A stretch of 64,000 bases of DNA from Candidatus Adlerbacteria bacterium (GCA_903851045.1 CAINNF010000017.1:34353-98352); one strand, 5' to 3'; shown: positions 1 through 64,000, counted from the first letter of the stretch. Notes: generated by a model not told the origin, from the sequence alone. Numbers and translations are program-made.

Positions 1-1212
1 ATGGTCCTCGCCATACTTCGCGCGTGCATAACGGATGACCTCGTCGCGCCGGTCGTCAGCGAAGTCCATGTCGATATCGGGGGCGGAGGGTCGCTCCGGG
101 TTGAGGAAGCGCTCGAAGGGAATCTTGTACTCCAGCGGATCGATCTTCGTAATTTGCAGAAGGTACGTCGTCATCGAACCGGCGACCGAACCTCGAATGT
201 TGGTGTAGATATTGTTCTCGCGCGCGAAGCGGATGAGGTCTTCTACCACAAGAAAATACATCGCGTAGCCTTTGAACTTGATGATGCCGAGCTCATACTC
301 GAGGCGTTCCATAACATCGGGCTTGCCTTCGAGCTCGCGCGCCTGCATGCCAGCCATGCACAACTCGCGCAGGACATCGTCGGCGCTCTTCCCAGGTGGG
401 AGCGGGAACTCGGGGAAGACGAACTTGCCGAGCACGAGGTCGACGGTACAGCGCTCCGCGATCTTATTGGAATTTTCCAATGCTGCGGGGAAGTCGGCGA
501 ACAGCTCCTCCATCTCGGCTGCGCCACGAAAAGCATAATCTTCTTCTAAACTATTTTCGTTGTCAGCATTCTCGATCTTACGCATCGTCTGCCACGCGAG
601 CCGGTCGTCGCGGTCGATGTAGTAGGTCTCTTGGCCGGCCACCAGCGGTACATCATATTTTTTAGCGAATGCGGTCAGCAGCGCGACCGTCGTCTCATGG
701 CCATCCAACTCTTCGTGCATCGACAGTTCGAGGAACAGATTATCTTTTCCAAAGATCGCCAGATATTCGTCGAGCGTTCGCTTCGCGCGCCCTTCGTCGT
801 TGGCGCGCAGCGCCGCTGGTATCTCGCCACGCAAGCAGGGAATCACCGCGATGAGTCCCGCCGAGTGCGCGCGCAAAGTCTCATGCGTCATCGTCGGCCG
901 CCCCGCATGCTCGGTCATATACGACTCGGTGACGAGCCGCAGGAGGTTGCGATACCCTGGGTCGTTTTCGGCATATAAAAGGAGTCGCGCATCGTCCGGC
1001 AGGTAGGCCTCGATCCCGATGATAGGCTTGATCTCCTTCTTGCGACAATCCATCACGAACTCGATAGCCCCATACAAATTGCCAAGGTCGGTCAGCGCGA
1101 GCGAGGTGCACCCCTGAGCCTTAGCCGCCTTCACCAAATCCGGCAACTTCGGCAGCGCCTGCAACAAAGAGTAATGAGAATGGATATGCAGCGGCGTAAA
1201 CGTGGCAGACAT
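1..1212 (-). CDS. dnaE: DNA polymerase III alpha subunit DnaE, N-terminal (PHP domain) portion; gene runs off the window start
   Basis: Minus-strand translation from ATG (complement of 1210-1212) reads MSATFTPLHIHSHYSLLQALPKLPDLVKAAKAQGCTSLALTDLGNLYGAIEFVMDCRKKEIKPIIGIEAYLPDD..., the typical Pol III alpha PHP start. No stop before position 1, so the track shows only antisense shadow ORFs here. Confidence 0.85.
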   Translation of the reverse strand, partial: MSATFTPLHIHSHYSLLQALPKLPDLVKAAKAQGCTSLALTDLGNLYGAIEFVMDCRKKEIKPIIGIEAYLPDDARLLLYAENDPGYRNLLRLVTESYMTEHAGRPTMTHETLRAHSAGLIAVIPCLRGEIPAALRANDEGRAKRTLDEYLAIFGKDNLFLELSMHEELDGHETTVALLTAFAKKYDVPLVAGQETYYIDRDDRLAWQTMRKIENADNENSLEEDYAFRGAAEMEELFADFPAALENSNKIAERCTVDLVLGKFVFPEFPLPPGKSADDVLRELCMAGMQARELEGKPDVMERLEYELGIIKFKGYAMYFLVVEDLIRFARENNIYTNIRGSVAGSMTTYLLQITKIDPLEYKIPFERFLNPERPSAPDIDMDFADDRRDEVIRYARAKYGEDH

Positions 1213-1298
1213 GGGAGTAGTATATCGTTTCGAGTGATACTGGGCGAGTTTTGGCTAGAATCATTGCCGCGTAGTCTCTAATTAGATACATTTATTGT

Positions 1299-1751
1299 AT
1301 GTGGACATATCTACAAAGATGGCAGGTTATAAATTGTCTCTATCATTTTCAAATGAGGCGCGGTGGAGTAAGGTGGGTGCAAGAACACGATTTAATTGCC
1401 TGGATAGGTGGGTCAGACTTACGTACCCAGCAGCATGATACTATCTTGTCTTCATTTCGGGCAAATCTTTCATACTTTTTCTTTGGCGTTAAAAATCATG
1501 ATGATTTATATACCAAAATAAGGAATGTAATTAATGAATGTGAGGATAAGGATGTAAACTGGATCGTCCGGGAAAAAGATAAGCATAGCATTTCTGACTA
1601 CCTGAATTTGACGACAAGAGGACGGGAGGTTTATACCTACTCACACCTATTAGGTTTATTGTTCGGAAATTCCTATATTAAATGGGGCGTTACTTCTTTA
1701 GTCGTATGGCTTCTCGCCACTCATTTCAACATAGTTATCCAACCAAAATAA
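1299..1751 (+). CDS. hypothetical protein (150 aa) in a visibly AT-rich patch
   Basis: ATG at 1299. ORF ends 3 nt before the pepE-like start. Composition is much AT-richer than flanks. No recognisable motif. Confidence 0.4.
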   Translation: MWTYLQRWQVINCLYHFQMRRGGVRWVQEHDLIAWIGGSDLRTQQHDTILSSFRANLSYFFFGVKNHDDLYTKIRNVINECEDKDVNWIVREKDKHSISDYLNLTTRGREVYTYSHLLGLLFGNSYIKWGVTSLVVWLLATHFNIVIQPK

Positions 1752-1754
1752 TTT

Positions 1755-2363
1755 ATGAAAAAACTCATCCTCGCCTCCAGTGTAAGCCCCACCATCTACA
1801 ACGCAGAGCATTTGTTTGGGAAGCCTTTTTCGCAGTTACGGATCGCGGTTGTGCCGACGGCAGCTAATGCGGAGACGGGAGACAAACAGTGGCTTGAGAA
1901 TGATTTAAAGGTTTTCCGCGACAAAGGGTGCACTTTGTTCGATGTGCAGCTGGAGGGCGAGAGTGAAGCGCAGTTGCGTACTGAGTGTGCAGGGGTGGAT
2001 GCTGTTTTTGTGACGGGTGGGAATACGTACTACTTGCTCTACCACATGCGCCAGAGCGGGTTTGACCGTGTGGTGACCGACTTGGTGAACAGTGGGGTGG
2101 TGTACATAGGCTCCAGCGCCGGCTCGGTCGTCGCGTGTCCCAACATCAACACAGCGAGTGGGGATGACGCGTCGGTCGTGCCGCTCACCGACTACACCGG
2201 GCTCGGCTTCGTCGACTACTGCATCATGCCGCATATGAATAAGGAGAAGTACGCGACCATCGCCCAGGAGTTGGTAAAGAAAGATGACACCCACCCCTAC
2301 ATTGGCCTCGCCGACTCCCAGATCCTCGTTGTGCAAGGGGCTTTCACCGAAATATTGGCGTAG
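1755..2363 (+). CDS. pepE: peptidase S51 family (dipeptidase E / cyanophycinase-like)
   Basis: Motifs VFVTGGNTYYLL and YIGSSAGSVVACP match the PepE GGGNTF / SAGA nucleophile-elbow region. Length is 202 aa. Confidence 0.8.
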   Translation: MKKLILASSVSPTIYNAEHLFGKPFSQLRIAVVPTAANAETGDKQWLENDLKVFRDKGCTLFDVQLEGESEAQLRTECAGVDAVFVTGGNTYYLLYHMRQSGFDRVVTDLVNSGVVYIGSSAGSVVACPNINTASGDDASVVPLTDYTGLGFVDYCIMPHMNKEKYATIAQELVKKDDTHPYIGLADSQILVVQGAFTEILA

Positions 2364-2386
2364 TAAGCGCGTGGTATCATTTGCTA

Positions 2387-2629
2387 ATGTCTATGGAGAA
2401 ACCACCCAGTGTTCGAGCGACGCAAGAAGCGAGCGCTGAGTATGTTCCAACGAGAGAAGAGATTTTCGCGCAAATTAATAAATTTTGTGAATGTGCAACA
2501 GCAGAGGTTGTACAAGAACTGAGCGACGAGAAGGGTATATATCGTCTAGAGGTGTGGGGACCGACTCATGATGACGGAACACGCACCATGTATGGATATC
2601 TTAGAACAGGTGGCCCGTTCGATATTTAA
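2387..2629 (+). CDS. hypothetical small protein (80 aa)
   Basis: The track ORF begins at TTG 2381. The first ATG is at 2387 (MSMEKPP...). No known motif. Confidence 0.4.
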   Translation: MSMEKPPSVRATQEASAEYVPTREEIFAQINKFCECATAEVVQELSDEKGIYRLEVWGPTHDDGTRTMYGYLRTGGPFDI

Positions 2630-2755
2630 ACGTCACCCACTACTCGTATCTATGCTATTGAATTTGATGGTGAAGATATTGTCGGTGGTCGCGATGTTGT
2701 AGAATATGATCCGCACACGAAGGGGTGGGAGGTAAAATAATACAGTTGCAAGTCT

Positions 2756-3001
2756 ATGAAAACCAAAAGTTGCGAAAGTTGTTTGATGCCGTTGAGTCAG
2801 GACCCGGGGAAGAGTGAGTCGGAGAGGTATTGTAGTTACTGCTTCAAGGATGGGAAGTTGTGCTACGAGGGGACTGATCTGAAAGAATTTCAAAAGCGGG
2901 CGTATGAAAGTATGCGAGCGAAGGGGATGAACAAGTTTCAGGCGAAGTTCTTCACCTGGCTCATCCGCTTTGCTCCGCGGTGGCGCACACAGACAAGGTA
3001 A
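2756..3001 (+). CDS. putative zinc-ribbon domain protein
   Basis: N-terminal CESCLMPL...YCSYCFKDG (CxxC...CxxC) followed by a basic helical tail. Resembles the small Zn-ribbon proteins of Pfam Zn_ribbon_2. Confidence 0.5.
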   Translation: MKTKSCESCLMPLSQDPGKSESERYCSYCFKDGKLCYEGTDLKEFQKRAYESMRAKGMNKFQAKFFTWLIRFAPRWRTQTR

Positions 3002-3072
3002 AGCTGTAGGCGCTCGACGGAGACGCATATGTACTGTATTTTCCTTGTAGTTCGGTACAAAGGAGATTTCGT

Positions 3073-3426
3073 ATGTCTGACGACGTGTTGCGCTATCTTG
3101 CGTCCGCCCTTGCGCAGGAGGAAGACGCACAACAACAACGACTCAAGGCGATCAGAGCTGCGAGGCGTACGTTTCAGCGGAGAAGGGGGGTGCCGACGCT
3201 ACGGTTTCGGATCGTGCTGTCCAGTCTGTGGAAAGCGGAAGGTGAGCGTGATGTCGAGATGGAGGGGACTGGTTCCCTGCAAATGATCATCGCTTGCGCG
3301 GTCAGTGAGTTCAAACAAAGGAATCATCGCGCTGACGTACAGGCGAACTGGCATATCCAGACGATACTGCCGAGTGGTTTAGTGATGGACCTGCCCAGCA
3401 AGTTGTGGGACCATCTCAGACCCTAA
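3073..3426 (+). CDS. hypothetical protein (117 aa)
   Basis: ATG-initiated ORF followed by a canonical intrinsic terminator. No motif recognised. Confidence 0.45.
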   Translation: MSDDVLRYLASALAQEEDAQQQRLKAIRAARRTFQRRRGVPTLRFRIVLSSLWKAEGERDVEMEGTGSLQMIIACAVSEFKQRNHRADVQANWHIQTILPSGLVMDLPSKLWDHLRP

Positions 3427-3446
3427 CCATGACACGTTCGCGTCAT

Positions 3447-3481
3447 AACCCACCAGGTACGTCCGGTGGGTTATTTTTTTG
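3447..3481 (+). terminator. rho-independent terminator
   Basis: aacccacc-loop-ggtgggtt stem followed by attttttt. Confidence 0.6.
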
Positions 3482-3542
3482 GAACTTTTGCCGCGAACTG
3501 GTGGTAGTATAGATACACTTTATCGGTTTATCGCTACACCAT

Positions 3543-4460
3543 ATGGCAAACATATATAAGCGCGCTTTTCTCAAACACAAGATCGTCTCTCTGGCGGACG
3601 CGAACCTGAGCGTCGCGAGCGCAGCAGTGTTGTATGGACTCAGCGTGTATACCGTATTCCCCGTATCGAAGACGAGCAAAGGACTCGTGGCATTCCGACT
3701 GCGCGACCATTACCAGCGCCTCGTGAACTCGGCTCGCATCATCGGGCTCGATACGTTCGAACCCGCGTGGAGCTTCGAAAAGTTCACCAAGGTGGTGAAG
3801 GAGCTTGTAGCGGCGAACAAGCCGACCAAGGATGTGTTCGTGCGCGCGACCGTACACGTGGACGAATTGGTGCCCGGCACGCGTTCGCGCGGACTCTCGA
3901 CCTCGCTCAGTATGTTCGTGTACGAAGCGAAGCCAATCCTGCCGCAGGATGGTGCGCGACTCAAGACGAGCGTGTGGCGGCGCATCCCAGACTACGCTAT
4001 CCCTTCGCGTGCGAAGGTGAACGGTGCGTACGTGAACTCGGTGCTCGCACGACAGGATGCGATAGACTGCGGCTATGACGACTGCATCTTCTTGGATGGA
4101 CATGGCCACGTGTGCGAGCTCTCCGCTGCCAACATCTTCATCGTTCGTGACGGCGTATTGATCACACCCGACACCATGAGCGACCTGCTCGAGGGGATCA
4201 ATCGTAAGACGGTGTTGGAACTCGCGCACGACCTAAAGATCCCCGTCGTCGAGCGCGGGGTCGACCTCACCGAACTTTACATAGCGGACGAGGTGTTCGC
4301 GTGCGGGACCTCGGCCTATATCGCGTCGGTCAAAGAAGTGGATGCTCGCATAATCGGTACCGGCAGTATCGGCCCCATCACGCAACGGATCCGCGACCGA
4401 CACGCCAAGCTTCTGCGTGGCAGCGACCCCACCTTCGCGAACCTTATCACCTATCTCTAA
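3543..4460 (+). CDS. ilvE: branched-chain amino acid aminotransferase (class IV PLP fold)
   Basis: KVNGAYVNSVLARQDA, CELSAANIFIV, INRKTVLELA and ADEVFACGTSAYIASV match the BCAT/D-aminotransferase fold-type IV signatures. 305 aa. Confidence 0.8.
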   Translation: MANIYKRAFLKHKIVSLADANLSVASAAVLYGLSVYTVFPVSKTSKGLVAFRLRDHYQRLVNSARIIGLDTFEPAWSFEKFTKVVKELVAANKPTKDVFVRATVHVDELVPGTRSRGLSTSLSMFVYEAKPILPQDGARLKTSVWRRIPDYAIPSRAKVNGAYVNSVLARQDAIDCGYDDCIFLDGHGHVCELSAANIFIVRDGVLITPDTMSDLLEGINRKTVLELAHDLKIPVVERGVDLTELYIADEVFACGTSAYIASVKEVDARIIGTGSIGPITQRIRDRHAKLLRGSDPTFANLITYL

Positions 4461-4489
4461 CATAAAAGGATTGGCCCTTATAAAGTAGT

Positions 4490-5098
4490 ATGCGGACACG
4501 GGCACAGTGGGTCATTGGTGTCGACGAAGCGGGGCGCGGACCCCTGGCCGGACCAGTCGCGGTCGGTGTCGTGCTCGCGCCCAAAGGATTCGATATCAAA
4601 AAGGCATTCCCCGGTGTTGCTGACTCCAAGAAGCTTTCTGAGAAAAAACGAGAAGCGATCTTTTCGATGCTCGAACGGTGGTCGGATGACGATGTTAGAT
4701 ATGCGGTCGTGTTCGCATCTGCGAAGACGATAGACGGTAAGGGGATCAGCGCTGCTATTCGCGAGTCGGTGGCTCAAGGGGTGCGCATGCTCGCGCCGAA
4801 CGCACGCGACGGGTGTGTGCTGCTCGACGGGTCGTTGCATGCACCTGCAGCGTATACGCAACGAACGATCATCAAAGGTGACGCGACCGAACCGATCATC
4901 TCGCTCGCGTCAATCGCGGCGAAAGTGACTCGCGATCGACGTATGAAAAAGCTCGCTCAAAAATATCCAGTCTATGGGTTCGAGCGGCATAAAGGCTATG
5001 GCACAAAGGCGCACTATGCGGCGCTGCAGCAGCATGGGTTATCCCCAGAACACCGCACCACCTACCTTACAAACGTTTTGCCTCGCATACAGAAGTGA
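4490..5098 (+). CDS. rnhB: ribonuclease HII
   Basis: GVDEAGRGPLAGPV N-terminal motif and overall RNase HII length/organisation. Confidence 0.9.
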   Translation: MRTRAQWVIGVDEAGRGPLAGPVAVGVVLAPKGFDIKKAFPGVADSKKLSEKKREAIFSMLERWSDDDVRYAVVFASAKTIDGKGISAAIRESVAQGVRMLAPNARDGCVLLDGSLHAPAAYTQRTIIKGDATEPIISLASIAAKVTRDRRMKKLAQKYPVYGFERHKGYGTKAHYAALQQHGLSPEHRTTYLTNVLPRIQK

Positions 5099-5193
5099 AG
5101 TATAGTGAAATTTGCGTTCGGGGGTGTCGTACAAAACGTAAAAGCTCTATCAAAAAGAGCTCTCGATAACACCACAAGATAAGGGAGTCCGCC

Positions 5194-5457
5194 GTGCCGC
5201 GAGCATTGTCTGCACTAGAACAAATCGAGCATTTTGTCGATCAAGATCTACTCCTAGAAGTGCTGGGGGGTCGGGGGATCATGAGGGCCTGCGTCGCATG
5301 TGTGCACCGGGGTGATTGTGGATCGGAGACTGACCAGCTCGGTCTGTGCGAATTCTACGATCTGGACCTGCGAGATCCGATCAAGACAGAACAGAGTATC
5401 GAAGCGGCGCTCGTTGCCCCTCGGTGTCCTGAGCCTGTGTTGGCGGTCGCCGCCTGA
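5194..5457 (+). CDS. short DUF177/YceD-like protein (87 aa)
   Basis: GTG start at 5194 with AGGGAG RBS 6 nt upstream. Cys pattern CVACV...C...LC...PRC plus acidic D/E-rich segment loosely matches the C-terminal half of YceD, which normally precedes rpmF. A strong terminator follows. Confidence 0.4.
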   Translation: MPRALSALEQIEHFVDQDLLLEVLGGRGIMRACVACVHRGDCGSETDQLGLCEFYDLDLRDPIKTEQSIEAALVAPRCPEPVLAVAA

Positions 5458-5512
5458 AGTGCAGTGTTCGTCAGAACGTGCCCAAACCATCTTCGCCTCT
5501 ATCGTCCCACGT

Positions 5513-5553
5513 AACCCCTTCCTGGTCTATCCACGGGAGGGGTTTCTTTTTTT
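5513..5553 (+). terminator. rho-independent terminator upstream of rpmF
   Basis: 10-bp stem aaccccttcc / gggaggggtt (one G-U) with a 12-nt loop, followed by tctttttttaa. Confidence 0.65.
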
Positions 5554-5577
5554 AATAGACTATGGTACATTCGGTCC

Positions 5578-5817
5578 ATGGTAGTCCGAATGAGACATAC
5601 GAGGGCGCACACTGCGAACCGACGTTCGCACCATGCGCTCAAGGCCCAAACGCTCGCCAAGTGCGAGTGTGGAGCGACGCGTGTGTCACATCGCGCCTGC
5701 CCAAGCTGTGGGCGTTACCGTGGGCGTGTGGTCGTCGACAAGGTCAAACAGGCCGAGTCGAAGGCGGCGAAGAAGAGTGCGAAAGGTGGGAGCAAGAGCG
5801 AGGCATCGAAGAAGTAG
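5578..5817 (+). CDS. rpmF: 50S ribosomal protein L32 with Lys-rich C-terminal extension
   Basis: RHTRAHTANRRSHHAL plus CxxC...CPSC zinc-ribbon spacing typical of bL32. Basic C-terminal tail KVKQAESKAAKKSAKGGSKSEASKK. Confidence 0.8.
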   Translation: MVVRMRHTRAHTANRRSHHALKAQTLAKCECGATRVSHRACPSCGRYRGRVVVDKVKQAESKAAKKSAKGGSKSEASKK

Positions 5818-5875
5818 ATCGATCTTGGCTTTTGGTTCTGGTTTTTTTACTGGTGCATAGTTGTTACTTTGAAAT

Positions 5876-6772
5876 ATGGCTAACAGGCACCTCTCACGGT
5901 CGATCGTCCTCCAAACACTCTTCGAGTGGGACTTTCGGAATTGTTCCCCTCAAGACACCGAGGAGGTACTGCTTCGCAACATCGAAGAGTTCGCACCCAA
6001 TGCATCCGACATCGCTTTCATGGAGGATCTGTTGAAGGGTACGGTCGCTCGAAAAGATGATCTTGATCTTGTCATAGAGAAGGCCGCTCCGGAGTGGCCC
6101 CTTTCGCGTATAGCGCCGGTCGACCGTAACGTGCTCCGGCTTGGGCTCTATGAGCTCCTGTTCGCCGATCGCGACAAGGTACCAGCGAAGGTTGCCATCA
6201 ACGAAGCTATCGAACTTGCGAAAAGTTTCGGTGGCGAGAACAGCGGCCGGTTCGTCAACGGTGTTCTTGGTGCGGTCTACAAAGAGCTCGGTGAACCCGG
6301 TAAGGACGAGACCTCGAAGAAGAAGAAAAGCGTGCCTTATGAAGAGATGCCACAGGAACGCCTCGTGGGAGCGGTGGTCTATTGTCGCAAGAGCGGGGAA
6401 CTGCAGCTCGCCCTTGTACACGACATCTTCGGACACTGGACGCTCTCGAAGGGGAAGCTCACTCCCGAAGAAACTCCCGAAGATGGAGTGGTGCGAAAGA
6501 TAAAAGAGGAGATAGGACTCGATGTGAAGCCGGTCGAGCGACTGGGCGAGAACGAGTATATCGCCTCCGACCCAGAGGTTGGCAAGAAGCGCAAGCACGT
6601 CATCTACTTCCTTGCCGAATCCGAACATACCCCGATCGAACTCGCGAAGAAAGGCGGACTCGATGATGCGAAATGGTTCCCCGTATCCCAAGCGACCGAA
6701 CTCAACTTCTATGACGACATGCTCCCGATAGTCACGAAAGCGATCCAGAAATTATTACCCGGTACCGACTAA
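5876..6772 (+). CDS. nusB: NusB (transcription antitermination) fused to a C-terminal NUDIX hydrolase domain
   Basis: Residues 1-140 match NusB (RSIVLQTLFEWDF, VLRLGLYELLF, VAINEAIELAKSFGGENSGRFVNGVLG). Residues ~160-298 carry a perfect Nudix box GKLTPEETPEDGVVRKIKEEIGL (Gx5Ex7REUxEExGU). Confidence 0.85.
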   Translation: MANRHLSRSIVLQTLFEWDFRNCSPQDTEEVLLRNIEEFAPNASDIAFMEDLLKGTVARKDDLDLVIEKAAPEWPLSRIAPVDRNVLRLGLYELLFADRDKVPAKVAINEAIELAKSFGGENSGRFVNGVLGAVYKELGEPGKDETSKKKKSVPYEEMPQERLVGAVVYCRKSGELQLALVHDIFGHWTLSKGKLTPEETPEDGVVRKIKEEIGLDVKPVERLGENEYIASDPEVGKKRKHVIYFLAESEHTPIELAKKGGLDDAKWFPVSQATELNFYDDMLPIVTKAIQKLLPGTD

Positions 6773-6844
6773 CAAACGACATGCGTCCGACGGATGAGCC
6801 GAATCTTAAAGGATGATTCGGCGCAATCCAGCAGGATTGCATGA

Positions 6845-7552
6845 TTGCAACTAACTCAAATGGCTAAAGACCTTAGTTCGTTCGAAGAGATAATCAACGT
6901 ACCATTTACCGATCAGCTACTGCTCCGTCAGGCATTCACGCACCGCTCGTATCTGAACGAACATCGTGGCGAGGTCGTCGGGCACAACGAACGTCTTGAG
7001 TTCTTGGGAGACGCGGTGCTCGAGCTTGTCTCGACGCATTTTTTATATGTACGATTCCCTGAGAAGGATGAGGGTGAGCTGACCGCCTATCGTGCGTCGC
7101 TCGTGAACGCAGTGACCTGCGCCGAGGTCGCGACGGACCTGGGTATGAACGACTACCTGTTGCTCTCCAAAGGAGAGGCGAAGGACCAGGGTCGTGCGCG
7201 CGGCGTGCTCCTCGCGAACGCCTTCGAGGCGCTCATCGGTGCTATCTATATAGACCAAGGCTACGAGACCGCACAGGCGTTCATCGCGCGCTACCTGCTC
7301 CCCAAGATTGACGACATCGTCCAGAAGCGCCTCTGGCAGGATGCGAAGTCGACCTTGCAGGAAAAGGTGCAAGAGCACGACGGCGTGACGCCGATTTATG
7401 CGGTGCTCAAAGAGACCGGCCCTGACCATGACAAACACTTCCTCGTCGGTGTCTTTGCGCGTGACACGAAGATCGCCGAAGGCGAAGGCAAGTCCAAACA
7501 AGAAGCCGAACAATCCGCAGCGAGAGCAGCGCTCGAACTACGGGGGTGGTAA
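6845..7552 (+). CDS. rnc: ribonuclease III
   Basis: ERLEFLGDAVLELV catalytic signature plus C-terminal dsRBD. Confidence 0.9.
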   Translation: MQLTQMAKDLSSFEEIINVPFTDQLLLRQAFTHRSYLNEHRGEVVGHNERLEFLGDAVLELVSTHFLYVRFPEKDEGELTAYRASLVNAVTCAEVATDLGMNDYLLLSKGEAKDQGRARGVLLANAFEALIGAIYIDQGYETAQAFIARYLLPKIDDIVQKRLWQDAKSTLQEKVQEHDGVTPIYAVLKETGPDHDKHFLVGVFARDTKIAEGEGKSKQEAEQSAARAALELRGW

Positions 7553-7606
7553 AAAGTATTTTGTGCCTTTATAGTACGAGCGTGTGTATGTTGAATGGAG
7601 GAGTAG

Positions 7607-7825
7607 ATGCCTAAACCACTGTTGTTCTTAGCGAGTTCCTTGATCCTGGGGCTGTGTGCCACTCTTGTGCTGTACTGCATGGGCGCGAGCGAACGATTGA
7701 TCTTTATCGTGTCGCTGTCTGGGCAGGTCGTGGGGGTAGGAGGAGTCATCGGTATGTACTTTCTTGAGAGACTGAGTGCTTCGTGGATCGGGCGCCTGTT
7801 CAATCAATGTTTCGGGAGGAAGTAA
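7607..7825 (+). CDS. small hydrophobic membrane protein (72 aa)
   Basis: Two predicted TM segments. Stop overlaps the next start (TAATG). Confidence 0.4.
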   Translation: MPKPLLFLASSLILGLCATLVLYCMGASERLIFIVSLSGQVVGVGGVIGMYFLERLSASWIGRLFNQCFGRK

Positions 7826-8400
7826 TGGACGTGCATCTGTATGCGAGTCATCATGACTTGCCGTATTGGGGAGGCGCTCACCCGTCGTGGGGACGATTCG
7901 TGCCGCACGACATGCGTGACTGGGCATTCAACACCGGAGAGTCTGCGGAACCCCTGCAAGATGCGCTTAAGGGGACCGTGTGGGTATTCTTGGAAGCCCT
8001 GCATCGGATGCCTCGTCCGCTACTTGAAGCACATGTTTCGGTCGGCGTACCAATTAGCGATGGCAACGAAGTTATGATTATGTGTCCACATCGCATGTGG
8101 GTGCAGATCATTGCTCCGTCAGCGGTACCTGTTCCTTCTCGCGAAGCGAGCAATGATGCGTTGGCGTGCGTGTGGGGGAGGGATAATCGTACCTATCGCT
8201 TTGGGAACCTTCTCTCTTCTCAAGAGTGGGTGGAATTTCAAACCCTCGGTACGGTCGAGGAGCGTATCGCCTTCGTCCAAGCGTTCTTCGAGCGTCAACT
8301 GCACCGGGTGCAGCAGCTCCGGATGGAAAGCATCCTCGATCTCTCGAGTGCAGCAGCTGCGCATGCGAAAGCTGTGCAAGCCATCTTGGCGACAGGTTGA
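7825..8400 (+). CDS. hypothetical protein (191 aa)
   Basis: Start re-placed at ATG 7825 (MDVHLYASHH...), overlapping the upstream stop. A terminator follows. Confidence 0.5.
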   Translation: MDVHLYASHHDLPYWGGAHPSWGRFVPHDMRDWAFNTGESAEPLQDALKGTVWVFLEALHRMPRPLLEAHVSVGVPISDGNEVMIMCPHRMWVQIIAPSAVPVPSREASNDALACVWGRDNRTYRFGNLLSSQEWVEFQTLGTVEERIAFVQAFFERQLHRVQQLRMESILDLSSAAAAHAKAVQAILATG

Positions 8401-8407
8401 TGGTCAT

Positions 8408-8445
8408 GGTCGCGAGCACCTAACAGGCGCTCGCGGCCTTTTTTC
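8408..8445 (+). terminator. rho-independent terminator
   Basis: ggtcgcgagc / gctcgcggcc stem followed by ttttttc. Confidence 0.6.
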
Positions 8446-8526
8446 TTGCTATCTGCAGCAAAAGTGGTATTTTCTGTCAAGATGTTTTTGGGGTGCACGC
8501 CCCGTTTTTCTTTGGAGGTAAAGACG

Positions 8527-8883
8527 ATGCGTAAGCACATCTCGGCAATGGTTATTGCTCTGGCTTCTCTGGCGGGAGCAGTTCCCTCAGTACAGGCTCA
8601 GCTGGGCGGGCTTGATGCGGGATACGTATCAATTGCAATTACGGCGATAGATTCGGCCCCGGAGTCTTCGCTTCTGTGTGCTGTTCGTGTCTGCTGGGTG
8701 GTGGATGGGTATCGCAAGGGTCGAGTCGTGGCACACGAACTGCGAACTCAAGCGAGAACAGTCGAGTTCTCTGCTAGGGATTGGGCTCTGGAGCAGGGAA
8801 CTACTCGTGTGTATCTGCCTACAAGTCCTGGTTGGTTCGAGGAGATGGGTCGAAATGCAGGGACTGGTGGGGCTCGTTTCTGA
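8527..8883 (+). CDS. small secreted protein (118 aa)
   Basis: Internal ATG 8527 gives MRKHISAMVIALASLAGAVPSVQAQ, a Sec signal peptide with AQA cleavage motif. The track N-terminal extension is probably spurious. Confidence 0.5.
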   Translation: MRKHISAMVIALASLAGAVPSVQAQLGGLDAGYVSIAITAIDSAPESSLLCAVRVCWVVDGYRKGRVVAHELRTQARTVEFSARDWALEQGTTRVYLPTSPGWFEEMGRNAGTGGARF

Positions 8884-9021
8884 GTGATGAGATACGGTAT
8901 TTGTAGTATAACCATGCTGTGTTCGATGTTCGAAGGAGGGTTGTGTGACCAGGTTTCTTTGGACCCACCTGGACTCGATGGGCTCGTGTCATGACGTTGT
9001 ATCGGGGTTAACAGCGATACG

Positions 9022-9054
9022 TGGCTCATTCCTCGGGATGAGCCATTTCTTTTG
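9022..9054 (+). terminator. rho-independent terminator
   Basis: tggctcat / atgagcca stem followed by tttcttttgg. Confidence 0.6.
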
Positions 9055-9068
9055 GTACAATAGGGAGG

Positions 9069-11339
9069 ATGCGACTGAAGTCGATAGAGTTGTCGGGATT
9101 TAAATCGTTCGCGCGCAAGACGGAATTGCAGTTTTCGTCGGCTATTACTTCGATCGTCGGACCCAACGGGTCGGGCAAGTCCAATATCGCGGAGTCCTTT
9201 CGGTTCGTGCTCGGTGAGCAGTCGATGAAGTCGATGCGCGGCAAGCGGGGCGAGGACATGATCTGGAATGGCTCCAACTCGACCCCACGCGGCTCGCGGG
9301 CGTCGGTCAAGCTCGTGTTCGACAATGCAGACCGAGCGTTGAACCTAGACTTCGACGAGGTTGCTATCGAGCGCGTAGTCTACCGCGACGGCGCGAACGA
9401 ATATCTGCTCAACGGCTCCCAGGTTCGGCTACGCGACATCAACGAACTGCTCGCACAAGCGAACATCGGCTCCTCTGGCCACCATATCATCTCGCAAGGT
9501 GAGGCGGATCGTGTGTTGTCGGCAACCGCTCGTGAGCGCCGCGAGATGATAGAGGACGCGCTCGGGCTCACGGCGTATCTATATAAACGAGAGGAGGCGG
9601 AACGTAAGCTCGTGAAGACGGCCGAGAACAGCGCCCAGGTCGAGGGGCTTCGTCGCGAGCTCGCACCGCATCTGAAGTTCTTGCAGTCACAGGTGCGCAA
9701 GATCGAGGAGTCGCAGAAGCTGCGCGACGATCTCGCGCTCAAATATGTGGAATATCTCAAACGCGAGAGCGTCTATCTTCATGTCACCCATGGACTCCTT
9801 ACCGCAGCATATGACGCACCCGAGCGCGAGCATACGGAGCTTAACCACAAGATCACCGAGCTTCGCATGGCGCTCGAGCGAAAGGGGAGTGACGCGGGAG
9901 CGTCCGAGTTGGTGCGGCTGGAGGAGGCGGGCAGGCGCGCGGCGCATAGGCGCGACATGCTGGGTCGTGAGCTCGGACGCATCGAAGGCGAGTTGGTCGC
10001 CGAAGAGCGGATCTTGAAGGTGGTCGAACGGGCGGTACCCGAAGCGCAAGCGCGCGAGTTCGCCAACCGTGTGGAGGCTGAGCTCGAAGAATCGATGCAG
10101 CTCTCGGAGGCAGAGATCAAACAGCGCATGGCCGCGCTCATTATTTTAGTAAAGGATTTCTTGCGTCGCATCACGCACGTCGAGCAGGTCCGCGAGGGTC
10201 GCTCGAAGGAAGAATTGCTGGAGCGCAAGCAGCAACTCGAACAGGAACTCCACACGACGGGGGAAGATGAGCGGCGCATAGCGGGGGCGGTCGCGCATCT
10301 GCGCATCAGCATCGAGAGCGAAAAGGACGCGTCGCGCGAAGCGGAGCGTGACCTGTTCGCGGCGATGGCACGCAGGAGCGAGCTGGAGACGAAGATCAAC
10401 AGTATCCGCTCGAAGGTAGAGATGCTCGAGCGCGAGACCGCGGCTTTTAGATCGGAGGTCGGCGAGGCGGGGGCGATACTGGGGCGCGCGGTCCAGTCGT
10501 ACGAGGACCACGTGGTGAGGAGCGCTTCGGGTGAGCTGGTGACGGACGCGGAGATGGTGGACGAGCCGCGCTCGCAGCAAGAAGATCGACGTAAAAAGAT
10601 CGAGCGGCTCAAGATCCGTCTCGAAGAGGCGGGCTTGGGTAATACGGCCGAGATCCTGCGCGAACACGAGGAGACCGTGGAGCGCGACCGATTCCTCGCG
10701 CGCGAGCTCCTCGACCTCGAGACGTCGGCCCAGTCGCTGCGCGAACTGATCGATGAGCTCACGAAGACGCTTTCGGCACGGTTTGCCGAAGGTATCACCA
10801 AGATAAATACCCAATTCGACGCGTTCTTTAAGCTGATGTTCGGTGGAGGAGACGCGGCGCTGTCGCTCGTTACCGAAGGGAAGGTACGGCCATACGCGGC
10901 GAAGCTTGCAGACGATGACCGCCCCAACGTCGCCCGCGGTGACGACGTGTCGGATGATGCAGAGTTAGATGCCGACGAAAAGGAAGAGGGGATAGAGATA
11001 ACGATTTCCCTGCCGCACAAGCGCATCAAAGGACTCCACATGCTTTCGGGCGGGGAGCGTGCGCTCACCTCGATAGCACTCATCTTCGCTATGTCACAGG
11101 TCAACCCGCCACCGTTCCTTATCCTCGACGAGACCGACGCCGCGCTCGACGAAGCCAACTCTCGCCGCTACGGCGACATGATCTCGACGCTGGGCAAGCG
11201 CTCGCAGCTCCTCCTCATCACCCACAACCGCGAAACCATGTCCCGAGCCGGCATCCTCTACGGCATCACCATGGGCTCCGACGGTGTCTCCAAGCTCCTC
11301 TCGGTCAAGTTCGAAGAGGCACTTGCGGTTGCTAAATAA
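9069..11339 (+). CDS. smc: SMC-family chromosome segregation ATPase, unusually short (756 aa) and apparently hinge-less
   Basis: N-terminal head IVGPNGSGKSNIAESFRFVLGEQS (Walker A). C-terminal LSGGERALTSIALIFAM signature plus LILDETDAALD Walker B. The middle ~400 aa is charged coiled-coil with no Gly-rich hinge motif. Confidence 0.8.
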   Translation: MRLKSIELSGFKSFARKTELQFSSAITSIVGPNGSGKSNIAESFRFVLGEQSMKSMRGKRGEDMIWNGSNSTPRGSRASVKLVFDNADRALNLDFDEVAIERVVYRDGANEYLLNGSQVRLRDINELLAQANIGSSGHHIISQGEADRVLSATARERREMIEDALGLTAYLYKREEAERKLVKTAENSAQVEGLRRELAPHLKFLQSQVRKIEESQKLRDDLALKYVEYLKRESVYLHVTHGLLTAAYDAPEREHTELNHKITELRMALERKGSDAGASELVRLEEAGRRAAHRRDMLGRELGRIEGELVAEERILKVVERAVPEAQAREFANRVEAELEESMQLSEAEIKQRMAALIILVKDFLRRITHVEQVREGRSKEELLERKQQLEQELHTTGEDERRIAGAVAHLRISIESEKDASREAERDLFAAMARRSELETKINSIRSKVEMLERETAAFRSEVGEAGAILGRAVQSYEDHVVRSASGELVTDAEMVDEPRSQQEDRRKKIERLKIRLEEAGLGNTAEILREHEETVERDRFLARELLDLETSAQSLRELIDELTKTLSARFAEGITKINTQFDAFFKLMFGGGDAALSLVTEGKVRPYAAKLADDDRPNVARGDDVSDDAELDADEKEEGIEITISLPHKRIKGLHMLSGGERALTSIALIFAMSQVNPPPFLILDETDAALDEANSRRYGDMISTLGKRSQLLLITHNRETMSRAGILYGITMGSDGVSKLLSVKFEEALAVAK

Positions 11340-11363
11340 CACTTTTTTGTGCGTGGCAACCTA

Positions 11364-11391
11364 TTGACAATATAACTAAGGTGTGTATAAT
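11364..11391 (+). promoter_or_regulatory. consensus sigma-70 promoter (TTGACA-16 nt-TATAAT)
   Basis: TTGACA at 11364-11369 and TATAAT at 11386-11391 with a 16-nt spacer, ~50 nt upstream of ATG 11444. Confidence 0.65.
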
Positions 11392-11443
11392 AGCAACTGG
11401 CTGTACTACATACATAACTAGAGAATACAGAGGGATAAACCCC

Positions 11444-12307
11444 ATGTCGGATGTTGTCTCAGTCTCCGCCCGAGAGGTGGAGATACAGCAGCAGTTCGGT
11501 GCACGTTTGCAACGAAGCCTGCTTTTCAGGCGTATCGTCGTCGGTGGTGCTGTGCTCATTTCGCTTGCACTCATTCTGCCGTTGGCGATCGCCGCCCTAC
11601 AGGCCGGCCTTGCGCTGCTCGCGCTTGCTGTCCTGTCCCTGCTCGCGCTGGGCTCCTGGAAGATGCTCCCCTGGTGGATCCTCTCCATCGAGAACCGGGT
11701 GCGGGAACGTATCCAAGTTGAGAAGAATCGCAGTCTCGCCGCCCTCAAGGCGGAGGCGCGAGCCAACCCGATCGAGCAGTTGCAGAACTATCTGCTCGGG
11801 GAGAAGCGAAAGCTGGATGGGTTCAAGCAGGCCCTCGCTCAGATCGGTGCGCAGGTCGAGACCATGTCCGACATGCTCCGGGAGCGGAAGAAGGCGAAGC
11901 CGAACTCGGACTACACCAACAAGGACCGGCATCTCGACTCGATGAGGCAGGTGTTCGCACAACTGCTCAAATCGGCGAAGGATGGTGACGAAGCGATTGC
12001 GGCACTGCGTGAGGCGATCGACGATAAGAAGTTCGACTGGCAGTTCGCGCAGGTCGGTCAGGCCGCTATGCAGCACTTCAAGGCTATGAACGGCCAAGAT
12101 CTGCTAAACGAGCTGCTTGCTGACGAGTCCTTCGCAGCAATTCGCGACAACTTCAACAGGGTGTTCGCGGATATCGAGGTCCAGATCGGAGGTATCAATT
12201 CCCAAAGAGCGTTGACCTTCGGCGAAGGCACTGACGCCTTCACTATCGACCTCTCGCAGATACGAGTTGGTACGCCGGAACTCGTTCCGGCTTCGGCAAC
12301 CAAGTGA
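11444..12307 (+). CDS. membrane-anchored coiled-coil protein (288 aa), function unknown
   Basis: ATG 11444 with GAGGG RBS. N-terminal TM hairpin (IVVGGAVLISLALILPLAIAALQAGLALLALAVLSLLALGSW) then a long charged helical region. The track start at 11381 is a longest-ORF artefact. Confidence 0.55.
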   Translation: MSDVVSVSAREVEIQQQFGARLQRSLLFRRIVVGGAVLISLALILPLAIAALQAGLALLALAVLSLLALGSWKMLPWWILSIENRVRERIQVEKNRSLAALKAEARANPIEQLQNYLLGEKRKLDGFKQALAQIGAQVETMSDMLRERKKAKPNSDYTNKDRHLDSMRQVFAQLLKSAKDGDEAIAALREAIDDKKFDWQFAQVGQAAMQHFKAMNGQDLLNELLADESFAAIRDNFNRVFADIEVQIGGINSQRALTFGEGTDAFTIDLSQIRVGTPELVPASATK

Positions 12308-12317
12308 AGGTGCTCAC

Positions 12318-12500
12318 ATGAGCGATCAACCGAAGGTAACGCTCGATAAGCCGCAGGGCTTCTCGAGATTGATCGGACGCGCCCTCGCGGTCGTGTTCCT
12401 GATCGTCGCGGGTGTCATAGTGTTCTTTCTCCTGAACGACGATTCCTCCACAACGGTACGTCCGAGTCTGGGATCGTCCTCCGGCATTCATCTCCGCTAA
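12318..12500 (+). CDS. small single-pass membrane protein (60 aa)
   Basis: ATG 12318 (MSDQPKVTLDKPQGFSRLIGRALAVVFLIVAGVIVFFLLNDD...). Sits between the coiled-coil protein and the TAXI gene. Confidence 0.4.
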   Translation: MSDQPKVTLDKPQGFSRLIGRALAVVFLIVAGVIVFFLLNDDSSTTVRPSLGSSSGIHLR

Positions 12501-12522
12501 ACCTGAAAGGAAGGATACTCGC

Positions 12523-13491
12523 ATGATTATGACACGTTTGCTCGCGTCGGCGCTCGTTTGGGCGTTCAGCGCGACACTGCCCGCGCTTGCGCAGCAGGCG
12601 CAGGCACCTGCGAAGATGCAGTTCATCGTCGCGGCAGCATCGTCGTCCGGTACCTACATGGAGATGCTCAAGCAGATCGGGGGGGTGTGCAACAGCGACG
12701 ACTTTACCATCGTTGAAGCTGATGTGAAGGGCGGTGCCACGGACAATCTGTCAGCACTGCTCGGCAACAAGGTCAGCGCGGCATTCCTGCATTCGGACGT
12801 GATCTACTTCTACGGCCAGACCGAACCGAAGTATCACGACTACAAGACCCTCGTCTCGCTCTACCCCGAAGACATCCACATCGTGGCGCTTCGGAATTCG
12901 GGTCTCAAGGCAGGTGGTTATGCGGGTACGGGCATCGGTGCCAAGCTTGTCGAGTTCACGACGATGACCGATCTCGCTGGCTACAAGGTCGGCGCGGCGG
13001 GTGGCGGCGTGATTACGGCGCGGATCCTTGCGGGCCAGGGCGATGGGCGCTTCGAAGTCGTCCAGTTTAACTCTGGTTCCGAGGTGCTTCCTGCGCTGGA
13101 GCGGGGCGAGATCCAGGCGGCAGTGTTTGTCGGCGGCGCGCCGCTGACGAATATCTCTGGGCTCTCGGCTGACAAGTTCAAGCTGCTTTCGATCAACGAG
13201 ACGGCCGCGAACAAGCTCTCCGGTGTCTACCGGCGTACGACAATCAACTATGTCAACCTGCGCAGTGACAACATCCCAACTCTTGCGCCCATGGCGGTGA
13301 TCGTGACGCGCAAGTATACAGTGGCGAAGTTCGTCGCGCCGCAGCGGCACTTCCGTGAGTGCTTCCTTGCAGGTCTGTCCGAGTTGCAGGAGACGCCGGG
13401 CAACCACCCCAAGTGGCAGTTGGTCGACTCCGCTGACCATGGGGTTTGGGAGTGGCTCGAGATTCCCGGTGCTGCTGCTCCGACGAAGTAG
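12523..13491 (+). CDS. TAXI-family (TRAP-associated) periplasmic solute-binding protein, orphan with no TRAP permease nearby
   Basis: Signal peptide plus blocks AAASSSGTYME, VKGGATDNLSALLGNKVSAAFLHSDVIYF, LVSLYPEDIHIVALRNSGLKA and DLAGYKVGAAGGGVITARIL, matching COG2358/TAXI conserved blocks. Confidence 0.7.
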   Translation: MIMTRLLASALVWAFSATLPALAQQAQAPAKMQFIVAAASSSGTYMEMLKQIGGVCNSDDFTIVEADVKGGATDNLSALLGNKVSAAFLHSDVIYFYGQTEPKYHDYKTLVSLYPEDIHIVALRNSGLKAGGYAGTGIGAKLVEFTTMTDLAGYKVGAAGGGVITARILAGQGDGRFEVVQFNSGSEVLPALERGEIQAAVFVGGAPLTNISGLSADKFKLLSINETAANKLSGVYRRTTINYVNLRSDNIPTLAPMAVIVTRKYTVAKFVAPQRHFRECFLAGLSELQETPGNHPKWQLVDSADHGVWEWLEIPGAAAPTK

Positions 13492-13506
13492 TATTTGTAC
13501 GAACCA

Positions 13507-13536
13507 CGGCCCACCCCTCAAAAGGTGGGCCGTTTT
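13507..13536 (+). terminator. rho-independent terminator
   Basis: cggcccacc / ggtgggccg stem followed by tttt. Confidence 0.65.
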
Positions 13537-13600
13537 CTATGATGGGGGAAGGGGATCGGGATATTTTTTTGGGACAGTAATAATCATGAAATACTGGTCG

Positions 13601-13637
13601 GTCAATATATTGACATTTTATTAATATAAGTTAAGAT
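13601..13637 (+). promoter_or_regulatory. sigma-70-like promoter whose -35 overlaps a perfect 14-bp palindrome GTCAATATATTGAC (candidate operator)
   Basis: Palindrome at 13601-13614. TTGACA at 13610-13615, 16-nt spacer, TAAGAT at 13632-13637. Lies in the AT-rich gap between a terminator and the 13714 operon. Confidence 0.5.
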
Positions 13638-13713
13638 GCCCAACGGACTCGGAAAGGTACTTTGATAATGATCTCTTTCCAGTCGACTCCCACCCATTCT
13701 TCAGGAGGATCGC

Positions 13714-15474
13714 TTGAATACGCCACGACGTATGTTGTCGGCGCTCTGTGCGCTGTTGTTGCTCGTCGGTATGACACCGAACTCGTTCGGTGCTTCGACA
13801 TACACATCTTCGACTCGAGCCGCGCCGTCGCCCGCCGCTCCCAGTACTTGGGGTCGGTCGCCGCCACCGCAGGTTACCAACAGTAGTGGCTTTGGTCGCC
13901 CTACGGCACCATCTTCGTCCGGCACAGTGCCGAACGCAGTAACGCCCTCAAGAGCTGCGCTGCCACAGGCGACGTCCAGCAACGGTTTCGGACGGTCGAC
14001 CGCTTCGACCACGCCGCAACCCGCAACGCTTGGCAAGCCTCAGCCTGCCGTCACGGCTGGCAGACCGCCACCGACGCGTACGACGCTCGATCGGGCAGTC
14101 GTAGCCAGTCAGTCTGCCGCCGCACTCGCTGAGATGCGGGCAAAGCAAGCTTCGTTCAGGGCGCCGCCACCGCGGGTGGAGACACCTGCGGCGACCAATG
14201 TGTGGATTAACACCGTGCGTCCGGCGAGCACGCCGCGACCTTCTGTCTCGGTGTACTACGTTGAGCGCAACCACTACTACGAGAACACCGGTTGGCATCC
14301 GTTGGCCTACATGGCGCTCGGTGCCGCTGCTTATGGTGTCTACGACTCCATGTTCGTCTGGCACAACATGGACACACACCCCGAATGGTTCTACCACCAT
14401 TATGACGACCCGGCGTATCGCGCCTGGCGCAGTGATGCGGACAGGATTGCTCAGTCTCCGGACAATGCCGATCTGCGTGCCAAGCTTGCGAAGCTGGACC
14501 AGGACGTCGCCGATCTGAAGGCGAAGAATGTTCCGGTTAATACGACCTACTTGCCGTCCGACATCAAACCTGACGTCGCGCTTGCGGCCGAGGTGGTGAC
14601 GGGTGTCACGGCGCCGGACCTTTCGTTCGCGAGCGGTCCAGACGGGACCACCTACAACTCGCTATGCGCGAGTGACGGCGGGTTTAAAGACTCCGCCAAT
14701 GACACGATGAACGTGACGTGCGTATCGACCGACGGTGCCTGGGACAACGTGATCGGTTATCTCGCCCACAAATACTCGGCCATCTTCGCGACGACCGACG
14801 TCATCGATGCCGCACTGCGCGCCAGGTCGACCAGCGGTGGGAAGACCACGCTTGGCCGGCAACAACTGAGCGCCTACAACGAACTGATGTTCCTGTTGGT
14901 GAACAAGGATTCACCAATCTGGAGCGTCACCGACCTGAAGCCTGGGCGAGACGTGCTCTATGTCGGGCCTTCGGGTTCCGGCACAGAGATCTCCTACCAG
15001 AACTTGGCGCATCACGCGACCACGAGTTCGTGGGGCGTCTTCTCGAACCACAACGCGCAGTACGAGGGCGTGGTCACAAAGAACGAATCCTACGACGAAG
15101 CGGTCCGCGAGGTCTCGACGAATCCGAACGCGGTGCTCCTCGTCATGATGCCCGGACATTCCAATTATGTGTCCGGTATCGAGACAAAATATGGTGATCG
15201 CGTACGACTTGTGCCGATGAATGGCGACGCGAGCTTCACCAACGTGCGTGACCAAGACGGCAATGACGTCTACCACGAGTGCGAACTCGCGAGTGGCTTG
15301 TATCCCAAGCTGCTCGGCGCGAAGACCGTCGAAACGCTCTGCGTACAGGCGGTGGTCGCAGTGTCGGACGACTGGGTGCGCAAGAGTCCAAACGGTGAGG
15401 ACCTGTTCCTCACTGCATGGGCGTACATGCTTCCCAAACTGCAGGGCATTAACGCGGGAGTCGAGCAACAATGA
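13714..15474 (+). CDS. secreted protein: signal peptide, ~170-aa Pro/Ser/Thr-rich linker, then a TAXI-like binding domain
   Basis: TTG start 13714 with AGGAGG 5 nt upstream. MNTPRRMLSALCALLLLVGMTPNSFGAST signal peptide. C-terminal blocks LMFLLVNKDSPIWSVTDLKPGRDVLYVGPSGSGTEISYQNL and LYPKLLGAKTVETLCVQAVVAVSDDW parallel TAXI conserved blocks. Stop overlaps the next ATG (ATGA). Confidence 0.65.
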   Translation: MNTPRRMLSALCALLLLVGMTPNSFGASTYTSSTRAAPSPAAPSTWGRSPPPQVTNSSGFGRPTAPSSSGTVPNAVTPSRAALPQATSSNGFGRSTASTTPQPATLGKPQPAVTAGRPPPTRTTLDRAVVASQSAAALAEMRAKQASFRAPPPRVETPAATNVWINTVRPASTPRPSVSVYYVERNHYYENTGWHPLAYMALGAAAYGVYDSMFVWHNMDTHPEWFYHHYDDPAYRAWRSDADRIAQSPDNADLRAKLAKLDQDVADLKAKNVPVNTTYLPSDIKPDVALAAEVVTGVTAPDLSFASGPDGTTYNSLCASDGGFKDSANDTMNVTCVSTDGAWDNVIGYLAHKYSAIFATTDVIDAALRARSTSGGKTTLGRQQLSAYNELMFLLVNKDSPIWSVTDLKPGRDVLYVGPSGSGTEISYQNLAHHATTSSWGVFSNHNAQYEGVVTKNESYDEAVREVSTNPNAVLLVMMPGHSNYVSGIETKYGDRVRLVPMNGDASFTNVRDQDGNDVYHECELASGLYPKLLGAKTVETLCVQAVVAVSDDWVRKSPNGEDLFLTAWAYMLPKLQGINAGVEQQ

Positions 15475-16334
15475 GCGGTTTCTACAGAGCGTACGCGCAG
15501 CTTCTCGCCGCGCGTACGACGGCGAAGGTGTCGGCACTGATGCGGGGATCCCGCACGGACCGCGACCTTCCGCTGAAGCTTCGGATTGGCGGGTCGATTC
15601 TCTTCAATGACCCGACGAAATCCATTCTCGCCGCAGGTGCTGGACACCTCGTCCGGTTCCCTGCGTCGGGAGTGGCCAAGATCGTCGCCTGGGGGAGCAT
15701 GCGCTACCTCGGGCGGCACACGATCAATCGCTTCTACCTCGACACCGGCGACGCGGCGGATGATCTCATCCTCCAAGTCGTCGTGGGTTCCGACGGACTC
15801 GTCTACAATGACGAGATCCGCCTTCTGCGGCTCGTGCGTGAGATCACGCCGTCGTCCGCGGACGAGTGGACTATCTGGCTCCCCGGCGCCAAAGGCTTCC
15901 GCGAACAACAACTGCGCGAGCTCGGATGGACCAAGGTGCAGATCCAGGCGCAGCTCGACCAAGAGTACCCGGATGGCCAGGATCGCTATCTCATCGGGCA
16001 GAGCGTCTTCGATGTTCCCGATGAGCATAATCCCTCGGCGCCCCTGACGCGGTACTACCGCATCTGGCCGAAGGAGGGTGCCGAGTTCGTCGAACCTATC
16101 GAATTCGACGAGTCACTTCACACCGACCCCTGGGCCCAGCCGATCAGCGTTACACATCGCGCGATGCTGTACGGCCGGACTCTGACTGCGCCGCAAGGCT
16201 CCGAAGGGATTACCTTTCCCGACGAGTGGATGTGGCTGCAGGCAAGTGAGGTTGGGGACGAGGCGAGAGTGCAGCTACTGGCTGGTCTCTCGCTCGCGAC
16301 GACGGACTTCGCGGTCGTGCCACCCAGCGCCTAG
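15471..16334 (+). CDS. hypothetical cytoplasmic protein (287 aa), translationally coupled to the upstream secreted protein
   Basis: ATGA start/stop overlap at 15471-15474. No signal peptide. Possibly related to PspA-associated DUF families (YjfK/DUF2491-like), but I cannot confirm this from memory. Confidence 0.55.
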   Translation: MSGFYRAYAQLLAARTTAKVSALMRGSRTDRDLPLKLRIGGSILFNDPTKSILAAGAGHLVRFPASGVAKIVAWGSMRYLGRHTINRFYLDTGDAADDLILQVVVGSDGLVYNDEIRLLRLVREITPSSADEWTIWLPGAKGFREQQLRELGWTKVQIQAQLDQEYPDGQDRYLIGQSVFDVPDEHNPSAPLTRYYRIWPKEGAEFVEPIEFDESLHTDPWAQPISVTHRAMLYGRTLTAPQGSEGITFPDEWMWLQASEVGDEARVQLLAGLSLATTDFAVVPPSA

Positions 16335-16430
16335 CGCTGGTTGACGCGTTCTCTAGGTCCTGTTACTTTGTCTATACGCTGCGCCTCAGAGCGGTTACAG
16401 CTGAGGTTTCTTTTCAGGAAGAAACACCAC

Positions 16431-17207
16431 ATGGCTTTCGCGTTCATCAAGAACCTCGCTGGCCTCAAGGCGAGCGGAGTCGTTCAGGCCGGTGTCGAAG
16501 CGTATGTACGGTGGGACCCCAAAGGTTCAACCGCAGCCGAGCTTTTGACCATGGAGCAGCACCTGGACGTGTTGAACCAGCAGGTTTCCGAAGCACGGCA
16601 AGCCTTCAATAAGGAGAGGCAGGAGGCGGTCGCAATCGTGGCGCTGCACAACCAGCGCCTGGCGGCGGCCGAATTGCTGCAGAAGCAGATAGATGCGGCG
16701 ACCGACCCGGCGGTGAAAGCCGAGCTTGAAAAGAGTCTGGGCACACAGCTCACTTTGATCGAGCGGATGGCCCCGGATGTCGAGCGCGAGCAGGCTGAGG
16801 CAGCCGACGCCAAGGATGTGCTTGAGACGCTCGATGCCTCCTTCCAGGAGGCTGGACAGAAGCTGCTCGAGGGTCGTGCGCAGCTCGAGCAGGCAGAGCG
16901 TGACATGAAGCGTGCCGTGACACAGCGCGAATCGGCTGAGCGGCAGGCAGAAGCCGCTCGCCGAGCAGCCGGTCTGACGCAAGTCACCAGCGGACTGACG
17001 GTGGCTTTGAAAGCGATGCAGGACGCGGCGGCTAAGGATCTCGTGTCGGCGGATGCCGCGGCAAACAAGGCAAAGCTGTTGCGGCAGACCAAGCCTGAGC
17101 AGGACGACCCGCATATCGCGGCCGCGATGGCTGCGGTGTCCGGAAAGCCGGTGGCGGCCACGTCGCTGGCGGGGCGCCTCGCTGCGTTGAAGGAGAGGGC
17201 GGCCTGA
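16431..17207 (+). CDS. PspA/IM30 (phage-shock protein A / Vipp1 / ESCRT-III-like) family protein
   Basis: ATG 16431 with AGGAAG RBS. N-terminal amphipathic MAFAFIKNLAGLKA, a WDPKG...ELLTMEQHLDVLNQQVSEAR block paralleling PspA EDPQK...LMIQEMEDTLVEVR, then ~200 aa of Ala/Glu/Gln/Arg coiled-coil. 258 aa. Confidence 0.55.
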   Translation: MAFAFIKNLAGLKASGVVQAGVEAYVRWDPKGSTAAELLTMEQHLDVLNQQVSEARQAFNKERQEAVAIVALHNQRLAAAELLQKQIDAATDPAVKAELEKSLGTQLTLIERMAPDVEREQAEAADAKDVLETLDASFQEAGQKLLEGRAQLEQAERDMKRAVTQRESAERQAEAARRAAGLTQVTSGLTVALKAMQDAAAKDLVSADAAANKAKLLRQTKPEQDDPHIAAAMAAVSGKPVAATSLAGRLAALKERAA

Positions 17208-17367
17208 CGGTCTCCTGATCGTGACTAGCTAGTTCTTTTTACAGGGGTTCGTATCTACTGGGCGTGCAGCATCCGTGCTGCACGCCTTTTCTATATCCAG
17301 AAGCACACATTGACATTTTCTACAGAAACTGTATGGTACTGTTGCCTGCAATCGCAAAGGATATCAA

Positions 17368-17650
17368 AATGCGTAAGATGACGTTGGGTCAGATCGTCGT
17401 GTGTGCCATGGTGGCACTGCTCATCCTTGTCCCGTTCTGGTACCCATTGTTGGTGGGAGTGTGGTGGTTGATTGTCCTCGCATGGTCGCTGGCCTGGGGG
17501 TTAGTGAAGATCGTTTTTGCCGTCCTGTTTTGGCTCCTGCTACAGGTCGTCAGCTCCATGATCAGCGCTGTGGCTGTAGTGCTGGTCATTGGCGGGGTGG
17601 CGTGCTTTGCCTACTATAAGTTGCGTGCTGCGCCGACGCGCGCGCAGTAG
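17368..17650 (+). CDS. small polytopic membrane protein (94 aa), likely PspA partner
   Basis: ATG 17368 with AAGGA RBS. Three or four Trp/Leu-rich TM helices. Followed by a strong terminator. Confidence 0.5.
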
Positions 17651-17660
17651 CGTTTCTATC

Positions 17661-17696
17661 GGCCCGCCCTTACAAAGGCGGGCCGACTTCTTTTTG
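17661..17696 (+). terminator. rho-independent terminator
   Basis: ggcccgcc / ggcgggcc stem followed by gacttctttttgt. Confidence 0.7.
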
Positions 17697-17725
17697 TATG
17701 GGTAAAACATTTTATATATGTAAAA

Positions 17726-17753
17726 CCGGCTGCCAGTAGAGACTGGCAGCCGG
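17726..17753 (-). terminator. hairpin terminator serving the minus-strand small ORF
   Basis: Perfect 12-bp stem ccggctgccagt / actggcagccgg with 4-nt loop. On the minus strand it is followed by TTTTACATAT. Confidence 0.5.
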
Positions 17754-17774
17754 GTAGAAAATGAGGCCCCGCAA

Positions 17775-17969
17775 TTATGCGTGGAGCCTATGCACTCTTT
17801 CTTCAGCACTCATAGCACGTGCAAGATAGCTAGGGGTAACCGGAAGGTCATGCTCGTTGAGACGACGCTCCCAAGCTTGACGTCGTTCGCGCAAGGCAGC
17901 GATTGCCTTGTCGTCGGTCGGCCAACCCTTCAAGGGGTCGAACGATGCTCCACCCGCAACTGCACCCAT
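17775..17969 (-). CDS. small hypothetical protein (64 aa)
   Basis: ATG (complement 17967-17969) is preceded by AGGAGA RBS at 8-nt spacing, and the ORF is followed immediately by the 17726-17753 hairpin. Protein-like composition (MGAVAGGASFDPLKGWPTDDKAIAALRERRQAWERRLNEHD...). Confidence 0.4.
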   Translation of the reverse strand: MGAVAGGASFDPLKGWPTDDKAIAALRERRQAWERRLNEHDLPVTPSYLARAMSAEERVHRLHA

Positions 17970-18147
17970 CTCTGGTATCTCCTACTGGCAGAGACCCACG
18001 TTTCTGCCACGGGCAGTATGTCATTTACTAAAAAAAGTGCAACTGGGTTGTGCACTTGCCGCTGTTCAATATCGTTCTGGCTTAATGTGAGAAAAAATGA
18101 TTAGATAGAAATATCCGCGCCATTAGCAGTGCATCAACGCGGAAGTA

Positions 18148-18342
18148 ATGAAAGGGCGTGCTCGTATGTGTGAGAATCCGGATCCAACCCCTGAACTGAA
18201 GGATTGGCAGCCCAATGGGCGTCTGATCGGCGACGAAACGGGTGCTCAAACCCACGGACCAAGGCGTCGCCGGATTGTGGAGTGGGACGGTGCCGCCATG
18301 GTATCGGTCCCTGTCGATGATGAGAGCATCGAGGGCATGTAG
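18148..18342 (+). CDS. possible small ORF (64 aa)
   Basis: ATG 18148 with a GGAAG-like RBS. Convergent with rnr. Weak support only. Confidence 0.2.
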   Translation: MKGRARMCENPDPTPELKDWQPNGRLIGDETGAQTHGPRRRRIVEWDGAAMVSVPVDDESIEGM

Positions 18343-18356
18343 TCGCCCAAAAGTGT

Positions 18357-20408
18357 CTAGGCTAGTTCGAAATCCAGCGTGCGAGCCGAGAGGTCGGCAG
18401 CGACCAACTTGACTCGCACCCTGTCTCCAAGCGTAAATCGCTTCTTCGTACGCTCTCCCACGAGAGCGTATTTTTTTTGGTCATGAGTGAAGAAGTCGCT
18501 CCCGAGCGAACGGACGCGCACCAAGCCCTCAGCCGAACTTTCTTCATCTTCGACATAGATACCCCAGTCGGTGACGCCCGAGATGATGCAGTCGAACTCA
18601 CGGCCTACTTTATCGAGCATATACTCGACCTGTTTGTAGCGGATGGAGTCGCGCTCGGCCTCGACCGCCTTGGCCTCTTGTGCACTGGCGTTGAGGCACA
18701 TGCGCTCCAGGCCGCCGAACTCGCGGCTGGTGAGCGGGTGACCGTCGAGGTGCGATGCGACGATGCGGTGCACGAGCAGGTCGGGGTAGCGGCGGATAGG
18801 GGAGGTGAAGTGGGTGTAATACTCGAACGCAAGCCCGAAGTGACCGATGTTCTTGGTCGAGTAGATCGCCTTCGCCATGGAGCGAAGGGTGGCGGTGCGG
18901 ATAAGATGCTCCTCGGGCTTACCCTCGATCTGCTTGAGCAAGCTCGCAATATCTCGAGCAGATATTTTTTTCTTTGGTGTGTGGGTCGCTCCGGAGTGGG
19001 ATGCGTCCCGCGGAGCTTTAGCGGAGTGGGAGAAGTCGTATCCGAGCGCACGGACGAACGTGCCGAGGTCGTCGATACGGTCTGCCTTGGGTTCGTCGTG
19101 GATGCGGTAGAGGAAGATGGGCGCCTCTTGTGCTTGGTTGGAAAGTTTTGAAATATATTTCGCGACCTCACGGTTGGCGAGCAACATGAACTCCTCGATA
19201 AGCGAGTTGGTCTCGATGCGCTCCTTGCGCACCACTTTGAGAGGCTTGCCCTCCTCGTCGAGCACGAAGCGGACCTCATTGTCGCCGAAGTCTATCGCGC
19301 CCTCTCGCTCGCGACCTTTCTTGAGGATGCGCGCGATGGTGCGCAGATGGTTGAGCTCGGTGAGGTATGGGCCATCCTGCTTGTCGAGGATCTCCTGCGC
19401 CTCTTCATAGACGAAGCGCTTGTTGGAGCGGATGATAGTACGCTCGAACTTTCGCTCCAGTACTTGGCCGGAGGAGGTGATATGAAAGATGGCTGAGAAG
19501 GCGAGTCGGTCCTCGTCCTGTTTGAGACTACAGACGTTGCCCGAGAGCTCGTGGGGGAGCATCGGGATGGTCGCGTCGACAAGATAGACGGAGGTGCCGC
19601 GCTTCACCGCCTCGTCGTCCAGCCGTGTGCCGGGGCGCACGAAGAAGCTCACGTCGGCTATGTGGATACCGATCTCGAAGATGTGGCCGCCAAGGTCGCG
19701 GATAGAGAGTGCATCGTCGTAGTCTTTGGCGTCCGCCGGGTCGATAGTGAAGGTGGTTCGGTCGCGGAAGTCACTTCGGTTCTTTGCCTCGCTTTCGATC
19801 GTGTGGGCATAGTTTCGCTCGATCTCCTTCGCCTCGCGTGCGACATCGTCGGGGAAGGAGGTCGCGAAGCCGTGCTCGAGCACGATGGCGTTCATCTCGG
19901 TACGATGGTCGCCGGCGGTGCCGATGATCTGTGTCACCGAGCCAGTCGGGTCAGCCTTGCCGTCGAACGCCTCTAACTTCACGAGCACCTTCATCCCGAC
20001 CTGCGCGTCGTCGGGGACCGAGAGGAGTTTGAAGGTGCGATACATGCGGGCATCGTCAGGAGTGGCGCTCCACACCGCGCCCTGTTTTTTGAGCACACAG
20101 ACGAACTCGCTGCGTGAGCGCTCCTCGACCTTCTTGACGACCCCTTTGGGGCGGGGGAAGAGACCGGTCAACTCGACCGACACGATGTCGCGGTTAAGCG
20201 CACCACCAAGATGCTCCGGCGCGACCTCTATATCTTGCAAAGCCGAGACGCCCTCCTTCGCCGAGGCTTCGAAGGGCAAGTACCCCACGCCTTTTCGCGT
20301 GACCGATATACTGCCTGTTACGAGCTTTTTCTGCGCCGGATTTCCCTGGTGCCGAGAAGCTCCTGTGCTGGGGCCGCGGCCCTTACCTGGAGTCATTGAT
20401 ACAGACAC
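18357..20408 (-). CDS. rnr: ribonuclease R (RNase II family 3-prime to 5-prime exoribonuclease)
   Basis: RNB-domain signatures HFGLAFEYYTHFTSPIRRYPDL and YLVDATIPMLPHELS. Cold-shock and S1-like flanks. 683 aa. Confidence 0.9.
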   Translation of the reverse strand: MSVSMTPGKGRGPSTGASRHQGNPAQKKLVTGSISVTRKGVGYLPFEASAKEGVSALQDIEVAPEHLGGALNRDIVSVELTGLFPRPKGVVKKVEERSRSEFVCVLKKQGAVWSATPDDARMYRTFKLLSVPDDAQVGMKVLVKLEAFDGKADPTGSVTQIIGTAGDHRTEMNAIVLEHGFATSFPDDVAREAKEIERNYAHTIESEAKNRSDFRDRTTFTIDPADAKDYDDALSIRDLGGHIFEIGIHIADVSFFVRPGTRLDDEAVKRGTSVYLVDATIPMLPHELSGNVCSLKQDEDRLAFSAIFHITSSGQVLERKFERTIIRSNKRFVYEEAQEILDKQDGPYLTELNHLRTIARILKKGREREGAIDFGDNEVRFVLDEEGKPLKVVRKERIETNSLIEEFMLLANREVAKYISKLSNQAQEAPIFLYRIHDEPKADRIDDLGTFVRALGYDFSHSAKAPRDASHSGATHTPKKKISARDIASLLKQIEGKPEEHLIRTATLRSMAKAIYSTKNIGHFGLAFEYYTHFTSPIRRYPDLLVHRIVASHLDGHPLTSREFGGLERMCLNASAQEAKAVEAERDSIRYKQVEYMLDKVGREFDCIISGVTDWGIYVEDEESSAEGLVRVRSLGSDFFTHDQKKYALVGERTKKRFTLGDRVRVKLVAADLSARTLDFELA

Positions 20409-20499
20409 TATACAGGATTTATTGACTTTGTACTAGAACCTGCTAAAGTCTCTATATCCCTACTCGGGTCCGCCGGTTGGCGGAATTTTAAGATAAACT

Positions 20500-20874
20500 A
20501 TGATAACCATCCGACTCCAGCGCCGCGGCCGAAAAAATGACCCGTCCTTTCGTGTAATCGTCGTTGACTCAAAGAAGAAGCCGAAGACCGGCAGCTACCT
20601 CGAAATGGTCGGTTCCTACGACCCACGCACCGATCGTGTCGAGCTAAAAGGTGATCGCATCAAGACATGGATCAGCAATGGCGCGACCGTCTCTGGCACA
20701 GTGCACAACCTCCTTATTTCGAACAAGATCATCGAAGGAAAGAAGGTGAACGTGTTGCCAAAGAAAACCCCTCCGAAGAAAGAGCCAGTAGCGGCTGCCG
20801 CCCCGGCAGCGCCAGTTGTAGCGACCCCAGCGCCTGTGGACGCCGCGGTTGCAACCCCCGCAAGTGCAGAGTAA
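20500..20874 (+). CDS. rpsP: 30S ribosomal protein S16 with Ala/Pro-rich C-terminal extension
   Basis: MITIRLQRRGRKNDPSFRVIVVDSKKKPKTGSYLEMVGSYDP matches the bS16 N-terminus. Tail KKTPPKKEPVAAAAPAAPVVATPAPVDAAVATPASAE. Confidence 0.9.
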   Translation: MITIRLQRRGRKNDPSFRVIVVDSKKKPKTGSYLEMVGSYDPRTDRVELKGDRIKTWISNGATVSGTVHNLLISNKIIEGKKVNVLPKKTPPKKEPVAAAAPAAPVVATPAPVDAAVATPASAE

Positions 20875-20912
20875 TCTTAATAGGATCACTTTAACAAACT
20901 AAATATACGGCC

Positions 20913-21278
20913 ATGGCAGAAAAAGATCAGGAGTTTTTGGAATTTGTGGTGAAAGGGTTGGTCGAGAATCCAGACGAGGTAAAGATCGGTCGGTCGGTAG
21001 ATGAGATGGGAGTCCTGTTGACGCTCGACCTCAATCCTGACGACATGGGTAAGGTCATCGGCCGCTCCGGCAATACCGCCAAAGCTATCCGTACGCTCCT
21101 GCGCGTCGTCGGCATGAAGCACAATGCCCGCGTCAATCTTAAGATCAACGAACCAGCGGGCGGCACTCGCGCAGCAAGTACCGGCAGCGCCGACACCGGC
21201 TGGGACGGTACCCACGAAGCCCCCGTCACCCCCGCGATGAAGTCGATAGACGAAGCGATGGGCTCGCTCGACCTCTAG
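20913..21278 (+). CDS. KH-domain RNA-binding protein (YlqC/UPF0109-like)
   Basis: GKVIGRSGNTAKAIRTLLRVVG KH core. Sits in the canonical position between rpsP and trmD. Confidence 0.75.
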   Translation: MAEKDQEFLEFVVKGLVENPDEVKIGRSVDEMGVLLTLDLNPDDMGKVIGRSGNTAKAIRTLLRVVGMKHNARVNLKINEPAGGTRAASTGSADTGWDGTHEAPVTPAMKSIDEAMGSLDL

Positions 21279-21335
21279 TTTTTCTTTCAAGACAAAAAAC
21301 AAGATCCGTGTTACTTTGGTGACACGGATTTTTGT

Positions 21336-22133
21336 ATGAATTTTCATGTCGTTACCTTATTCCCCGAAGTGGTGGACGCTTATGCACAGGCGTCTATTCT
21401 TGGTCGTGCTCAAGAAGAGAAGAAGTTGAGCGTGAAGACGTACCAGCTGCGGGATTTTGTAACGAACCACGTAAAACCGCTTCGCGGCCACGTGGCAGGT
21501 ACGTGGGGATACAAGAAGGTCGATGAGCGGCCGTATGGTGGTGGCCCAGGGATGGTACTGCAGGCCGAGCCTTTCATCCGCGCCATTGAGACAATCCAAA
21601 AAAAGATCAACAAAAATAAACGTAGTCAGACTGCGTTAGTTGGGAGTGGGCGGAAGGTGCGTGTGTTGGTGACTGCTGCGGGTGGTAAGACGCTTACCAA
21701 CGCGTATGCTAAGGCGCTCACGAAAGAGGAGAACGTCATCATTTTGTGCGGACGATACGAGGGGATCGATGAGCGGGTGAAGAAGGTTGCGACTGCTTTG
21801 GGTGCGAAGGTTGAGGAGGTTTCGGTTGGCCCCTACATCCTCACTGGGGGTGAGCTGCCCGCGCTCACTATCATCGATGCGGCTGCTCGCCAGATACCGG
21901 GAGTACTCGGTAAGTTCGAATCTCTGGAGGAGGGAAGGGTTGCCAGCCACGAGATCTACACCCGACCGGAGGTCTTAGAGTGGAAGGGGAGGGACGGCAA
22001 GGTAAAAAAGTATCGAGTCCCGAAGGTCCTTTTGTCCGGCAACCACGCCAAAATGGACGAATGGAAGGCCAAAAAGCGCTCAATGGGGGCAGATGTGGAC
22101 AAACAGGCCCCAAAAGGCTTGACTCGCCTCTAA
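21336..22133 (+). CDS. trmD: tRNA (guanine37-N1)-methyltransferase
   Basis: MNFHVVTLFPE start, YGGGPGMV and CGRYEGIDERV SPOUT-knot motifs. Confidence 0.9.
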   Translation: MNFHVVTLFPEVVDAYAQASILGRAQEEKKLSVKTYQLRDFVTNHVKPLRGHVAGTWGYKKVDERPYGGGPGMVLQAEPFIRAIETIQKKINKNKRSQTALVGSGRKVRVLVTAAGGKTLTNAYAKALTKEENVIILCGRYEGIDERVKKVATALGAKVEEVSVGPYILTGGELPALTIIDAAARQIPGVLGKFESLEEGRVASHEIYTRPEVLEWKGRDGKVKKYRVPKVLLSGNHAKMDEWKAKKRSMGADVDKQAPKGLTRL

Positions 22134-22458
22134 ATACCCTTATACTTGTAGATGAAACCAAAAGCGGGCAGTCCTAGGCGAAAGCTGAAGGGCGAAACGA
22201 GTGAGTAACGAGAGCGGGGTTTCTCACAAAAAACAGGGTGGCACGAAATAATTAAAGCTTCATAGAGGAAGCCGGGAGCATTGTATATGCGCCCCTTATT
22301 TGCGTGTTTGGGAGGTGTTGATATCTCCCTTGCTCCGTCTTCGACTTTGAGATACCTACAGGGATCTCACGTGTGGATAGCGAGCTTGCGTCGATAGTAG
22401 AAAAGGTGGTAGCGGGATTTTACTAACTTTATAAACGTTCGATAAGAGAAACACGTAT

Positions 22459-25400
22459 ATGCGAGAGAAAAAGTATTTCAGCCGGTTCCGTGCGCCGCGT
22501 GTCGAGACGCCGAATCTCGTCGAGGCACAGGTCGAGTCCTATAAGGAGCTTCTGAAGGGTGGCGTGAAGGATATCTTCAAGGAGTTCACTCCTATCAAGG
22601 ACTACTCCGGCAAGAAGTTCGACCTTGAGTTCGTGAAGATCGAGCTCGGTGAGCCGAAATTCGACGAGCACTACGCCAAGGAGCAGAAGATGACGTTGGA
22701 TATGCCGCTACGCGGTATCGTTCGGTTGCGCAACAAGACCACCGGCTCCGAGAAGGAGCAGGAGATCTTCCTTGCGGACTTCCCCGTGATGACCGACCAC
22801 GGTACCTTCATCATCAACGGTGTCGAGCGTGTCATCGTCCCCCAGCTGGCACGCTCCTACGGTGTCTTCTTTACCGCCGAAGAGGTGAAGGGTAAGCGTC
22901 ACTTCGGCGCGAAGCTTATCCCGGCCCGCGGCGCATGGATCGAACTCGAAGCTGAGTCTGACGGCGGTCTCGCTGTCCGTATCGACCGTAAGCGAAAGTT
23001 CCCCGCGCTCTCCCTCCTGCGCGTGTTTGGTGCGACCTCCGACGAAGATCTCAAGAAGCTCTTTGCCGACTCCGAGCACGGACTTCGCTGGATCGAAGAC
23101 GCGCTTTCCAAGGATGTGACCAAGTCCGTCGATGATGCGTACGTCGAGATCCACAAGCGTTTGCGTGATGGTGACTTGGCGACCGTTGCGAACGCTCGCG
23201 AATACATCAACTCCATCTTTAGTGAGGACCGCTACGACCTTTCCCGCGTCGGGCGCTTCCGCTTCAACCAACGCTTCGACCTCTCGCTCGAAGAGGCTGA
23301 CCTCGCACGCAAGACACTCTCGCTCGCTGACCTTGTCATCGTCTTCAAGCACATCCTTGAGCTCGAGAACGACCCTGATGCGGTCGAGGACAATATCGAC
23401 CACCTCGGCTCGCGCCGCGTCCGCTACGTCGGCGAGATGCTCCAGCAGCGCCTTCGTGTCGGCCTCACCCACATGAAGCGCAACATCCAGGACCGCATGT
23501 CGACGATCGACACCGATGCGTCCATGCCACAGCAGTTCGTTAACCCGCGACCACTGCAGGCCCGTATCAAAGAATTTTTTACCACCAACCAGCTCTCCCA
23601 GTTCATGCAGCAGGAGAACGCGCTCACCGAGCTCGAACACCTGCGAACGCTCTCGGCACTGGGTCCCGGAGGTCTCACGCGCGAGCGCGCGGGCTTCGAG
23701 GTTCGCGACGTCCACCCATCCCACTACGGACGCCTCTGCCCGATCCACACCCCTGAAGGCCCGAACATCGGCCTTATTCTGCGTCTCTCGACGTTCGCCC
23801 GCGTCAACGCGTTCGGCATGATCGAGACGCCGTACGTCAAGGTTGAGAATGGTCATATCACGAAAGAGATCGTCTATCTCAACGCTGCAGAAGAAGAGAA
23901 GCGTTCTATCGCACACGGTGCGGTCAAGGTCGTCAACGAGAAGTTCGTCGATGAGTTCGTCGATGCGCGTCTCAACAGCGTCCCGACACGCGTCGCCGCG
24001 AAGGATGTCGAACTGATGGATGTGACGCCGGAGCAACCGTTCTCGGTCGCAACCTCAATGATTCCGTTCCTTGAGCACGACGACGCGAACCGTTCGCTCA
24101 TGGGTTCGAACATGCAGAAGCAGGCGACCCCGTGCATCCTTCCTGAGGCGCCGCTCGTCGGCACCGGTATGGAGGAGCGTGCTGCAAAGGACACTGGCCG
24201 CCTCATCATCGCGAAAGAGGATGGTATGGTGGTCCAAGCAGACGGCAAGCACATCATCGTTCGCAACCAGAAGGGGAAGGACACCGAATATCCGCTCATC
24301 AACTTCGTCCGTACCAACGGCTTTACCGCGCTCCATCAGCGACCAAGTATCTCGGTCGGCACCGCGGTCAAGAAGGGTGACCTGCTCGGCGACACCTCGT
24401 CGACCGACGGCGGCCAGCTCGCACTCGGGCAGAACTGCCTCGTCGCCTTTATGTGTTGGTCGGGTGCGAACTACGAAGACGCCATCATCATCTCTGAGCG
24501 CATGGTCAAGGACAGCAAGTTCTCCTCTATCCACATCGAGGAGTTCGTCTGTAACGTGCGCGACACCAAGCTTGGCGCCGAAGAGACCACTCACGATATC
24601 CCGAACGTCTCCGAGACGAAGCTCCGCAACCTCGACGAGGACGGCGTGGTTCGTGTCGGTTCCGAAGTGCGCCCAGGCGACATCCTGGTCGGCAAGATCA
24701 CACCGAAAGGCGAGACACAGCTCACTCCTGAGGAGCGACTCCTTCGTTCGATCTTCGGTGACAAGGCGCGCGATGTGAAGGACTCGTCCCTTCGCATGGA
24801 GAATGGCAAGCGCGGTCGCATCATCGGCGTCAAAGTCTTCTCCCGCGAAGCGGGCCACCAGCTCGAAAGCGGCATCATCAAGCGCATCCACATCGAGGTC
24901 GCGCAGCTGCGCAAGGTCTCGGTCGGCGACAAGCTCGCAGGTCGTCACGGCAACAAGGGCGTTATTTCCCGCATCCTGCCCGAAGAGGATATGCCATACA
25001 CCGCGGACGGTCGTCCGGTCGACGTCATCCTGACACCGCTGGGCGTGCCGTCTCGTATGAACCTCGGACAAATTTTGGAGCTGCACCTCGGACTCGCTGC
25101 GAACACCCTTAACTACCAAGCTATCTGTCCGCCGTTCGCGGGAGCGACCGAAGTCGAGATCCGCGAGGAGTTGAAGAAGGCCGGCTTTAACGAAAGCGGC
25201 AAGATGCAGCTCTTCGACGGTCGTACCGGCGAGGCGTTCGAGCAGGACATCTCGGTCGGCTACATGTACATCTTGAAACTCCACCACATGGTCGAGGACA
25301 AGATCCACATGCGCTCGATCGGACCGTACTCTCTTATCACCCAGCAGCCACTGGGCGGTAAGGCACAAGGCGGCGGTCAGCGCTTCGGCGAAATGGAGGT

Positions 25401-28400
25401 GTGGGCACTGCTCGGCTACGGCGCGTCATATACGCTGCGCGAGATGCTCACGATCAAGTCCGACGACATCAGTGGTCGGTCCGCAGCCTTCGACTCTATC
25501 GTGCGCGGTGAGCGCATCAACCACCACTACGCGCCGGCATCCTTTAACGTGCTCCTCCACACCCTGCGCGGTCTCGCGCTCGACGTCGAGCTGATGCGCG
25601 GCGGCAGTGCGGTCACCAACGCGCGCAAGACGCCGGGTGCCGAGGCCTCCGACTTCGACTCGGTGCGCATCCGACCAGCATCCCCTGAACGCATCTTGGA
25701 ATGGTCGCACGGCGAGGTCACCAAGCCTGAAACCATCAACTACCGCACCCAACGTCCAGAGAAGAACTCGCTCTTCGACGAGAAGATCTTCGGTCCTGAG
25801 CGCGACTATGAATGTTACTGCGGTAAGTATCGCGGCATTCGCTACAAGGGTATCGTCTGCGAGAAGTGCGGTGTCGAGATCACTCGCTCAATAGTCCGTC
25901 GCGAGCGCATGGGTCACGTCGACCTGGCGGTCCCGGTCGCACACGTATGGTTCCTTCGCGCTATTCCGTCGCGTCTCGCCATGGTGCTCGGCATCTCTGG
26001 GGGCGATCTCGAGAAGGTCGTCTACTTCGCGGGCTACATCGTCAACCAGGTTCACCGTGAGGAAAAGGAGCGCATCATCGGCGAACTCGAAGCTGAGTAC
26101 AAGTCGAAGATGAAGAATCTCCAGGACGAGAAGTCGAAGGACAAGATGAAGGACCTCTTCCTCGATGCCAAGCGCGACATCGACTCTATCGTCATCGGTG
26201 CGGTACTCGACGAGCCACGCTACCACCGCTATGTCATCAAGTACGGCGCGATGTTCGAGGCCGGTATCGGTGCCGAAGCGCTCTACAACCTGTGCAAGAA
26301 CCTCGATGTGAAGCAGATGATCGCCGACACGGTCACGGCGCTCGAAAAGGCCGGTGCCGCAGAGCGCGAGAAGCTCGGCAAGCGACTCTCGATCCTGCGC
26401 GGTATGGCGAAGTCCAACATTCGCCCCGAGTGGATGTTCCTGACCCGCATCCCGATCATCCCGCCAGGCCTGCGACCGATGGTCGCGCTCGACGGCGGCC
26501 GTCATGCGACCTCCGACATCAACGACCTCTACCGACGCGTCATCAACCGCAACAATCGTCTCAAGAAGCTCATCGAGATCCATGCGCCGGACGTCATCCT
26601 CCGCAACGAGAAGCGCATTCTGCAGGAAGCGGTCGACACGCTCATCGACAACTCTATCCGCCATGGCGGCGCGGCGTTCTCTGCGACGACCCAGGCGCGC
26701 ACACGACCGCTCAAGTCGCTCTCCGACAACCTCAAAGGTAAGCACGGTCTCTTCCGTCAGAACCTGCTGGGTAAGCGCGTCGACTACTCGGGTCGCTCTG
26801 TCATCGTCGTCGGTCCAGAACTTCGGCTCAACCAGTGCGGTCTGCCGAAGCACATGGCACTGGAACTCTTCCGTCCGTTCGTCATCGGCAAGCTCCTCGA
26901 GAAGGAACTCGCCTATAACATCCGCGGCGCGGGTCGTCTTATCGACGAAGGCGTACCGGAGGTATGGGCGATCCTCGAAGATGTCATCCGCGACAAGTAC
27001 GTGCTGCTTAACCGCGCACCGACCCTCCACCGCTTGGGTATTCAGGCCTTCCAGCCGATCCTTATCGAAGGGAACGCTATCCAGCTGCACCCGCTCGTCT
27101 GTTCGGCGTTCAATGCGGACTTCGACGGCGACCAGATGGCCGTCCATGTGCCGCTCTCACCTGAGGCGCAGGCGGAGGCTCGCGAGATCATGTCCGCGAC
27201 CAAGAACATCCTCAAGCCGGGTAACGGCGAGCCGGTCATCGCATCCAAACTGCTCGACATTCTGCTCGGTACGTATTGGATGACCAAGGAAGTGAAGGGC
27301 GCAAAGGGCGAGGGTCTCGCATTCTCGAGTCCGAACGCCGCCATTCTCGCGTACGACCACGGTCGCGTCGGCTTCCAGGCGAAGATCCGTGTGATGCCGA
27401 GTGAGAAAGAGAAGTATGCCGCGTTCGGCAATCAGCTCTTCGAGACGACCGCAGGCCGACTCCTCTTCAACACCGTCTTCCCGAACGACTACCCATTCGT
27501 CAATACTGCGATCGACAAGAAGGGTCTCGCGAAACTCGTCGACAACCTTATCGACCGTTATGGACTCGAGAAGATCCCGGATACCATGGACAAGATCAAG
27601 AACTTCGGTTTCCGTTACGTCACCCAGTCCGGTATCACCTGGTCGCTCGACGACATACGTGTCCCGGCCGAGAAGGATGGCATCATCATCGAAGCACAGC
27701 GCAAGTCGCACGAAGTCGTCGAACACTGGGAGCAAGGCTTGCTCTCCGAGGAAGAGCGCTATCGCATGAACATCGAGATCTGGCACGACGCGAAGTCACA
27801 GGTCGAGAAGTGCATCCCAGCGACGCTCCCGATCGACGGTTCGGTCTCCGACATGATCAAGTCAGGCGCCCGCGGCTCTATCGGACAAGTGACGCAGATG
27901 GCCGGCATGAAGGGTCTCATCTCATCACCATCGGGTGATACGATCGAACTCCCGGTGACGAAGTCCATGAAGGAAGGTCTCTCGCCACTTGAGTACTTCC
28001 TCACGACGCACGGTTCGCGCTCGGGCCTCGCCTCAACGGCGCTCTCGACCGCGAAGGCCGGGTACCTCACGCGCCGACTCTTTGACGTCGCACAAGACAT
28101 CGTGGTCTCCAGCGACGAATGCGGCACGAAAGAGGGTCTCACGATCCACCGTGTCTCCGCATCCGGCATCGGTACCTTCCTTGCGAAGAACATCGAAGGT
28201 CGCTACTTGGCAGAGGATGTCATGCACGACGGTAAGCTCATCTATAAGAAGGGGCAATTCCTGCTCGGACCGGACGCTCGTCATATCGAAGAGCTCGGTG
28301 TGCAGTCGGTATACGTTCGCTCTCCTGTAGGTTGTAAGTCACACCGCGGCATCTGCGGGCACTGTTATGGTGCGGACCTCTCGACCGGCAAGCCTGTCGC

Positions 28401-29301
28401 GCTCGGTGAGGCGGTCGGTACGGTCGCCGCACAGGCTATCGGCGAGCCGGGTACCCAGCTCACGATGAACATCAAACACGCCGGCGGTGCGGCATCCGCA
28501 GCCGGTGACGTGACCCAGGGTCTCCCGCGCGTCGAAGAAATCTTCGAGCGCCGCTCTCCGCGCAACCCAGCGGTCGTTTCGACCATCTCGGGTGAGGTTG
28601 TCGAGATCCGCTCGACCGACAAGGAGAAGGTCATCTGCATCGCACCGGACCTAGAGCATCGTGGTAAAGGCAAGAAGGACGTCTTCGAGTTCGAATGCCA
28701 CCTGCGCCGCTTGCCGCTCGTGAAGGTGGGGGAGAAGGTCACGAAGGGTCAGATCATCACCGATGGTTCTGCCGACCTCGCCGACCTCTTCGCCTACGCC
28801 GGTAAGGAAACGACACAGGAATACATCATCACCGAGGTCCTCAAGATCTATGAGCTCCAGGGAGCAAGTATCTCCATCAAGCACCTCGAAACGATCATCC
28901 GCCAGATGTTCTCGCGCGTGAAGATCGTGAAGTCGGGCGACACGGAGTACTCCAAGGGTGATGTCGTCGCCGAGGCTGACATGACCTATGCCAACAATGC
29001 GGCAGAGGCTGCAGGCGGCGAGAAGGCGACCACCGAGCCGCTCGTCATGGGCATCCTCGATGTCTCACTCTCACGCCCGAGCTTCCTTTCGGCAGCATCC
29101 TTCCAGAACACGACACGCATGCTCATCCGTGCCTCGATGTACGGCTCGGTCGACAAGCTCGAAGGTCTCAAAGAGAACGTCATCATCGGCCGCCTCATCC
29201 CAGCCGGCACCGGCTTCAAGGGTTCACCAAAAGAAAAGTTGGTCAACCGCTACGCCCCCGTCGACCATGCGGACGTGGTGACGGAGAAGGAGACGGTCTA
29301 G
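22459..29301 (+). CDS. rpoBC: DNA-directed RNA polymerase beta and beta-prime subunits fused in one 2280-aa ORF
   Basis: The N-terminal ~1060 aa is RpoB ([77 protein letters not shown]). It continues without a stop through ...[49 protein letters not shown] into RpoC (zinc finger [22 protein letters not shown], catalytic [14 protein letters not shown]). Confidence 0.9.
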   Translation: [2280 protein letters not shown]

Positions 29302-29369
29302 TCGTTCGAAAAATTAGAACATAAAAAGTCAGCGGCCCGACAGGATGATTCCTGCCGGGCCGTTTGGCG

Positions 29370-29735
29370 TTAGTGTGAATCAGTGGGGTGGGGTAGCAAG
29401 AATATTTGTTCGACACGACCCGTTATTCTCCGTCTCCCATCTTCATTGTCCATTATGATTATTTTGCCAACTTGGACAAAATATATTTTCCAAATCCCTT
29501 GGTATCCTGCCGTCATGCCACCACTTGTTATGCATTGATACATCCGAGCCACGAATCCGTCTTTGGCGGCACCTATCACCTCAAAAAAGTACGCATTCCC
29601 CGACCTCGTGTGAATGCGCACCACTGTCTTGGGACTCAATGTCTCTAAGTTGAGGTCTTTGACGACCGCTGTGCCGTAGTGGCACAACAGTCGGAGCACT
29701 TCTTCGGTTCCGACTTGCGAAAGGTCTTTCTGCAA
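29370..29735 (-). CDS. hypothetical protein (121 aa), AT-richer than flanks
   Basis: ATG-initiated minus-strand ORF convergent with rpoBC. No motif recognised. Confidence 0.4.
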   Translation of the reverse strand: MQKDLSQVGTEEVLRLLCHYGTAVVKDLNLETLSPKTVVRIHTRSGNAYFFEVIGAAKDGFVARMYQCITSGGMTAGYQGIWKIYFVQVGKIIIMDNEDGRRRITGRVEQIFLLPHPTDSH

Positions 29736-29834
29736 AGTACTTCCTCCTGCCCCCTATGGGTGATTGTACTACTCGATGGATAGTCTAAACCCAAGTAGTA
29801 TATATTGTCAACACCCAAAGATACGATACTGGCT

Positions 29835-29876
29835 ACAAAAGAAAGTGGGCGCAGGTTCCGGCTGGAACCTGCGCCC
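29835..29876 (-). terminator. strong rho-independent terminator on the minus strand
   Basis: 13-bp stem gggcgcaggttcc / ggaacctgcgccc with 4-nt loop. On the minus strand it is followed by CTTTCTTTTGT. Confidence 0.65.
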
Positions 29877-29890
29877 TTGTACATACCATG

Positions 29891-30040
29891 CTACGGTGTG
29901 TAGGTGAAGTAGAGGAAGAAAAGCACACCGGCGATGATGAGCGACGCGCCGGGATTGCCGCCCATCGACGCGGAGATGCCTCCGACGACAAGCGCCCCGC
30001 TTCCGGCCATACCCAGGTGTCGTACTTCGATAAGTTTCAC
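29891..30040 (-). CDS. small glycine-rich hydrophobic peptide (49 aa)
   Basis: GTG start (complement 30038-30040) with GGGAGG RBS 4 nt upstream. Reads VKLIEVRHLGMAGSGALVVGGISASMGGNPGASLIIAGVLFFLYFTYTP, stop at 29891-29893, terminator 15 nt downstream. Not in the ORF track (under 60 aa). An Arg-rich 98-aa ORF in another frame is listed there instead. Confidence 0.4.
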   Translation of the reverse strand: MKLIEVRHLGMAGSGALVVGGISASMGGNPGASLIIAGVLFFLYFTYTP

Positions 30041-30060
30041 ACAACCCTCCCTTTGTTACA

Positions 30061-30144
30061 TCAGTCGCTACTGGATAGGGCGACATACCCCACCACCACG
30101 ACATAGACCAGTACCGGTACTGCGATTTGCCAGGGAATCGTCAT
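30061..30144 (-). CDS. tiny hydrophobic peptide (27 aa), loosely KdpF-like, first gene of the small-peptide pair
   Basis: ATG (complement 30142-30144) with AGGTGG RBS 6 nt upstream. Reads MTIPWQIAVPVLVYVVVVGYVALSSSD. Stop is 20 nt before the next small ORF, whose RBS lies in that gap. Confidence 0.3.
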   Translation of the reverse strand: MTIPWQIAVPVLVYVVVVGYVALSSSD

Positions 30145-30381
30145 TATAGGCCACCTGTTTCCTTAAAAGCGAAGCATCGAGACGATGTCTCGTGCATCTT
30201 CTTGAAGAATCGTAAAGTACTCCAGTCTGCTCAGTATGCCGAGAGCGAAACACGCTGCCGAAAGAGCAAGCAGTATATCCATTGCAGCCTCCAGTGATGC
30301 CGTCAACAATCTACTACTAAACGAGTATTGTGGCAACCCCTCTGCAAGGATGCCGAAACCGACTAGAATAGAGGGGCTGTT

Positions 30382-32016
30382 ATGAGCGACCAGATACAAG
30401 AAATTAAGGACCGGCTGAGCATCGTTGATGTGGTTGGGCAGTATGTACAGCTCAAGCGAGCGGGGAGGACGATGACGGCTCGGTGCCCCTTTCATAAAGA
30501 GCGGACGCCGTCGTTCCATGTGTCGCCTGAGCGGGGTACCTACATCTGTTTTGGGTGTGGCGAAAAGGGTGATATCTTCTCGTTCGTCGAGCGTATCGAA
30601 GGGGTGGATTTTAAGACGGCACTGGAGGAGTTGGCGGCGAAGGCGGGGATCAAACTGGAGCGTCGTCATGGTCAGGAGGCGGAGCATAAAGAGAAGGACG
30701 AGAAGCTGCGCGAAGTGTGTGAAGCGGCGACGCAGTACTACGAAGCACAGCTCGCGAAGCGGCCGGATGTGTTGGAGTATCTGAAGAAGCGTGCGGTCAC
30801 CGACGAGACCATCAAACACTGGCGCATCGGCTACGCGCCTGCGCACTGGCAAGACGTGAGCGATCATCTAGTATCGCTGAAGTTCTCCAAAGACGACATT
30901 GCGGACGCGGGACTCGCGGCGAAGTCAGAGCGCAAGCCGGGCGAGATATATGACCGCTTTCGCGGTCGTATCATGTTCCCGATCAGTGATGCGCAGGGGA
31001 GAGTTATCGCGTTCTCGGGGAGATTTTTTGAGGATGTGGTGAGCGAAGCCCGCAAAGCTCCTTCGGAGCCGCGGGCCGAGCCCGCGAAATATGTGAACAG
31101 TCCCGAGACGTTGCTTTTTAAAAAGTCGCGAGTCATGTACGGGTTCGACAAGGCGAAGAATGCGATCCGCAAAGCTGACTGCGTGCTGCTCGTCGAGGGT
31201 CAGTTCGACCTTATCATGTCTCACCAGTCAGGACTGCCGTTCGCGGTCGCAATTTCAGGCACGGCGCTGACCCCTGAACACCTGTCACTTTTGGGGCGAC
31301 TGACAAAACGCCTTATTTTGGCGCTCGATGCGGACGATGCGGGTGTGCGTTCGGGGCTCAGGAGCGCTCAGATGGCGCTCCAGGTTGGGTTCGATGTAAA
31401 GGTGCCAACCTTCCCACACGGTAAGGATCCGGCTGATGTCGCGAAAGAAGACCCCGAGGCGCTCAAACAAGCGATCCGGGCATCGAAGACTTCGGTCGAG
31501 TTCTTTCTCGAGGCACTGCGCTCGGGTATCAAAGATGAACGTGCGTACAAAAAGGTGGTCGAAGCGCAGATACTGCCGCTTATCGCCGCGATGCCGAGCA
31601 AGATCGAGCAAGAACACTTCATCCGTATCGTCGCAGGCAAGATCTCCGTCTCGGAACTTGCGGTGCGCGAAGAGGTAGCGAAACGAAAGGTGTTGCCGCT
31701 GGAGATGGAGGATGTTGGCACGGTATCTCCGGCCAAAGAGAGCGCACCGACCGAGCTCGACCCCATAGAGAAGAAGGCAGCCATGCTCCTCTTCACCTTT
31801 GCACCCGATTCTCCCCAGGCAGTTAAGTTGGTAACCTTGCTGGGTGAAGAAAAGATCAACACCTTACGCGATCGCCTCCAGGCCGAGGCCGAGGTGTGGC
31901 GATTCAAGTTCGAAGCGGAGCTCGCTGAACATTCACCTGATGTGATCGCAGAGGACATGCTCGCAGATATCGAACGGACCGTGACACGGCAGCGGTTGAA
32001 GATGCGGTTTCGATAA
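30382..32016 (+). CDS. dnaG: DNA primase
   Basis: Zinc finger CPFHKERTPSFHVSPERGTYICFGCGEKGD, TOPRIM motifs LLVEGQFDLI and ALDADDAGVRSG. 544 aa. Confidence 0.9.
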   Translation: MSDQIQEIKDRLSIVDVVGQYVQLKRAGRTMTARCPFHKERTPSFHVSPERGTYICFGCGEKGDIFSFVERIEGVDFKTALEELAAKAGIKLERRHGQEAEHKEKDEKLREVCEAATQYYEAQLAKRPDVLEYLKKRAVTDETIKHWRIGYAPAHWQDVSDHLVSLKFSKDDIADAGLAAKSERKPGEIYDRFRGRIMFPISDAQGRVIAFSGRFFEDVVSEARKAPSEPRAEPAKYVNSPETLLFKKSRVMYGFDKAKNAIRKADCVLLVEGQFDLIMSHQSGLPFAVAISGTALTPEHLSLLGRLTKRLILALDADDAGVRSGLRSAQMALQVGFDVKVPTFPHGKDPADVAKEDPEALKQAIRASKTSVEFFLEALRSGIKDERAYKKVVEAQILPLIAAMPSKIEQEHFIRIVAGKISVSELAVREEVAKRKVLPLEMEDVGTVSPAKESAPTELDPIEKKAAMLLFTFAPDSPQAVKLVTLLGEEKINTLRDRLQAEAEVWRFKFEAELAEHSPDVIAEDMLADIERTVTRQRLKMRFR

Positions 32017-32090
32017 CCGTCATCGGACAGATGTATTGTTCGACCACATCATTTTGCAAACGCGGTATGGACGAGAGATAATTGGGTAGC

Positions 32091-32708
32091 ATGAAGCATT
32101 TCCGCATACTGCCGTCCCGGTACTCTTTTCGTTTGGTCACGAAAAAAGATTTCCCACGTTCATCCACCGTTCAACCTCGTGCCGCGCCACTGTCCGAAGT
32201 GGTCGTCGAAGCAAACGGCACCGAGGTTGATGTAAGTAAACGAATGTTCCTTAAGCTCGCGGGTCTCGCGGGTCTTGGTGTCGTGGCATCGCAGATGCTC
32301 CCCGGCAAAGCGAGTGCGTATGTGATGGGTAGCACACCAACATCTCCAGTCGTCGGACTAAAGGATTCGACGAACACGAGGATAGACCCTGCGACCGCTG
32401 CGGGTCTTGGGGTGAGTAAGGTGTCGACGTCGCTCTCGTCGTCGGGAGTCGTATATACGCCCACATCCGGCAAAAAGATACACGTGTATGCGTGCCGTTT
32501 TTCGCTGACCGCCGATGCAACCTCGGTGTCGTTTCGATTCACCTCCGGTGGGACCGATTATGAGATGTATGTGTCACCGAAGGCGGGCGGTCTCTATGGA
32601 GCGAACAACCACCCGAACTATATTGAGGGTGGGGCGAACCAAGCGCTGTACTGTGTGATATCGGGGACGACTACGGTGCAAATTAACATTGACTACCTTG
32701 AGGCATAG
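32091..32708 (+). CDS. secreted protein with Tat-like (KR) signal peptide and beta-rich domain (205 aa)
   Basis: ATG 32091. SKRMFLKLAGLAGLGVVASQMLPGKASA resembles the twin-arginine motif S-R-R-x-F-L-K with KR substitution. First gene of the island. Confidence 0.5.
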   Translation: MKHFRILPSRYSFRLVTKKDFPRSSTVQPRAAPLSEVVVEANGTEVDVSKRMFLKLAGLAGLGVVASQMLPGKASAYVMGSTPTSPVVGLKDSTNTRIDPATAAGLGVSKVSTSLSSSGVVYTPTSGKKIHVYACRFSLTADATSVSFRFTSGGTDYEMYVSPKAGGLYGANNHPNYIEGGANQALYCVISGTTTVQINIDYLEA

Positions 32709-32736
32709 TCATGTATAATCAAAGATAATATCCATT

Positions 32737-35700
32737 ATGGCCAGACGAGTAGTAGAAGAAATATTTACCGGTGCGACGGTGCCGTACACATCGTATGACT
32801 CCACGAAGATAGTCACCGGGGATCTTATCGAGCAGTACATCGGCGCGAATCCGTCCGACAAATATATTGGTCCAACTCGTGTTGGGCGTGATTCGACGGG
32901 GACCATCTATGGCATGGGTCGTCCGTTCGAGGCGACCGCCGGTGTAGCGGGCGTATTTCCCCATGTTGTCCGTTGGGCGAATAAGTCTGGATACTATACG
33001 ACCGGTACGGTCGCTGTCTCTGGTACGAGCGTCACTGGTAGCAGCACGGCATGGCTCACCAATGGCGTGCCCATCGGTGCGACCATCGGCTTTGGCACCA
33101 CCGACCCGACGCAGGTGACCACCTGGTATACCATCAACGCTATTACGTCGGATACAGCGATTACGATAGGCACTTCGGCCGGTACTATCGCGGGCGGTAC
33201 ATCCTTCGTTATCAACAAGACCTTGCAGACCGACTGGGTATTTTTGGGAGACGGTTCTGCGGCTGCGGCAACCCGCAAGATACAGCTCTATGAGTTCAAC
33301 CGAAGCACCTCTGCTTTTACTGCAAAAGGATATGCGACACTTAACTACCCCTATGCCGGCACACAGGGCACCTATGTGCTGCACGGCCTTAAGGTGTCCT
33401 ATCAACCCTATACCACGGGTACTGTCCAATCCGGCGGCATGACGCCCAATGGTGCCTATTACAGCACTGGCACCGTTGCTGTCACGACTACGGCTGTGAC
33501 AGGCACTGGTACTACGTTCACTGCCGCTATGCAGGGTATGATGATCGGGTTTGGCTCGACCAACCCAGATTCCATCGCTACGTGGTACTACATCCAGACG
33601 TTTGGTTCGACCACAGCCCTCACACTTGCGACTTCAATTGGTGCAACTGCGATACCTGCAAGTACGCCCTATGTCATAGCGACCATATACAATGTCGGTA
33701 CCGTTGCGGTATCGGGTACGGGCGTCACGGGTACCGGCACCACCTTCTCCAACACCGGTATCTACAATGTGGCAGGTATGGCCATCGGCTTTGGCTCTGT
33801 GAACCCCGGCCAGATTACCACGTGGTATACCATCCAAACATGGGGCTCGAGCACGTCACTCACACTCTCAACATCAGCAGGGAGTCTCGGCTCTGGTCTC
33901 TCATATGTAATTGTTATCATGGCAGGTACGGCGTCGGTGTCGGGCAACGCGGTCACTGGTGTTGGTTCAAGCTTCTCGACCACGACCCAGGCGGGTATGC
34001 TCATTGGTTTTGGCTCGGTCAACCCCGCTTCGATAAGTAATTGGTATGTGATTAGTGCGGTCGGATCGACGACCGCGATGACTCTGGTGACCAGTCCGGG
34101 CACGGTCGGAGCCGGTCCATATGTCATCGTTATCGGTTCGATCGTTGGTTCGGGGACTTTGTGGTCCACGAGTAGAATCGCGGTCGGTTCGCGCATAGGC
34201 TTTGGTTCGACCGACCCAACACAGATATCCACCTGGTACTACGTCAACGCTATCGACAGCGATACTATCATGAATATCCAAGCGTCCGCGACAGCGACCG
34301 GTGTCGGAGGCGCCATGGTCGCGCTCTCGCTCGCCGCGAGTACGCCGTATGTGATAGAAGATCTTAAGATAGTCACCACTGCCACGAACGGCACCACTGC
34401 CACGAACGGTGGGCTATTCGTCGCCATGGGCCTTTCCTATGGCGATTTTGTGAACAGCGGCACCACTATCTCTGCCGCAACGATGATCGACAAGATAAAA
34501 GCGAACTACTGGCTCGGTGACGCAGCCACCTCGAACAACACCACCGCGTGCGCCTGTGTTATCGACGACTTCGTCTCGTGGACGACGCAGTACCGCTACG
34601 TCATCGACGGTGCCGGCGGTACCAGCGCAAGAGTCTACAAATATAATATTCGCAGCGGTCTATCCATACCCACCAGTGGTACCAACGGTAAGGACATCAC
34701 GGCGTTCATGTTCAGCACGTTGGCCCAAACGACGGCCAACAACCTACCTGCTATCGCTGCCAACAACAGTGTCGCATGCATCGCCACGCTCAACCATGGC
34801 CCTGGCGCAGGTGTGAAATGTCTCTATTTCATGAGTATTGCAAAGATACATCGTGCCAGAATTAGCGACATTACCACCAACGCATCGACCTGGTGGACAG
34901 ACTCCATGGTCGAAATACCGACTGGCGGTGCGGCAACCTACACCGCCTCGAGCGTGCTCAACCAAATTGCCGTGGACACCCAGATAGATCGCCTCGTCAT
35001 CACCACCAGCGGTGCCGCCACGTCGCCCGCCTCGAACCGCGCGTATGTCACCCAGTACAATGCGGTCAATAGTCCGATGGATCATATGTTCTTGGTCGAA
35101 TCCAGACAGCTCGACCAGTCATCCGAAGATGGCGCGGCTGCTCCGCACCCGAGCCTCATCGCCAGTACCTTCCTGTCGCTTTGGTCAGAAGGGGGGATAA
35201 CCTATATCGCTAAGACTGGCGCTGCTGCTACGATAAGTCAGATATATGCACTGCCTCTGGGTGCTGACTGGGCGTACGCGAACGGGACGGTCAACCAACG
35301 TCTGATAACCCCGGCGCTCGCCACCACGAATGCGGTCAAACTGGTGCGTGTGTATGTGAACAGTCAACCCTTTGCGGGGAGCGCGAACGTCTCGTCTCCA
35401 GGCAACCTGACGATTCCAAGCGAACCGTACCGACTACTCTATCGAACATCTGGTATCAGTGACAACTCGGGGACATGGACGGCGCTCACCGACTATACGG
35501 GGGATCTCTCGGGAGCGACCCCGGGGTCACAGATACAATTCGCGATCGAGTTTCGTACTATCGGCACGTTCTGTATTCCTAATAGAGTCTATAATCTCGC
35601 CTGTGTGTACGAAGATAATACGACCGACAGTCACTACCAACCGTCCGCTGGCCTCTCTTCGGTCACGACCAAGACGTTCGCATGGCGCTTTGCGACCGCG

Positions 35701-35955
35701 TGGGGCGGCACGGTGCCAACCTTGCGCGTGACACTTTTCGACGCGGTGAGCGGCGCACAGCTGTTCACCGACACGACCGCAGCATCACCCTTGCTCTGGC
35801 AAAAGACGACGAGCGGTGCCGGCGGATGGGGTGCGTATGACACGAACGATCTCACCGCATCTCCGGATGCGAAGTATAGCAATACATACATCAGCTACAC
35901 GCCGACGTCCCTTGGAGACAATATTAAGGTTCGCGCTCTGCTCACACAGGCATAA
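32737..35955 (+). CDS. 1072-aa Gly/Thr/Ser/Ala-rich repeat protein, no signal peptide
   Basis: Five or more ~75-aa repeats of the form TGTVAVSGTxVTGTGTTF...IGFGSxNPxxITTWYTIQTxGSxTxLTLxTS between ~33.0 and 34.3 kb. The remainder is beta-rich low-complexity. ATG 32737 is 29 nt after the upstream gene. Confidence 0.65.
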   Translation: MARRVVEEIFTGATVPYTSYDSTKIVTGDLIEQYIGANPSDKYIGPTRVGRDSTGTIYGMGRPFEATAGVAGVFPHVVRWANKSGYYTTGTVAVSGTSVTGSSTAWLTNGVPIGATIGFGTTDPTQVTTWYTINAITSDTAITIGTSAGTIAGGTSFVINKTLQTDWVFLGDGSAAAATRKIQLYEFNRSTSAFTAKGYATLNYPYAGTQGTYVLHGLKVSYQPYTTGTVQSGGMTPNGAYYSTGTVAVTTTAVTGTGTTFTAAMQGMMIGFGSTNPDSIATWYYIQTFGSTTALTLATSIGATAIPASTPYVIATIYNVGTVAVSGTGVTGTGTTFSNTGIYNVAGMAIGFGSVNPGQITTWYTIQTWGSSTSLTLSTSAGSLGSGLSYVIVIMAGTASVSGNAVTGVGSSFSTTTQAGMLIGFGSVNPASISNWYVISAVGSTTAMTLVTSPGTVGAGPYVIVIGSIVGSGTLWSTSRIAVGSRIGFGSTDPTQISTWYYVNAIDSDTIMNIQASATATGVGGAMVALSLAASTPYVIEDLKIVTTATNGTTATNGGLFVAMGLSYGDFVNSGTTISAATMIDKIKANYWLGDAATSNNTTACACVIDDFVSWTTQYRYVIDGAGGTSARVYKYNIRSGLSIPTSGTNGKDITAFMFSTLAQTTANNLPAIAANNSVACIATLNHGPGAGVKCLYFMSIAKIHRARISDITTNASTWWTDSMVEIPTGGAATYTASSVLNQIAVDTQIDRLVITTSGAATSPASNRAYVTQYNAVNSPMDHMFLVESRQLDQSSEDGAAAPHPSLIASTFLSLWSEGGITYIAKTGAAATISQIYALPLGADWAYANGTVNQRLITPALATTNAVKLVRVYVNSQPFAGSANVSSPGNLTIPSEPYRLLYRTSGISDNSGTWTALTDYTGDLSGATPGSQIQFAIEFRTIGTFCIPNRVYNLACVYEDNTTDSHYQPSAGLSSVTTKTFAWRFATAWGGTVPTLRVTLFDAVSGAQLFTDTTAASPLLWQKTTSGAGGWGAYDTNDLTASPDAKYSNTYISYTPTSLGDNIKVRALLTQA

Positions 35956-35963
35956 TCTCGCAT

Positions 35964-36626
35964 ATGAAAGTACGCATCTATCAAGACCAACCGGTACCTG
36001 ACAGCCCAGGCATCCTCGTGTTGTCACCGACGGGGGACTATGCCCCGTTCGATTTTATCGAGTGTTACCTTGCGGGTATGCCGGGGCAGTCGTACTGTGC
36101 GCATCAAGCGCAGTTCGTTAAGTTCGGTAGCATCGTATATCGAGAGGTAGAGTATATCAATCTGCTTAACCAGCTTGGGTTAGTGAACATCCAGCCAGAA
36201 ACGCTCCAGGATATGTTGTTGAAGGACCAATCGACCATCGTGATAGACAAGGATCCACAAGACATCGTCACACCGACGGCAGTATCGGCGGTCGTGGCGG
36301 ATGTGACGGTGACCGCACCTGCGAACCAATACTCCACCACGACGGACGAGATCATTCCTCCCACGACGACCACGACCGATACGGTTGCGAGCTCGACCCA
36401 AGCTGTTTCGCTGCCCATCGATACGAGTACCACTACTCCTGTGACTATTCCCGACGCCACCTCCACGCCACCTCTGGAAGGGTTTAGCACAACGACGGTG
36501 CCGATACTTGATGCAAGCACGACCACGTCAGCCGACCCGACTGCCGCGAGCACGACAGACACGACGGCGAGCACCTCGACCGCTGCGCAAGTTCCCGCAT
36601 CCGACTCACGATTAACCGCCTTCTGA
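35964..36626 (+). CDS. hypothetical protein with Thr/Ser/Pro-rich C-terminal half (220 aa)
   Basis: ATG 35964, 9 nt after the upstream stop. The C-terminus is TTTTTD...STTTP...ASTTD low complexity. Confidence 0.5.
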   Translation: MKVRIYQDQPVPDSPGILVLSPTGDYAPFDFIECYLAGMPGQSYCAHQAQFVKFGSIVYREVEYINLLNQLGLVNIQPETLQDMLLKDQSTIVIDKDPQDIVTPTAVSAVVADVTVTAPANQYSTTTDEIIPPTTTTTDTVASSTQAVSLPIDTSTTTPVTIPDATSTPPLEGFSTTTVPILDASTTTSADPTAASTTDTTASTSTAAQVPASDSRLTAF

Positions 36627-36634
36627 TTTTGCGT

Positions 36635-36820
36635 ATGGCTCTTACCGATATCGATTTTCAAAATGGTGAGGGTCAGGATTTTATCCTTGAGTTGCCGAGT
36701 GTGGTATATAGCGGCGTATTAACCGACATACTCATCGAGCCCAGCGGGAGTCAGTTTTTTGTGCTCGAGACGGCGAAGATAGTCAACTCGGGCAACAAGA
36801 TCTTTATCATGTCCGAATAA
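36635..36820 (+). CDS. small hypothetical protein (61 aa)
   Basis: ATG 36635 (the track uses TTG 36629). Ends 6 nt before the tatC ATG. Confidence 0.35.
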   Translation: MALTDIDFQNGEGQDFILELPSVVYSGVLTDILIEPSGSQFFVLETAKIVNSGNKIFIMSE

Positions 36821-36826
36821 GTGTGT

Positions 36827-37609
36827 ATGGACCGCCTGACCGCATACGTCGAGACCTACGGAGACTACTTAGAGGACGTTCGTCGTCGTTTGTACGTGGT
36901 CGTGATCATTTTCGTGTGCATCTTCGTCGCTGGATTCTTTGCGACACCCTATTTGGTCAAGCTCATGACGAGTTTCTTGAAGATCTCGAGCGTGTCTATT
37001 GTCGCGACCGCACCCTTTCAGCTTATCGATCTGGCGATGGATGTCGGGTTCTTTTTGGCTGTCGTGTTCACGAGTCCGGTGCTTTTGTATCACATCTATC
37101 AGTTCCTTCGTCCCGGACTCCTCTACGCTGAGCGCCGCATTTTCTTTTTTCTCATACCGGTCGGGGTGGTGCTTTTCATGCTCGGCTTTACGTACGGTTT
37201 CGCCATCATGTACTGTGCGCTCGGTGCGGTGGCGATTGTTAATCAGAGTGTCGGCATCGTGAATCTTTGGGACATCAGTCTGTTCATGTCGCAGATGTTG
37301 CTCACCTCGACGCTGCTCGGTTTGTTGTTCGAATTTCCCATCATCATCAGTTTTCTTATTCGTCTCGGGGTGGTGCAAGTCGACTTTCTGCGTGCGAAAC
37401 GTCGGCATGCGATCGTGATTATCTTTTTGTTCGTTGGACTGCTGCCACCAACGGATGGTTTGTCGCTTATCCTTATGTCCGCACCGCTCGTGGCGATCTA
37501 CGAGCTTACGATTATACTTAATGCACAGCGTGTGGGGGTGGCAACCACGCGGTGCTTATCGTGTTCTTGTTCGGTGCGAAGAAGATTCCAGAGCTCACGA
37601 GCGGTGTAG
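36827..37609 (+). CDS. tatC: Sec-independent (Tat) translocase subunit TatC
   Basis: Six-TM topology with TatC-like N-terminus MDRLTAYVETYGDYLEDVRRRLYVVVIIF and C-terminal PPTDGLSLILMSAPLVAIYELTIIL. The last ~25 codons (VGVATTRCLSCSCSVRRRFQSSRAV) are probably read-through into the degenerate tatA copy, so the true C-terminus is uncertain. Confidence 0.75.
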   Translation: MDRLTAYVETYGDYLEDVRRRLYVVVIIFVCIFVAGFFATPYLVKLMTSFLKISSVSIVATAPFQLIDLAMDVGFFLAVVFTSPVLLYHIYQFLRPGLLYAERRIFFFLIPVGVVLFMLGFTYGFAIMYCALGAVAIVNQSVGIVNLWDISLFMSQMLLTSTLLGLLFEFPIIISFLIRLGVVQVDFLRAKRRHAIVIIFLFVGLLPPTDGLSLILMSAPLVAIYELTIILNAQRVGVATTRCLSCSCSVRRRFQSSRAV

Positions 37610-37692
37610 CGGACGCCATCCGTCACTTGCGCGGCGCGTTCCGGGACGAGCCAGGTGCTGACACAGTGGTCGCCACTACTAGAAAAAAATAA
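37521..37692 (+). pseudogene. degenerate tatA paralog (frameshifted / N-terminally truncated)
   Basis: Frame 1 from 37552 encodes VLIVFLFGAKKIPELTSGVADAIRHLRGAFRDE, parallel to intact TatA LIVFLFGSKKIPEFGKMFADGIRTLRSGFKDE, and shares the 22-nt stretch cttatcgtgttcttgttcgg with it. The nearest upstream ATG (37521) is in a different frame. Copy 1 is 11 nt shorter than copy 2 between ATG and the shared block. Confidence 0.4.
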
Positions 37693-37705
37693 GAACGTAC
37701 ATCGT

Positions 37706-37876
37706 ATGCCATTCGACCTCGGTGCTAAAGAACTGTTAATTATAGCCGCGCTTATCGTGTTCTTGTTCGGATCGAAGAAGATTCCCGAATTCGGGAAAAT
37801 GTTCGCTGACGGTATCCGCACCCTGCGAAGCGGCTTCAAGGACGAGGTCGCGGTACAGGCGGTAGCAAAGAAATAG
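37706..37876 (+). CDS. tatA: Sec-independent (Tat) translocase subunit TatA/E
   Basis: MPFDLGAKELLIIAALIVFLFGSKKIPEFGKMFADGIRTLRSGFKDE: TM helix, FG hinge, amphipathic helix. 56 aa. Confidence 0.8.
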   Translation: MPFDLGAKELLIIAALIVFLFGSKKIPEFGKMFADGIRTLRSGFKDEVAVQAVAKK

Positions 37877-37918
37877 GAGCATCACCGCTCTCATGGGGGA
37901 GAGGTATTTCGTATATCT

Positions 37919-40900
37919 ATGAGGATAGAAAGATTTTTCGTATTGCACATCTTGCGGCCCGCGCCAGCGTTTTTTCTCTTTCTTCTACTTTTGTGCGTCC
38001 CCGCATTATCTTTAGCAGGTAGTTATCCACAGTATCCGGCGGGCTCCGTGGTCACGATTGGCGAGTTCGTCTACAACGACGACTACTCACCAACCACCGA
38101 CAACTGCGACGTGACAGTGTATGATCCGACCAACACGAAGGTGGTGTACGCTTCGACCACCGCACGGTCGGATGGATGGCACTCCTATACATTTACTCCA
38201 GCATCTGTCTTGGGTGTATGGTCGTCCAACATCTCCTGTGGTTCGAGCGCGGGGGGCACGCTGGTACGACAAGATGAATCGTTCGTGGTAGTGAGTCCTC
38301 CTGCATTGCAGTCTGATATCCAAACTGCCTCATCTTCGATCGCTGCGGTCGTGAACGCACATACTGATGCTGCGACCGGGAACGTCACCTCAGGTGTGAA
38401 TGCGCACACTGACGTTGCGTCGTCATCTATCGGCACGATGCTGTTGTCGATACCTTTGGCGGTATGGAATATCACTGCCAGCACCTTGACCACGGTCGGC
38501 TCGATCGGTAAGCAGCTTGCGACCAATGTAGACTCGGTACTTTCGGGAATTTCAAGTGGTATCGCACTGGCCGTCAACGGTCACACCGACACGGCGCTCA
38601 ACACCGCCTCATCCTCAATCGCTGCAGTCGTCAACGGCAACACCAACACTGCAACAGCTGGCATCACTTCAGGTGTGAACAGTCACACGGATTCGCAACT
38701 TGCGCTTGCAACCTCGTCGGTTAATGCACACACCGACTCCGCGACTGCGGGCATTACTTCAGGCGTCAATGGTCACACCGACACGGCGCTCAACACGGCC
38801 TCTTCTTCAATCGCTGCGGTCGTCAACGGCAACACGAACACTGCTACAGCTGGCATCACAACTGGCGTGAACGGTCACACGGATTCGCAACTTGCGACCG
38901 CAACCTCTTCGATTGTTGCTGTTGTGAACGGTCATACTGATTCGGCCGCTGCTGGCATTACCACAGCTGTTAATGGGCACACGGACATAGCATCTTCGTC
39001 GATCGCAGCCGTCGTCAATGGTAATACAAATACACAAACGAGTGGCATCGCGTCAGCAGTTAACACTAATACTAACAATATCGTCACTGCCGCATCCTCC
39101 TCGCTTGGTAGCACTCTCGGTTCGATCGCGTCCTCCATCCTCTCGGTGCCGGCGAACGTGTGGTCCTTCACTGGCCGCACGCTCGACTCCTTTGGCTCAA
39201 TCACCGGTGATGTTGCCACCGCCGTCTGGAGTGCAGCCACACGCACCCTCACGGGAGCTTCTCTCACAACGGGTTCGCTCGCGACTCAGTCTGATGTGAA
39301 CACCGCCTCATCCTCAGTCACGACCCTCGTGAACACACACACCGACTCCGCCACTGGCGGTATCGCATCGACAGTCAATGGTCACACCGACACTGCGCTT
39401 AACTCGGCATCCTCTTCAATAGCCGCTGTGGTGAATGGCAACACGAACACTGCGACCGCGGGTATCACGTCTGGCGTCAACGGGCACACCGATACTGCGC
39501 TCAATACCGCATCCTCGTCAATCGCCGCGGTCGTCAACGGCAATACGAACACTGCGACCGCGGGTGTAACTTCAGGGGTGAACTCCCACACGGACACACA
39601 ATTGGCGCTCGCTACGTCGTCGGTCAATTCTCACACCGATACGGCGACCGCGGGTATCACGAGCGCTGTTAATGCGAACACCACGAACATAGTTACTGCG
39701 GCATCATCCTCTCTCGGTTCCACCCTTGGTTCGATTGCATCCTCAATCCTCTCGGTGCCTGCGAACGTCTGGTCCTTCACTGGTCGTACACTCGACTCCT
39801 TTGGCTCGATTACAGGAGATGTGGCGACTGCGGTCTGGGGCGCAGCGACTCGAACACTCACTGGGGCAACTCTCACTACTGGCTCGCTTGCGACTCAGTC
39901 TGACGTAAACAATGCTTCTTCGTCAGTTGCGGCAGGTGTGAATGCACATACAGACTCAGCGACCGGTGGTATTGCGTCCACAGTCAATGGACACACAGAT
40001 ACCGCACTCAATACCGCCTCGTCTTCGATTGCCGCGGTCGTCAACGGCAACACGAACACTCAAACTGCGAGTATTACCTCGGGTGTGAACGGACACACCG
40101 ACTCGCAGCTCGCTACCGCAACCTCCTCGATCGCCGCTGTGGTCAACGGTCATACTGATTCGGCCACTGCTGGCATTACCACAGCTGTTAATGCGCACAC
40201 GGACATAGCCTCTTCCTCGATCGCGGCTGTAGTGAATGGTCACACCGACTCAGCGGCCGGTGGTATCGCTGCAGCGGTCAATACCAACACCACCAACGTC
40301 GTTACTGCCGCATCCTCTTCGCTGGGATTGACGCTCGGTTCTATTGCGTCTTCGATTCTCTCAGTACCTGCGAATGTGTGGGCATACTCGGGACGTACTC
40401 TGACCTCCTTCGGCACGATTACCGGCGACGTTGCGACCGCGGTCTGGGGCGCTGCCTCGCGAACACTCACGGGAGCTACCCTTACCACCGGCTCACTCGC
40501 AACTCAGACTGACGTGAACAATGCTTCGTCCTCGGTCGTGGCTGGAGTGAATGCGCATACGGACTCTGCAACCGGCGGCGTCGCATCAACGGTTAATGGA
40601 CACACAGACACCGCACTCAATGCTGCTTCGTCTTCGATCGCTGCGGTCGTCAACGGCAACACCAACACTGCGACTGCTGGCGTAACGACCGCAATCAACG
40701 CGCACACCGACTCCGCGACCGCAGGTGTCGCTTCGGCAGTCAACACCAACACCACTAACGTCGTCACCGCTGCATCGTCATCGCTCGGCTCGACGCTCGG
40801 TTCGATCGCGTCGGCTATCGTGTCGATGCCAGCGACGATAGTGTCGAGCGTGTGGAGCGCGACGTCTCGCACGCTCACCTCACTGAGTTTGTCATCCCAG

Positions 40901-41854
40901 AGTCCATGGGTGGTATCGCTTTCAAACTCGAGCACTGTTGCAGCGGGCAGTACGTACTATGCGACCGTTACCACAACCTACAATGGTACGTTGACCGACT
41001 CGGCGAATATCCCAACGATTACCATCTATGATCCAAGCAGGAACGTGATAGTCAACGCAGGCACCATGACGCGTACCGGTGTTGGTACCTACCAGTACAC
41101 CTACCTCACCAGCGGCAGCGCGCCGGGCGGCGTATGGGAGACCGATGTCACCGCGAATGTTGCGACCGGTCAGACGCTACCTGGTACGCAGTATTGGAAC
41201 CTCACGACATCTCCCGCGCAGGTCATAGTGAATAGTGTGAGCGCGGTCACCGTGCCTACCATCGGGGCGAACATTACGATCACCAACGAAGGTCTTGGCG
41301 GATATGAATATCACTATGCGTGGTGTGTCGTCGCCGATATCAGTACGCCCTGCGATGGAAGCAGTAACGACGTATTCTACGCGAACGCGGCGAAGTTCAT
41401 AAATCCGGGCGACAGCTTTAACACCACGCTCACTGCCACCGTGCCAACACCCGGTTCGTACTACTTTAAAGTCATCGCATACTTCGGAACCGAAAGTTCC
41501 GGTGCGTCACGTCAGTTTACCGCTACGGCGGGGAGCTCGAATAACGGCGGTTCCGGTGGCTCAGGTAGTTCCGGTGGCGGCAGCTCTGGGGGCGGCGGTT
41601 CGGGTGGTGGCGGAGCTGCTGTGGTGACCGCGGTACCATCGACACCAGCAGGGCAATGCAACGGGGCTGATCTGAATGGTGATCATGTGGTTAACTATAT
41701 CGACTTTTCAGTGCTGCTGTATTTCTGGCATACGCAGCCACCATTTAGGAATCCGTGCGTCGACATCAATCAAGACGGCAAGGTCGACGCACGAGACTTC
41801 TCCATCATGCTTTCCCAGTGGAAGACCGCAGGCACACCGTTTAAAAAGAGATGA
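37919..41854 (+). CDS. 1311-aa secreted fibrous protein with ~2.5 kb of hendecad-type tandem repeats, Gly/Ser linker and C-terminal dockerin domain
   Basis: Signal peptide MRIERFFVLHILRPAPAFFLFLLLLCVPALSLA. About 840 aa of VNGHTDTALNT / ASSSIAAVVNG / NTNTATAGITSG 11-residue units. Linker SSNNGGSGGSGSSGGGSSGGGGSGGGG. Duplicated dockerin segments DLNGDHVVNYIDFSVLLYFW and DINQDGKVDARDFSIMLSQW. Confidence 0.8.
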   Translation: MRIERFFVLHILRPAPAFFLFLLLLCVPALSLAGSYPQYPAGSVVTIGEFVYNDDYSPTTDNCDVTVYDPTNTKVVYASTTARSDGWHSYTFTPASVLGVWSSNISCGSSAGGTLVRQDESFVVVSPPALQSDIQTASSSIAAVVNAHTDAATGNVTSGVNAHTDVASSSIGTMLLSIPLAVWNITASTLTTVGSIGKQLATNVDSVLSGISSGIALAVNGHTDTALNTASSSIAAVVNGNTNTATAGITSGVNSHTDSQLALATSSVNAHTDSATAGITSGVNGHTDTALNTASSSIAAVVNGNTNTATAGITTGVNGHTDSQLATATSSIVAVVNGHTDSAAAGITTAVNGHTDIASSSIAAVVNGNTNTQTSGIASAVNTNTNNIVTAASSSLGSTLGSIASSILSVPANVWSFTGRTLDSFGSITGDVATAVWSAATRTLTGASLTTGSLATQSDVNTASSSVTTLVNTHTDSATGGIASTVNGHTDTALNSASSSIAAVVNGNTNTATAGITSGVNGHTDTALNTASSSIAAVVNGNTNTATAGVTSGVNSHTDTQLALATSSVNSHTDTATAGITSAVNANTTNIVTAASSSLGSTLGSIASSILSVPANVWSFTGRTLDSFGSITGDVATAVWGAATRTLTGATLTTGSLATQSDVNNASSSVAAGVNAHTDSATGGIASTVNGHTDTALNTASSSIAAVVNGNTNTQTASITSGVNGHTDSQLATATSSIAAVVNGHTDSATAGITTAVNAHTDIASSSIAAVVNGHTDSAAGGIAAAVNTNTTNVVTAASSSLGLTLGSIASSILSVPANVWAYSGRTLTSFGTITGDVATAVWGAASRTLTGATLTTGSLATQTDVNNASSSVVAGVNAHTDSATGGVASTVNGHTDTALNAASSSIAAVVNGNTNTATAGVTTAINAHTDSATAGVASAVNTNTTNVVTAASSSLGSTLGSIASAIVSMPATIVSSVWSATSRTLTSLSLSSQSPWVVSLSNSSTVAAGSTYYATVTTTYNGTLTDSANIPTITIYDPSRNVIVNAGTMTRTGVGTYQYTYLTSGSAPGGVWETDVTANVATGQTLPGTQYWNLTTSPAQVIVNSVSAVTVPTIGANITITNEGLGGYEYHYAWCVVADISTPCDGSSNDVFYANAAKFINPGDSFNTTLTATVPTPGSYYFKVIAYFGTESSGASRQFTATAGSSNNGGSGGSGSSGGGSSGGGGSGGGGAAVVTAVPSTPAGQCNGADLNGDHVVNYIDFSVLLYFWHTQPPFRNPCVDINQDGKVDARDFSIMLSQWKTAGTPFKKR
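38320..40870 (+). repeat. near-identical in-frame tandem repeats: 33-nt (11-codon) units nested in a ~600-nt higher-order repeat, 3 full copies plus one partial
   Basis: The motif block ASSSLGSTLGSIASSILSVPANVW...TGSLATQSDVN recurs at ~39.10, 39.70, 40.31 and (truncated) 40.78 kb. The intervening NxHTDxAxxG units are repeated dozens of times. Confidence 0.8.
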
Positions 41855-42744
41855 GACACTACCGAAACATATTTTGGATCATAGCCGTGCTCACCGTACT
41901 CCCAGGTTCGGCTCATGCCGCTACCGACGTATTGACGATAGAGCCACCGATTGGCGTTGTGTCGGTTGGAGATACGGTGCTGGTGCCTGTCTACCTTTCG
42001 ACCTTGCGGAATGTGAACGCGGTGGATGGGGAAGTGAGCGTCATCGGTCCAGTGACTGTCGTCTCGAATGACACGAGCGGCTCGGTGTTGACGCTCTGGC
42101 CACTGCCGCCGTCTCTGAGTGGTAGCGCGATATCCTTCACTGGTGGTGCGGTCACCAGCTTGACCGGGGCGCATCTAAAATTATTCTCTATCGCGGTGAA
42201 GATCACTGGTGCAGGACCCATCACGTTCAAAGTACAACATGGCACCGCCTATCTGGCGGATGGACAAGGGACTCCGCTTTCACTTACGGGTGTTGCGGCA
42301 GGGGTCACGGCGGGTACGGGTGCGTCAGCACGAAACGATCTTGCGATCGAGATACAACATGACACGACTCCACCCGAGCCGTTCACTATCGACTATGGGA
42401 GAGATCCACAGGTGTACGGTGGTAACTATTTCATTAGCTTTGGAGCGGTCGACACGCTGGGTGGCATAGACCACTACGATGTCACCGAAGGGACTCTCCC
42501 ATCGGTGCGCAGCGGTGATACATACGTGCTTCAGCGCCAGGGTCAGGACGAGACGATTACAGTCACCGCATATAACAAAGCCGGCCGTGCCCGCGTATCA
42601 ACCTACACCGTCTCGGTGTCTCGTCCAGCCGGAGGGGTGGAGTGGATGTGGCTCTTGATTATACCACTGCTGTTGTTCGCTGCTGTCTCATACGTACTCT
42701 ATTGTCGAAGTACGAGACGTCGTGTGAAAAAGAGGAAGAGATAA
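41851..42744 (+). CDS. membrane-anchored cohesin-domain protein (297 aa)
   Basis: ATGA overlap with the upstream stop. Signal peptide. Cohesin-like beta-sandwich blocks (VSVGDTVLVPVYLSTLRNVNAVDGEVSV...LTLWP...ISFTGG...ITFKV). C-terminal TM (WMWLLIIPLLLFAAVSYVLY) plus basic stop-transfer tail RRRVKKRKR. Confidence 0.6.
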   Translation: MRHYRNIFWIIAVLTVLPGSAHAATDVLTIEPPIGVVSVGDTVLVPVYLSTLRNVNAVDGEVSVIGPVTVVSNDTSGSVLTLWPLPPSLSGSAISFTGGAVTSLTGAHLKLFSIAVKITGAGPITFKVQHGTAYLADGQGTPLSLTGVAAGVTAGTGASARNDLAIEIQHDTTPPEPFTIDYGRDPQVYGGNYFISFGAVDTLGGIDHYDVTEGTLPSVRSGDTYVLQRQGQDETITVTAYNKAGRARVSTYTVSVSRPAGGVEWMWLLIIPLLLFAAVSYVLYCRSTRRRVKKRKR

Positions 42745-42748
42745 TACT

Positions 42749-44278
42749 ATGTTGTGCACGTCATCTGTCAAACAAGTCACGCGCCTCTCCGTTCGCATGT
42801 TCGTGGTGTCCGTGCTCATGATGCTACTGTGCGGTCCCCACGCAGCGCGCGCAGCCACGGTGTCGTTGACGCCGATGGTGTCGTCGATCTCAGCGGGGAA
42901 CATCGTTACGGTACACGTCATGGTGAACACGCAGGGAGTTGCTATCAACGACGGGAGCGCCACGATCCAGTTCCCGACCGATCTTCTTGAGGTGGTGTCG
43001 GTTTCGAAAAGTTCATCCATTTTCTCGCTCTGGGTCGAAGAGCCAACGTTCTCCAACAGCGCCGGTACGGTGACGTTCGATGGTGGGGTACCGACGCCGG
43101 GGTATCAGGGAGGTAGTGGAGACATGCTCGATATTACCTTTCGCGCAAAAAAGACAGGTGCCGCTTCGATACTGGTTACGAACGTGAACGTGCTCGCCAA
43201 CGATGGACAAGGGACGGACGTATTCAGCGGGTCGAGCAATGACACTATCACCATCACGCCGTCAGTACCAGCCGCGCCGATCCAGACACCTGCACCCATA
43301 GCAAAGCCTGCTGCGACACCGACCGTCATACAGACCACCCCGACCGACACGACGGTGCACATCACTTCCTCGACCCATCCATCACAGACTGCCTGGTATG
43401 CGCAGAACACGGCACAGCTGGGGTTCGACCTACCCCCGAAGACCGCCGCGATCAAATTCTTGGTGAGTCAGGACCAAACGACGGTTCCGACAAAGACATA
43501 CAAGCCTGCGATCACACAAAAGTCGACCGACGCGCTCACCGACGGCACATGGTACGTCCAAGTAAGTGCACTTGCGGGCGGGGTATGGGGTCCGGTGAGC
43601 ACCTATACGCTCAATATCGATACTATGCCGCCTCGGTTGAGTATTACATCGCTCGTCTATTCGTCGGACACCAAGACTGTCACGGTCACCGGCTCAGCAC
43701 AGGACGATACCTCTGGGTTTGGGTCACTGTCGCTGGTGGTCGATGGCGTCGATGCGCGAAGTGACGTGGCGGGACTGTTGACCCAGGGGACGGTCCAGGT
43801 ACCGCTTGATGCGTCTCCGGGGCAGCATGTCGTAAAAGTACGAGCGGTCGATCGAGCGGGGAATTATATGGATTCGCAAGACTTCTACGTCATGGTACCG
43901 GCCGAACCGTACGTGCCCAAGGGCGTAGTGGCGGTCACGACGTGGTATGTCGAGACGCACGGCTCGATGGTACTGGTCGTGTTAGCGCTCTGCATCTCGT
44001 TGTTGTCGTTGATCTTCAATGTCATACTTTGGAACAAACTCCGCATCTACCGAAAACGACCACACTCCGGGGTTGTGCACATGAGAGAGCAGACGAAAGA
44101 GCGGCTTATGGACCTCAAAAAAGATCTTCACAAACAGGCAAAGCTGTACGATAAGACGGGTACCCACAAGGCGACTACGAAGGAAGAGGCTGACTACGCG
44201 AAGAAGATGCAGGCCCATATAGCCGATGTCGAACAATATGTGGACCGCAAGATACAGGACATAACGAAGCGTCCCTGA
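42749..44278 (+). CDS. membrane-anchored cohesin-domain protein with Ig-like spacer and charged cytoplasmic tail (509 aa)
   Basis: Signal peptide. Cohesin-like blocks (ISAGNIVTVHVMVNTQGVAINDGSATIQFPTDLLEVVSVSKSSSIFSLWVEEPTFSNSAGTVTFDGG). Pro/Thr linker, beta-rich middle, TM MVLVVLALCISLLSLIFNVILW, ~90-aa helical cytoplasmic tail. Confidence 0.6.
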   Translation: MLCTSSVKQVTRLSVRMFVVSVLMMLLCGPHAARAATVSLTPMVSSISAGNIVTVHVMVNTQGVAINDGSATIQFPTDLLEVVSVSKSSSIFSLWVEEPTFSNSAGTVTFDGGVPTPGYQGGSGDMLDITFRAKKTGAASILVTNVNVLANDGQGTDVFSGSSNDTITITPSVPAAPIQTPAPIAKPAATPTVIQTTPTDTTVHITSSTHPSQTAWYAQNTAQLGFDLPPKTAAIKFLVSQDQTTVPTKTYKPAITQKSTDALTDGTWYVQVSALAGGVWGPVSTYTLNIDTMPPRLSITSLVYSSDTKTVTVTGSAQDDTSGFGSLSLVVDGVDARSDVAGLLTQGTVQVPLDASPGQHVVKVRAVDRAGNYMDSQDFYVMVPAEPYVPKGVVAVTTWYVETHGSMVLVVLALCISLLSLIFNVILWNKLRIYRKRPHSGVVHMREQTKERLMDLKKDLHKQAKLYDKTGTHKATTKEEADYAKKMQAHIADVEQYVDRKIQDITKRP

Positions 44279-44293
44279 TTGTGGACGCGAGGG

Positions 44294-44322
44294 TTGATTT
44301 TTCCCCAGTATTAGGATATACT
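44294..44322 (+). promoter_or_regulatory. sigma-70-like promoter for rpoD (TTGATT-17 nt-TATACT)
   Basis: TTGATT at 44294-44299 and TATACT at 44317-44322, 16 nt upstream of the rpoD ATG. Confidence 0.5.
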
Positions 44323-44338
44323 GCTTGCACTTACGCAA

Positions 44339-45622
44339 ATGCCAAAACCAAAAAAAGGAGTCAAAAAGGTGGTTTCCAAGACGGCCCGACCAGCACGGTC
44401 GGGCGGTGCTTCTCGTGCTGTTAAAAGTGTCGTAGCCAAGGCGAAGAAGTTTCGTGATGCGGCAGCGACTCGCCGAGTCAAACTGGCGCCTAAAAAGACG
44501 GTTGTGAAGGGTGCGAAAACCGCTACAAGTAAGGCGGCGGCTAAGGTCGCCAAGCCGACCAATGAACGCGACAAGAAGGCCGAGTCGCTCATGGCGCGTG
44601 GCCGACAGAGCGGGTTCATCACCTATGATGAAATTCTCAAAGTGTTCCCGACCATCGAGACGGACGTCAACTTCCTGGAAGAACTATACGAGAAGTTCGC
44701 CGCCGCCCATATCGACGTGCTCGAAGGCGGCGGCATGCTCGAGATCGTCGATGATGCTCCCGAGAAGGGGTACGCGCGTTCCGACTCGCAGTACGACTCG
44801 ATCCAAATGTACCTGCGCGAGATAGGGAAGTATCCACTGCTCAACGCACAATCCGAGCGCGACCTCGCGAAGCGTATCGTCGATGGTGACGAAGAGGCAC
44901 GCAACCTGCTTGCGCGCGCGAACCTGCGCCTCGTCGTCTCTATCGCCAAGAAGTATGTCGGTCGTAGCCCTGACCTGACACTGCTCGACCTCATCCAAGA
45001 GGGCAACCTTGGCCTCTTCAAGGCAGTCGACAAATTTGATTACACCAAGGGATACAAGTTCTCGACCTACGCGACGTGGTGGATCCGCCAAGCTATCACC
45101 CGTGCGCTCGCCGACCAGTCGCGCACCATCCGCATCCCTGTCCACATGGTGGAGACCATTGCGAAGTACAAGCAAGTCTCGCGTCGCCTCTCCCAAGACC
45201 TCGGCCGCGACCCACTTGCCGAGGAGATCGCGCTCGAAATGGGTGTCGATGTCGACAAGATATACCAGATCGAGAAGATCGACCAAGACACCGTGTCGCT
45301 CGAAAGCCCAGTGGGCGACGAGAGCGAAGATGGCAAGTCAGTCTTGGGCGACTTCATCAAAGACGATAAGATTCTCTCGCCCGACCAAGAGGTCTCCCGC
45401 CGTATCCTCGCCGACCAGCTCAAAGAGATCCTCGACGAACTCAGCCCGAAAGAGCGCGAGATCCTCAAACTCCGCCACGGGCTGGAGGACGGCATCTACC
45501 ACACGCTGGAAGAGGTTGGCAAAAAGTTCGGCGTCACCCGCGAACGCATCCGCCAAATCGAAGCCAAGGCTTTAGAGCGCATCCGCACCCACGACAAAGC
45601 AAAACGACTACGGAGCTATTAG
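44339..45622 (+). CDS. rpoD: RNA polymerase primary sigma factor (sigma-70) with ~80-aa Lys/Ala-rich N-terminal tail
   Basis: Regions 1.2-4 ([84 protein letters not shown]). N-terminus [23 protein letters not shown]...[41 protein letters not shown]. Confidence 0.9.
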
Positions 45623-45798
45623 GTTTAGAAGATTTTCCTATTTTCGGTTGAGTTTATATGCGTGCTACTTTCTATAGTTCTCCCTTATCTTGATTGTTAG
45701 GGGAAAAGTATTCTACTTGCCTTTTTGCAGGTTGGGTGTAGTATGAGTACATAAACGGCTTCGGCCTACCCCCCGCCCACAAGGCGGGGGGGCAACGT

Positions 45799-46203
45799 TT
45801 AGGGGTTCAAATCAGGAAAGCACACGCCTATGACGGCCTTTGTGAGCGCGCGAAAAACGTCCTTGTCCATAGTTGCAATTTTTACGGTCAATCGTTTGCG
45901 ATCCACGAATCGAATCTGTGATAAGACGGCTACCGCGTCTCTCCCGGATACTGCTCCTACGGAGAAGTAATATTTTCCTTCCTTTGGTCTGGCTGTCAGT
46001 GGAACAATAAGACAAGTGTCGAGATTGAATTTTGATAGTATGACGACAGGTCGAGTAAACAATTCACTTCCACCATCTTGTTCGTAGCCAACATTGGTGC
46101 CAAGTGTGCACCACCACACCTCTCGCTCATGAAAGAGGGCAGTTCCTTTTGTGTTGTTAATTTCCTCTTTCTTCGTATGCCATCGCCAAAAGTCTTTTTT
46201 CAT
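45799..46203 (-). CDS. MazF/PemK-family endoribonuclease toxin, no adjacent antitoxin found
   Basis: FHEREVWWCTLGTNVGYEQDGGSELFTRPVVILS and LDTCLIVPLTARPK parallel MazF GDLIWVDFDPTKGSEQAGHRPAVVLS...GMCLCVPCTTQSK. Start taken at ATG (complement 46201-46203). A GTG 18 nt upstream is also possible. AT-richer patch. Confidence 0.6.
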   Translation of the reverse strand: MKKDFWRWHTKKEEINNTKGTALFHEREVWWCTLGTNVGYEQDGGSELFTRPVVILSKFNLDTCLIVPLTARPKEGKYYFSVGAVSGRDAVAVLSQIRFVDRKRLTVKIATMDKDVFRALTKAVIGVCFPDLNP

Positions 46204-46255
46204 TTTGGGAGAGCTTACCACCAGTCAGAATTTTATCAACGGCCACCTATTTAGA

Positions 46256-46831
46256 ATGGATGCATGTGCTACAATGCCGGAAATGACCCCAAAAGACGCA
46301 GTATTTATTACGGGGAATCAGAAGAAGGCGGAGTATCTCTCTCGCTACTTGGGGCATTCGGTTGAGCACAGCAAGGTTGAGTTGGAGGAGATACAGTCGC
46401 TTGATCTACAGGAAGTTGTCCGGCACAAGGTACGCCAGGCGTATGCGCAGGTGGGGCGGCCGGTGTTGGTGGAGGATGTGTCGCTGGAGTTCGTGGCACT
46501 TGGGCGATTGCCGGGGACGTTCATTCGCTGGTTCCAAGAAGAGTTGTCGCCAGCGGAATTATGTAGGCTGCTTGATGGCAAGGACCGTTCTGCAATCGCC
46601 CGCTGCATGTTCGGCTACTATGATGGCATGGCAGAGCACTATTTCGAAGGTGAGTTGCGCGGGCGTGTTGCCGAAAAACCTGCTGGCACAGATGGCTTTG
46701 GTTGGGACTCCATTTTTATCCCCGAAGGGTACGATGTCACTCGAGCTGAACTGAGCGAAGATGATGATCGGTTAACCTACCTTACGCTCAAACCGTTCAC
46801 GCAGATACGAACTTTTCTCTTGGGGGAATAG
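46256..46831 (+). CDS. non-canonical purine NTP pyrophosphatase (Ham1/RdgB/ITPase family)
   Basis: AVFITGNQKKAEYL N-terminal signature and FGWDSIFIP C-terminal motif. True start may be ATG 46274 or 46283. Confidence 0.75.
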   Translation: MDACATMPEMTPKDAVFITGNQKKAEYLSRYLGHSVEHSKVELEEIQSLDLQEVVRHKVRQAYAQVGRPVLVEDVSLEFVALGRLPGTFIRWFQEELSPAELCRLLDGKDRSAIARCMFGYYDGMAEHYFEGELRGRVAEKPAGTDGFGWDSIFIPEGYDVTRAELSEDDDRLTYLTLKPFTQIRTFLLGE

Positions 46832-46847
46832 CTGGACCTTCCTGCTC

Positions 46848-47066
46848 TTGTGGTGCATACTCCTTCTTGTTCTTGGATATACAGCAAAGGTGTATAGGGG
46901 CATGGATCCTCTTACTGTATTGGGAGCTAGCATGGCTCTTATAGTCTGGGGCGTTGGGTATGGTCTTGGGTTGTCTTGGAAGTGGAGCCTTGGGCTCGCT
47001 TCTGTGGCACTGATCGCTTTGATGGGTGTCTGTGCGTACTTCGGCGCTATTGGCGAAGGTTTCTAA
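46848..47066 (+). CDS. small membrane protein (72 aa)
   Basis: Two predicted TM helices. Weak support. Confidence 0.3.
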   Translation: MWCILLLVLGYTAKVYRGMDPLTVLGASMALIVWGVGYGLGLSWKWSLGLASVALIALMGVCAYFGAIGEGF

Positions 47067-47175
47067 CCATACCATGGCACGCATGGACTCGCGGGTGCAT
47101 GTATGGTTAGATACCATTGGACTACAGAGGCACATCCGGGCAATAGTGCATCAACACCCTGAAAGGGAATAGGTC

Positions 47176-47859
47176 ATGGAAACCGGTTTTCTGGTAGCGA
47201 ACCCACTGTCGGTGGGCATACCCTCGGTCTTGTTCTTCTTGCTGTTCGTGGGGGCAAGTCTGCTCCCGCTGGCTGTCGCGGGGTTGGCGGGATATTTCGA
47301 CGCTTGGGGGGCGCACCCTCCTCGGACGTGGGCGCAGGAGGTTGCAGAGTGGGTAAGTCCTTCGTTGACGACCGTGTTCCTGTGCCTGCCAGCGCTCTTG
47401 TGGCGTCTGCAGTGCGACTGGACGCGCACGCCCGTGTCGCCTGAGTGGCAAGCAGCATGGTTCCTCGTGCTGTTCGTGGCAGCAACCGGTGTACTCGCGG
47501 TCGCGAGATTGATTCGCAAGCGTAATGGAACAGAGGGTGTGATGGATACGATTGCTGATATAGACTTTCAGCTTGATGGTGTGCCGTCAGACTTGGCGGC
47601 ACTGGTGCGGACCAAGAAGAGTCTGCGCACTGCTCTTATCGAGATGGGAGCGGCCGGGGTCCGGCTGGTAGAGCTTAAGGCTGGGTGGAGCAACCCCGAC
47701 CTTGAGATCCGCAAGGCGCAAGCGTTCGAGGTGCAGGTGCTGGGTCGACCACTTACCAGCGACACGACATTCGGCCCGTTCGGCAAGTGTTTCGTGCAAT
47801 TGGGCAAAGGCGAGTGGGCGCTCATGAACGCACACAGTCCAGGCTTCGAAACCGCGTAA
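47176..47859 (+). CDS. membrane protein with 4 TM helices and a C-terminal soluble domain (227 aa)
   Basis: ATG 47176. Followed by an intrinsic terminator. No motif recognised. Confidence 0.5.
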   Translation: METGFLVANPLSVGIPSVLFFLLFVGASLLPLAVAGLAGYFDAWGAHPPRTWAQEVAEWVSPSLTTVFLCLPALLWRLQCDWTRTPVSPEWQAAWFLVLFVAATGVLAVARLIRKRNGTEGVMDTIADIDFQLDGVPSDLAALVRTKKSLRTALIEMGAAGVRLVELKAGWSNPDLEIRKAQAFEVQVLGRPLTSDTTFGPFGKCFVQLGKGEWALMNAHSPGFETA

Positions 47860-47874
47860 TATATAACCGACACA

Positions 47875-47905
47875 GACGATCACCCTCCAGTGGTCGTCTT
47901 TTCTT
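47875..47905 (+). terminator. rho-independent terminator
   Basis: gacgatcac / gtggtcgtc stem (one mismatch) followed by ttttctt. Confidence 0.5.
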
Positions 47906-47933
47906 GTCTTAGTGAAAGGACCGGTCCTTTCTG

Positions 47934-49505
47934 TTACATATCCCCGCCGGTGTAGGAGAGACTAAAGCTTTTGTTGATGAGCGGGAAGTCGGGCACCACG
48001 TTGCCTTTTCCAGCGTAGCCGACGCACGGCCAGTTAAGGAGCGACGGGTCGCGCATATCGACGCGTGAGATTGAGCCGGTCGAGTCGGTGGCGACGAGAC
48101 ACACCATGTCACCACGCCAGCCTTCGGTGATCGAAACGGCGAAGGCGTTCTTCGGTAGTACGGGTGGCTGTAGTTTCGCGATACTATCGCTGGGGAGCGC
48201 TTCGAGCGCCTGGAGGATCAGGTCGATGGACGTATAGACCTCTTCGATGCGTACCGTGAAGCGGGCTTCGACATCGCCTTCTTGTGCGCCCGCCATGGTG
48301 AAGCGAAGCGACTCGTACGCTGCGTACGGGTACTGCGCGCGTGCGTCGTTCTGTATGCCTACGGCTCGACCGGCCACACCGGTACACCCATGGTCTCGCG
48401 CGATCTTCGGGTCGAGGATGCCGGTATCCTTCAGACGATTGATGAGCGAGCTGGAGTCCGCGGCTATCGCCATAACTTCGGCGAAGTCGGTGCGCAGCTC
48501 CACAAGCTCTTCGCTCAACGTGTGTGCAGCCTCTTTCGAAAGATCCTTGGTGACACCGCCGATCGTGTTCACGCCCCGGAGGAACCGACTACCGGTCAGG
48601 CGGTCACAGATACGCATGACACGCTCGCGCAAGCGTGCGCCTTGCGCACCTCCGAAGTTGAACCCGGTGTCGGTCATGATTGCCCCGATGTCACTGAAGT
48701 GATTCGCCAATCGTTCGAGCTCGGAGTAGACGACGCGTAGGTGTTTTGCTCGGGCGGGTACGACGATGTTCATGAGCGTCTCGACCGCCTGGCAGAATGC
48801 GAGCGAATAGGTAAAGGACGAATCGCCGGCGATGCGCTCGGAGAGCTGCACCTTCTTCTCCAAAGGCAGCGTCTCGAACAATTTTTCGGTCCCTTTGTGC
48901 GAGTAACCGAGTCTTGGTTCGAGGTTCAGTATCTCTTCGCCCGCAAGGTGGAAGCGGAAGTGCCCTGGCTCGATGATACCCGCGTGGACCGGTCCTACAG
49001 GCAGTTCGTAGATACCTTCTTCTCCGCCGATATGTGCGAATGAGAATGGTGTATCGGTGTCGGTCATCGGTGGGCGCTCGTTCCAAAGGAACTTCTTTCT
49101 TAGTGGGTATGTTCCCTTTGGCCAGTTGTCATGCAGGATGATCGAGCGCGGGTGCGGGTGTCCCGTTGGCGAGAGACCGAAGAGCGAGTTGATCTTTCGC
49201 TCATACAAGCTCGCCTCGTGGATGGAAGGTGTAAGCGAGGGGAACTCGCTCACGGTCTGGAGCGATAAGGTGATGAACTTGTGCGCCTGGGGGATACCGA
49301 ACACATACAGTATGCGATAGAGGCCGCCGTCCCGTGTCTCGTCGAGCGCGGTGATCATCTTCAGCGGCAATCGGTGTGCACGATACAGACCGTTCGCCAA
49401 GGCCACGAGGTCCGCAGCTTTGACCGGGACGATGATGCAGTTGCCCGAGATGCTGACCTCGGTATGCTCTGGCAGATATTTTTGTATAAGATGTTTGGTG
49501 TCCAT
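47934..49505 (-). CDS. fused NuoC-NuoD-like subunit (HycE/EhrL-like) lacking NiFe-binding cysteines
   Basis: VGPVHAGIIEPGHFRF and GYSHKGTEKL NuoD/large-subunit signatures. The ~140-aa N-terminus resembles the NuoC/30-kDa fold. No RxCGxC or DPCxxC NiFe ligands. Confidence 0.75.
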   Translation of the reverse strand: MDTKHLIQKYLPEHTEVSISGNCIIVPVKAADLVALANGLYRAHRLPLKMITALDETRDGGLYRILYVFGIPQAHKFITLSLQTVSEFPSLTPSIHEASLYERKINSLFGLSPTGHPHPRSIILHDNWPKGTYPLRKKFLWNERPPMTDTDTPFSFAHIGGEEGIYELPVGPVHAGIIEPGHFRFHLAGEEILNLEPRLGYSHKGTEKLFETLPLEKKVQLSERIAGDSSFTYSLAFCQAVETLMNIVVPARAKHLRVVYSELERLANHFSDIGAIMTDTGFNFGGAQGARLRERVMRICDRLTGSRFLRGVNTIGGVTKDLSKEAAHTLSEELVELRTDFAEVMAIAADSSSLINRLKDTGILDPKIARDHGCTGVAGRAVGIQNDARAQYPYAAYESLRFTMAGAQEGDVEARFTVRIEEVYTSIDLILQALEALPSDSIAKLQPPVLPKNAFAVSITEGWRGDMVCLVATDSTGSISRVDMRDPSLLNWPCVGYAGKGNVVPDFPLINKSFSLSYTGGDM

Positions 49506-49511
49506 AGTTTT

Positions 49512-50954
49512 TTATATCGAGCTTGCTGCTGCGTGTAGTAACGTACGTATCTCTTCCGGCACGTACAATCCGAGGAGGATAAGGATGATGAGCAGGGTGA
49601 GCGACGGCACGACCGTGAGATAGTTCGATTCTCCTGGCGCCACTTCCGACGGTGCATCACCGTATGCGAGTCCGGTCACGTGTCGCAGGAAGCCGACGAA
49701 CACCAGTGCTAACCCGAACACGGCCGCAGCGGCGACGTATGGATGTAGAGCGAACCCGGCGATTATGATATACAGCTCGGTCATAAAGATACCGAACGGC
49801 GGTAACCCGACAACCGCGAGAAACGCAGTAAAGAACAGTATCGTTGTGGTCGGGAGCGTGGTAAGCAGCCCGCGCACGTTCTCTATCTTGGTCGAGCTGT
49901 ATTTGAGGAAGATATTGCCGGCACAAAAGAAGAGCGACGACTTCGCGAGCGAGTGGTAGATCATGTGCAGGAGTGCAGCGAAAGTCCCGACCCCACCGAA
50001 GCCGAACCCCAGCACCATAATACCCGCATGTTCGATACTGGAGTATGCCAGGAGGCGCTTGTAGTTCCATTGCGTAAAGATGATGAGGCCCGCGACGAGG
50101 ATGGTGAAGAGTCCGAAGCCTATGAGAAGGTACTGAGTGAAGTTCGAGTGGAGCGCGAGATCGGTCACTCCCTTAAAGCGCAGGAGCGCCAAGAGCGCGA
50201 CGTTGAGCAGTGCACCCGAGAATAGGGCGACGACCGGTGTCGGTGCCTTACTGTACGCGTCCGGTTTCCAGGTGTGCATGGGAGCTAGCCCGATCTTGGT
50301 GCCGTAGCCGATCAGCACCATAACGAACCCGATCTTTGCCACGAGCGGGTCTATGGCGCCTGCACTCGCTCGGAGCATGTCCCAGGTAACGAACTCGGCA
50401 CCGCCTGCGTCACGAAACGCGGTGAAGTAGAGAAGCGTGCCCAAGAACCCAAGCAGCAGCCCGACCGAGTTGATGATGAGATACTTCCATGCGGCCTCCA
50501 TCGCTGAGCGTTTGTTATAGAAGCTGACCAAGAAGGCGGTCGCGAGCGTCGTCGCTTCGACCGCGATCCACAACAAAATAGGTGCGGTCGTCACGACCGC
50601 GAAGAACATCGCGAATAGGAAAAGATGCACAAGCACGAAGTATTCGCGCACGCGGCGGAAGCCGATGATACCCTTCGACACCTCCTCCCGCAGGTATCCG
50701 ACCGAATAGAGCGCGGTGAAGAACCCGATGATAGCGACCGTACAGATGACAATCGCGCCGAACGCGTCGATCGAGAACGCGCCATTGTACGTTTGTGTCG
50801 CGATCGATGCACGCTGTGCGAGCACCAGGGCCGCGCCCAGTTCGAGTCCTGTCGTGAGGATCGCAACTATGTCGAGCACCAACGACTTCCGCGCGATGAC
50901 GGACAATAGTGCGGCGAGTAATGGGGTCGAAAGAAGGATAAGTAGTGTGGTCAT
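49512..50954 (-). CDS. NuoN/NuoM/MrpD-like proton-pumping antiporter subunit
   Basis: 14-TM protein with WKPDAY...IEHAGIM-type blocks (KIGLAPMHTWKPDAYSKAPTPVVALFSGALL, LLAYSSIEHAGIMVLGFG). Confidence 0.8.
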   Translation of the reverse strand: MTTLLILLSTPLLAALLSVIARKSLVLDIVAILTTGLELGAALVLAQRASIATQTYNGAFSIDAFGAIVICTVAIIGFFTALYSVGYLREEVSKGIIGFRRVREYFVLVHLFLFAMFFAVVTTAPILLWIAVEATTLATAFLVSFYNKRSAMEAAWKYLIINSVGLLLGFLGTLLYFTAFRDAGGAEFVTWDMLRASAGAIDPLVAKIGFVMVLIGYGTKIGLAPMHTWKPDAYSKAPTPVVALFSGALLNVALLALLRFKGVTDLALHSNFTQYLLIGFGLFTILVAGLIIFTQWNYKRLLAYSSIEHAGIMVLGFGFGGVGTFAALLHMIYHSLAKSSLFFCAGNIFLKYSSTKIENVRGLLTTLPTTTILFFTAFLAVVGLPPFGIFMTELYIIIAGFALHPYVAAAAVFGLALVFVGFLRHVTGLAYGDAPSEVAPGESNYLTVVPSLTLLIILILLGLYVPEEIRTLLHAAASSI

Positions 50955-51610
50955 AGTGTTGTATCAGAAAGATTTTTCATCAAGGTGACGTCGAGCGAGC
51001 CGAACTGTCGATACAGCATCGAGATGAAGACGGTCGCGATAGCGACCCATACCAGGATGTCGAAGGTGATACCGAGCTCTAGTGCCGGACTTTGTTCGAG
51101 TCCGGTGAAGAGTGCGAACGCGACGATGCTGTTCTCGACCGAGAGGATGCCGAGCATCTGCGAGAGTGCGCCTTTCTTGTTGACGAGCAGGAAGAGCGAG
51201 ATGAAGAATGATGCTAGTGAAAGGAGCACGAGCGTCGGACTTTCGGGACTAAGGTTCGCGAGCGGCGCGAAGTAGTGGCTAAAGCTCAGTGCCACGATGA
51301 GCGCGAGCACCAGCAAGGTTTCGGGGCTACTCAGGTAGGTGGTGCTCGAGAAACGGAGCTGATTGCGGCGCACAAGACGCGCGAGGAAGTATGGCGCTAG
51401 GATGACCTTCACCGCAGCGGTGACCACGATGGCGATGATCGCGATCGTGGAGAAATCGCCGGCACCGGTAAGCAGTATCGCGATGGCGCCCGACTGGAGC
51501 GCATACAGCGAAATGGCGGTCCGATTCTTCTTCACGAGGTGTTGTAATACGCTCGACATGAACACGATGACGCCGAGGATGAGGATCAGTTGTGGTGCGA
51601 TGAGTGACAT
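50951..51610 (-). CDS. HyfE/EhrC-like small membrane subunit
   Basis: Start re-placed at ATG (complement 51608-51610), MSLIAPQLILILGVIVF. About 220 aa with 6-7 TM helices. The track N-terminal extension overlaps the upstream gene and is spurious. Confidence 0.55.
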   Translation of the reverse strand: MSLIAPQLILILGVIVFMSSVLQHLVKKNRTAISLYALQSGAIAILLTGAGDFSTIAIIAIVVTAAVKVILAPYFLARLVRRNQLRFSSTTYLSSPETLLVLALIVALSFSHYFAPLANLSPESPTLVLLSLASFFISLFLLVNKKGALSQMLGILSVENSIVAFALFTGLEQSPALELGITFDILVWVAIATVFISMLYRQFGSLDVTLMKNLSDTTL

Positions 51611-51615
51611 ACGGT

Positions 51616-52542
51616 TTAGATGATGAGTCCGATAGCGATGATCCCGAGCAGGCAGGAGGTAAAGAGGAGGTCGGGCAATCGGAAGATGCGTAGTTTCGAG
51701 ATGCTCGACTCGAGCGTTGCGATACACAGACACAGAAGCGACACCTTCGCGACGAGGATGATAAGACCGACGACTATGGCACCGAGCGACAAGGTGTGGG
51801 CGAGTCCCCAAGGGAAGAATAAGGTGGCACCGAGCGTAAGGAAGAGCAGATACTTGTTCGCCGCGGACCACTCCATGAGTGCGAGACGCTTGCCGGAGTA
51901 TTCGAGGATCATCGCTTCGTGGACCATCGTGAGTTCAAGGTGGGTCGCCGGGTTGTCGAACGGATATCGGGCGGTCTCGGACAAGAGCGCGATAGCGAAC
52001 GCGAGCAAAGCTATCGCCACTGGGGCGATGCTCGAGAAGGGAAGCGACCGCATGGTCGTGGCGACGCTTGAAAGGTCGGTGGTGCCGCTGAGCAACACCA
52101 AGGTGAGGAGCGAAAGGATGAGCCCACCTTCGGTAAAGGCGGCGAGCATCATCTCGCGGCTGGAACCGAACCCGCCGAAGGCACTGCCAGTGTCGAGCCC
52201 TGCGAGCGCAAGCCAAAAGGTGCCGAGTGCGAAGAGGTAGATGACGACCAAAAAGTCGCCCACCGGTGATGCCGATAGTGCACTGGAGACGATGGGAATG
52301 CATGCGCCGATGGCGAGCGTCACACCAAAGGTCACGAACGGTGCCATACGGAAGATCCACGATGCATCCTCGCTGATGACCTCGTCCTTGTGGAACAGTT
52401 TATAGAGGTCGCGGTACGGCTGGAAGATGCTCGCTCCTTTGCGGTTCTGGAACTCAGCCTTGATCTTGCGGGTCAGACCGATGAACACCGGCGAGAGGAC
52501 CGGGATGAACAGCAGTTGTAGTATCCAAAGGGTGATGGTCAT
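51616..52542 (-). CDS. NuoH/HycD-like membrane subunit
   Basis: MTITLWILQLLFIPVLSPVFIGLTRKIKAEFQNRKGASIFQPYRDLYKLF is the hallmark NuoH N-terminus. 308 aa. Confidence 0.8.
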   Translation of the reverse strand: MTITLWILQLLFIPVLSPVFIGLTRKIKAEFQNRKGASIFQPYRDLYKLFHKDEVISEDASWIFRMAPFVTFGVTLAIGACIPIVSSALSASPVGDFLVVIYLFALGTFWLALAGLDTGSAFGGFGSSREMMLAAFTEGGLILSLLTLVLLSGTTDLSSVATTMRSLPFSSIAPVAIALLAFAIALLSETARYPFDNPATHLELTMVHEAMILEYSGKRLALMEWSAANKYLLFLTLGATLFFPWGLAHTLSLGAIVVGLIILVAKVSLLCLCIATLESSISKLRIFRLPDLLFTSCLLGIIAIGLII

Positions 52543-52545
52543 ACG

Positions 52546-54585
52546 TTATAGCGATATAAGCACTAACAGCGCCACGAGCGCAAGCAATATATAGAGGATG
52601 TACGCATTGATGTTACCATTTTGCATGAGTCGCACCTCTCGTGAGAGCCAGGACAGTCCGCCCGACATGCGCACGTAAAAGTTGGTGTAGATGTCCGGTA
52701 CGCCAAAGTGGACCTTGCTCGATTTGGGGAAGTATCGTAGCGCTGCGTCATGATACTCGACCTCGGTCTGGCGGGTCGGTCGCAGAACCCCGCGCATGAC
52801 GATAATGATCGAGTGCGAGAACCCGGTCGCCGTTATCTCCATGCGGCGGGTGAGCGCGGTGCCGCAGTCCCAGGTGAGGTCGATGACGCTCTTTTGTTTG
52901 CGCGAAGCGACTTCGGTCAGTGCCCATGCGGCCACGAGTCCAAGCACCACGATACTCAGCAGTAGTGGCATCGAAAGAACGGCGAACCCGTCACGCACGG
53001 AGGCGGCGGGTAGCGAGAAGGTCCCCATCGCTCGTACTCCTTCGAAACGGGCCGTCGTACCGGCGATCGTGGCGAGTACGTTCGAGATCGCACCAGCGCC
53101 AAAGCCGACCACGACCGTCAAGAGCGCCAGTGTCGCCATGCTTGCTTTCATCAGCAGCGAGTCTTCGCGTGCGTACACGACCGCGTCGGAGCGTGGGCGT
53201 GCGAGGAAGGCGGCACCGAACGCTTTGACGAAACAAGCAGCCGCAAGACCGCTGGTGAACGCGAGCGACACGATTGACAGCACGAACAAGAACTTCATCG
53301 GTGAGGCGAGAGACACACCCGCGAACATTCCCTGGAAGGTGAGCCACTCGCTGAAGAATCCGTTGAACGGCGGTAGCCCCGATATCGCCATGGAGCCGAT
53401 CAGGAAACAAGCGGCCGTCACCGGCATGTAGCGGATCAATCCGCCGTATTTTTCGATATTGCGAGTATGCATCTGTGACACGGTCGCACCTGCGGAAAGG
53501 AAGAGAAGCGCTTTGAATATCGCATGGTTGAGCGTGTGAAAGAGCGCCGCCATGAGTCCGAGCATCGCGAGTTCGGGCTGGTGGTAGGAGGTGAAGATGA
53601 GCGCGCTGCCCATGCCGAGGAGGATGATGCCGATGTTCTCGATCGAGTGGTACGCGAGCAGTCGCTTGAAGTCATGCTCCGTGAGCGCGTAGAGCACGCC
53701 CAAGAGCGAGGAGGTCGCGCCGAGCGCGAGGATCATGACGCCCCACCACACCGGCCCCGGTGGCAGAATGTCGAAGTACATACGCATCAGCATGTAGATG
53801 CCAGTCTTGATCATGACGCCCGACATGAGCGCCGAAACCTGGCTCGGTGCCGCAGGGTGCGCGCTTGGCAGCCAGATATGCAGCGGCACGATACCCGCCT
53901 TGATGCCAAACCCGATGAGCGATGTGAGAAAGATGATGCTCGCGAGCGTCGGCGAGATCGCGGCACTCCCAAGGTGCATGTTAGTGAAGTCCTGCGCCCC
54001 GGTCGCCTGGTAGAGGAGTAGGAACGAGAGCAGAATGAACGCCGTACCCGTGTGCGTCATGATGAAATAGAGGAACCCTGCGCGGATGTTCTCCTTGTTC
54101 CTGTGTTCGAACGAGACGAGGAAATAGGAGGTGAGCGCCATGATCTCCCATACGATAAGGAAGAGCGTGATCGTGTGGGCGGTCACCACCGCCAGGGTCC
54201 CAAGCACGAAGAAGTTATAGAAAAAGCCGAGCAGACCGATGTTGTAGTGGCCGAAGAGGTGTCGGACGTATCCTATGGCGTAGAGGGAACACAGGAACGC
54301 GATAAGCGAAACGACGGCCATAAAGAACGCCGACAAAAAATCGAGATGGAACGAGAGCTGCAAGAGTGGGAACGAGGTCGGGATCGTGTATGTCGGTGTC
54401 GAGCCCGACATGAGTACCGTCGTCGCGCACAGAAAGGCAACCAACGATCCGAGCGCCGCAAAGCTATTGCCCCACCAGTTCGCCACCACGTCGTCGTGCA
54501 TCCATGCAAGCGAGCCGAAAGCTCCTACCATGAAGAGGATGCACATACTGAAGAAACCGGATTGTGAGAGTAGGAAGGTTGCCAT
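52546..54585 (-). CDS. NuoL/HyfB/MrpA-like antiporter subunit
   Basis: 679 aa, ~16 TM helices, with LLAYHSIENIGIILLGMG and GIVPLHIWLPSAHPAAPSQVSALMSG blocks. Confidence 0.8.
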   Translation of the reverse strand: MATFLLSQSGFFSMCILFMVGAFGSLAWMHDDVVANWWGNSFAALGSLVAFLCATTVLMSGSTPTYTIPTSFPLLQLSFHLDFLSAFFMAVVSLIAFLCSLYAIGYVRHLFGHYNIGLLGFFYNFFVLGTLAVVTAHTITLFLIVWEIMALTSYFLVSFEHRNKENIRAGFLYFIMTHTGTAFILLSFLLLYQATGAQDFTNMHLGSAAISPTLASIIFLTSLIGFGIKAGIVPLHIWLPSAHPAAPSQVSALMSGVMIKTGIYMLMRMYFDILPPGPVWWGVMILALGATSSLLGVLYALTEHDFKRLLAYHSIENIGIILLGMGSALIFTSYHQPELAMLGLMAALFHTLNHAIFKALLFLSAGATVSQMHTRNIEKYGGLIRYMPVTAACFLIGSMAISGLPPFNGFFSEWLTFQGMFAGVSLASPMKFLFVLSIVSLAFTSGLAAACFVKAFGAAFLARPRSDAVVYAREDSLLMKASMATLALLTVVVGFGAGAISNVLATIAGTTARFEGVRAMGTFSLPAASVRDGFAVLSMPLLLSIVVLGLVAAWALTEVASRKQKSVIDLTWDCGTALTRRMEITATGFSHSIIIVMRGVLRPTRQTEVEYHDAALRYFPKSSKVHFGVPDIYTNFYVRMSGGLSWLSREVRLMQNGNINAYILYILLALVALLVLISL

Positions 54586-54588
54586 ACG

Positions 54589-55140
54589 TTATGCGTGTTC
54601 GCGCAAGCGCGGTAAGCCGTTTCGTTCGATATCGGAAAGTATGCCGAGCAGCGATGAAAGGATCACCTCCGGTGTCGGCGGGTCGCCGGGGATGGTGTAG
54701 TCGACCGGGATGACCCCCGACGCGCCGTCGCACACCGCGTACGAACCTTTGAATATACCGCCGTCGATGGCGTCATCGCCGAGCGCGACCACGATCTTGG
54801 GGTCAGGGGTCGCGTTGTAGGACTTTTTGAGCGCTTCGGCCATGTTGCGGCTGACAGGACCGGTCACGATGAGCATGTCTGCATGCCGAGGCGAGGCGAC
54901 GATATGGACACCGAAACGTTCGACGTCATAGTACGCGTTGCCGAGCGCGATCAGCTCTTGTTCGCAGGCGTTGGTGGAACCGGCGGTCACCACCCGGATA
55001 GCCAGCGAGCCGCTAAAAAGGGAGCCGACCTTCTCTCGCAATGCCTCGCCGACCGCAAAAAACTCAGCGTTCTGGGGCTGAGGTGCGAGAAGTGACACGG
55101 ATTGCTGAGCAGATACTATCTTTGAGAAAAGCCTAAGCAT
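54589..55140 (-). CDS. NuoB-like (small-subunit-like) protein with Fe-S ligand cysteines lost
   Basis: YDVERFGVHIVASPRHADMLIVTGPVS and VIPVDYTIPGDPPTPE match the NuoB core, but the GCC, SC and PGC cysteines are replaced (STNAC, DDAIDGG, PGDPP). Confidence 0.75.
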   Translation of the reverse strand: MLRLFSKIVSAQQSVSLLAPQPQNAEFFAVGEALREKVGSLFSGSLAIRVVTAGSTNACEQELIALGNAYYDVERFGVHIVASPRHADMLIVTGPVSRNMAEALKKSYNATPDPKIVVALGDDAIDGGIFKGSYAVCDGASGVIPVDYTIPGDPPTPEVILSSLLGILSDIERNGLPRLREHA

Positions 55141-55343
55141 ACGGGTGTATACGGGCGTCCTATCAGAAATTCATTATGAAATGGATTGGTGAAATCGGCG
55201 TCCTGTGTGTCGCAACTGATGAAGGATACTACAAGCCACGAGCTCAGGCAAGGCGTACTATGAACAGCCTTTCTGGGTAAAAAAAGTCCTACCGAGGGTG
55301 AGTCGGTAGGACCGTAGGGCCGAGCCATTGTTACAGGCGACAG

Positions 55344-55952
55344 TTAGGCGGCGAGTTCTCCGTACAACTCGGGAAGTCGCTCGGGGTGGTGTCTTTGCAT
55401 CCAGGCAAAGAATTTTTGTCGGTTTAGAAAATAGCTTGCGAAGCGTCTTTTGGTCCGATGCCCAAGATAGTCGATGTGTACGAGGCAGCGCGCGTCGCAG
55501 TGGGGTATCTCTTCCCGGAGCCGCTCCTTCGCCTGTACGTGCAGAATAAGAACATCCAACACGCTCAGGTTGTGTTCGTTCGCAATCGCACAAGGGAAGT
55601 GCGCAAAACTCAAGACGTGTGGGGTTTGTTTGAAACCCAGCGCGTTTTCGATGTCCTGCAGGAGTGTTAGGTCGTGATGCAGAGCCACCCCCTTCCGGTG
55701 TGTCCTTGCGAACGGTGAGTCGCGGGCGAGAACCAGTGCGCCACCATGTTTGGTTAATGGATGCACGTTCCTCCCACAGGCACAGGTCGCATGCTCGTAT
55801 CCGTCGCCGAACCGATGCCCGTCTGCGCACAGTACTGCGACTACGATGTCTTGCTTGATCTCGCCGATATCGACATGTTCGAAGACGCCCTCCTCATGAA
55901 GCGACCGAAGCAACTGGTAGTCAGCTCCGGTAATAGTGCTTGGCCCCTGCAT
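55344..55952 (-). CDS. hypothetical His/Cys-rich protein (202 aa) upstream of the complex-I-like cluster
   Basis: Longest ORF in the interval. LCADGHRFGDGYEHATCACGRNVHPL cluster suggests metal binding. No confident family. Confidence 0.35.
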   Translation of the reverse strand: MQGPSTITGADYQLLRSLHEEGVFEHVDIGEIKQDIVVAVLCADGHRFGDGYEHATCACGRNVHPLTKHGGALVLARDSPFARTHRKGVALHHDLTLLQDIENALGFKQTPHVLSFAHFPCAIANEHNLSVLDVLILHVQAKERLREEIPHCDARCLVHIDYLGHRTKRRFASYFLNRQKFFAWMQRHHPERLPELYGELAA

Positions 55953-56063
55953 TCGTTAGCTCCCGCAAGTGAAGTTCCGAAGAACGTATAAACCTAGACC
56001 ACAGTACCACCAAGACTACGCTTGTCAAAAAAGAAAAGTGCACAACTTTGATATACTTCTGGC

Positions 56064-56924
56064 ATGCGGTCTCCTACGGTACCGAAATCTCGACGAAGTA
56101 TCAAGAACGCCTCTGTGCCTATCAAGTACTGGAGTCATTCGTCATTGATGGCGTTTTTGCGCAATCCTTTAGCGTGGTACAAGCGCTACGTCGAGGAGAT
56201 ATACGATACCCCGTCATCTCCTTCGGGTATCGTCGGTCGCGCGGCGCATACGGCACTCCAGCACTATTACGGCGGCATAGACAAGGTGGGCGCAGTCGCT
56301 TTAGGACTCGAATATCTGCGCGGTGTTCCTGATTTCGAGATCAATTTCGGCAAGGCGCGTACGCGTGCGGCGAAGAAGGAGAAACGACTCTCGATGGAGC
56401 GGGAGTATCTGCAAGCGGTCGGTTTTTATCTTGAGCGACCTCCGAAACATGATGTGGTCGGGGTCGAAGTGAAAGGGATGGCGACGGTCAAAGGACTTCC
56501 ACTCCCGCTCAAGGCGGTCTCCGACCTCGTCGTGAAGTCTCGGGTAGAGAAGGGGGCGCTGGATATCGTCGACCACAAGTTCGTCGACACGTTCAGCAAG
56601 AGCGGGGCGGGGAAGTCGCTCTTCGTCATCCAAGCGCTCTTCAACTATTACACCGTGCGCGAAAAGTACGAGAAACCCGTGCGGCGATTCATCGTGATCG
56701 AGTGCAAGAAGTCGAAGAATGCCGACGGGAAGCGCCAGCTGCGTCGGTATACCATCGACTTCAAGGATCATACCGAGGAGTTCGCGCTGTTCCACCGACT
56801 TATCAAAGATGCGACGGCCGAGATAGCTCGTCGTCGCATCTATTTGCCGAACCCATCCGACATGTTCGAAGGGGAGGATTCGTTTGCCGTGTATCGGCTT
56901 CAGTTGGTCGAGACTAATTCGTAG
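56064..56924 (+). CDS. PD-(D/E)xK nuclease superfamily protein
   Basis: N-terminal WSHSSLMAFLRNPLAWYKRYV (SxSxLxxYxxCP-like) and LDIVDHKF ... IECKKS core. 286 aa. Confidence 0.5.
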   Translation: MRSPTVPKSRRSIKNASVPIKYWSHSSLMAFLRNPLAWYKRYVEEIYDTPSSPSGIVGRAAHTALQHYYGGIDKVGAVALGLEYLRGVPDFEINFGKARTRAAKKEKRLSMEREYLQAVGFYLERPPKHDVVGVEVKGMATVKGLPLPLKAVSDLVVKSRVEKGALDIVDHKFVDTFSKSGAGKSLFVIQALFNYYTVREKYEKPVRRFIVIECKKSKNADGKRQLRRYTIDFKDHTEEFALFHRLIKDATAEIARRRIYLPNPSDMFEGEDSFAVYRLQLVETNS

Positions 56925-57663
56925 GCGTAGTGGTCGCTTGCCCTGAGCCTGTCGAAGGGGAGACCGTACCCGCACCGCCTGGAAGCTGGGCGAGTACCGC
57001 GTCTATTGCAGCGCGCATAGAGTCGTATGGTTGGTTACCTTCAAGTGTGACCGCGTCTTTGCCGACCATGATGAGGATGTGCGGTGTCCCTTGGGCACCC
57101 AAAGCAATCGCTTCGTTATAGCTCGCGGTGATCTTCGAGGTGTACTTGCCGCTGCTGAGGCACTGGTTGAACGTATCGACATTGAGTCCGATGTTCTTGG
57201 CGATGACGGGGAGCTGTGCAAGGTCGAGGTTGTTCTCTCCTGGCGTGATCAGGTAGACCTGGTCAAGATATTTGTAGAACGAAGCGTCGCCCCCCTGGTC
57301 AGCCGCGCACTCGGCCGCCTCTGCCTCTTTTGGTGCCTTGGAATGGATCTGGGTGAGCGGGAACGGTCGGTAGACCCAGGCGACCTTGCCCGATGGCCCG
57401 TAGTAGTCCATGACCTGATGCATGGTGGTGTTGAAGGTCTTACAAAACGGACATTCGAGATCGGCATACTCGATGACCTTGACCGGTGCGCTCGGGTCGC
57501 CAAGGATATGGTCGACCGTTGGCTGATACTCGCGTGCAGCGGTCGTTTTTTGCGTTCCGCCCGCAGCACCCGGGTTGTTCGATTTACCGACCAAAAACAC
57601 CGCACCCGCAATAAGTGCACCGGCGACCACTATGGTTATGGGAAGAAGATATTCGCTTTTCAT
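56914..57663 (-). CDS. membrane-anchored DsbA-like thiol:disulfide oxidoreductase
   Basis: N-terminal TM anchor. Thioredoxin-fold active site CPFC. GTPHILI cis-Pro loop region. Confidence 0.75.
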   Translation of the reverse strand: MKSEYLLPITIVVAGALIAGAVFLVGKSNNPGAAGGTQKTTAAREYQPTVDHILGDPSAPVKVIEYADLECPFCKTFNTTMHQVMDYYGPSGKVAWVYRPFPLTQIHSKAPKEAEAAECAADQGGDASFYKYLDQVYLITPGENNLDLAQLPVIAKNIGLNVDTFNQCLSSGKYTSKITASYNEAIALGAQGTPHILIMVGKDAVTLEGNQPYDSMRAAIDAVLAQLPGGAGTVSPSTGSGQATTTPTN

Positions 57664-57872
57664 ATGAGACTATAAAGTTAGTATGCGGATATTGTAGCAT
57701 AGGCGCCACGAGAGCTCTATTGTTGGAAGGATGCATGTCCGTAGCGGTGCTGGTCAAGCCGACGAGTGCAGGGTATTAACAACATGCTTATTGTTGTATT
57801 AGATTTATATCGGAGCCCTGTACGTTGTAAGCGCCTTTACATCCCACCGCTACATATGTGGGTGGAGGTATC

Positions 57873-58451
57873 GTGCACAACCAGGTATCGCTCCACAACC
57901 AACGAAAGGATACTGACGTGACTCAGGATACAGCGAAAGGTACTCAAGCGATTTCCCCCTCCGAGGAGGTTTTCGCCAAGATTTTGGTTGCGGTGATCTT
58001 GGGTAAAGTTCGACCCAATGCCCATCGTGGCGAGCCACCGTTCCTGCAGAAGTTTCGAAGTCTTGCGCTCCAGCTGCGTCGAGAGACCAGTACCGAAGCG
58101 CTCAATGCTTTTTTTGAAGATTGGAGGCCCGCACTCCATGTCTACCTGGACGCGCTTTTCGACGCTCTGACGGGATTTGCCGAGAGTGAAGCGACGGTGG
58201 CAAAACTGTCAGGACTTCCGATACCGCAACGGCTCGTCATCGAACGACTCGTTGCGACTCAGACCGGAAGGGGTGATCGTCATGGTCGTTGGGCTGATGA
58301 GCTCTGGGAGCTCAAAAACTGGCTGATTGCCACGACCGACAGCTCTCCCAGCGGACTGACCCTGGAGCAGGTTCGAGTCGGTTTCGATAGTATTGCACAC
58401 CGCGCGCTTAATCTGTTGCTCGACAATCGCCAGCTGTTGATGGGCTCGTAA
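57873..58451 (+). CDS. hypothetical protein (192 aa)
   Basis: GTG 57873 with GGAGG RBS 4 nt upstream. The track start 57858 lies inside the RBS. A terminator follows. Confidence 0.45.
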   Translation: MHNQVSLHNQRKDTDVTQDTAKGTQAISPSEEVFAKILVAVILGKVRPNAHRGEPPFLQKFRSLALQLRRETSTEALNAFFEDWRPALHVYLDALFDALTGFAESEATVAKLSGLPIPQRLVIERLVATQTGRGDRHGRWADELWELKNWLIATTDSSPSGLTLEQVRVGFDSIAHRALNLLLDNRQLLMGS

Positions 58452-58482
58452 GGGATCATACCTCGCAGCTCTGTGCTGCAAA

Positions 58483-58514
58483 GGCTTCACGACTCGTTCG
58501 TGGAGCCTTTTTTT
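58483..58514 (+). terminator. rho-independent terminator between convergent genes
   Basis: ggcttcacga / tcgtggagcc stem followed by ttttttt. Confidence 0.6.
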
Positions 58515-58521
58515 CTACATT

Positions 58522-59097
58522 CTAGAACGGCAGTGTGTGGGTTATTGCTGGGGCGTCTTCGATGACCTCCCACTTCGACGGATTGAGTTTCACTTCGCGG
58601 ATGCCGTCGAAGTCTTTGTACTTGAGGGATTTATTTTTCTTGGCGTATTCGTAGATGTCTTTGGTGATGCGGACGTCCTCCTCGCAGTACTCGCGTAGTT
58701 TGTCGAGCTCGCCATTTTTGAACCATTCGACCGCTTCGAGGCCGTGACCGATCTTGTTTCGCCCTAGTGTCGCCTCGGCGATGTTGTCGAGCTTGAGTCG
58801 GCGGCCGAGCACGTTCTTGACCTCCTTCAGCAGGTCGACACTTTTTATCTTGGTGAGGTCGCCCGAGTAATATTTGTTGAGGATAGGGATGTCGAAGTGG
58901 TCGGAGTTGTAGCCGATGAGGAGGTCGGCACGCTCCAGGATGCTCCAGAGTTTTGGGAGTTCATCGCGAAAGTAACTCGAGAATTTGCCGGTCTTGGAGT
59001 CGTGGATACTGACGATCGTCAGTTCTTGCGCGTTGAAGTCGAAGCTACCGTTCGCAGATTCGCCCGTCGTCTCTATGTCGAAAACGATACGTCGCAT
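58522..59097 (-). CDS. DEDDy-type 3-prime to 5-prime exonuclease (DnaQ-like fold)
   Basis: Exo I FDIETTG, Exo II YNSDHFDIPIL, Exo III YCEEDV. Stop/start adjacent to hisS (same strand). Confidence 0.7.
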   Translation of the reverse strand: MRRIVFDIETTGESANGSFDFNAQELTIVSIHDSKTGKFSSYFRDELPKLWSILERADLLIGYNSDHFDIPILNKYYSGDLTKIKSVDLLKEVKNVLGRRLKLDNIAEATLGRNKIGHGLEAVEWFKNGELDKLREYCEEDVRITKDIYEYAKKNKSLKYKDFDGIREVKLNPSKWEVIEDAPAITHTLPF

Positions 59098-59099
59098 AG

Positions 59100-60347
59100 C
59101 TAGCGTGTGGTGAAGTACCCTACTAATTCGTCCCGTCGTAGCGACACCTCTTTACCGGTGTCGAGCGAACGCACTTTGAACTCGCCCGAACGCTGTTCAT
59201 CCTCGCCAACGACGATGACGAACGGGATCTTGTGTTTGGTGGCGGCCTTGATCTGGTCGCCGAGCTTCCTGTCGGCAAAGTCCACGGCGGTATTCACTCG
59301 ACCCGTGCGTAGTTCGTGCGCGATCCCGAGTGCAAAGGGGACAAGCTCTGCGTCGGTGACGACGAGATAGACCTTGGTCGGCGGGATGTAGGGCGGCAGG
59401 AGGTCGCGCACAGCGAGGAAGTCGCGAATGGTCACGTCGCCCATGCCGAAGCCAACACCCGAGATGGACTCGTCATCGAAGAGTGCGGTGAGGTTGTCAT
59501 AGCGCCCACCACCAAAAAGCGCACGGTTGTTCTCGGGGTGGGTGTCGTACACCTCGAACACGAGTCCCGTGTAGTAGTTGAAACCGCGCACAATCGACGG
59601 GTCGAAGTGTGCGTTCCCGACACCGACGTCTTCGAGAAGCTGCAACACCTGGGTGACCTCTTCAGGTTCTTCGTTGCCCGAGATACTGCTTAGCGGCACA
59701 CCCAAGACTTCGAGCTTCACTTCGAACTCTTCGGCCGGCATCTTGCCGCGTCGGTCAAGGAGCGCAACAAGTGCGCGCGAACTTTCGGGAGAGAGCCCAT
59801 GTCTGAGCGCGAGCTCATCGAGGAACGCACGGCTGCCGATCTTGATAACGAAGTCGGACGACTTCGCGCCGAACGCGAACATAAGATCGTGCGCGACCAT
59901 CATCAGTTCGGCGTCCGAGGCGAGCGACTTCGACCCAAACAGGTCGACGTTGAGCTGCCAGTGCTCGCGGAGTCGCCCACGCTGGGGGCGCTCATAGCGA
60001 AAGACGTTCGGGATAGAGAACAGTCGTAGTGGGAAGCCGAGTTCGCGGCGACGGCCGGACACCATGCGCGCCACGGTTGGCGTCATCTCGGGGCGCAGCG
60101 TCACCTCTCTGCCACCACGGTCGATGAAGGTGTAGGTCTGTTCGTTGACCATCTCTTCGTTCTCGGCACCTTTGGCTTTGTAGAGCTCCGCTGGCTCCAG
60201 CACCGAGGCATGGTACTCGACATAGCCGAAGCGTTGCACCGCATCGCGGCAGGTCGCCACGAGATAGTTGAAGAACGCTTGGTCCTCTGGATAAAAGTCA
60301 CGGACGCCCTTGTAGGCCTCGGTCGATAGCTTCTCTTTTTTGCTCAT
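59100..60347 (-). CDS. hisS: histidine--tRNA ligase
   Basis: Start re-placed at ATG (complement 60345-60347), MSKKEKLSTEAYKGVRDFYPED. Class II motifs FRYERPQRGRLREHWQ and GGGRYDNL. The track N-terminal extension is spurious. Confidence 0.9.
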   Translation of the reverse strand: MSKKEKLSTEAYKGVRDFYPEDQAFFNYLVATCRDAVQRFGYVEYHASVLEPAELYKAKGAENEEMVNEQTYTFIDRGGREVTLRPEMTPTVARMVSGRRRELGFPLRLFSIPNVFRYERPQRGRLREHWQLNVDLFGSKSLASDAELMMVAHDLMFAFGAKSSDFVIKIGSRAFLDELALRHGLSPESSRALVALLDRRGKMPAEEFEVKLEVLGVPLSSISGNEEPEEVTQVLQLLEDVGVGNAHFDPSIVRGFNYYTGLVFEVYDTHPENNRALFGGGRYDNLTALFDDESISGVGFGMGDVTIRDFLAVRDLLPPYIPPTKVYLVVTDAELVPFALGIAHELRTGRVNTAVDFADRKLGDQIKAATKHKIPFVIVVGEDEQRSGEFKVRSLDTGKEVSLRRDELVGYFTTR

Positions 60348-60384
60348 ATCGCTGTTACAGAGTATTCTAGCAGAAAACAGCTCT

Positions 60385-61191
60385 ATGGACGATATCGAAC
60401 ATGACACACTAACCACACCAAAACGAGCGGGCGACAGAGTGCTCAATTTGTACAAGAACTTGTGCGAGACTCCACGCGAGCGCCTGGAACGTCTGCGCCG
60501 TGAGAAGCCGGAGTACGCGCACGAAGTGCTCTCGTATGCAGGAAGGCTCGACCCGATGGCCGAGGGCGTGCTTTTGGCGCTGGTCGGCTCGGCCAACACC
60601 AATCGTGCCGCGTATCTCGACATGAGCAAAGAGTACGTGCTCGATGTCTTGTTCGGCTTCTCGACCGATACCTACGACATCCTTGGGCGTGTCATGGAGA
60701 CCGGTGACGCGACGCGCATCACGAAGGGTGTGATAGAGAAGAGTCTGAACGAGTTTCGCGGGACGCGGTCGCAGGAGTATCCGCCATACTCGTCCAAGAC
60801 GGTCGACGGCAAGTCGCTTTTCGACTGGGCGCGCTCCAGCATGTTGTCGTCGATCACCATCCCAAGCAAGACGGTGACCGTCTATGATATCGAACTGACG
60901 TCGGTCTATAAGTTGAGCGAGAAGACCTTGTTGAACTATATAGAGAAGAGTGTGGGAGGCGTGCAAGGAGACTTCCGTCAGGACGAGATACTCCAGACCT
61001 GGGCGCGCACGCTTCGCAAGGATGGCGGTCGTGACTTTCCCTGTGCGACCATCAAGTTCTCCTGCTCCTCGGGCGTCTACGCGCGCTCGATAGCGCACGG
61101 CATGGGCCAAGACCTCGGCGTCCCCGCGCTCGCGCTCCACATCCTGCGCACCAAGGTGGGGGAGTACACAGTGGAGAAGAGTTTGAAGTAG
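60385..61191 (+). CDS. truB: tRNA pseudouridine synthase, TruB family
   Basis: GRLDPMAEGVLLALVG catalytic Asp motif and FGFSTDTYDILGRV block. ATG 60385, divergent from hisS. Confidence 0.7.
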   Translation: MDDIEHDTLTTPKRAGDRVLNLYKNLCETPRERLERLRREKPEYAHEVLSYAGRLDPMAEGVLLALVGSANTNRAAYLDMSKEYVLDVLFGFSTDTYDILGRVMETGDATRITKGVIEKSLNEFRGTRSQEYPPYSSKTVDGKSLFDWARSSMLSSITIPSKTVTVYDIELTSVYKLSEKTLLNYIEKSVGGVQGDFRQDEILQTWARTLRKDGGRDFPCATIKFSCSSGVYARSIAHGMGQDLGVPALALHILRTKVGEYTVEKSLK

Positions 61192-61223
61192 ACGAATCTG
61201 TCGGGTCGTTGTACCTTTTCACC

Positions 61224-61754
61224 ATGGCCACTCCGCTGCAGCGACCCAAAGAGGACCAAAATATATGGAACTTTGTGCTATCGCTGTTCTTTGTGCTCGT
61301 GCTTGTGCTCGCCCTGTGGGAGGTCTTCGGCGAACAGCATGCCTTCCCGCACACGGTCCCTGTGTTCGACGCGGTGCTCATGGCGCTCGCGACCTTTCGG
61401 GTGACGCGGCTTATCGTGTATGACAAGATCACGCGCTGGTTCCGTGAACTGTTCGTACACAAGCGAGAGACCAAAAAGGACGACGGCGTGTGGGTCGAGC
61501 TGATACCGTACCGCAGCGGCTTCCTCGCCACCGTCCACGACCTCCTCGGGTGCCCCTGGTGCATCAGCTTCTGGTCGGCGCTCATCATCGCCTTCATCTA
61601 CTTCATATTTCCCTGGGCATGGTTCGTCATTTTCCTCCTTGCGCTCGCTGGTGCCGGCTCGTTCGTCCAACTCGCTGCCAACCTCGTCGGCTGGCAAGCC
61701 GAAAACCTCAAACAAGACTCTCACGAAAAGGAATCCCGCGCCGCGGGAAAATAA
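61224..61754 (+). CDS. membrane protein with CPWC motif (DUF1360-like)
   Basis: ATG 61224. Four TM helices with LLGCPWCISFWSALIIAF. Assignment to DUF1360 is from memory only. Confidence 0.45.
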   Translation: MATPLQRPKEDQNIWNFVLSLFFVLVLVLALWEVFGEQHAFPHTVPVFDAVLMALATFRVTRLIVYDKITRWFRELFVHKRETKKDDGVWVELIPYRSGFLATVHDLLGCPWCISFWSALIIAFIYFIFPWAWFVIFLLALAGAGSFVQLAANLVGWQAENLKQDSHEKESRAAGK

Positions 61755-61818
61755 AAGGTATGGTTTTCTTAAAAAATTGACCCGAGGTACTCGTTGACGT
61801 TCTTTACTTGTATGTGGT

Positions 61819-62403
61819 ATGGTTCTTTCAGTCGTGATGGAGGTTTGTGCTGTGGGAAATGTTGCTGTGTCAGGTCCTATGTGGCGCGAGGAGGACGGTA
61901 TTATCTATCTTTCGGTCACCTCAGATGGGACAACGGGTCCCGACTGGATTGATCGTCTTGAACGCGACGAAAGGTTTGGGCAAAAAGGTTTCGGTCTTTG
62001 TTCCGATGCTGAGAAGCTGATCGGTACTATGGAGTTCGTATCGACGACTGGTGTGGAGATGGAGATTGCAATCCTGAAAGGTTCGCGCCTTGTGCACGGC
62101 AATCGCACCCTGCGGCAGGTCTATGAAGAATCATTTGCTCGGCAGTATGCATCGTTGACCGTTGAAGCCGCCTGCCTTGTTCGTGTTGCGGTTACGGACG
62201 AAGATATTGCGGCCATGGGGTTGCAGGCGGTCGTCGTGATGCACGAGCCAGCCTACGACCAAGACCATCAGTTTCGGTATGTGATCGAAGTGCCACGTGA
62301 GAAAGATGACTTCATCTTGGATGTGTACCCCCACTACCTCGATGAAGAAGTGTCAGAGGATACAGGGTTCGCTTTCTTGGTGCCAAAGGCCCGGTCTGCA
62401 TAA
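61819..62403 (+). CDS. hypothetical protein (194 aa)
   Basis: ATG ORF followed by a terminator. No motif recognised. Confidence 0.45.
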   Translation: MVLSVVMEVCAVGNVAVSGPMWREEDGIIYLSVTSDGTTGPDWIDRLERDERFGQKGFGLCSDAEKLIGTMEFVSTTGVEMEIAILKGSRLVHGNRTLRQVYEESFARQYASLTVEAACLVRVAVTDEDIAAMGLQAVVVMHEPAYDQDHQFRYVIEVPREKDDFILDVYPHYLDEEVSEDTGFAFLVPKARSA

Positions 62404-62431
62404 TCGATCGAAATCTAATGCCGTTGCGTGG

Positions 62432-62464
62432 CCCCGCTCCTCACCGAGCGGGGTTTATCTTTTG
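62432..62464 (+). terminator. rho-independent terminator
   Basis: ccccgctc / gagcgggg stem followed by tttatcttttg. Confidence 0.65.
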
Positions 62465-62589
62465 TAGGACAGGGGCAAGGCACCGTGTTTTTTCTCGCTT
62501 GCGTCCAAGCTATTGAACCATTACGCACCTATGGACAATGTCGCATGTTTGTTATACGGTATTTCAAGATCCCATAGTGAGCACAGGAG

Positions 62590-63159
62590 ATGATCGTGAA
62601 TATCGCGCAGTGGCTACAAGAAGAGCCCCGTGGAGTACGACAGACTCTACGGACGGGTGTGTTCGTATGGCTGAGCATGGTAGTGTTCACTGTTTGTGTG
62701 GCGGGATCGATAAGTGTGATCGCTGTACTGCTTGGCGTCGACACGACGGATGCACTGCGGCACTTCGGTATGTTCCTGGACCCAACCGAAGAACTTCAGT
62801 ATTTCAAGATAACGCCCTCGCTCGACTCGATCGTGCATCTGTCGATCGCTGCGCCACTCGAAGAGCTGCTGTTTCGTGCGCTACCACTGCTGCTCGTGAT
62901 AGTGTTGGTCACCAAGCGCTTGAGCGGTGTCATCACGGTCGCAGTGCTGTCTTCGGGAGTGTTCGGCTGGCTTCACGGAGGATGGGGGTATGTGCCGTTC
63001 TACGGCATGATCGGACTCATACTGTCCGCACTCTTTCTGAAGTGTGGAGGAATGCGAGGTGCCTTCGAGAAGCCTTATCTCGTCGCATCACTAACCCATC
63101 TCGCTATCAACCTGACAAACTTGGCGTATGACGCGCTGCTTCTGATGTTGGTGCGGTGA
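62590..63159 (+). CDS. CPBP-family (CAAX / Abi) intramembrane metalloprotease
   Basis: EELLFRALPL, FGWLHG and HLAINL conserved motifs. The GTG at 62596 has better RBS spacing than ATG 62590. Confidence 0.7.
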   Translation: MIVNIAQWLQEEPRGVRQTLRTGVFVWLSMVVFTVCVAGSISVIAVLLGVDTTDALRHFGMFLDPTEELQYFKITPSLDSIVHLSIAAPLEELLFRALPLLLVIVLVTKRLSGVITVAVLSSGVFGWLHGGWGYVPFYGMIGLILSALFLKCGGMRGAFEKPYLVASLTHLAINLTNLAYDALLLMLVR

Positions 63160-63243
63160 TCGTTATCTCATATACAAGAGGGGACTCGCGACAACAGGGC
63201 GGCGATCAGTAGATGGCCGCCTTTTTCTATATACAAAACATCA

Positions 63244-63693
63244 TTAAAACCGTACTGGTATCTCGATTCGCTTGTCTTTGGTGGGGTCGCCGGAAGGGTT
63301 GTCGTTTTTGAGGATAAGGGTGCCGGTCGTGGTTGTTGGTGTAGTGAAGGTGAGCGTAACGGTAAAGGGTACGAAGTCGGTGGTCGTCCATTCGCCTTGG
63401 GCGGTGATATGGCCGGACGCTACGACGGTGCCGCTCGCATCCAACAAGAAGATAGGCGCTGAACCCTCGAAGTACCATGGGCCGCGCGCTTTGCCGGATA
63501 TGACGAGCGGGGAGCGAACGGTGGTACCTGGGAGTGGCGAGTTGACAACGACCAGGTCTGGCCGTGTCGCGGGTTCTACCGAGGTCGTCTGTTGGTTGGT
63601 CGGAGCTCGAAGCTCGCTTGGTATGCCGACACTAATGAACGCAATGACAATCGCGAAGAGTAGTATGACAAAAGCGATGATTCTTTTGCTCAT
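63244..63693 (-). CDS. secreted Gmad2-type immunoglobulin-like domain protein
   Basis: N-terminal signal anchor. LVISGKARGPWYFEGSAPIFLLDASGTVVASGHITAQGEWTTTDFVPFTVTLTF matches the Gmad2 (GerM-associated Ig-like) domain. Confidence 0.6.
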   Translation of the reverse strand: MSKRIIAFVILLFAIVIAFISVGIPSELRAPTNQQTTSVEPATRPDLVVVNSPLPGTTVRSPLVISGKARGPWYFEGSAPIFLLDASGTVVASGHITAQGEWTTTDFVPFTVTLTFTTPTTTTGTLILKNDNPSGDPTKDKRIEIPVRF

Positions 63694-63717
63694 ATGTGCA
63701 TGGGCGAAGTGACGGTG

Positions 63718-64000
63718 TTAGTGGATCTTGTTCGTGAGAGTTTCGATGAAGGCTTCTGTCTCGTGCGGGCCAAAGACCGCGTGGGTCGGTATGCCGGTCT
63801 CGAGGACGACCGAATCGTTGCCGCCCTCGTCGAGCGCGTCGCCGACATACAGCATCTCGGTGATCGGCACCTTCGTCAGTTCGGAGAGTCGTACGACGCC
63901 ATATGCTTTGGTGATACCTTTGCGAGTAATGTCGATGGTGGTCATGCCGCCCATGGCGACCGCGAAGTCTGGTAGGGTCTTGATAAGGATGCTGTAGAGA
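63718..64000 (-). CDS. HAD-superfamily (Cof-like, subfamily IIB) hydrolase, C-terminal part; gene continues beyond the window end
   Basis: Minus-strand frame open to position 64000 reads ...LPDFAVAMGGMTTIDITRKGITKAYGV...EMLYVGDALDEGGNDSVV (HAD motif GDxxND). Confidence 0.7.
   Translation of the reverse strand, partial: LYSILIKTLPDFAVAMGGMTTIDITRKGITKAYGVVRLSELTKVPITEMLYVGDALDEGGNDSVVLETGIPTHAVFGPHETEAFIETLTNKIH

Follow-up and report, generated by a model that had tools for sequence, protein, structure and literature searches.

An Ehr complex without redox cofactor sites in Candidatus Adlerbacteria, and its genomic links to ATP synthase and carbonic-anhydrase-like proteins

Introduction

The Ehr (Ech-related or energy-converting-hydrogenase-related) complex of Geobacter comprises the subunits EhrA to EhrD, EhrL and EhrS (Coppi; Marreiros et al. 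2013, as cited in PMC6349859, PMC7894505 and PMC4758237). Its function is still called unknown in the literature (PMC10284858; bioRxiv 10.1101/765248), in line with the preliminary description of the DNA analysed here. An Ehr clade specific to bacteria of the Candidate Phyla Radiation (CPR) and lacking metal-binding cysteines was reported by Jaffe et al. 2020 (PMC7304191), who placed CPR sequences in Ehr; that report concerns the large subunit only, and its text is silent on ligand loss in the small subunit and on a genomic context with ATP synthase, an antiporter or carbonic anhydrase.

Three other groups of systems provide points of comparison. The E. coli formate hydrogenlyase (HycE, HycG, HycC, HycD) and hydrogenase-4 (HyfB, HyfC, HyfE, HyfF, HyfG, HyfI) are the closest in sequence. 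Mrp Na+/H+ antiporters, like the complex described here, have MrpA/D-like antiporter subunits and a NuoK/MrpC-like subunit, and they need no redox cofactor. In DAB, a β-carbonic-anhydrase-like protein driven by the proton-motive force sits on a NuoL-like subunit (PMC13144422; bioRxiv 10.64898/2026.05.01.722082); DAB (DabA/DabB) and cyanobacterial NDH-1MS (CupA) are energy-coupled 'vectorial' carbonic anhydrases; the idea of tying proton translocation to the hydration of CO2, considered below for Ehr, is theirs as well.

Here, we describe an Ehr operon in a 64,000-nt stretch of a Candidatus Adlerbacteria genome (GCA_903851045.1, CAINNF010000017.1:34353-98352), referred to as the window.

Results and discussion

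Seven co-directional ORFs lie on the minus strand of the window at positions 47934–55952, and ORF calling bore out the positions originally given for them. The first encodes a 202-aa protein (55344–55952), treated below. The other six (47934–55140) are all intact and follow the order EhrS-EhrA-EhrB-EhrC-EhrD-EhrL with spacings of 3–6 nt or overlaps of 4 nt, indicating an operon. Each matched its proposed family (NuoB-, NuoL-, NuoH-, HyfE-, NuoN- and NuoC-NuoD-like) with strong scores. EhrS (54589–55140) is a NuoB/HycG/MbhJ-like small subunit (PF01058, NuoB, 1.9e-24), followed by EhrA (52546–54585), a HyfB/HycC/NuoL-like antiporter-like subunit of 679 aa (hydrogenase-4 subunit B, NF005086, 8.6e-194), and the NuoH/HyfC-like EhrB (51616–52542; PF00146, NuoH, 6.5e-46). 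The HyfE-like EhrC (50951–51610; NF008556, 2.3e-14) belongs to a 306-aa ORF (50951–51871) whose GTG start at 51871 would make it overlap the NuoH-like gene by 256 nt; its start is most likely Met88, at window position 51610. EhrD (49512–50954) is a HyfF/NuoN-like antiporter-like subunit (HyfF, NF005044, 2.5e-121), and EhrL (47934–49505) is a HycE/NuoCD-like large subunit carrying PF00329 and PF00346, i.e. fused NuoC and NuoD. A terminator-like hairpin on the plus strand (47874–47899) separates the EhrL gene from the convergent gene of a 227-aa membrane protein.

A Pfam scan of the 42 longer ORFs of the window found no NuoE/F/G, NuoI/HycF or hyp genes, and no NuoI-like ORF occurs within the operon, in agreement with the earlier statement that electron-input subunits of the NuoE/F/G and NuoI types are absent. 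With six Ehr subunit types in one cluster, a large subunit devoid of the two CxxC NiFe-binding motifs, a degenerate small subunit and no electron-input subunits, the operon encodes a complete CPR-type Ehr complex, in line with the Ehr type proposed in the preliminary description. It almost certainly belongs to the clade of Jaffe et al. 2020, with which it shares its occurrence in a CPR genome and the absence of metal-binding cysteines from the large subunit; assigning it to Ehr is therefore correct, though not a new finding. The Geobacter-type complex likewise has six subunit types, a large subunit without NiFe cysteines and no NuoEFG or NuoI-type module, although the gene order differs (A-B-C-D-L-S in non-CPR Ehr loci). 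EhrS is 49–60% identical to the small subunits of A-B-C-D-L-S loci in Nitrospirae, Proteobacteria and Archaea. Among E. coli proteins, the best matches are HycE (3.8e-77), which is also a NuoC-NuoD fusion, HycC (1.1e-72) and HycG (5.1e-27); compared with formate hydrogenlyase and hydrogenase-4, the operon has no NiFe site, no Fe-S cluster, no ferredoxin-like subunit of the HycF/HyfH or HycB/HyfA types and no formate dehydrogenase.

Loss of cofactor sites

When EhrL was aligned with HycE, RVCGIC was replaced by RIAGDS and DPCYSC by SLSYTG, so that all four NiFe cysteines are lost and the reported disappearance of both NiFe motifs from the NuoD-like protein is upheld. None of the 66 family members has a cysteine at these positions, and the quinone-site residues His38 and Tyr87 of Nqo4 align to Ile and Gly in EhrL. 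In EhrS, alignment with MbhJ and HycG places the former [4Fe-4S] ligands at T56, C59, D122 and D153: GSCNGC has become GSTNAC, GAC has become GDD and PGCPP has become PGDPP. The small subunit had been described as having lost all four Fe-S cysteines; three are gone, but the second, C59, is kept. Across the 61 EhrS sequences with the CPR-type pattern (zero or one of the four cysteines), the ligand positions read TCDD, DCDD or SEDD. Conserved Asp, Glu, Thr or Ser residues stand where cysteines were lost, and in 28 of the 61 even the remaining cysteine has given way to Glu, Ala, Pro or Val. Non-CPR Ehr small subunits, by contrast, retain three of the four cysteines (C-C-x-C), where the CPR clade has T/D/S, C/E/A, D and D.

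The complex thus lacks the L1 (RxCGxC) and L2 (DPCxxC) cysteines and the set of four proximal [4Fe-4S] cysteines of the small subunit that characterize group 4 [NiFe]-hydrogenases, as well as the N2 cluster in NuoB, the quinone-site Tyr and His in NuoD and the NuoI subunit of complex I/NDH-1. With no site left for NiFe, a [4Fe-4S] cluster or quinone, and no subunit of the ferredoxin-like or NADH-input kind, the CPR-type Ehr complex can be neither a hydrogenase nor a quinone reductase.

The complex might still be a redox-driven pump if a module encoded elsewhere docked on EhrL/EhrS, the candidates being a formate dehydrogenase or the 202-aa protein. Descent from group 4 hydrogenases, reflected in HycE being the best PDB match, is compatible with this, as are the cysteines retained in non-CPR small subunits, the increase in Ehr subunits of Geobacter on formate (PMC7894505) and the proposal of an FDH-Ehr complex (PMC6349859). 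Nevertheless, we consider it improbable in CPR bacteria: the small subunit holds at most one cysteine, often replaced, the quinone-site residues are absent, the lack of a NuoI/HycF subunit leaves no electron path to the EhrS/EhrL interface, no redox gene occurs among the conserved neighbours in 64 loci and the 202-aa protein is of another kind.

Conservation of the complex

Loss of all catalytic metal ligands is what would be expected if this were a hydrogenase operon in decay, no longer functional, but conservation effectively refutes that reading. The same six genes, tightly spaced and uninterrupted here, recur in hundreds of species with 50–86% identity, and the substitutes for the lost cysteines are conserved as well. 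EhrS has a mean column identity of 60% (n=45 sequences), and 75 positions of EhrL reach at least 95% identity. In the membrane arm, functional residues are invariant: E147, K229, H236, K260, K358 and E413 in EhrA, which aligns motif-for-motif with HycC and MbhH, K68 and E159 in EhrC and many acidic residues in the NuoH-like EhrB. In EhrD, at least 98% of 66 sequences share E133, K220, H227 and K338, and three of these residues are invariant. These data show that the six Ehr proteins are under strong purifying selection. Since the cofactor sites are gone and conservation is high, the CPR complex must use the complex-I-type coupling machinery for something that does not involve electrons, and very probably it is a redox-independent translocator of H+ or other cations.

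A carbonic-anhydrase-like protein next to the operon

The His/Cys-rich 202-aa ORF (minus strand, 55344–55952) had been suggested as the missing redox partner. It is instead predicted to be a Zn protein of a β-carbonic-anhydrase-like (CA-like) family that has no Pfam model and comprises at least 328 clusters at 50% identity. Across 80 homologues, only C42, D44, H118 and C121 are invariant; they correspond to the Zn ligand set of β-carbonic anhydrases in the CxD...HxxC register, within an invariant C-x-D...H-x-P-C motif. The family profile matches β-carbonic anhydrases in the PDB, and its HxPCG is placed over HYGCGG. The AF2 model has a pLDDT of 94.2, and its top 50 Foldseek matches in the PDB are all β-carbonic anhydrases (probability 0.93–1.0), albeit with TM-scores of only 0.32–0.55. 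Using hhalign, the family was related to Pro_CA_2 proteins (PF20393) with 95.7% probability, the ligands being in register with CxDxR/HxxC.

The fold and the four Zn-ligand positions are thus those of β-carbonic anhydrases (PF00484) and PF20393, but the family falls below Pfam thresholds, with PF00484 detected in 5 of 80 members (best E 0.0056) and PF20393 in one of 80. Its second shell is also altered: it reads C-x-D-G-[D/H]-[Q/R], so the Asp-Arg dyad is absent from its canonical register (CxDxR), Asp+2 being D or H and Asp+3 R or Q. H64, H159, D50, D161 and Y174 are additionally conserved. Based on profile and model, we are confident of the predicted fold and regard the protein as a β-carbonic-anhydrase-like Zn protein distantly homologous to PF20393. 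The ligand set, profile matches and fold lead us to reject an Fe-S or flavin redox partner, as does a terminator-like hairpin on the minus strand (55285–55313) between this gene and EhrS. The hairpin begins 31 nt past the CA-like stop codon, has an 11-bp stem with six GC pairs followed by T7, and leaves about 140 nt to EhrS. Comparable strong hairpins occupy the same position in four other loci (L001, L044, L025 and L027), so the two are probably not co-transcribed. With the metal centres lost and the neighbour a Zn CA-like protein rather than a redox partner, the data suggest a role in ion movement or CO2 handling rather than in electron transfer.

Gene neighbourhood across Ehr loci

We compared 64 CPR-type and 16 non-CPR loci, with the same six families present in each set. 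Clustering of neighbouring ORFs returned only the six Ehr families as universal, with no conserved extra partner. In 7 of the 64 CPR-type loci, the operon has a CA-like or Pro_CA_2 gene immediately beside it. Several different arrangements are seen, that of the window being shared with L001; 56 of the 64 have no CA-like gene inside the fetched flanks. Genes of the F1Fo ATP synthase are found near the operon in 12 CPR-type loci. They directly adjoin it in L015, L016, L032 and L039, and in L018 the operon is inserted among them, with atpG before it and atpD-atpC-CA-like after it. What follows atpC is Pro_CA_2 in L004 and L085–L090, the CA-like gene in L018 and Ehr in the four adjoining loci. In all four independent long CA-like loci, the CA-like gene is tail-to-tail with Pro_CA_2. 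Neighbourhood counts of 7, 8 and 12 compare with 0.2, 1.1 and 1.0 expected under a naive null that ignores phylogenetic non-independence. A locus syntenic with the window (L088) carries the CA-like gene at the same place and no Ehr genes, so the adjacency in the window may partly reflect the insertion site of the operon. The two gene sets might also be associated only indirectly, each being located near ATP synthase.

Several of these features would be accounted for if the complex were simply a secondary cation/proton antiporter of the Mrp-like kind, or acted as a proton leak or valve. The EhrS/EhrL cap would then be purely structural or regulatory, and the CA-like neighbour a separate housekeeping enzyme sharing an 'ion and pH homeostasis' neighbourhood. 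In favour of this, canonical antiporter residues show no variation, genes for an NhaP-type Na+/H+ exchanger and DedA are located directly upstream in 11 CPR-type loci, and the ATP synthase linkage, the hairpin before EhrS and the absence of the CA-like gene from most loci fit equally. By subunit composition, however, the complex differs from Mrp (the MrpA-G set without NuoB/D/H homologues) in having NuoH-, NuoB- and NuoCD-like subunits and no MrpE/F/G-type ones. The hydrophilic EhrS and EhrL are among its most conserved parts, beyond what a passive cap would need, and adjacency to a CA-like or Pro_CA_2 gene recurs in different arrangements. Moreover, no Na+-binding motif was found in the ATP synthase c-subunits of the linked operons, which leaves Na+/H+ conversion without an obvious purpose. 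Altogether, we view a plain antiporter as somewhat unlikely.

Possible function

CPR bacteria generally ferment and lack respiratory chains. As a redox-independent translocator, the Ehr complex would exchange energy only with an existing ion gradient, which in these bacteria would be made by the F1Fo ATPase. The neighbourhoods lead us to infer coupling to ATP synthase and to CO2/bicarbonate handling, possibly as a DAB/Cup-like energy-coupled carbonic anhydrase. More specifically, we tentatively suggest that Ehr may work with β-carbonic-anhydrase-like Zn proteins, namely the 202-aa neighbour in the window and PF20393 proteins elsewhere. By analogy with DabAB and with CupA on NDH-1MS, the system would be an energy-coupled carbonic anhydrase or a pH-stat. 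Proton translocation by the membrane arm would be coupled to CO2 + H2O <-> HCO3- + H+ at the cytoplasmic arm or close to it, and protons would enter, or coupling take place, at the re-purposed acidic EhrS/EhrL interface.

The resemblance to DAB and NDH-1MS lies in a β-carbonic-anhydrase-like Zn protein (Cys-Asp-His-Cys) encoded beside complex-I-type antiporter-like subunits, and would be a functional analogy only. The operon has no DabA (DUF2309-type) subunit; the CA-like protein, soluble and of about 200 aa, belongs to a different and much smaller family with no Pfam match to a DabA family, and the Asp-Arg dyad, retained in DabA (PMC13144422), is absent from it. The putative partner is a six-subunit complex with NuoB/D/H-like parts, and the link is not universal.

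Significance

Ehr complexes are widespread, the small-subunit type of this operon alone being present in at least 595 species, and their function has been unassigned for about 20 years. The CPR Ehr is an extreme case, with no cofactor site left and yet highly conserved. Repeated association with the ATP synthase operon, with two CA-like protein families and with Na+/H+ exchangers makes its function experimentally addressable and bears on how Ehr-carrying CPR bacteria manage membrane potential, pH and inorganic carbon. In its full form, a gradient-coupled CO2/bicarbonate converter in which the complex, stripped of its redox cofactors, acts with small β-carbonic-anhydrase-like Zn proteins and the F1Fo ATPase is a speculative and, on balance, unlikely proposal. 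If true, it would give an Ehr complex a function for the first time, add to Cup/NDH-1MS and DAB a third 'vectorial carbonic anhydrase' that evolved independently, and offer a natural example of complex-I coupling machinery running without electron transfer.

Gene content and cofactor ligands of the Ehr operon

The seven co-directional minus-strand ORFs placed at 47934–55952 by the preliminary description are present, and six of them form a tight operon in which neighbouring genes are 3–6 nt apart or overlap by 4 nt. All on the minus strand, they encode EhrS (55140–54589; NuoB/HycG-like, PF01058, 1.9e-24), EhrA (54585–52546; HyfB-like, NF005086, 8.6e-194), EhrB (52542–51616; NuoH-like, PF00146, 6.5e-46), EhrC (about 51610–50951; HyfE-like, NF008556, 2.3e-14), EhrD (50954–49512; HyfF-like, NF005044, 2.5e-121) and EhrL (49505–47934; a fused NuoC-NuoD/HycE-like protein, PF00329 and PF00346). 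The true start of EhrC is probably Met88 of a 306-aa ORF. The seventh gene, a 202-aa ORF (55952–55344, minus strand; CA-like hereafter), matched no Pfam or NCBIfam model, and scanning the window for tRNA genes and Rfam families gave no matches. ORF clustering of 80 Ehr loci and the window found no universal seventh partner gene, and the extra ORF 'clusters' beside the six Ehr families were rejected as alternative-frame artefacts. A gene for a 227-aa predicted membrane protein (47176–47859, plus strand) shares a terminator-like hairpin (47874–47899) with EhrL; being convergent with EhrL, without a Pfam match and without a homologue in the other 90 loci, it was excluded from the Ehr system.

Ligands were checked in residue-level alignments of EhrS and EhrL to solved structures. 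Relative to MbhJ/HycG, EhrS has GSTNAC for GSCNGC, GDD for GAC and PGDPP for PGCPP, so that three of the four [4Fe-4S] cysteines are gone and one, C59, is kept, where the preliminary description had all four lost. EhrL lacks all four NiFe cysteines, as previously claimed (HycE RVCGIC reads RIAGDS and DPCYSC reads SLSYTG), and the quinone-site residues His38 and Tyr87 of Thermus thermophilus Nqo4 are replaced by Ile and Gly. A Pfam scan of the 42 longer ORFs of the window detected neither the electron-input subunits NuoI/HycF and NuoE/F/G, in agreement with the earlier reading, nor any hyp gene. The original observation was confirmed with two small corrections, and, judging by sequence, no site for any redox cofactor can be recognised in this Ehr complex.

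Two types of Ehr operon

Comparison of gene maps across the 80 loci separated a Candidate Phyla Radiation (CPR) type with the order S-A-B-C-D-L (64 loci, counted by rule and including a few truncated ones) from a non-CPR type with the order A-B-C-D-L-S (16 loci). The latter come from Proteobacteria, Nitrospirae, Acidobacteria, Bacteroidota, Verrucomicrobia and methanogen or Methanoperedens metagenome-assembled genomes (MAGs); they fall within L062–L083, and one of them (L064) is from a cultured isolate, Oricola nitratireducens. Their small subunits read C-C-[D/E/A/S]-C, lacking only the third of the four cluster cysteines, and may still bind an unusual Fe-S cluster. The ligand positions of CPR-type EhrS read TCDD, DCDD, SEDD and similar, with 0–1 Cys. 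In neither type does EhrL carry a Cys at the NiFe positions. The window operon belongs to the fully cofactor-free Ehr type.

Ehr was named in Geobacter (EhrA–D, L and S; PMC7894505), and its role has repeatedly been called unknown (PMC10284858; bioRxiv 10.1101/765248; PMC6349859), with an FDH-Ehr complex floated as an idea (PMC6349859). The Ehr label given in the preliminary description is correct but already known, since an analysis confined to the large subunit has described a monophyletic CPR Ehr clade lacking metal-binding cysteines (PMC7304191). The text of that paper does not mention ATP synthase, antiporters or carbonic anhydrase, and our literature search found no paper linking Ehr with carbonic anhydrase.

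Conservation of the Ehr subunits

EhrS has thousands of homologues, of which the closest 120 share 60–86% identity and are mostly from CPR/Patescibacteria where the source is named; when one genome per species was scanned, this small-subunit type turned up in at least 595 species. An alignment of 45 EhrS sequences has a mean column identity of 60%. The residues standing in place of the cysteines are conserved in their turn, D122 and D153 at 90% or more and position 56 as T or D. Across the fetched loci, identity at the canonical ion-translocation positions is at least 97%, the residues being invariant or almost so: E147, K229, H236, K260, K358 and E413 in EhrA, E133, K220, H227 and K338 in EhrD, many Glu/Asp in EhrB, and K68 and E159 in EhrC. 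EhrA aligns motif by motif with HycC (1.1e-72) and MbhH. A relic, the reading to which the ligand loss might point, is hardly tenable beside this conservation, and the sequences argue that the operon is not one.

A beta-carbonic-anhydrase-like family

A word-indexed search returned two relatives of the 202-aa ORF and a word-indexed profile search seven proteins; exhaustive HMMER searching expanded the family to at least 328 clusters at 50% identity. Among 80 aligned members the sole invariant residues are C42, D44, H118 and C121, which form the beta-carbonic-anhydrase (beta-CA) Zn-ligand pattern CxD...HxxC(G); G70, G71, P120, A124 and Y174 are near-invariant, and H64, H159, D50 and D161 are also conserved. 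Pro_CA was the Pfam family with the largest number of matching members, but the matches were weak and came from 5 of 80 (best E 0.0056). Searched against the PDB, the family profile matched beta-CAs, including 1ddz at 7.7e-6 over two CA domains, a match that is marginal per single domain (i-E about 0.4–0.5), with HxPCG aligned on HYGCGG. The confident AlphaFold model (pLDDT 94.2, pTM 0.91) retrieved only beta-CAs among the top 50 Foldseek PDB matches, with probabilities of 0.93–1.0 and modest TM-scores of 0.32–0.55. Comparison with Pro_CA_2 (PF20393) proteins by hhalign gave a probability of 95.7% and E 1.1e-8 and placed the two pairs of ligands in register; a four-sequence Pro_CA_2 profile gave spurious repeat-protein matches in the PDB and beta-CAs at E 0.17–0.3 only. 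The canonical Arg at Asp+2 is absent from the CA-like family (consensus C-x-D-G-[D/H]-[Q/R]), whereas DabA keeps its Asp-Arg dyad (PMC13144422).

The 202-aa ORF is therefore carbonic-anhydrase-like, a predicted Zn protein of a new beta-CA-like family. Its earlier proposal as redox partner is not supported, as its ligands, fold and Pro_CA_2 match are of beta-CA type instead. A redox pump with another, unseen partner is improbable; next to the cluster that non-CPR small subunits may retain stand the input subunits missing among the scanned ORFs and the ligand positions of the CPR type.

Genomic neighbourhood of Ehr and CA-like genes

At 12 CPR-type loci the flanks contain F1Fo ATP synthase genes, where a naive null that ignores ancestry predicts about one such locus; in four (L015, L016, L032 and L039) these genes directly abut EhrS. 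In a CPR MAG (L018:5542–19868) the whole Ehr operon lies inside the ATP synthase operon, in the order atpB-E-F-A-G, EhrS-A-B-C-D-L and atpD-atpC, with CA-like next on the same strand. Pro_CA_2 is the final ATP synthase operon gene, after atpC, in L085, L086 and L090, and the slot after atpC thus holds Pro_CA_2, CA-like or Ehr depending on the genome. In each of the four independent long CA-like loci examined, CA-like lies tail-to-tail with a PF20393 gene; in such pairs (L085:10001–11081, L086, L087, L088:10001–11085, L089:10001–11150 and L090:1837–2886) the CA-like protein has 190 aa and the Pro_CA_2 protein 140–150 aa. Since beta-CAs are obligate dimers, these two proteins might assemble as a heterodimer.

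In 11 loci the genes 5' of EhrS include an NhaP-type Na+/H+ exchanger, DedA or both, and L089 has an NhaP gene ahead of CA-like as well. In six loci (L040, L046, L050, L053, L057 and L058) an approximately 710-aa NhaP-type exchanger with a long cytoplasmic tail and a DedA-family membrane protein are encoded directly 5' of EhrS, on the same strand, about 3 kb upstream; these MAGs, labelled Bdellovibrionales or Moranbacteria, are probably CPR by gene content. ORF clustering of the loci revealed no other universal Ehr neighbour. The c-subunits of the linked ATP synthases have AEA or TEA round the carboxylate and no helix-1 Gln; they thus show no Na+ motif and lent no support to a role for Ehr in Na+/H+ conversion.

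The evidence for a direct link between CA-like and Ehr is divided. A terminator-like hairpin (11-bp stem, then T7) follows the CA-like stop codon, and strong hairpins fill the same CA-like/EhrS gap in L001, L044, L025 and L027, so CA-like is probably transcribed separately from Ehr. Within the flanks that were fetched, a CA-like or Pro_CA_2 gene is present at just 8 of the 80 loci scanned, which counts against a direct link, as does L088, where a Pro_CA_2 gene occupies the position of the window's Ehr operon within shared synteny (fused rpoBC, dnaG, rpoD, then CA-like, PD-(D/E)XK nuclease, DsbA, RNase H, HisRS and TruB). A plain Mrp-like antiporter whose CA neighbour is incidental would fit these observations and is only a little less likely than the coupling suggested below. 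The recurrence of adjacency in several different arrangements counts for a link. CA-like is upstream of Ehr on the same strand in the window, L001, L025, L027 and L044, downstream and convergent in L008 and L052, and after atpD-atpC in L018, where Ehr lies between atpG and atpD; tandem Pro_CA_2 is downstream on the same strand in L038, and Pro_CA_2-atpC is convergent with Ehr in L004. Every CA-like copy in these arrangements keeps all four ligands. Direct adjacency was observed 7 times against at most 0.2 expected under a naive null (1-Mb genome, two target genes, shared ancestry ignored). The L038 tandem duplicates (17349–18287) lie directly 3' of EhrL; copy 1 has lost its ligands and copy 2 reads CLDFR...HHMDCG.

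Other features of the window include RpoB and RpoC fused in a single 2280-aa ORF (22459–29301, plus strand; 2296 aa in L088) and a 298-aa ORF (5876–6772, plus strand) in which a NusB domain is fused with a NUDIX hydrolase domain. Relative to L088, an insertion between dnaG and rpoD (37919–44278, plus strand) encodes a 1311-aa protein that carries a dockerin type I domain at its C terminus, followed by two function-unassigned ORFs, one with a weak DUF7743 match; the products are probably cell-surface proteins. A MazF/PemK-like toxin ORF (45799–46221, minus strand) and a Ham1 (ITPase) gene (46151–46831, plus strand) lie between rpoD and the Ehr region, where the window differs from L088.

A possible role for Ehr

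Relative to the searchable literature, the new elements are the loss of Fe-S ligands in the CPR small subunit (0–1 Cys left) with conserved acidic replacements, the identification of an Ehr neighbour as a new beta-CA-like family, and the recurrent Ehr/ATP synthase/CA-like/NhaP neighbourhood. Conservation extends to the hydrophilic Ehr subunits, which carry acidic substitutions, and Ehr is genomically associated with ATP synthase, CA-like proteins and cation exchangers. Ehr is probably a redox-independent H+/cation translocator that would exchange energy only with an existing gradient. A model analogue for its coupling to CA-like is DAB, in which a beta-CA-like protein driven by PMF sits on a NuoL-like subunit (PMC13144422; bioRxiv 10.64898/2026.05.01.722082), and a second is CupA on NDH-1MS. 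By this analogy we tentatively suggest that proton movement through the Ehr membrane arm could be coupled to CO2/HCO3- interconversion at the beta-CA-like partners.
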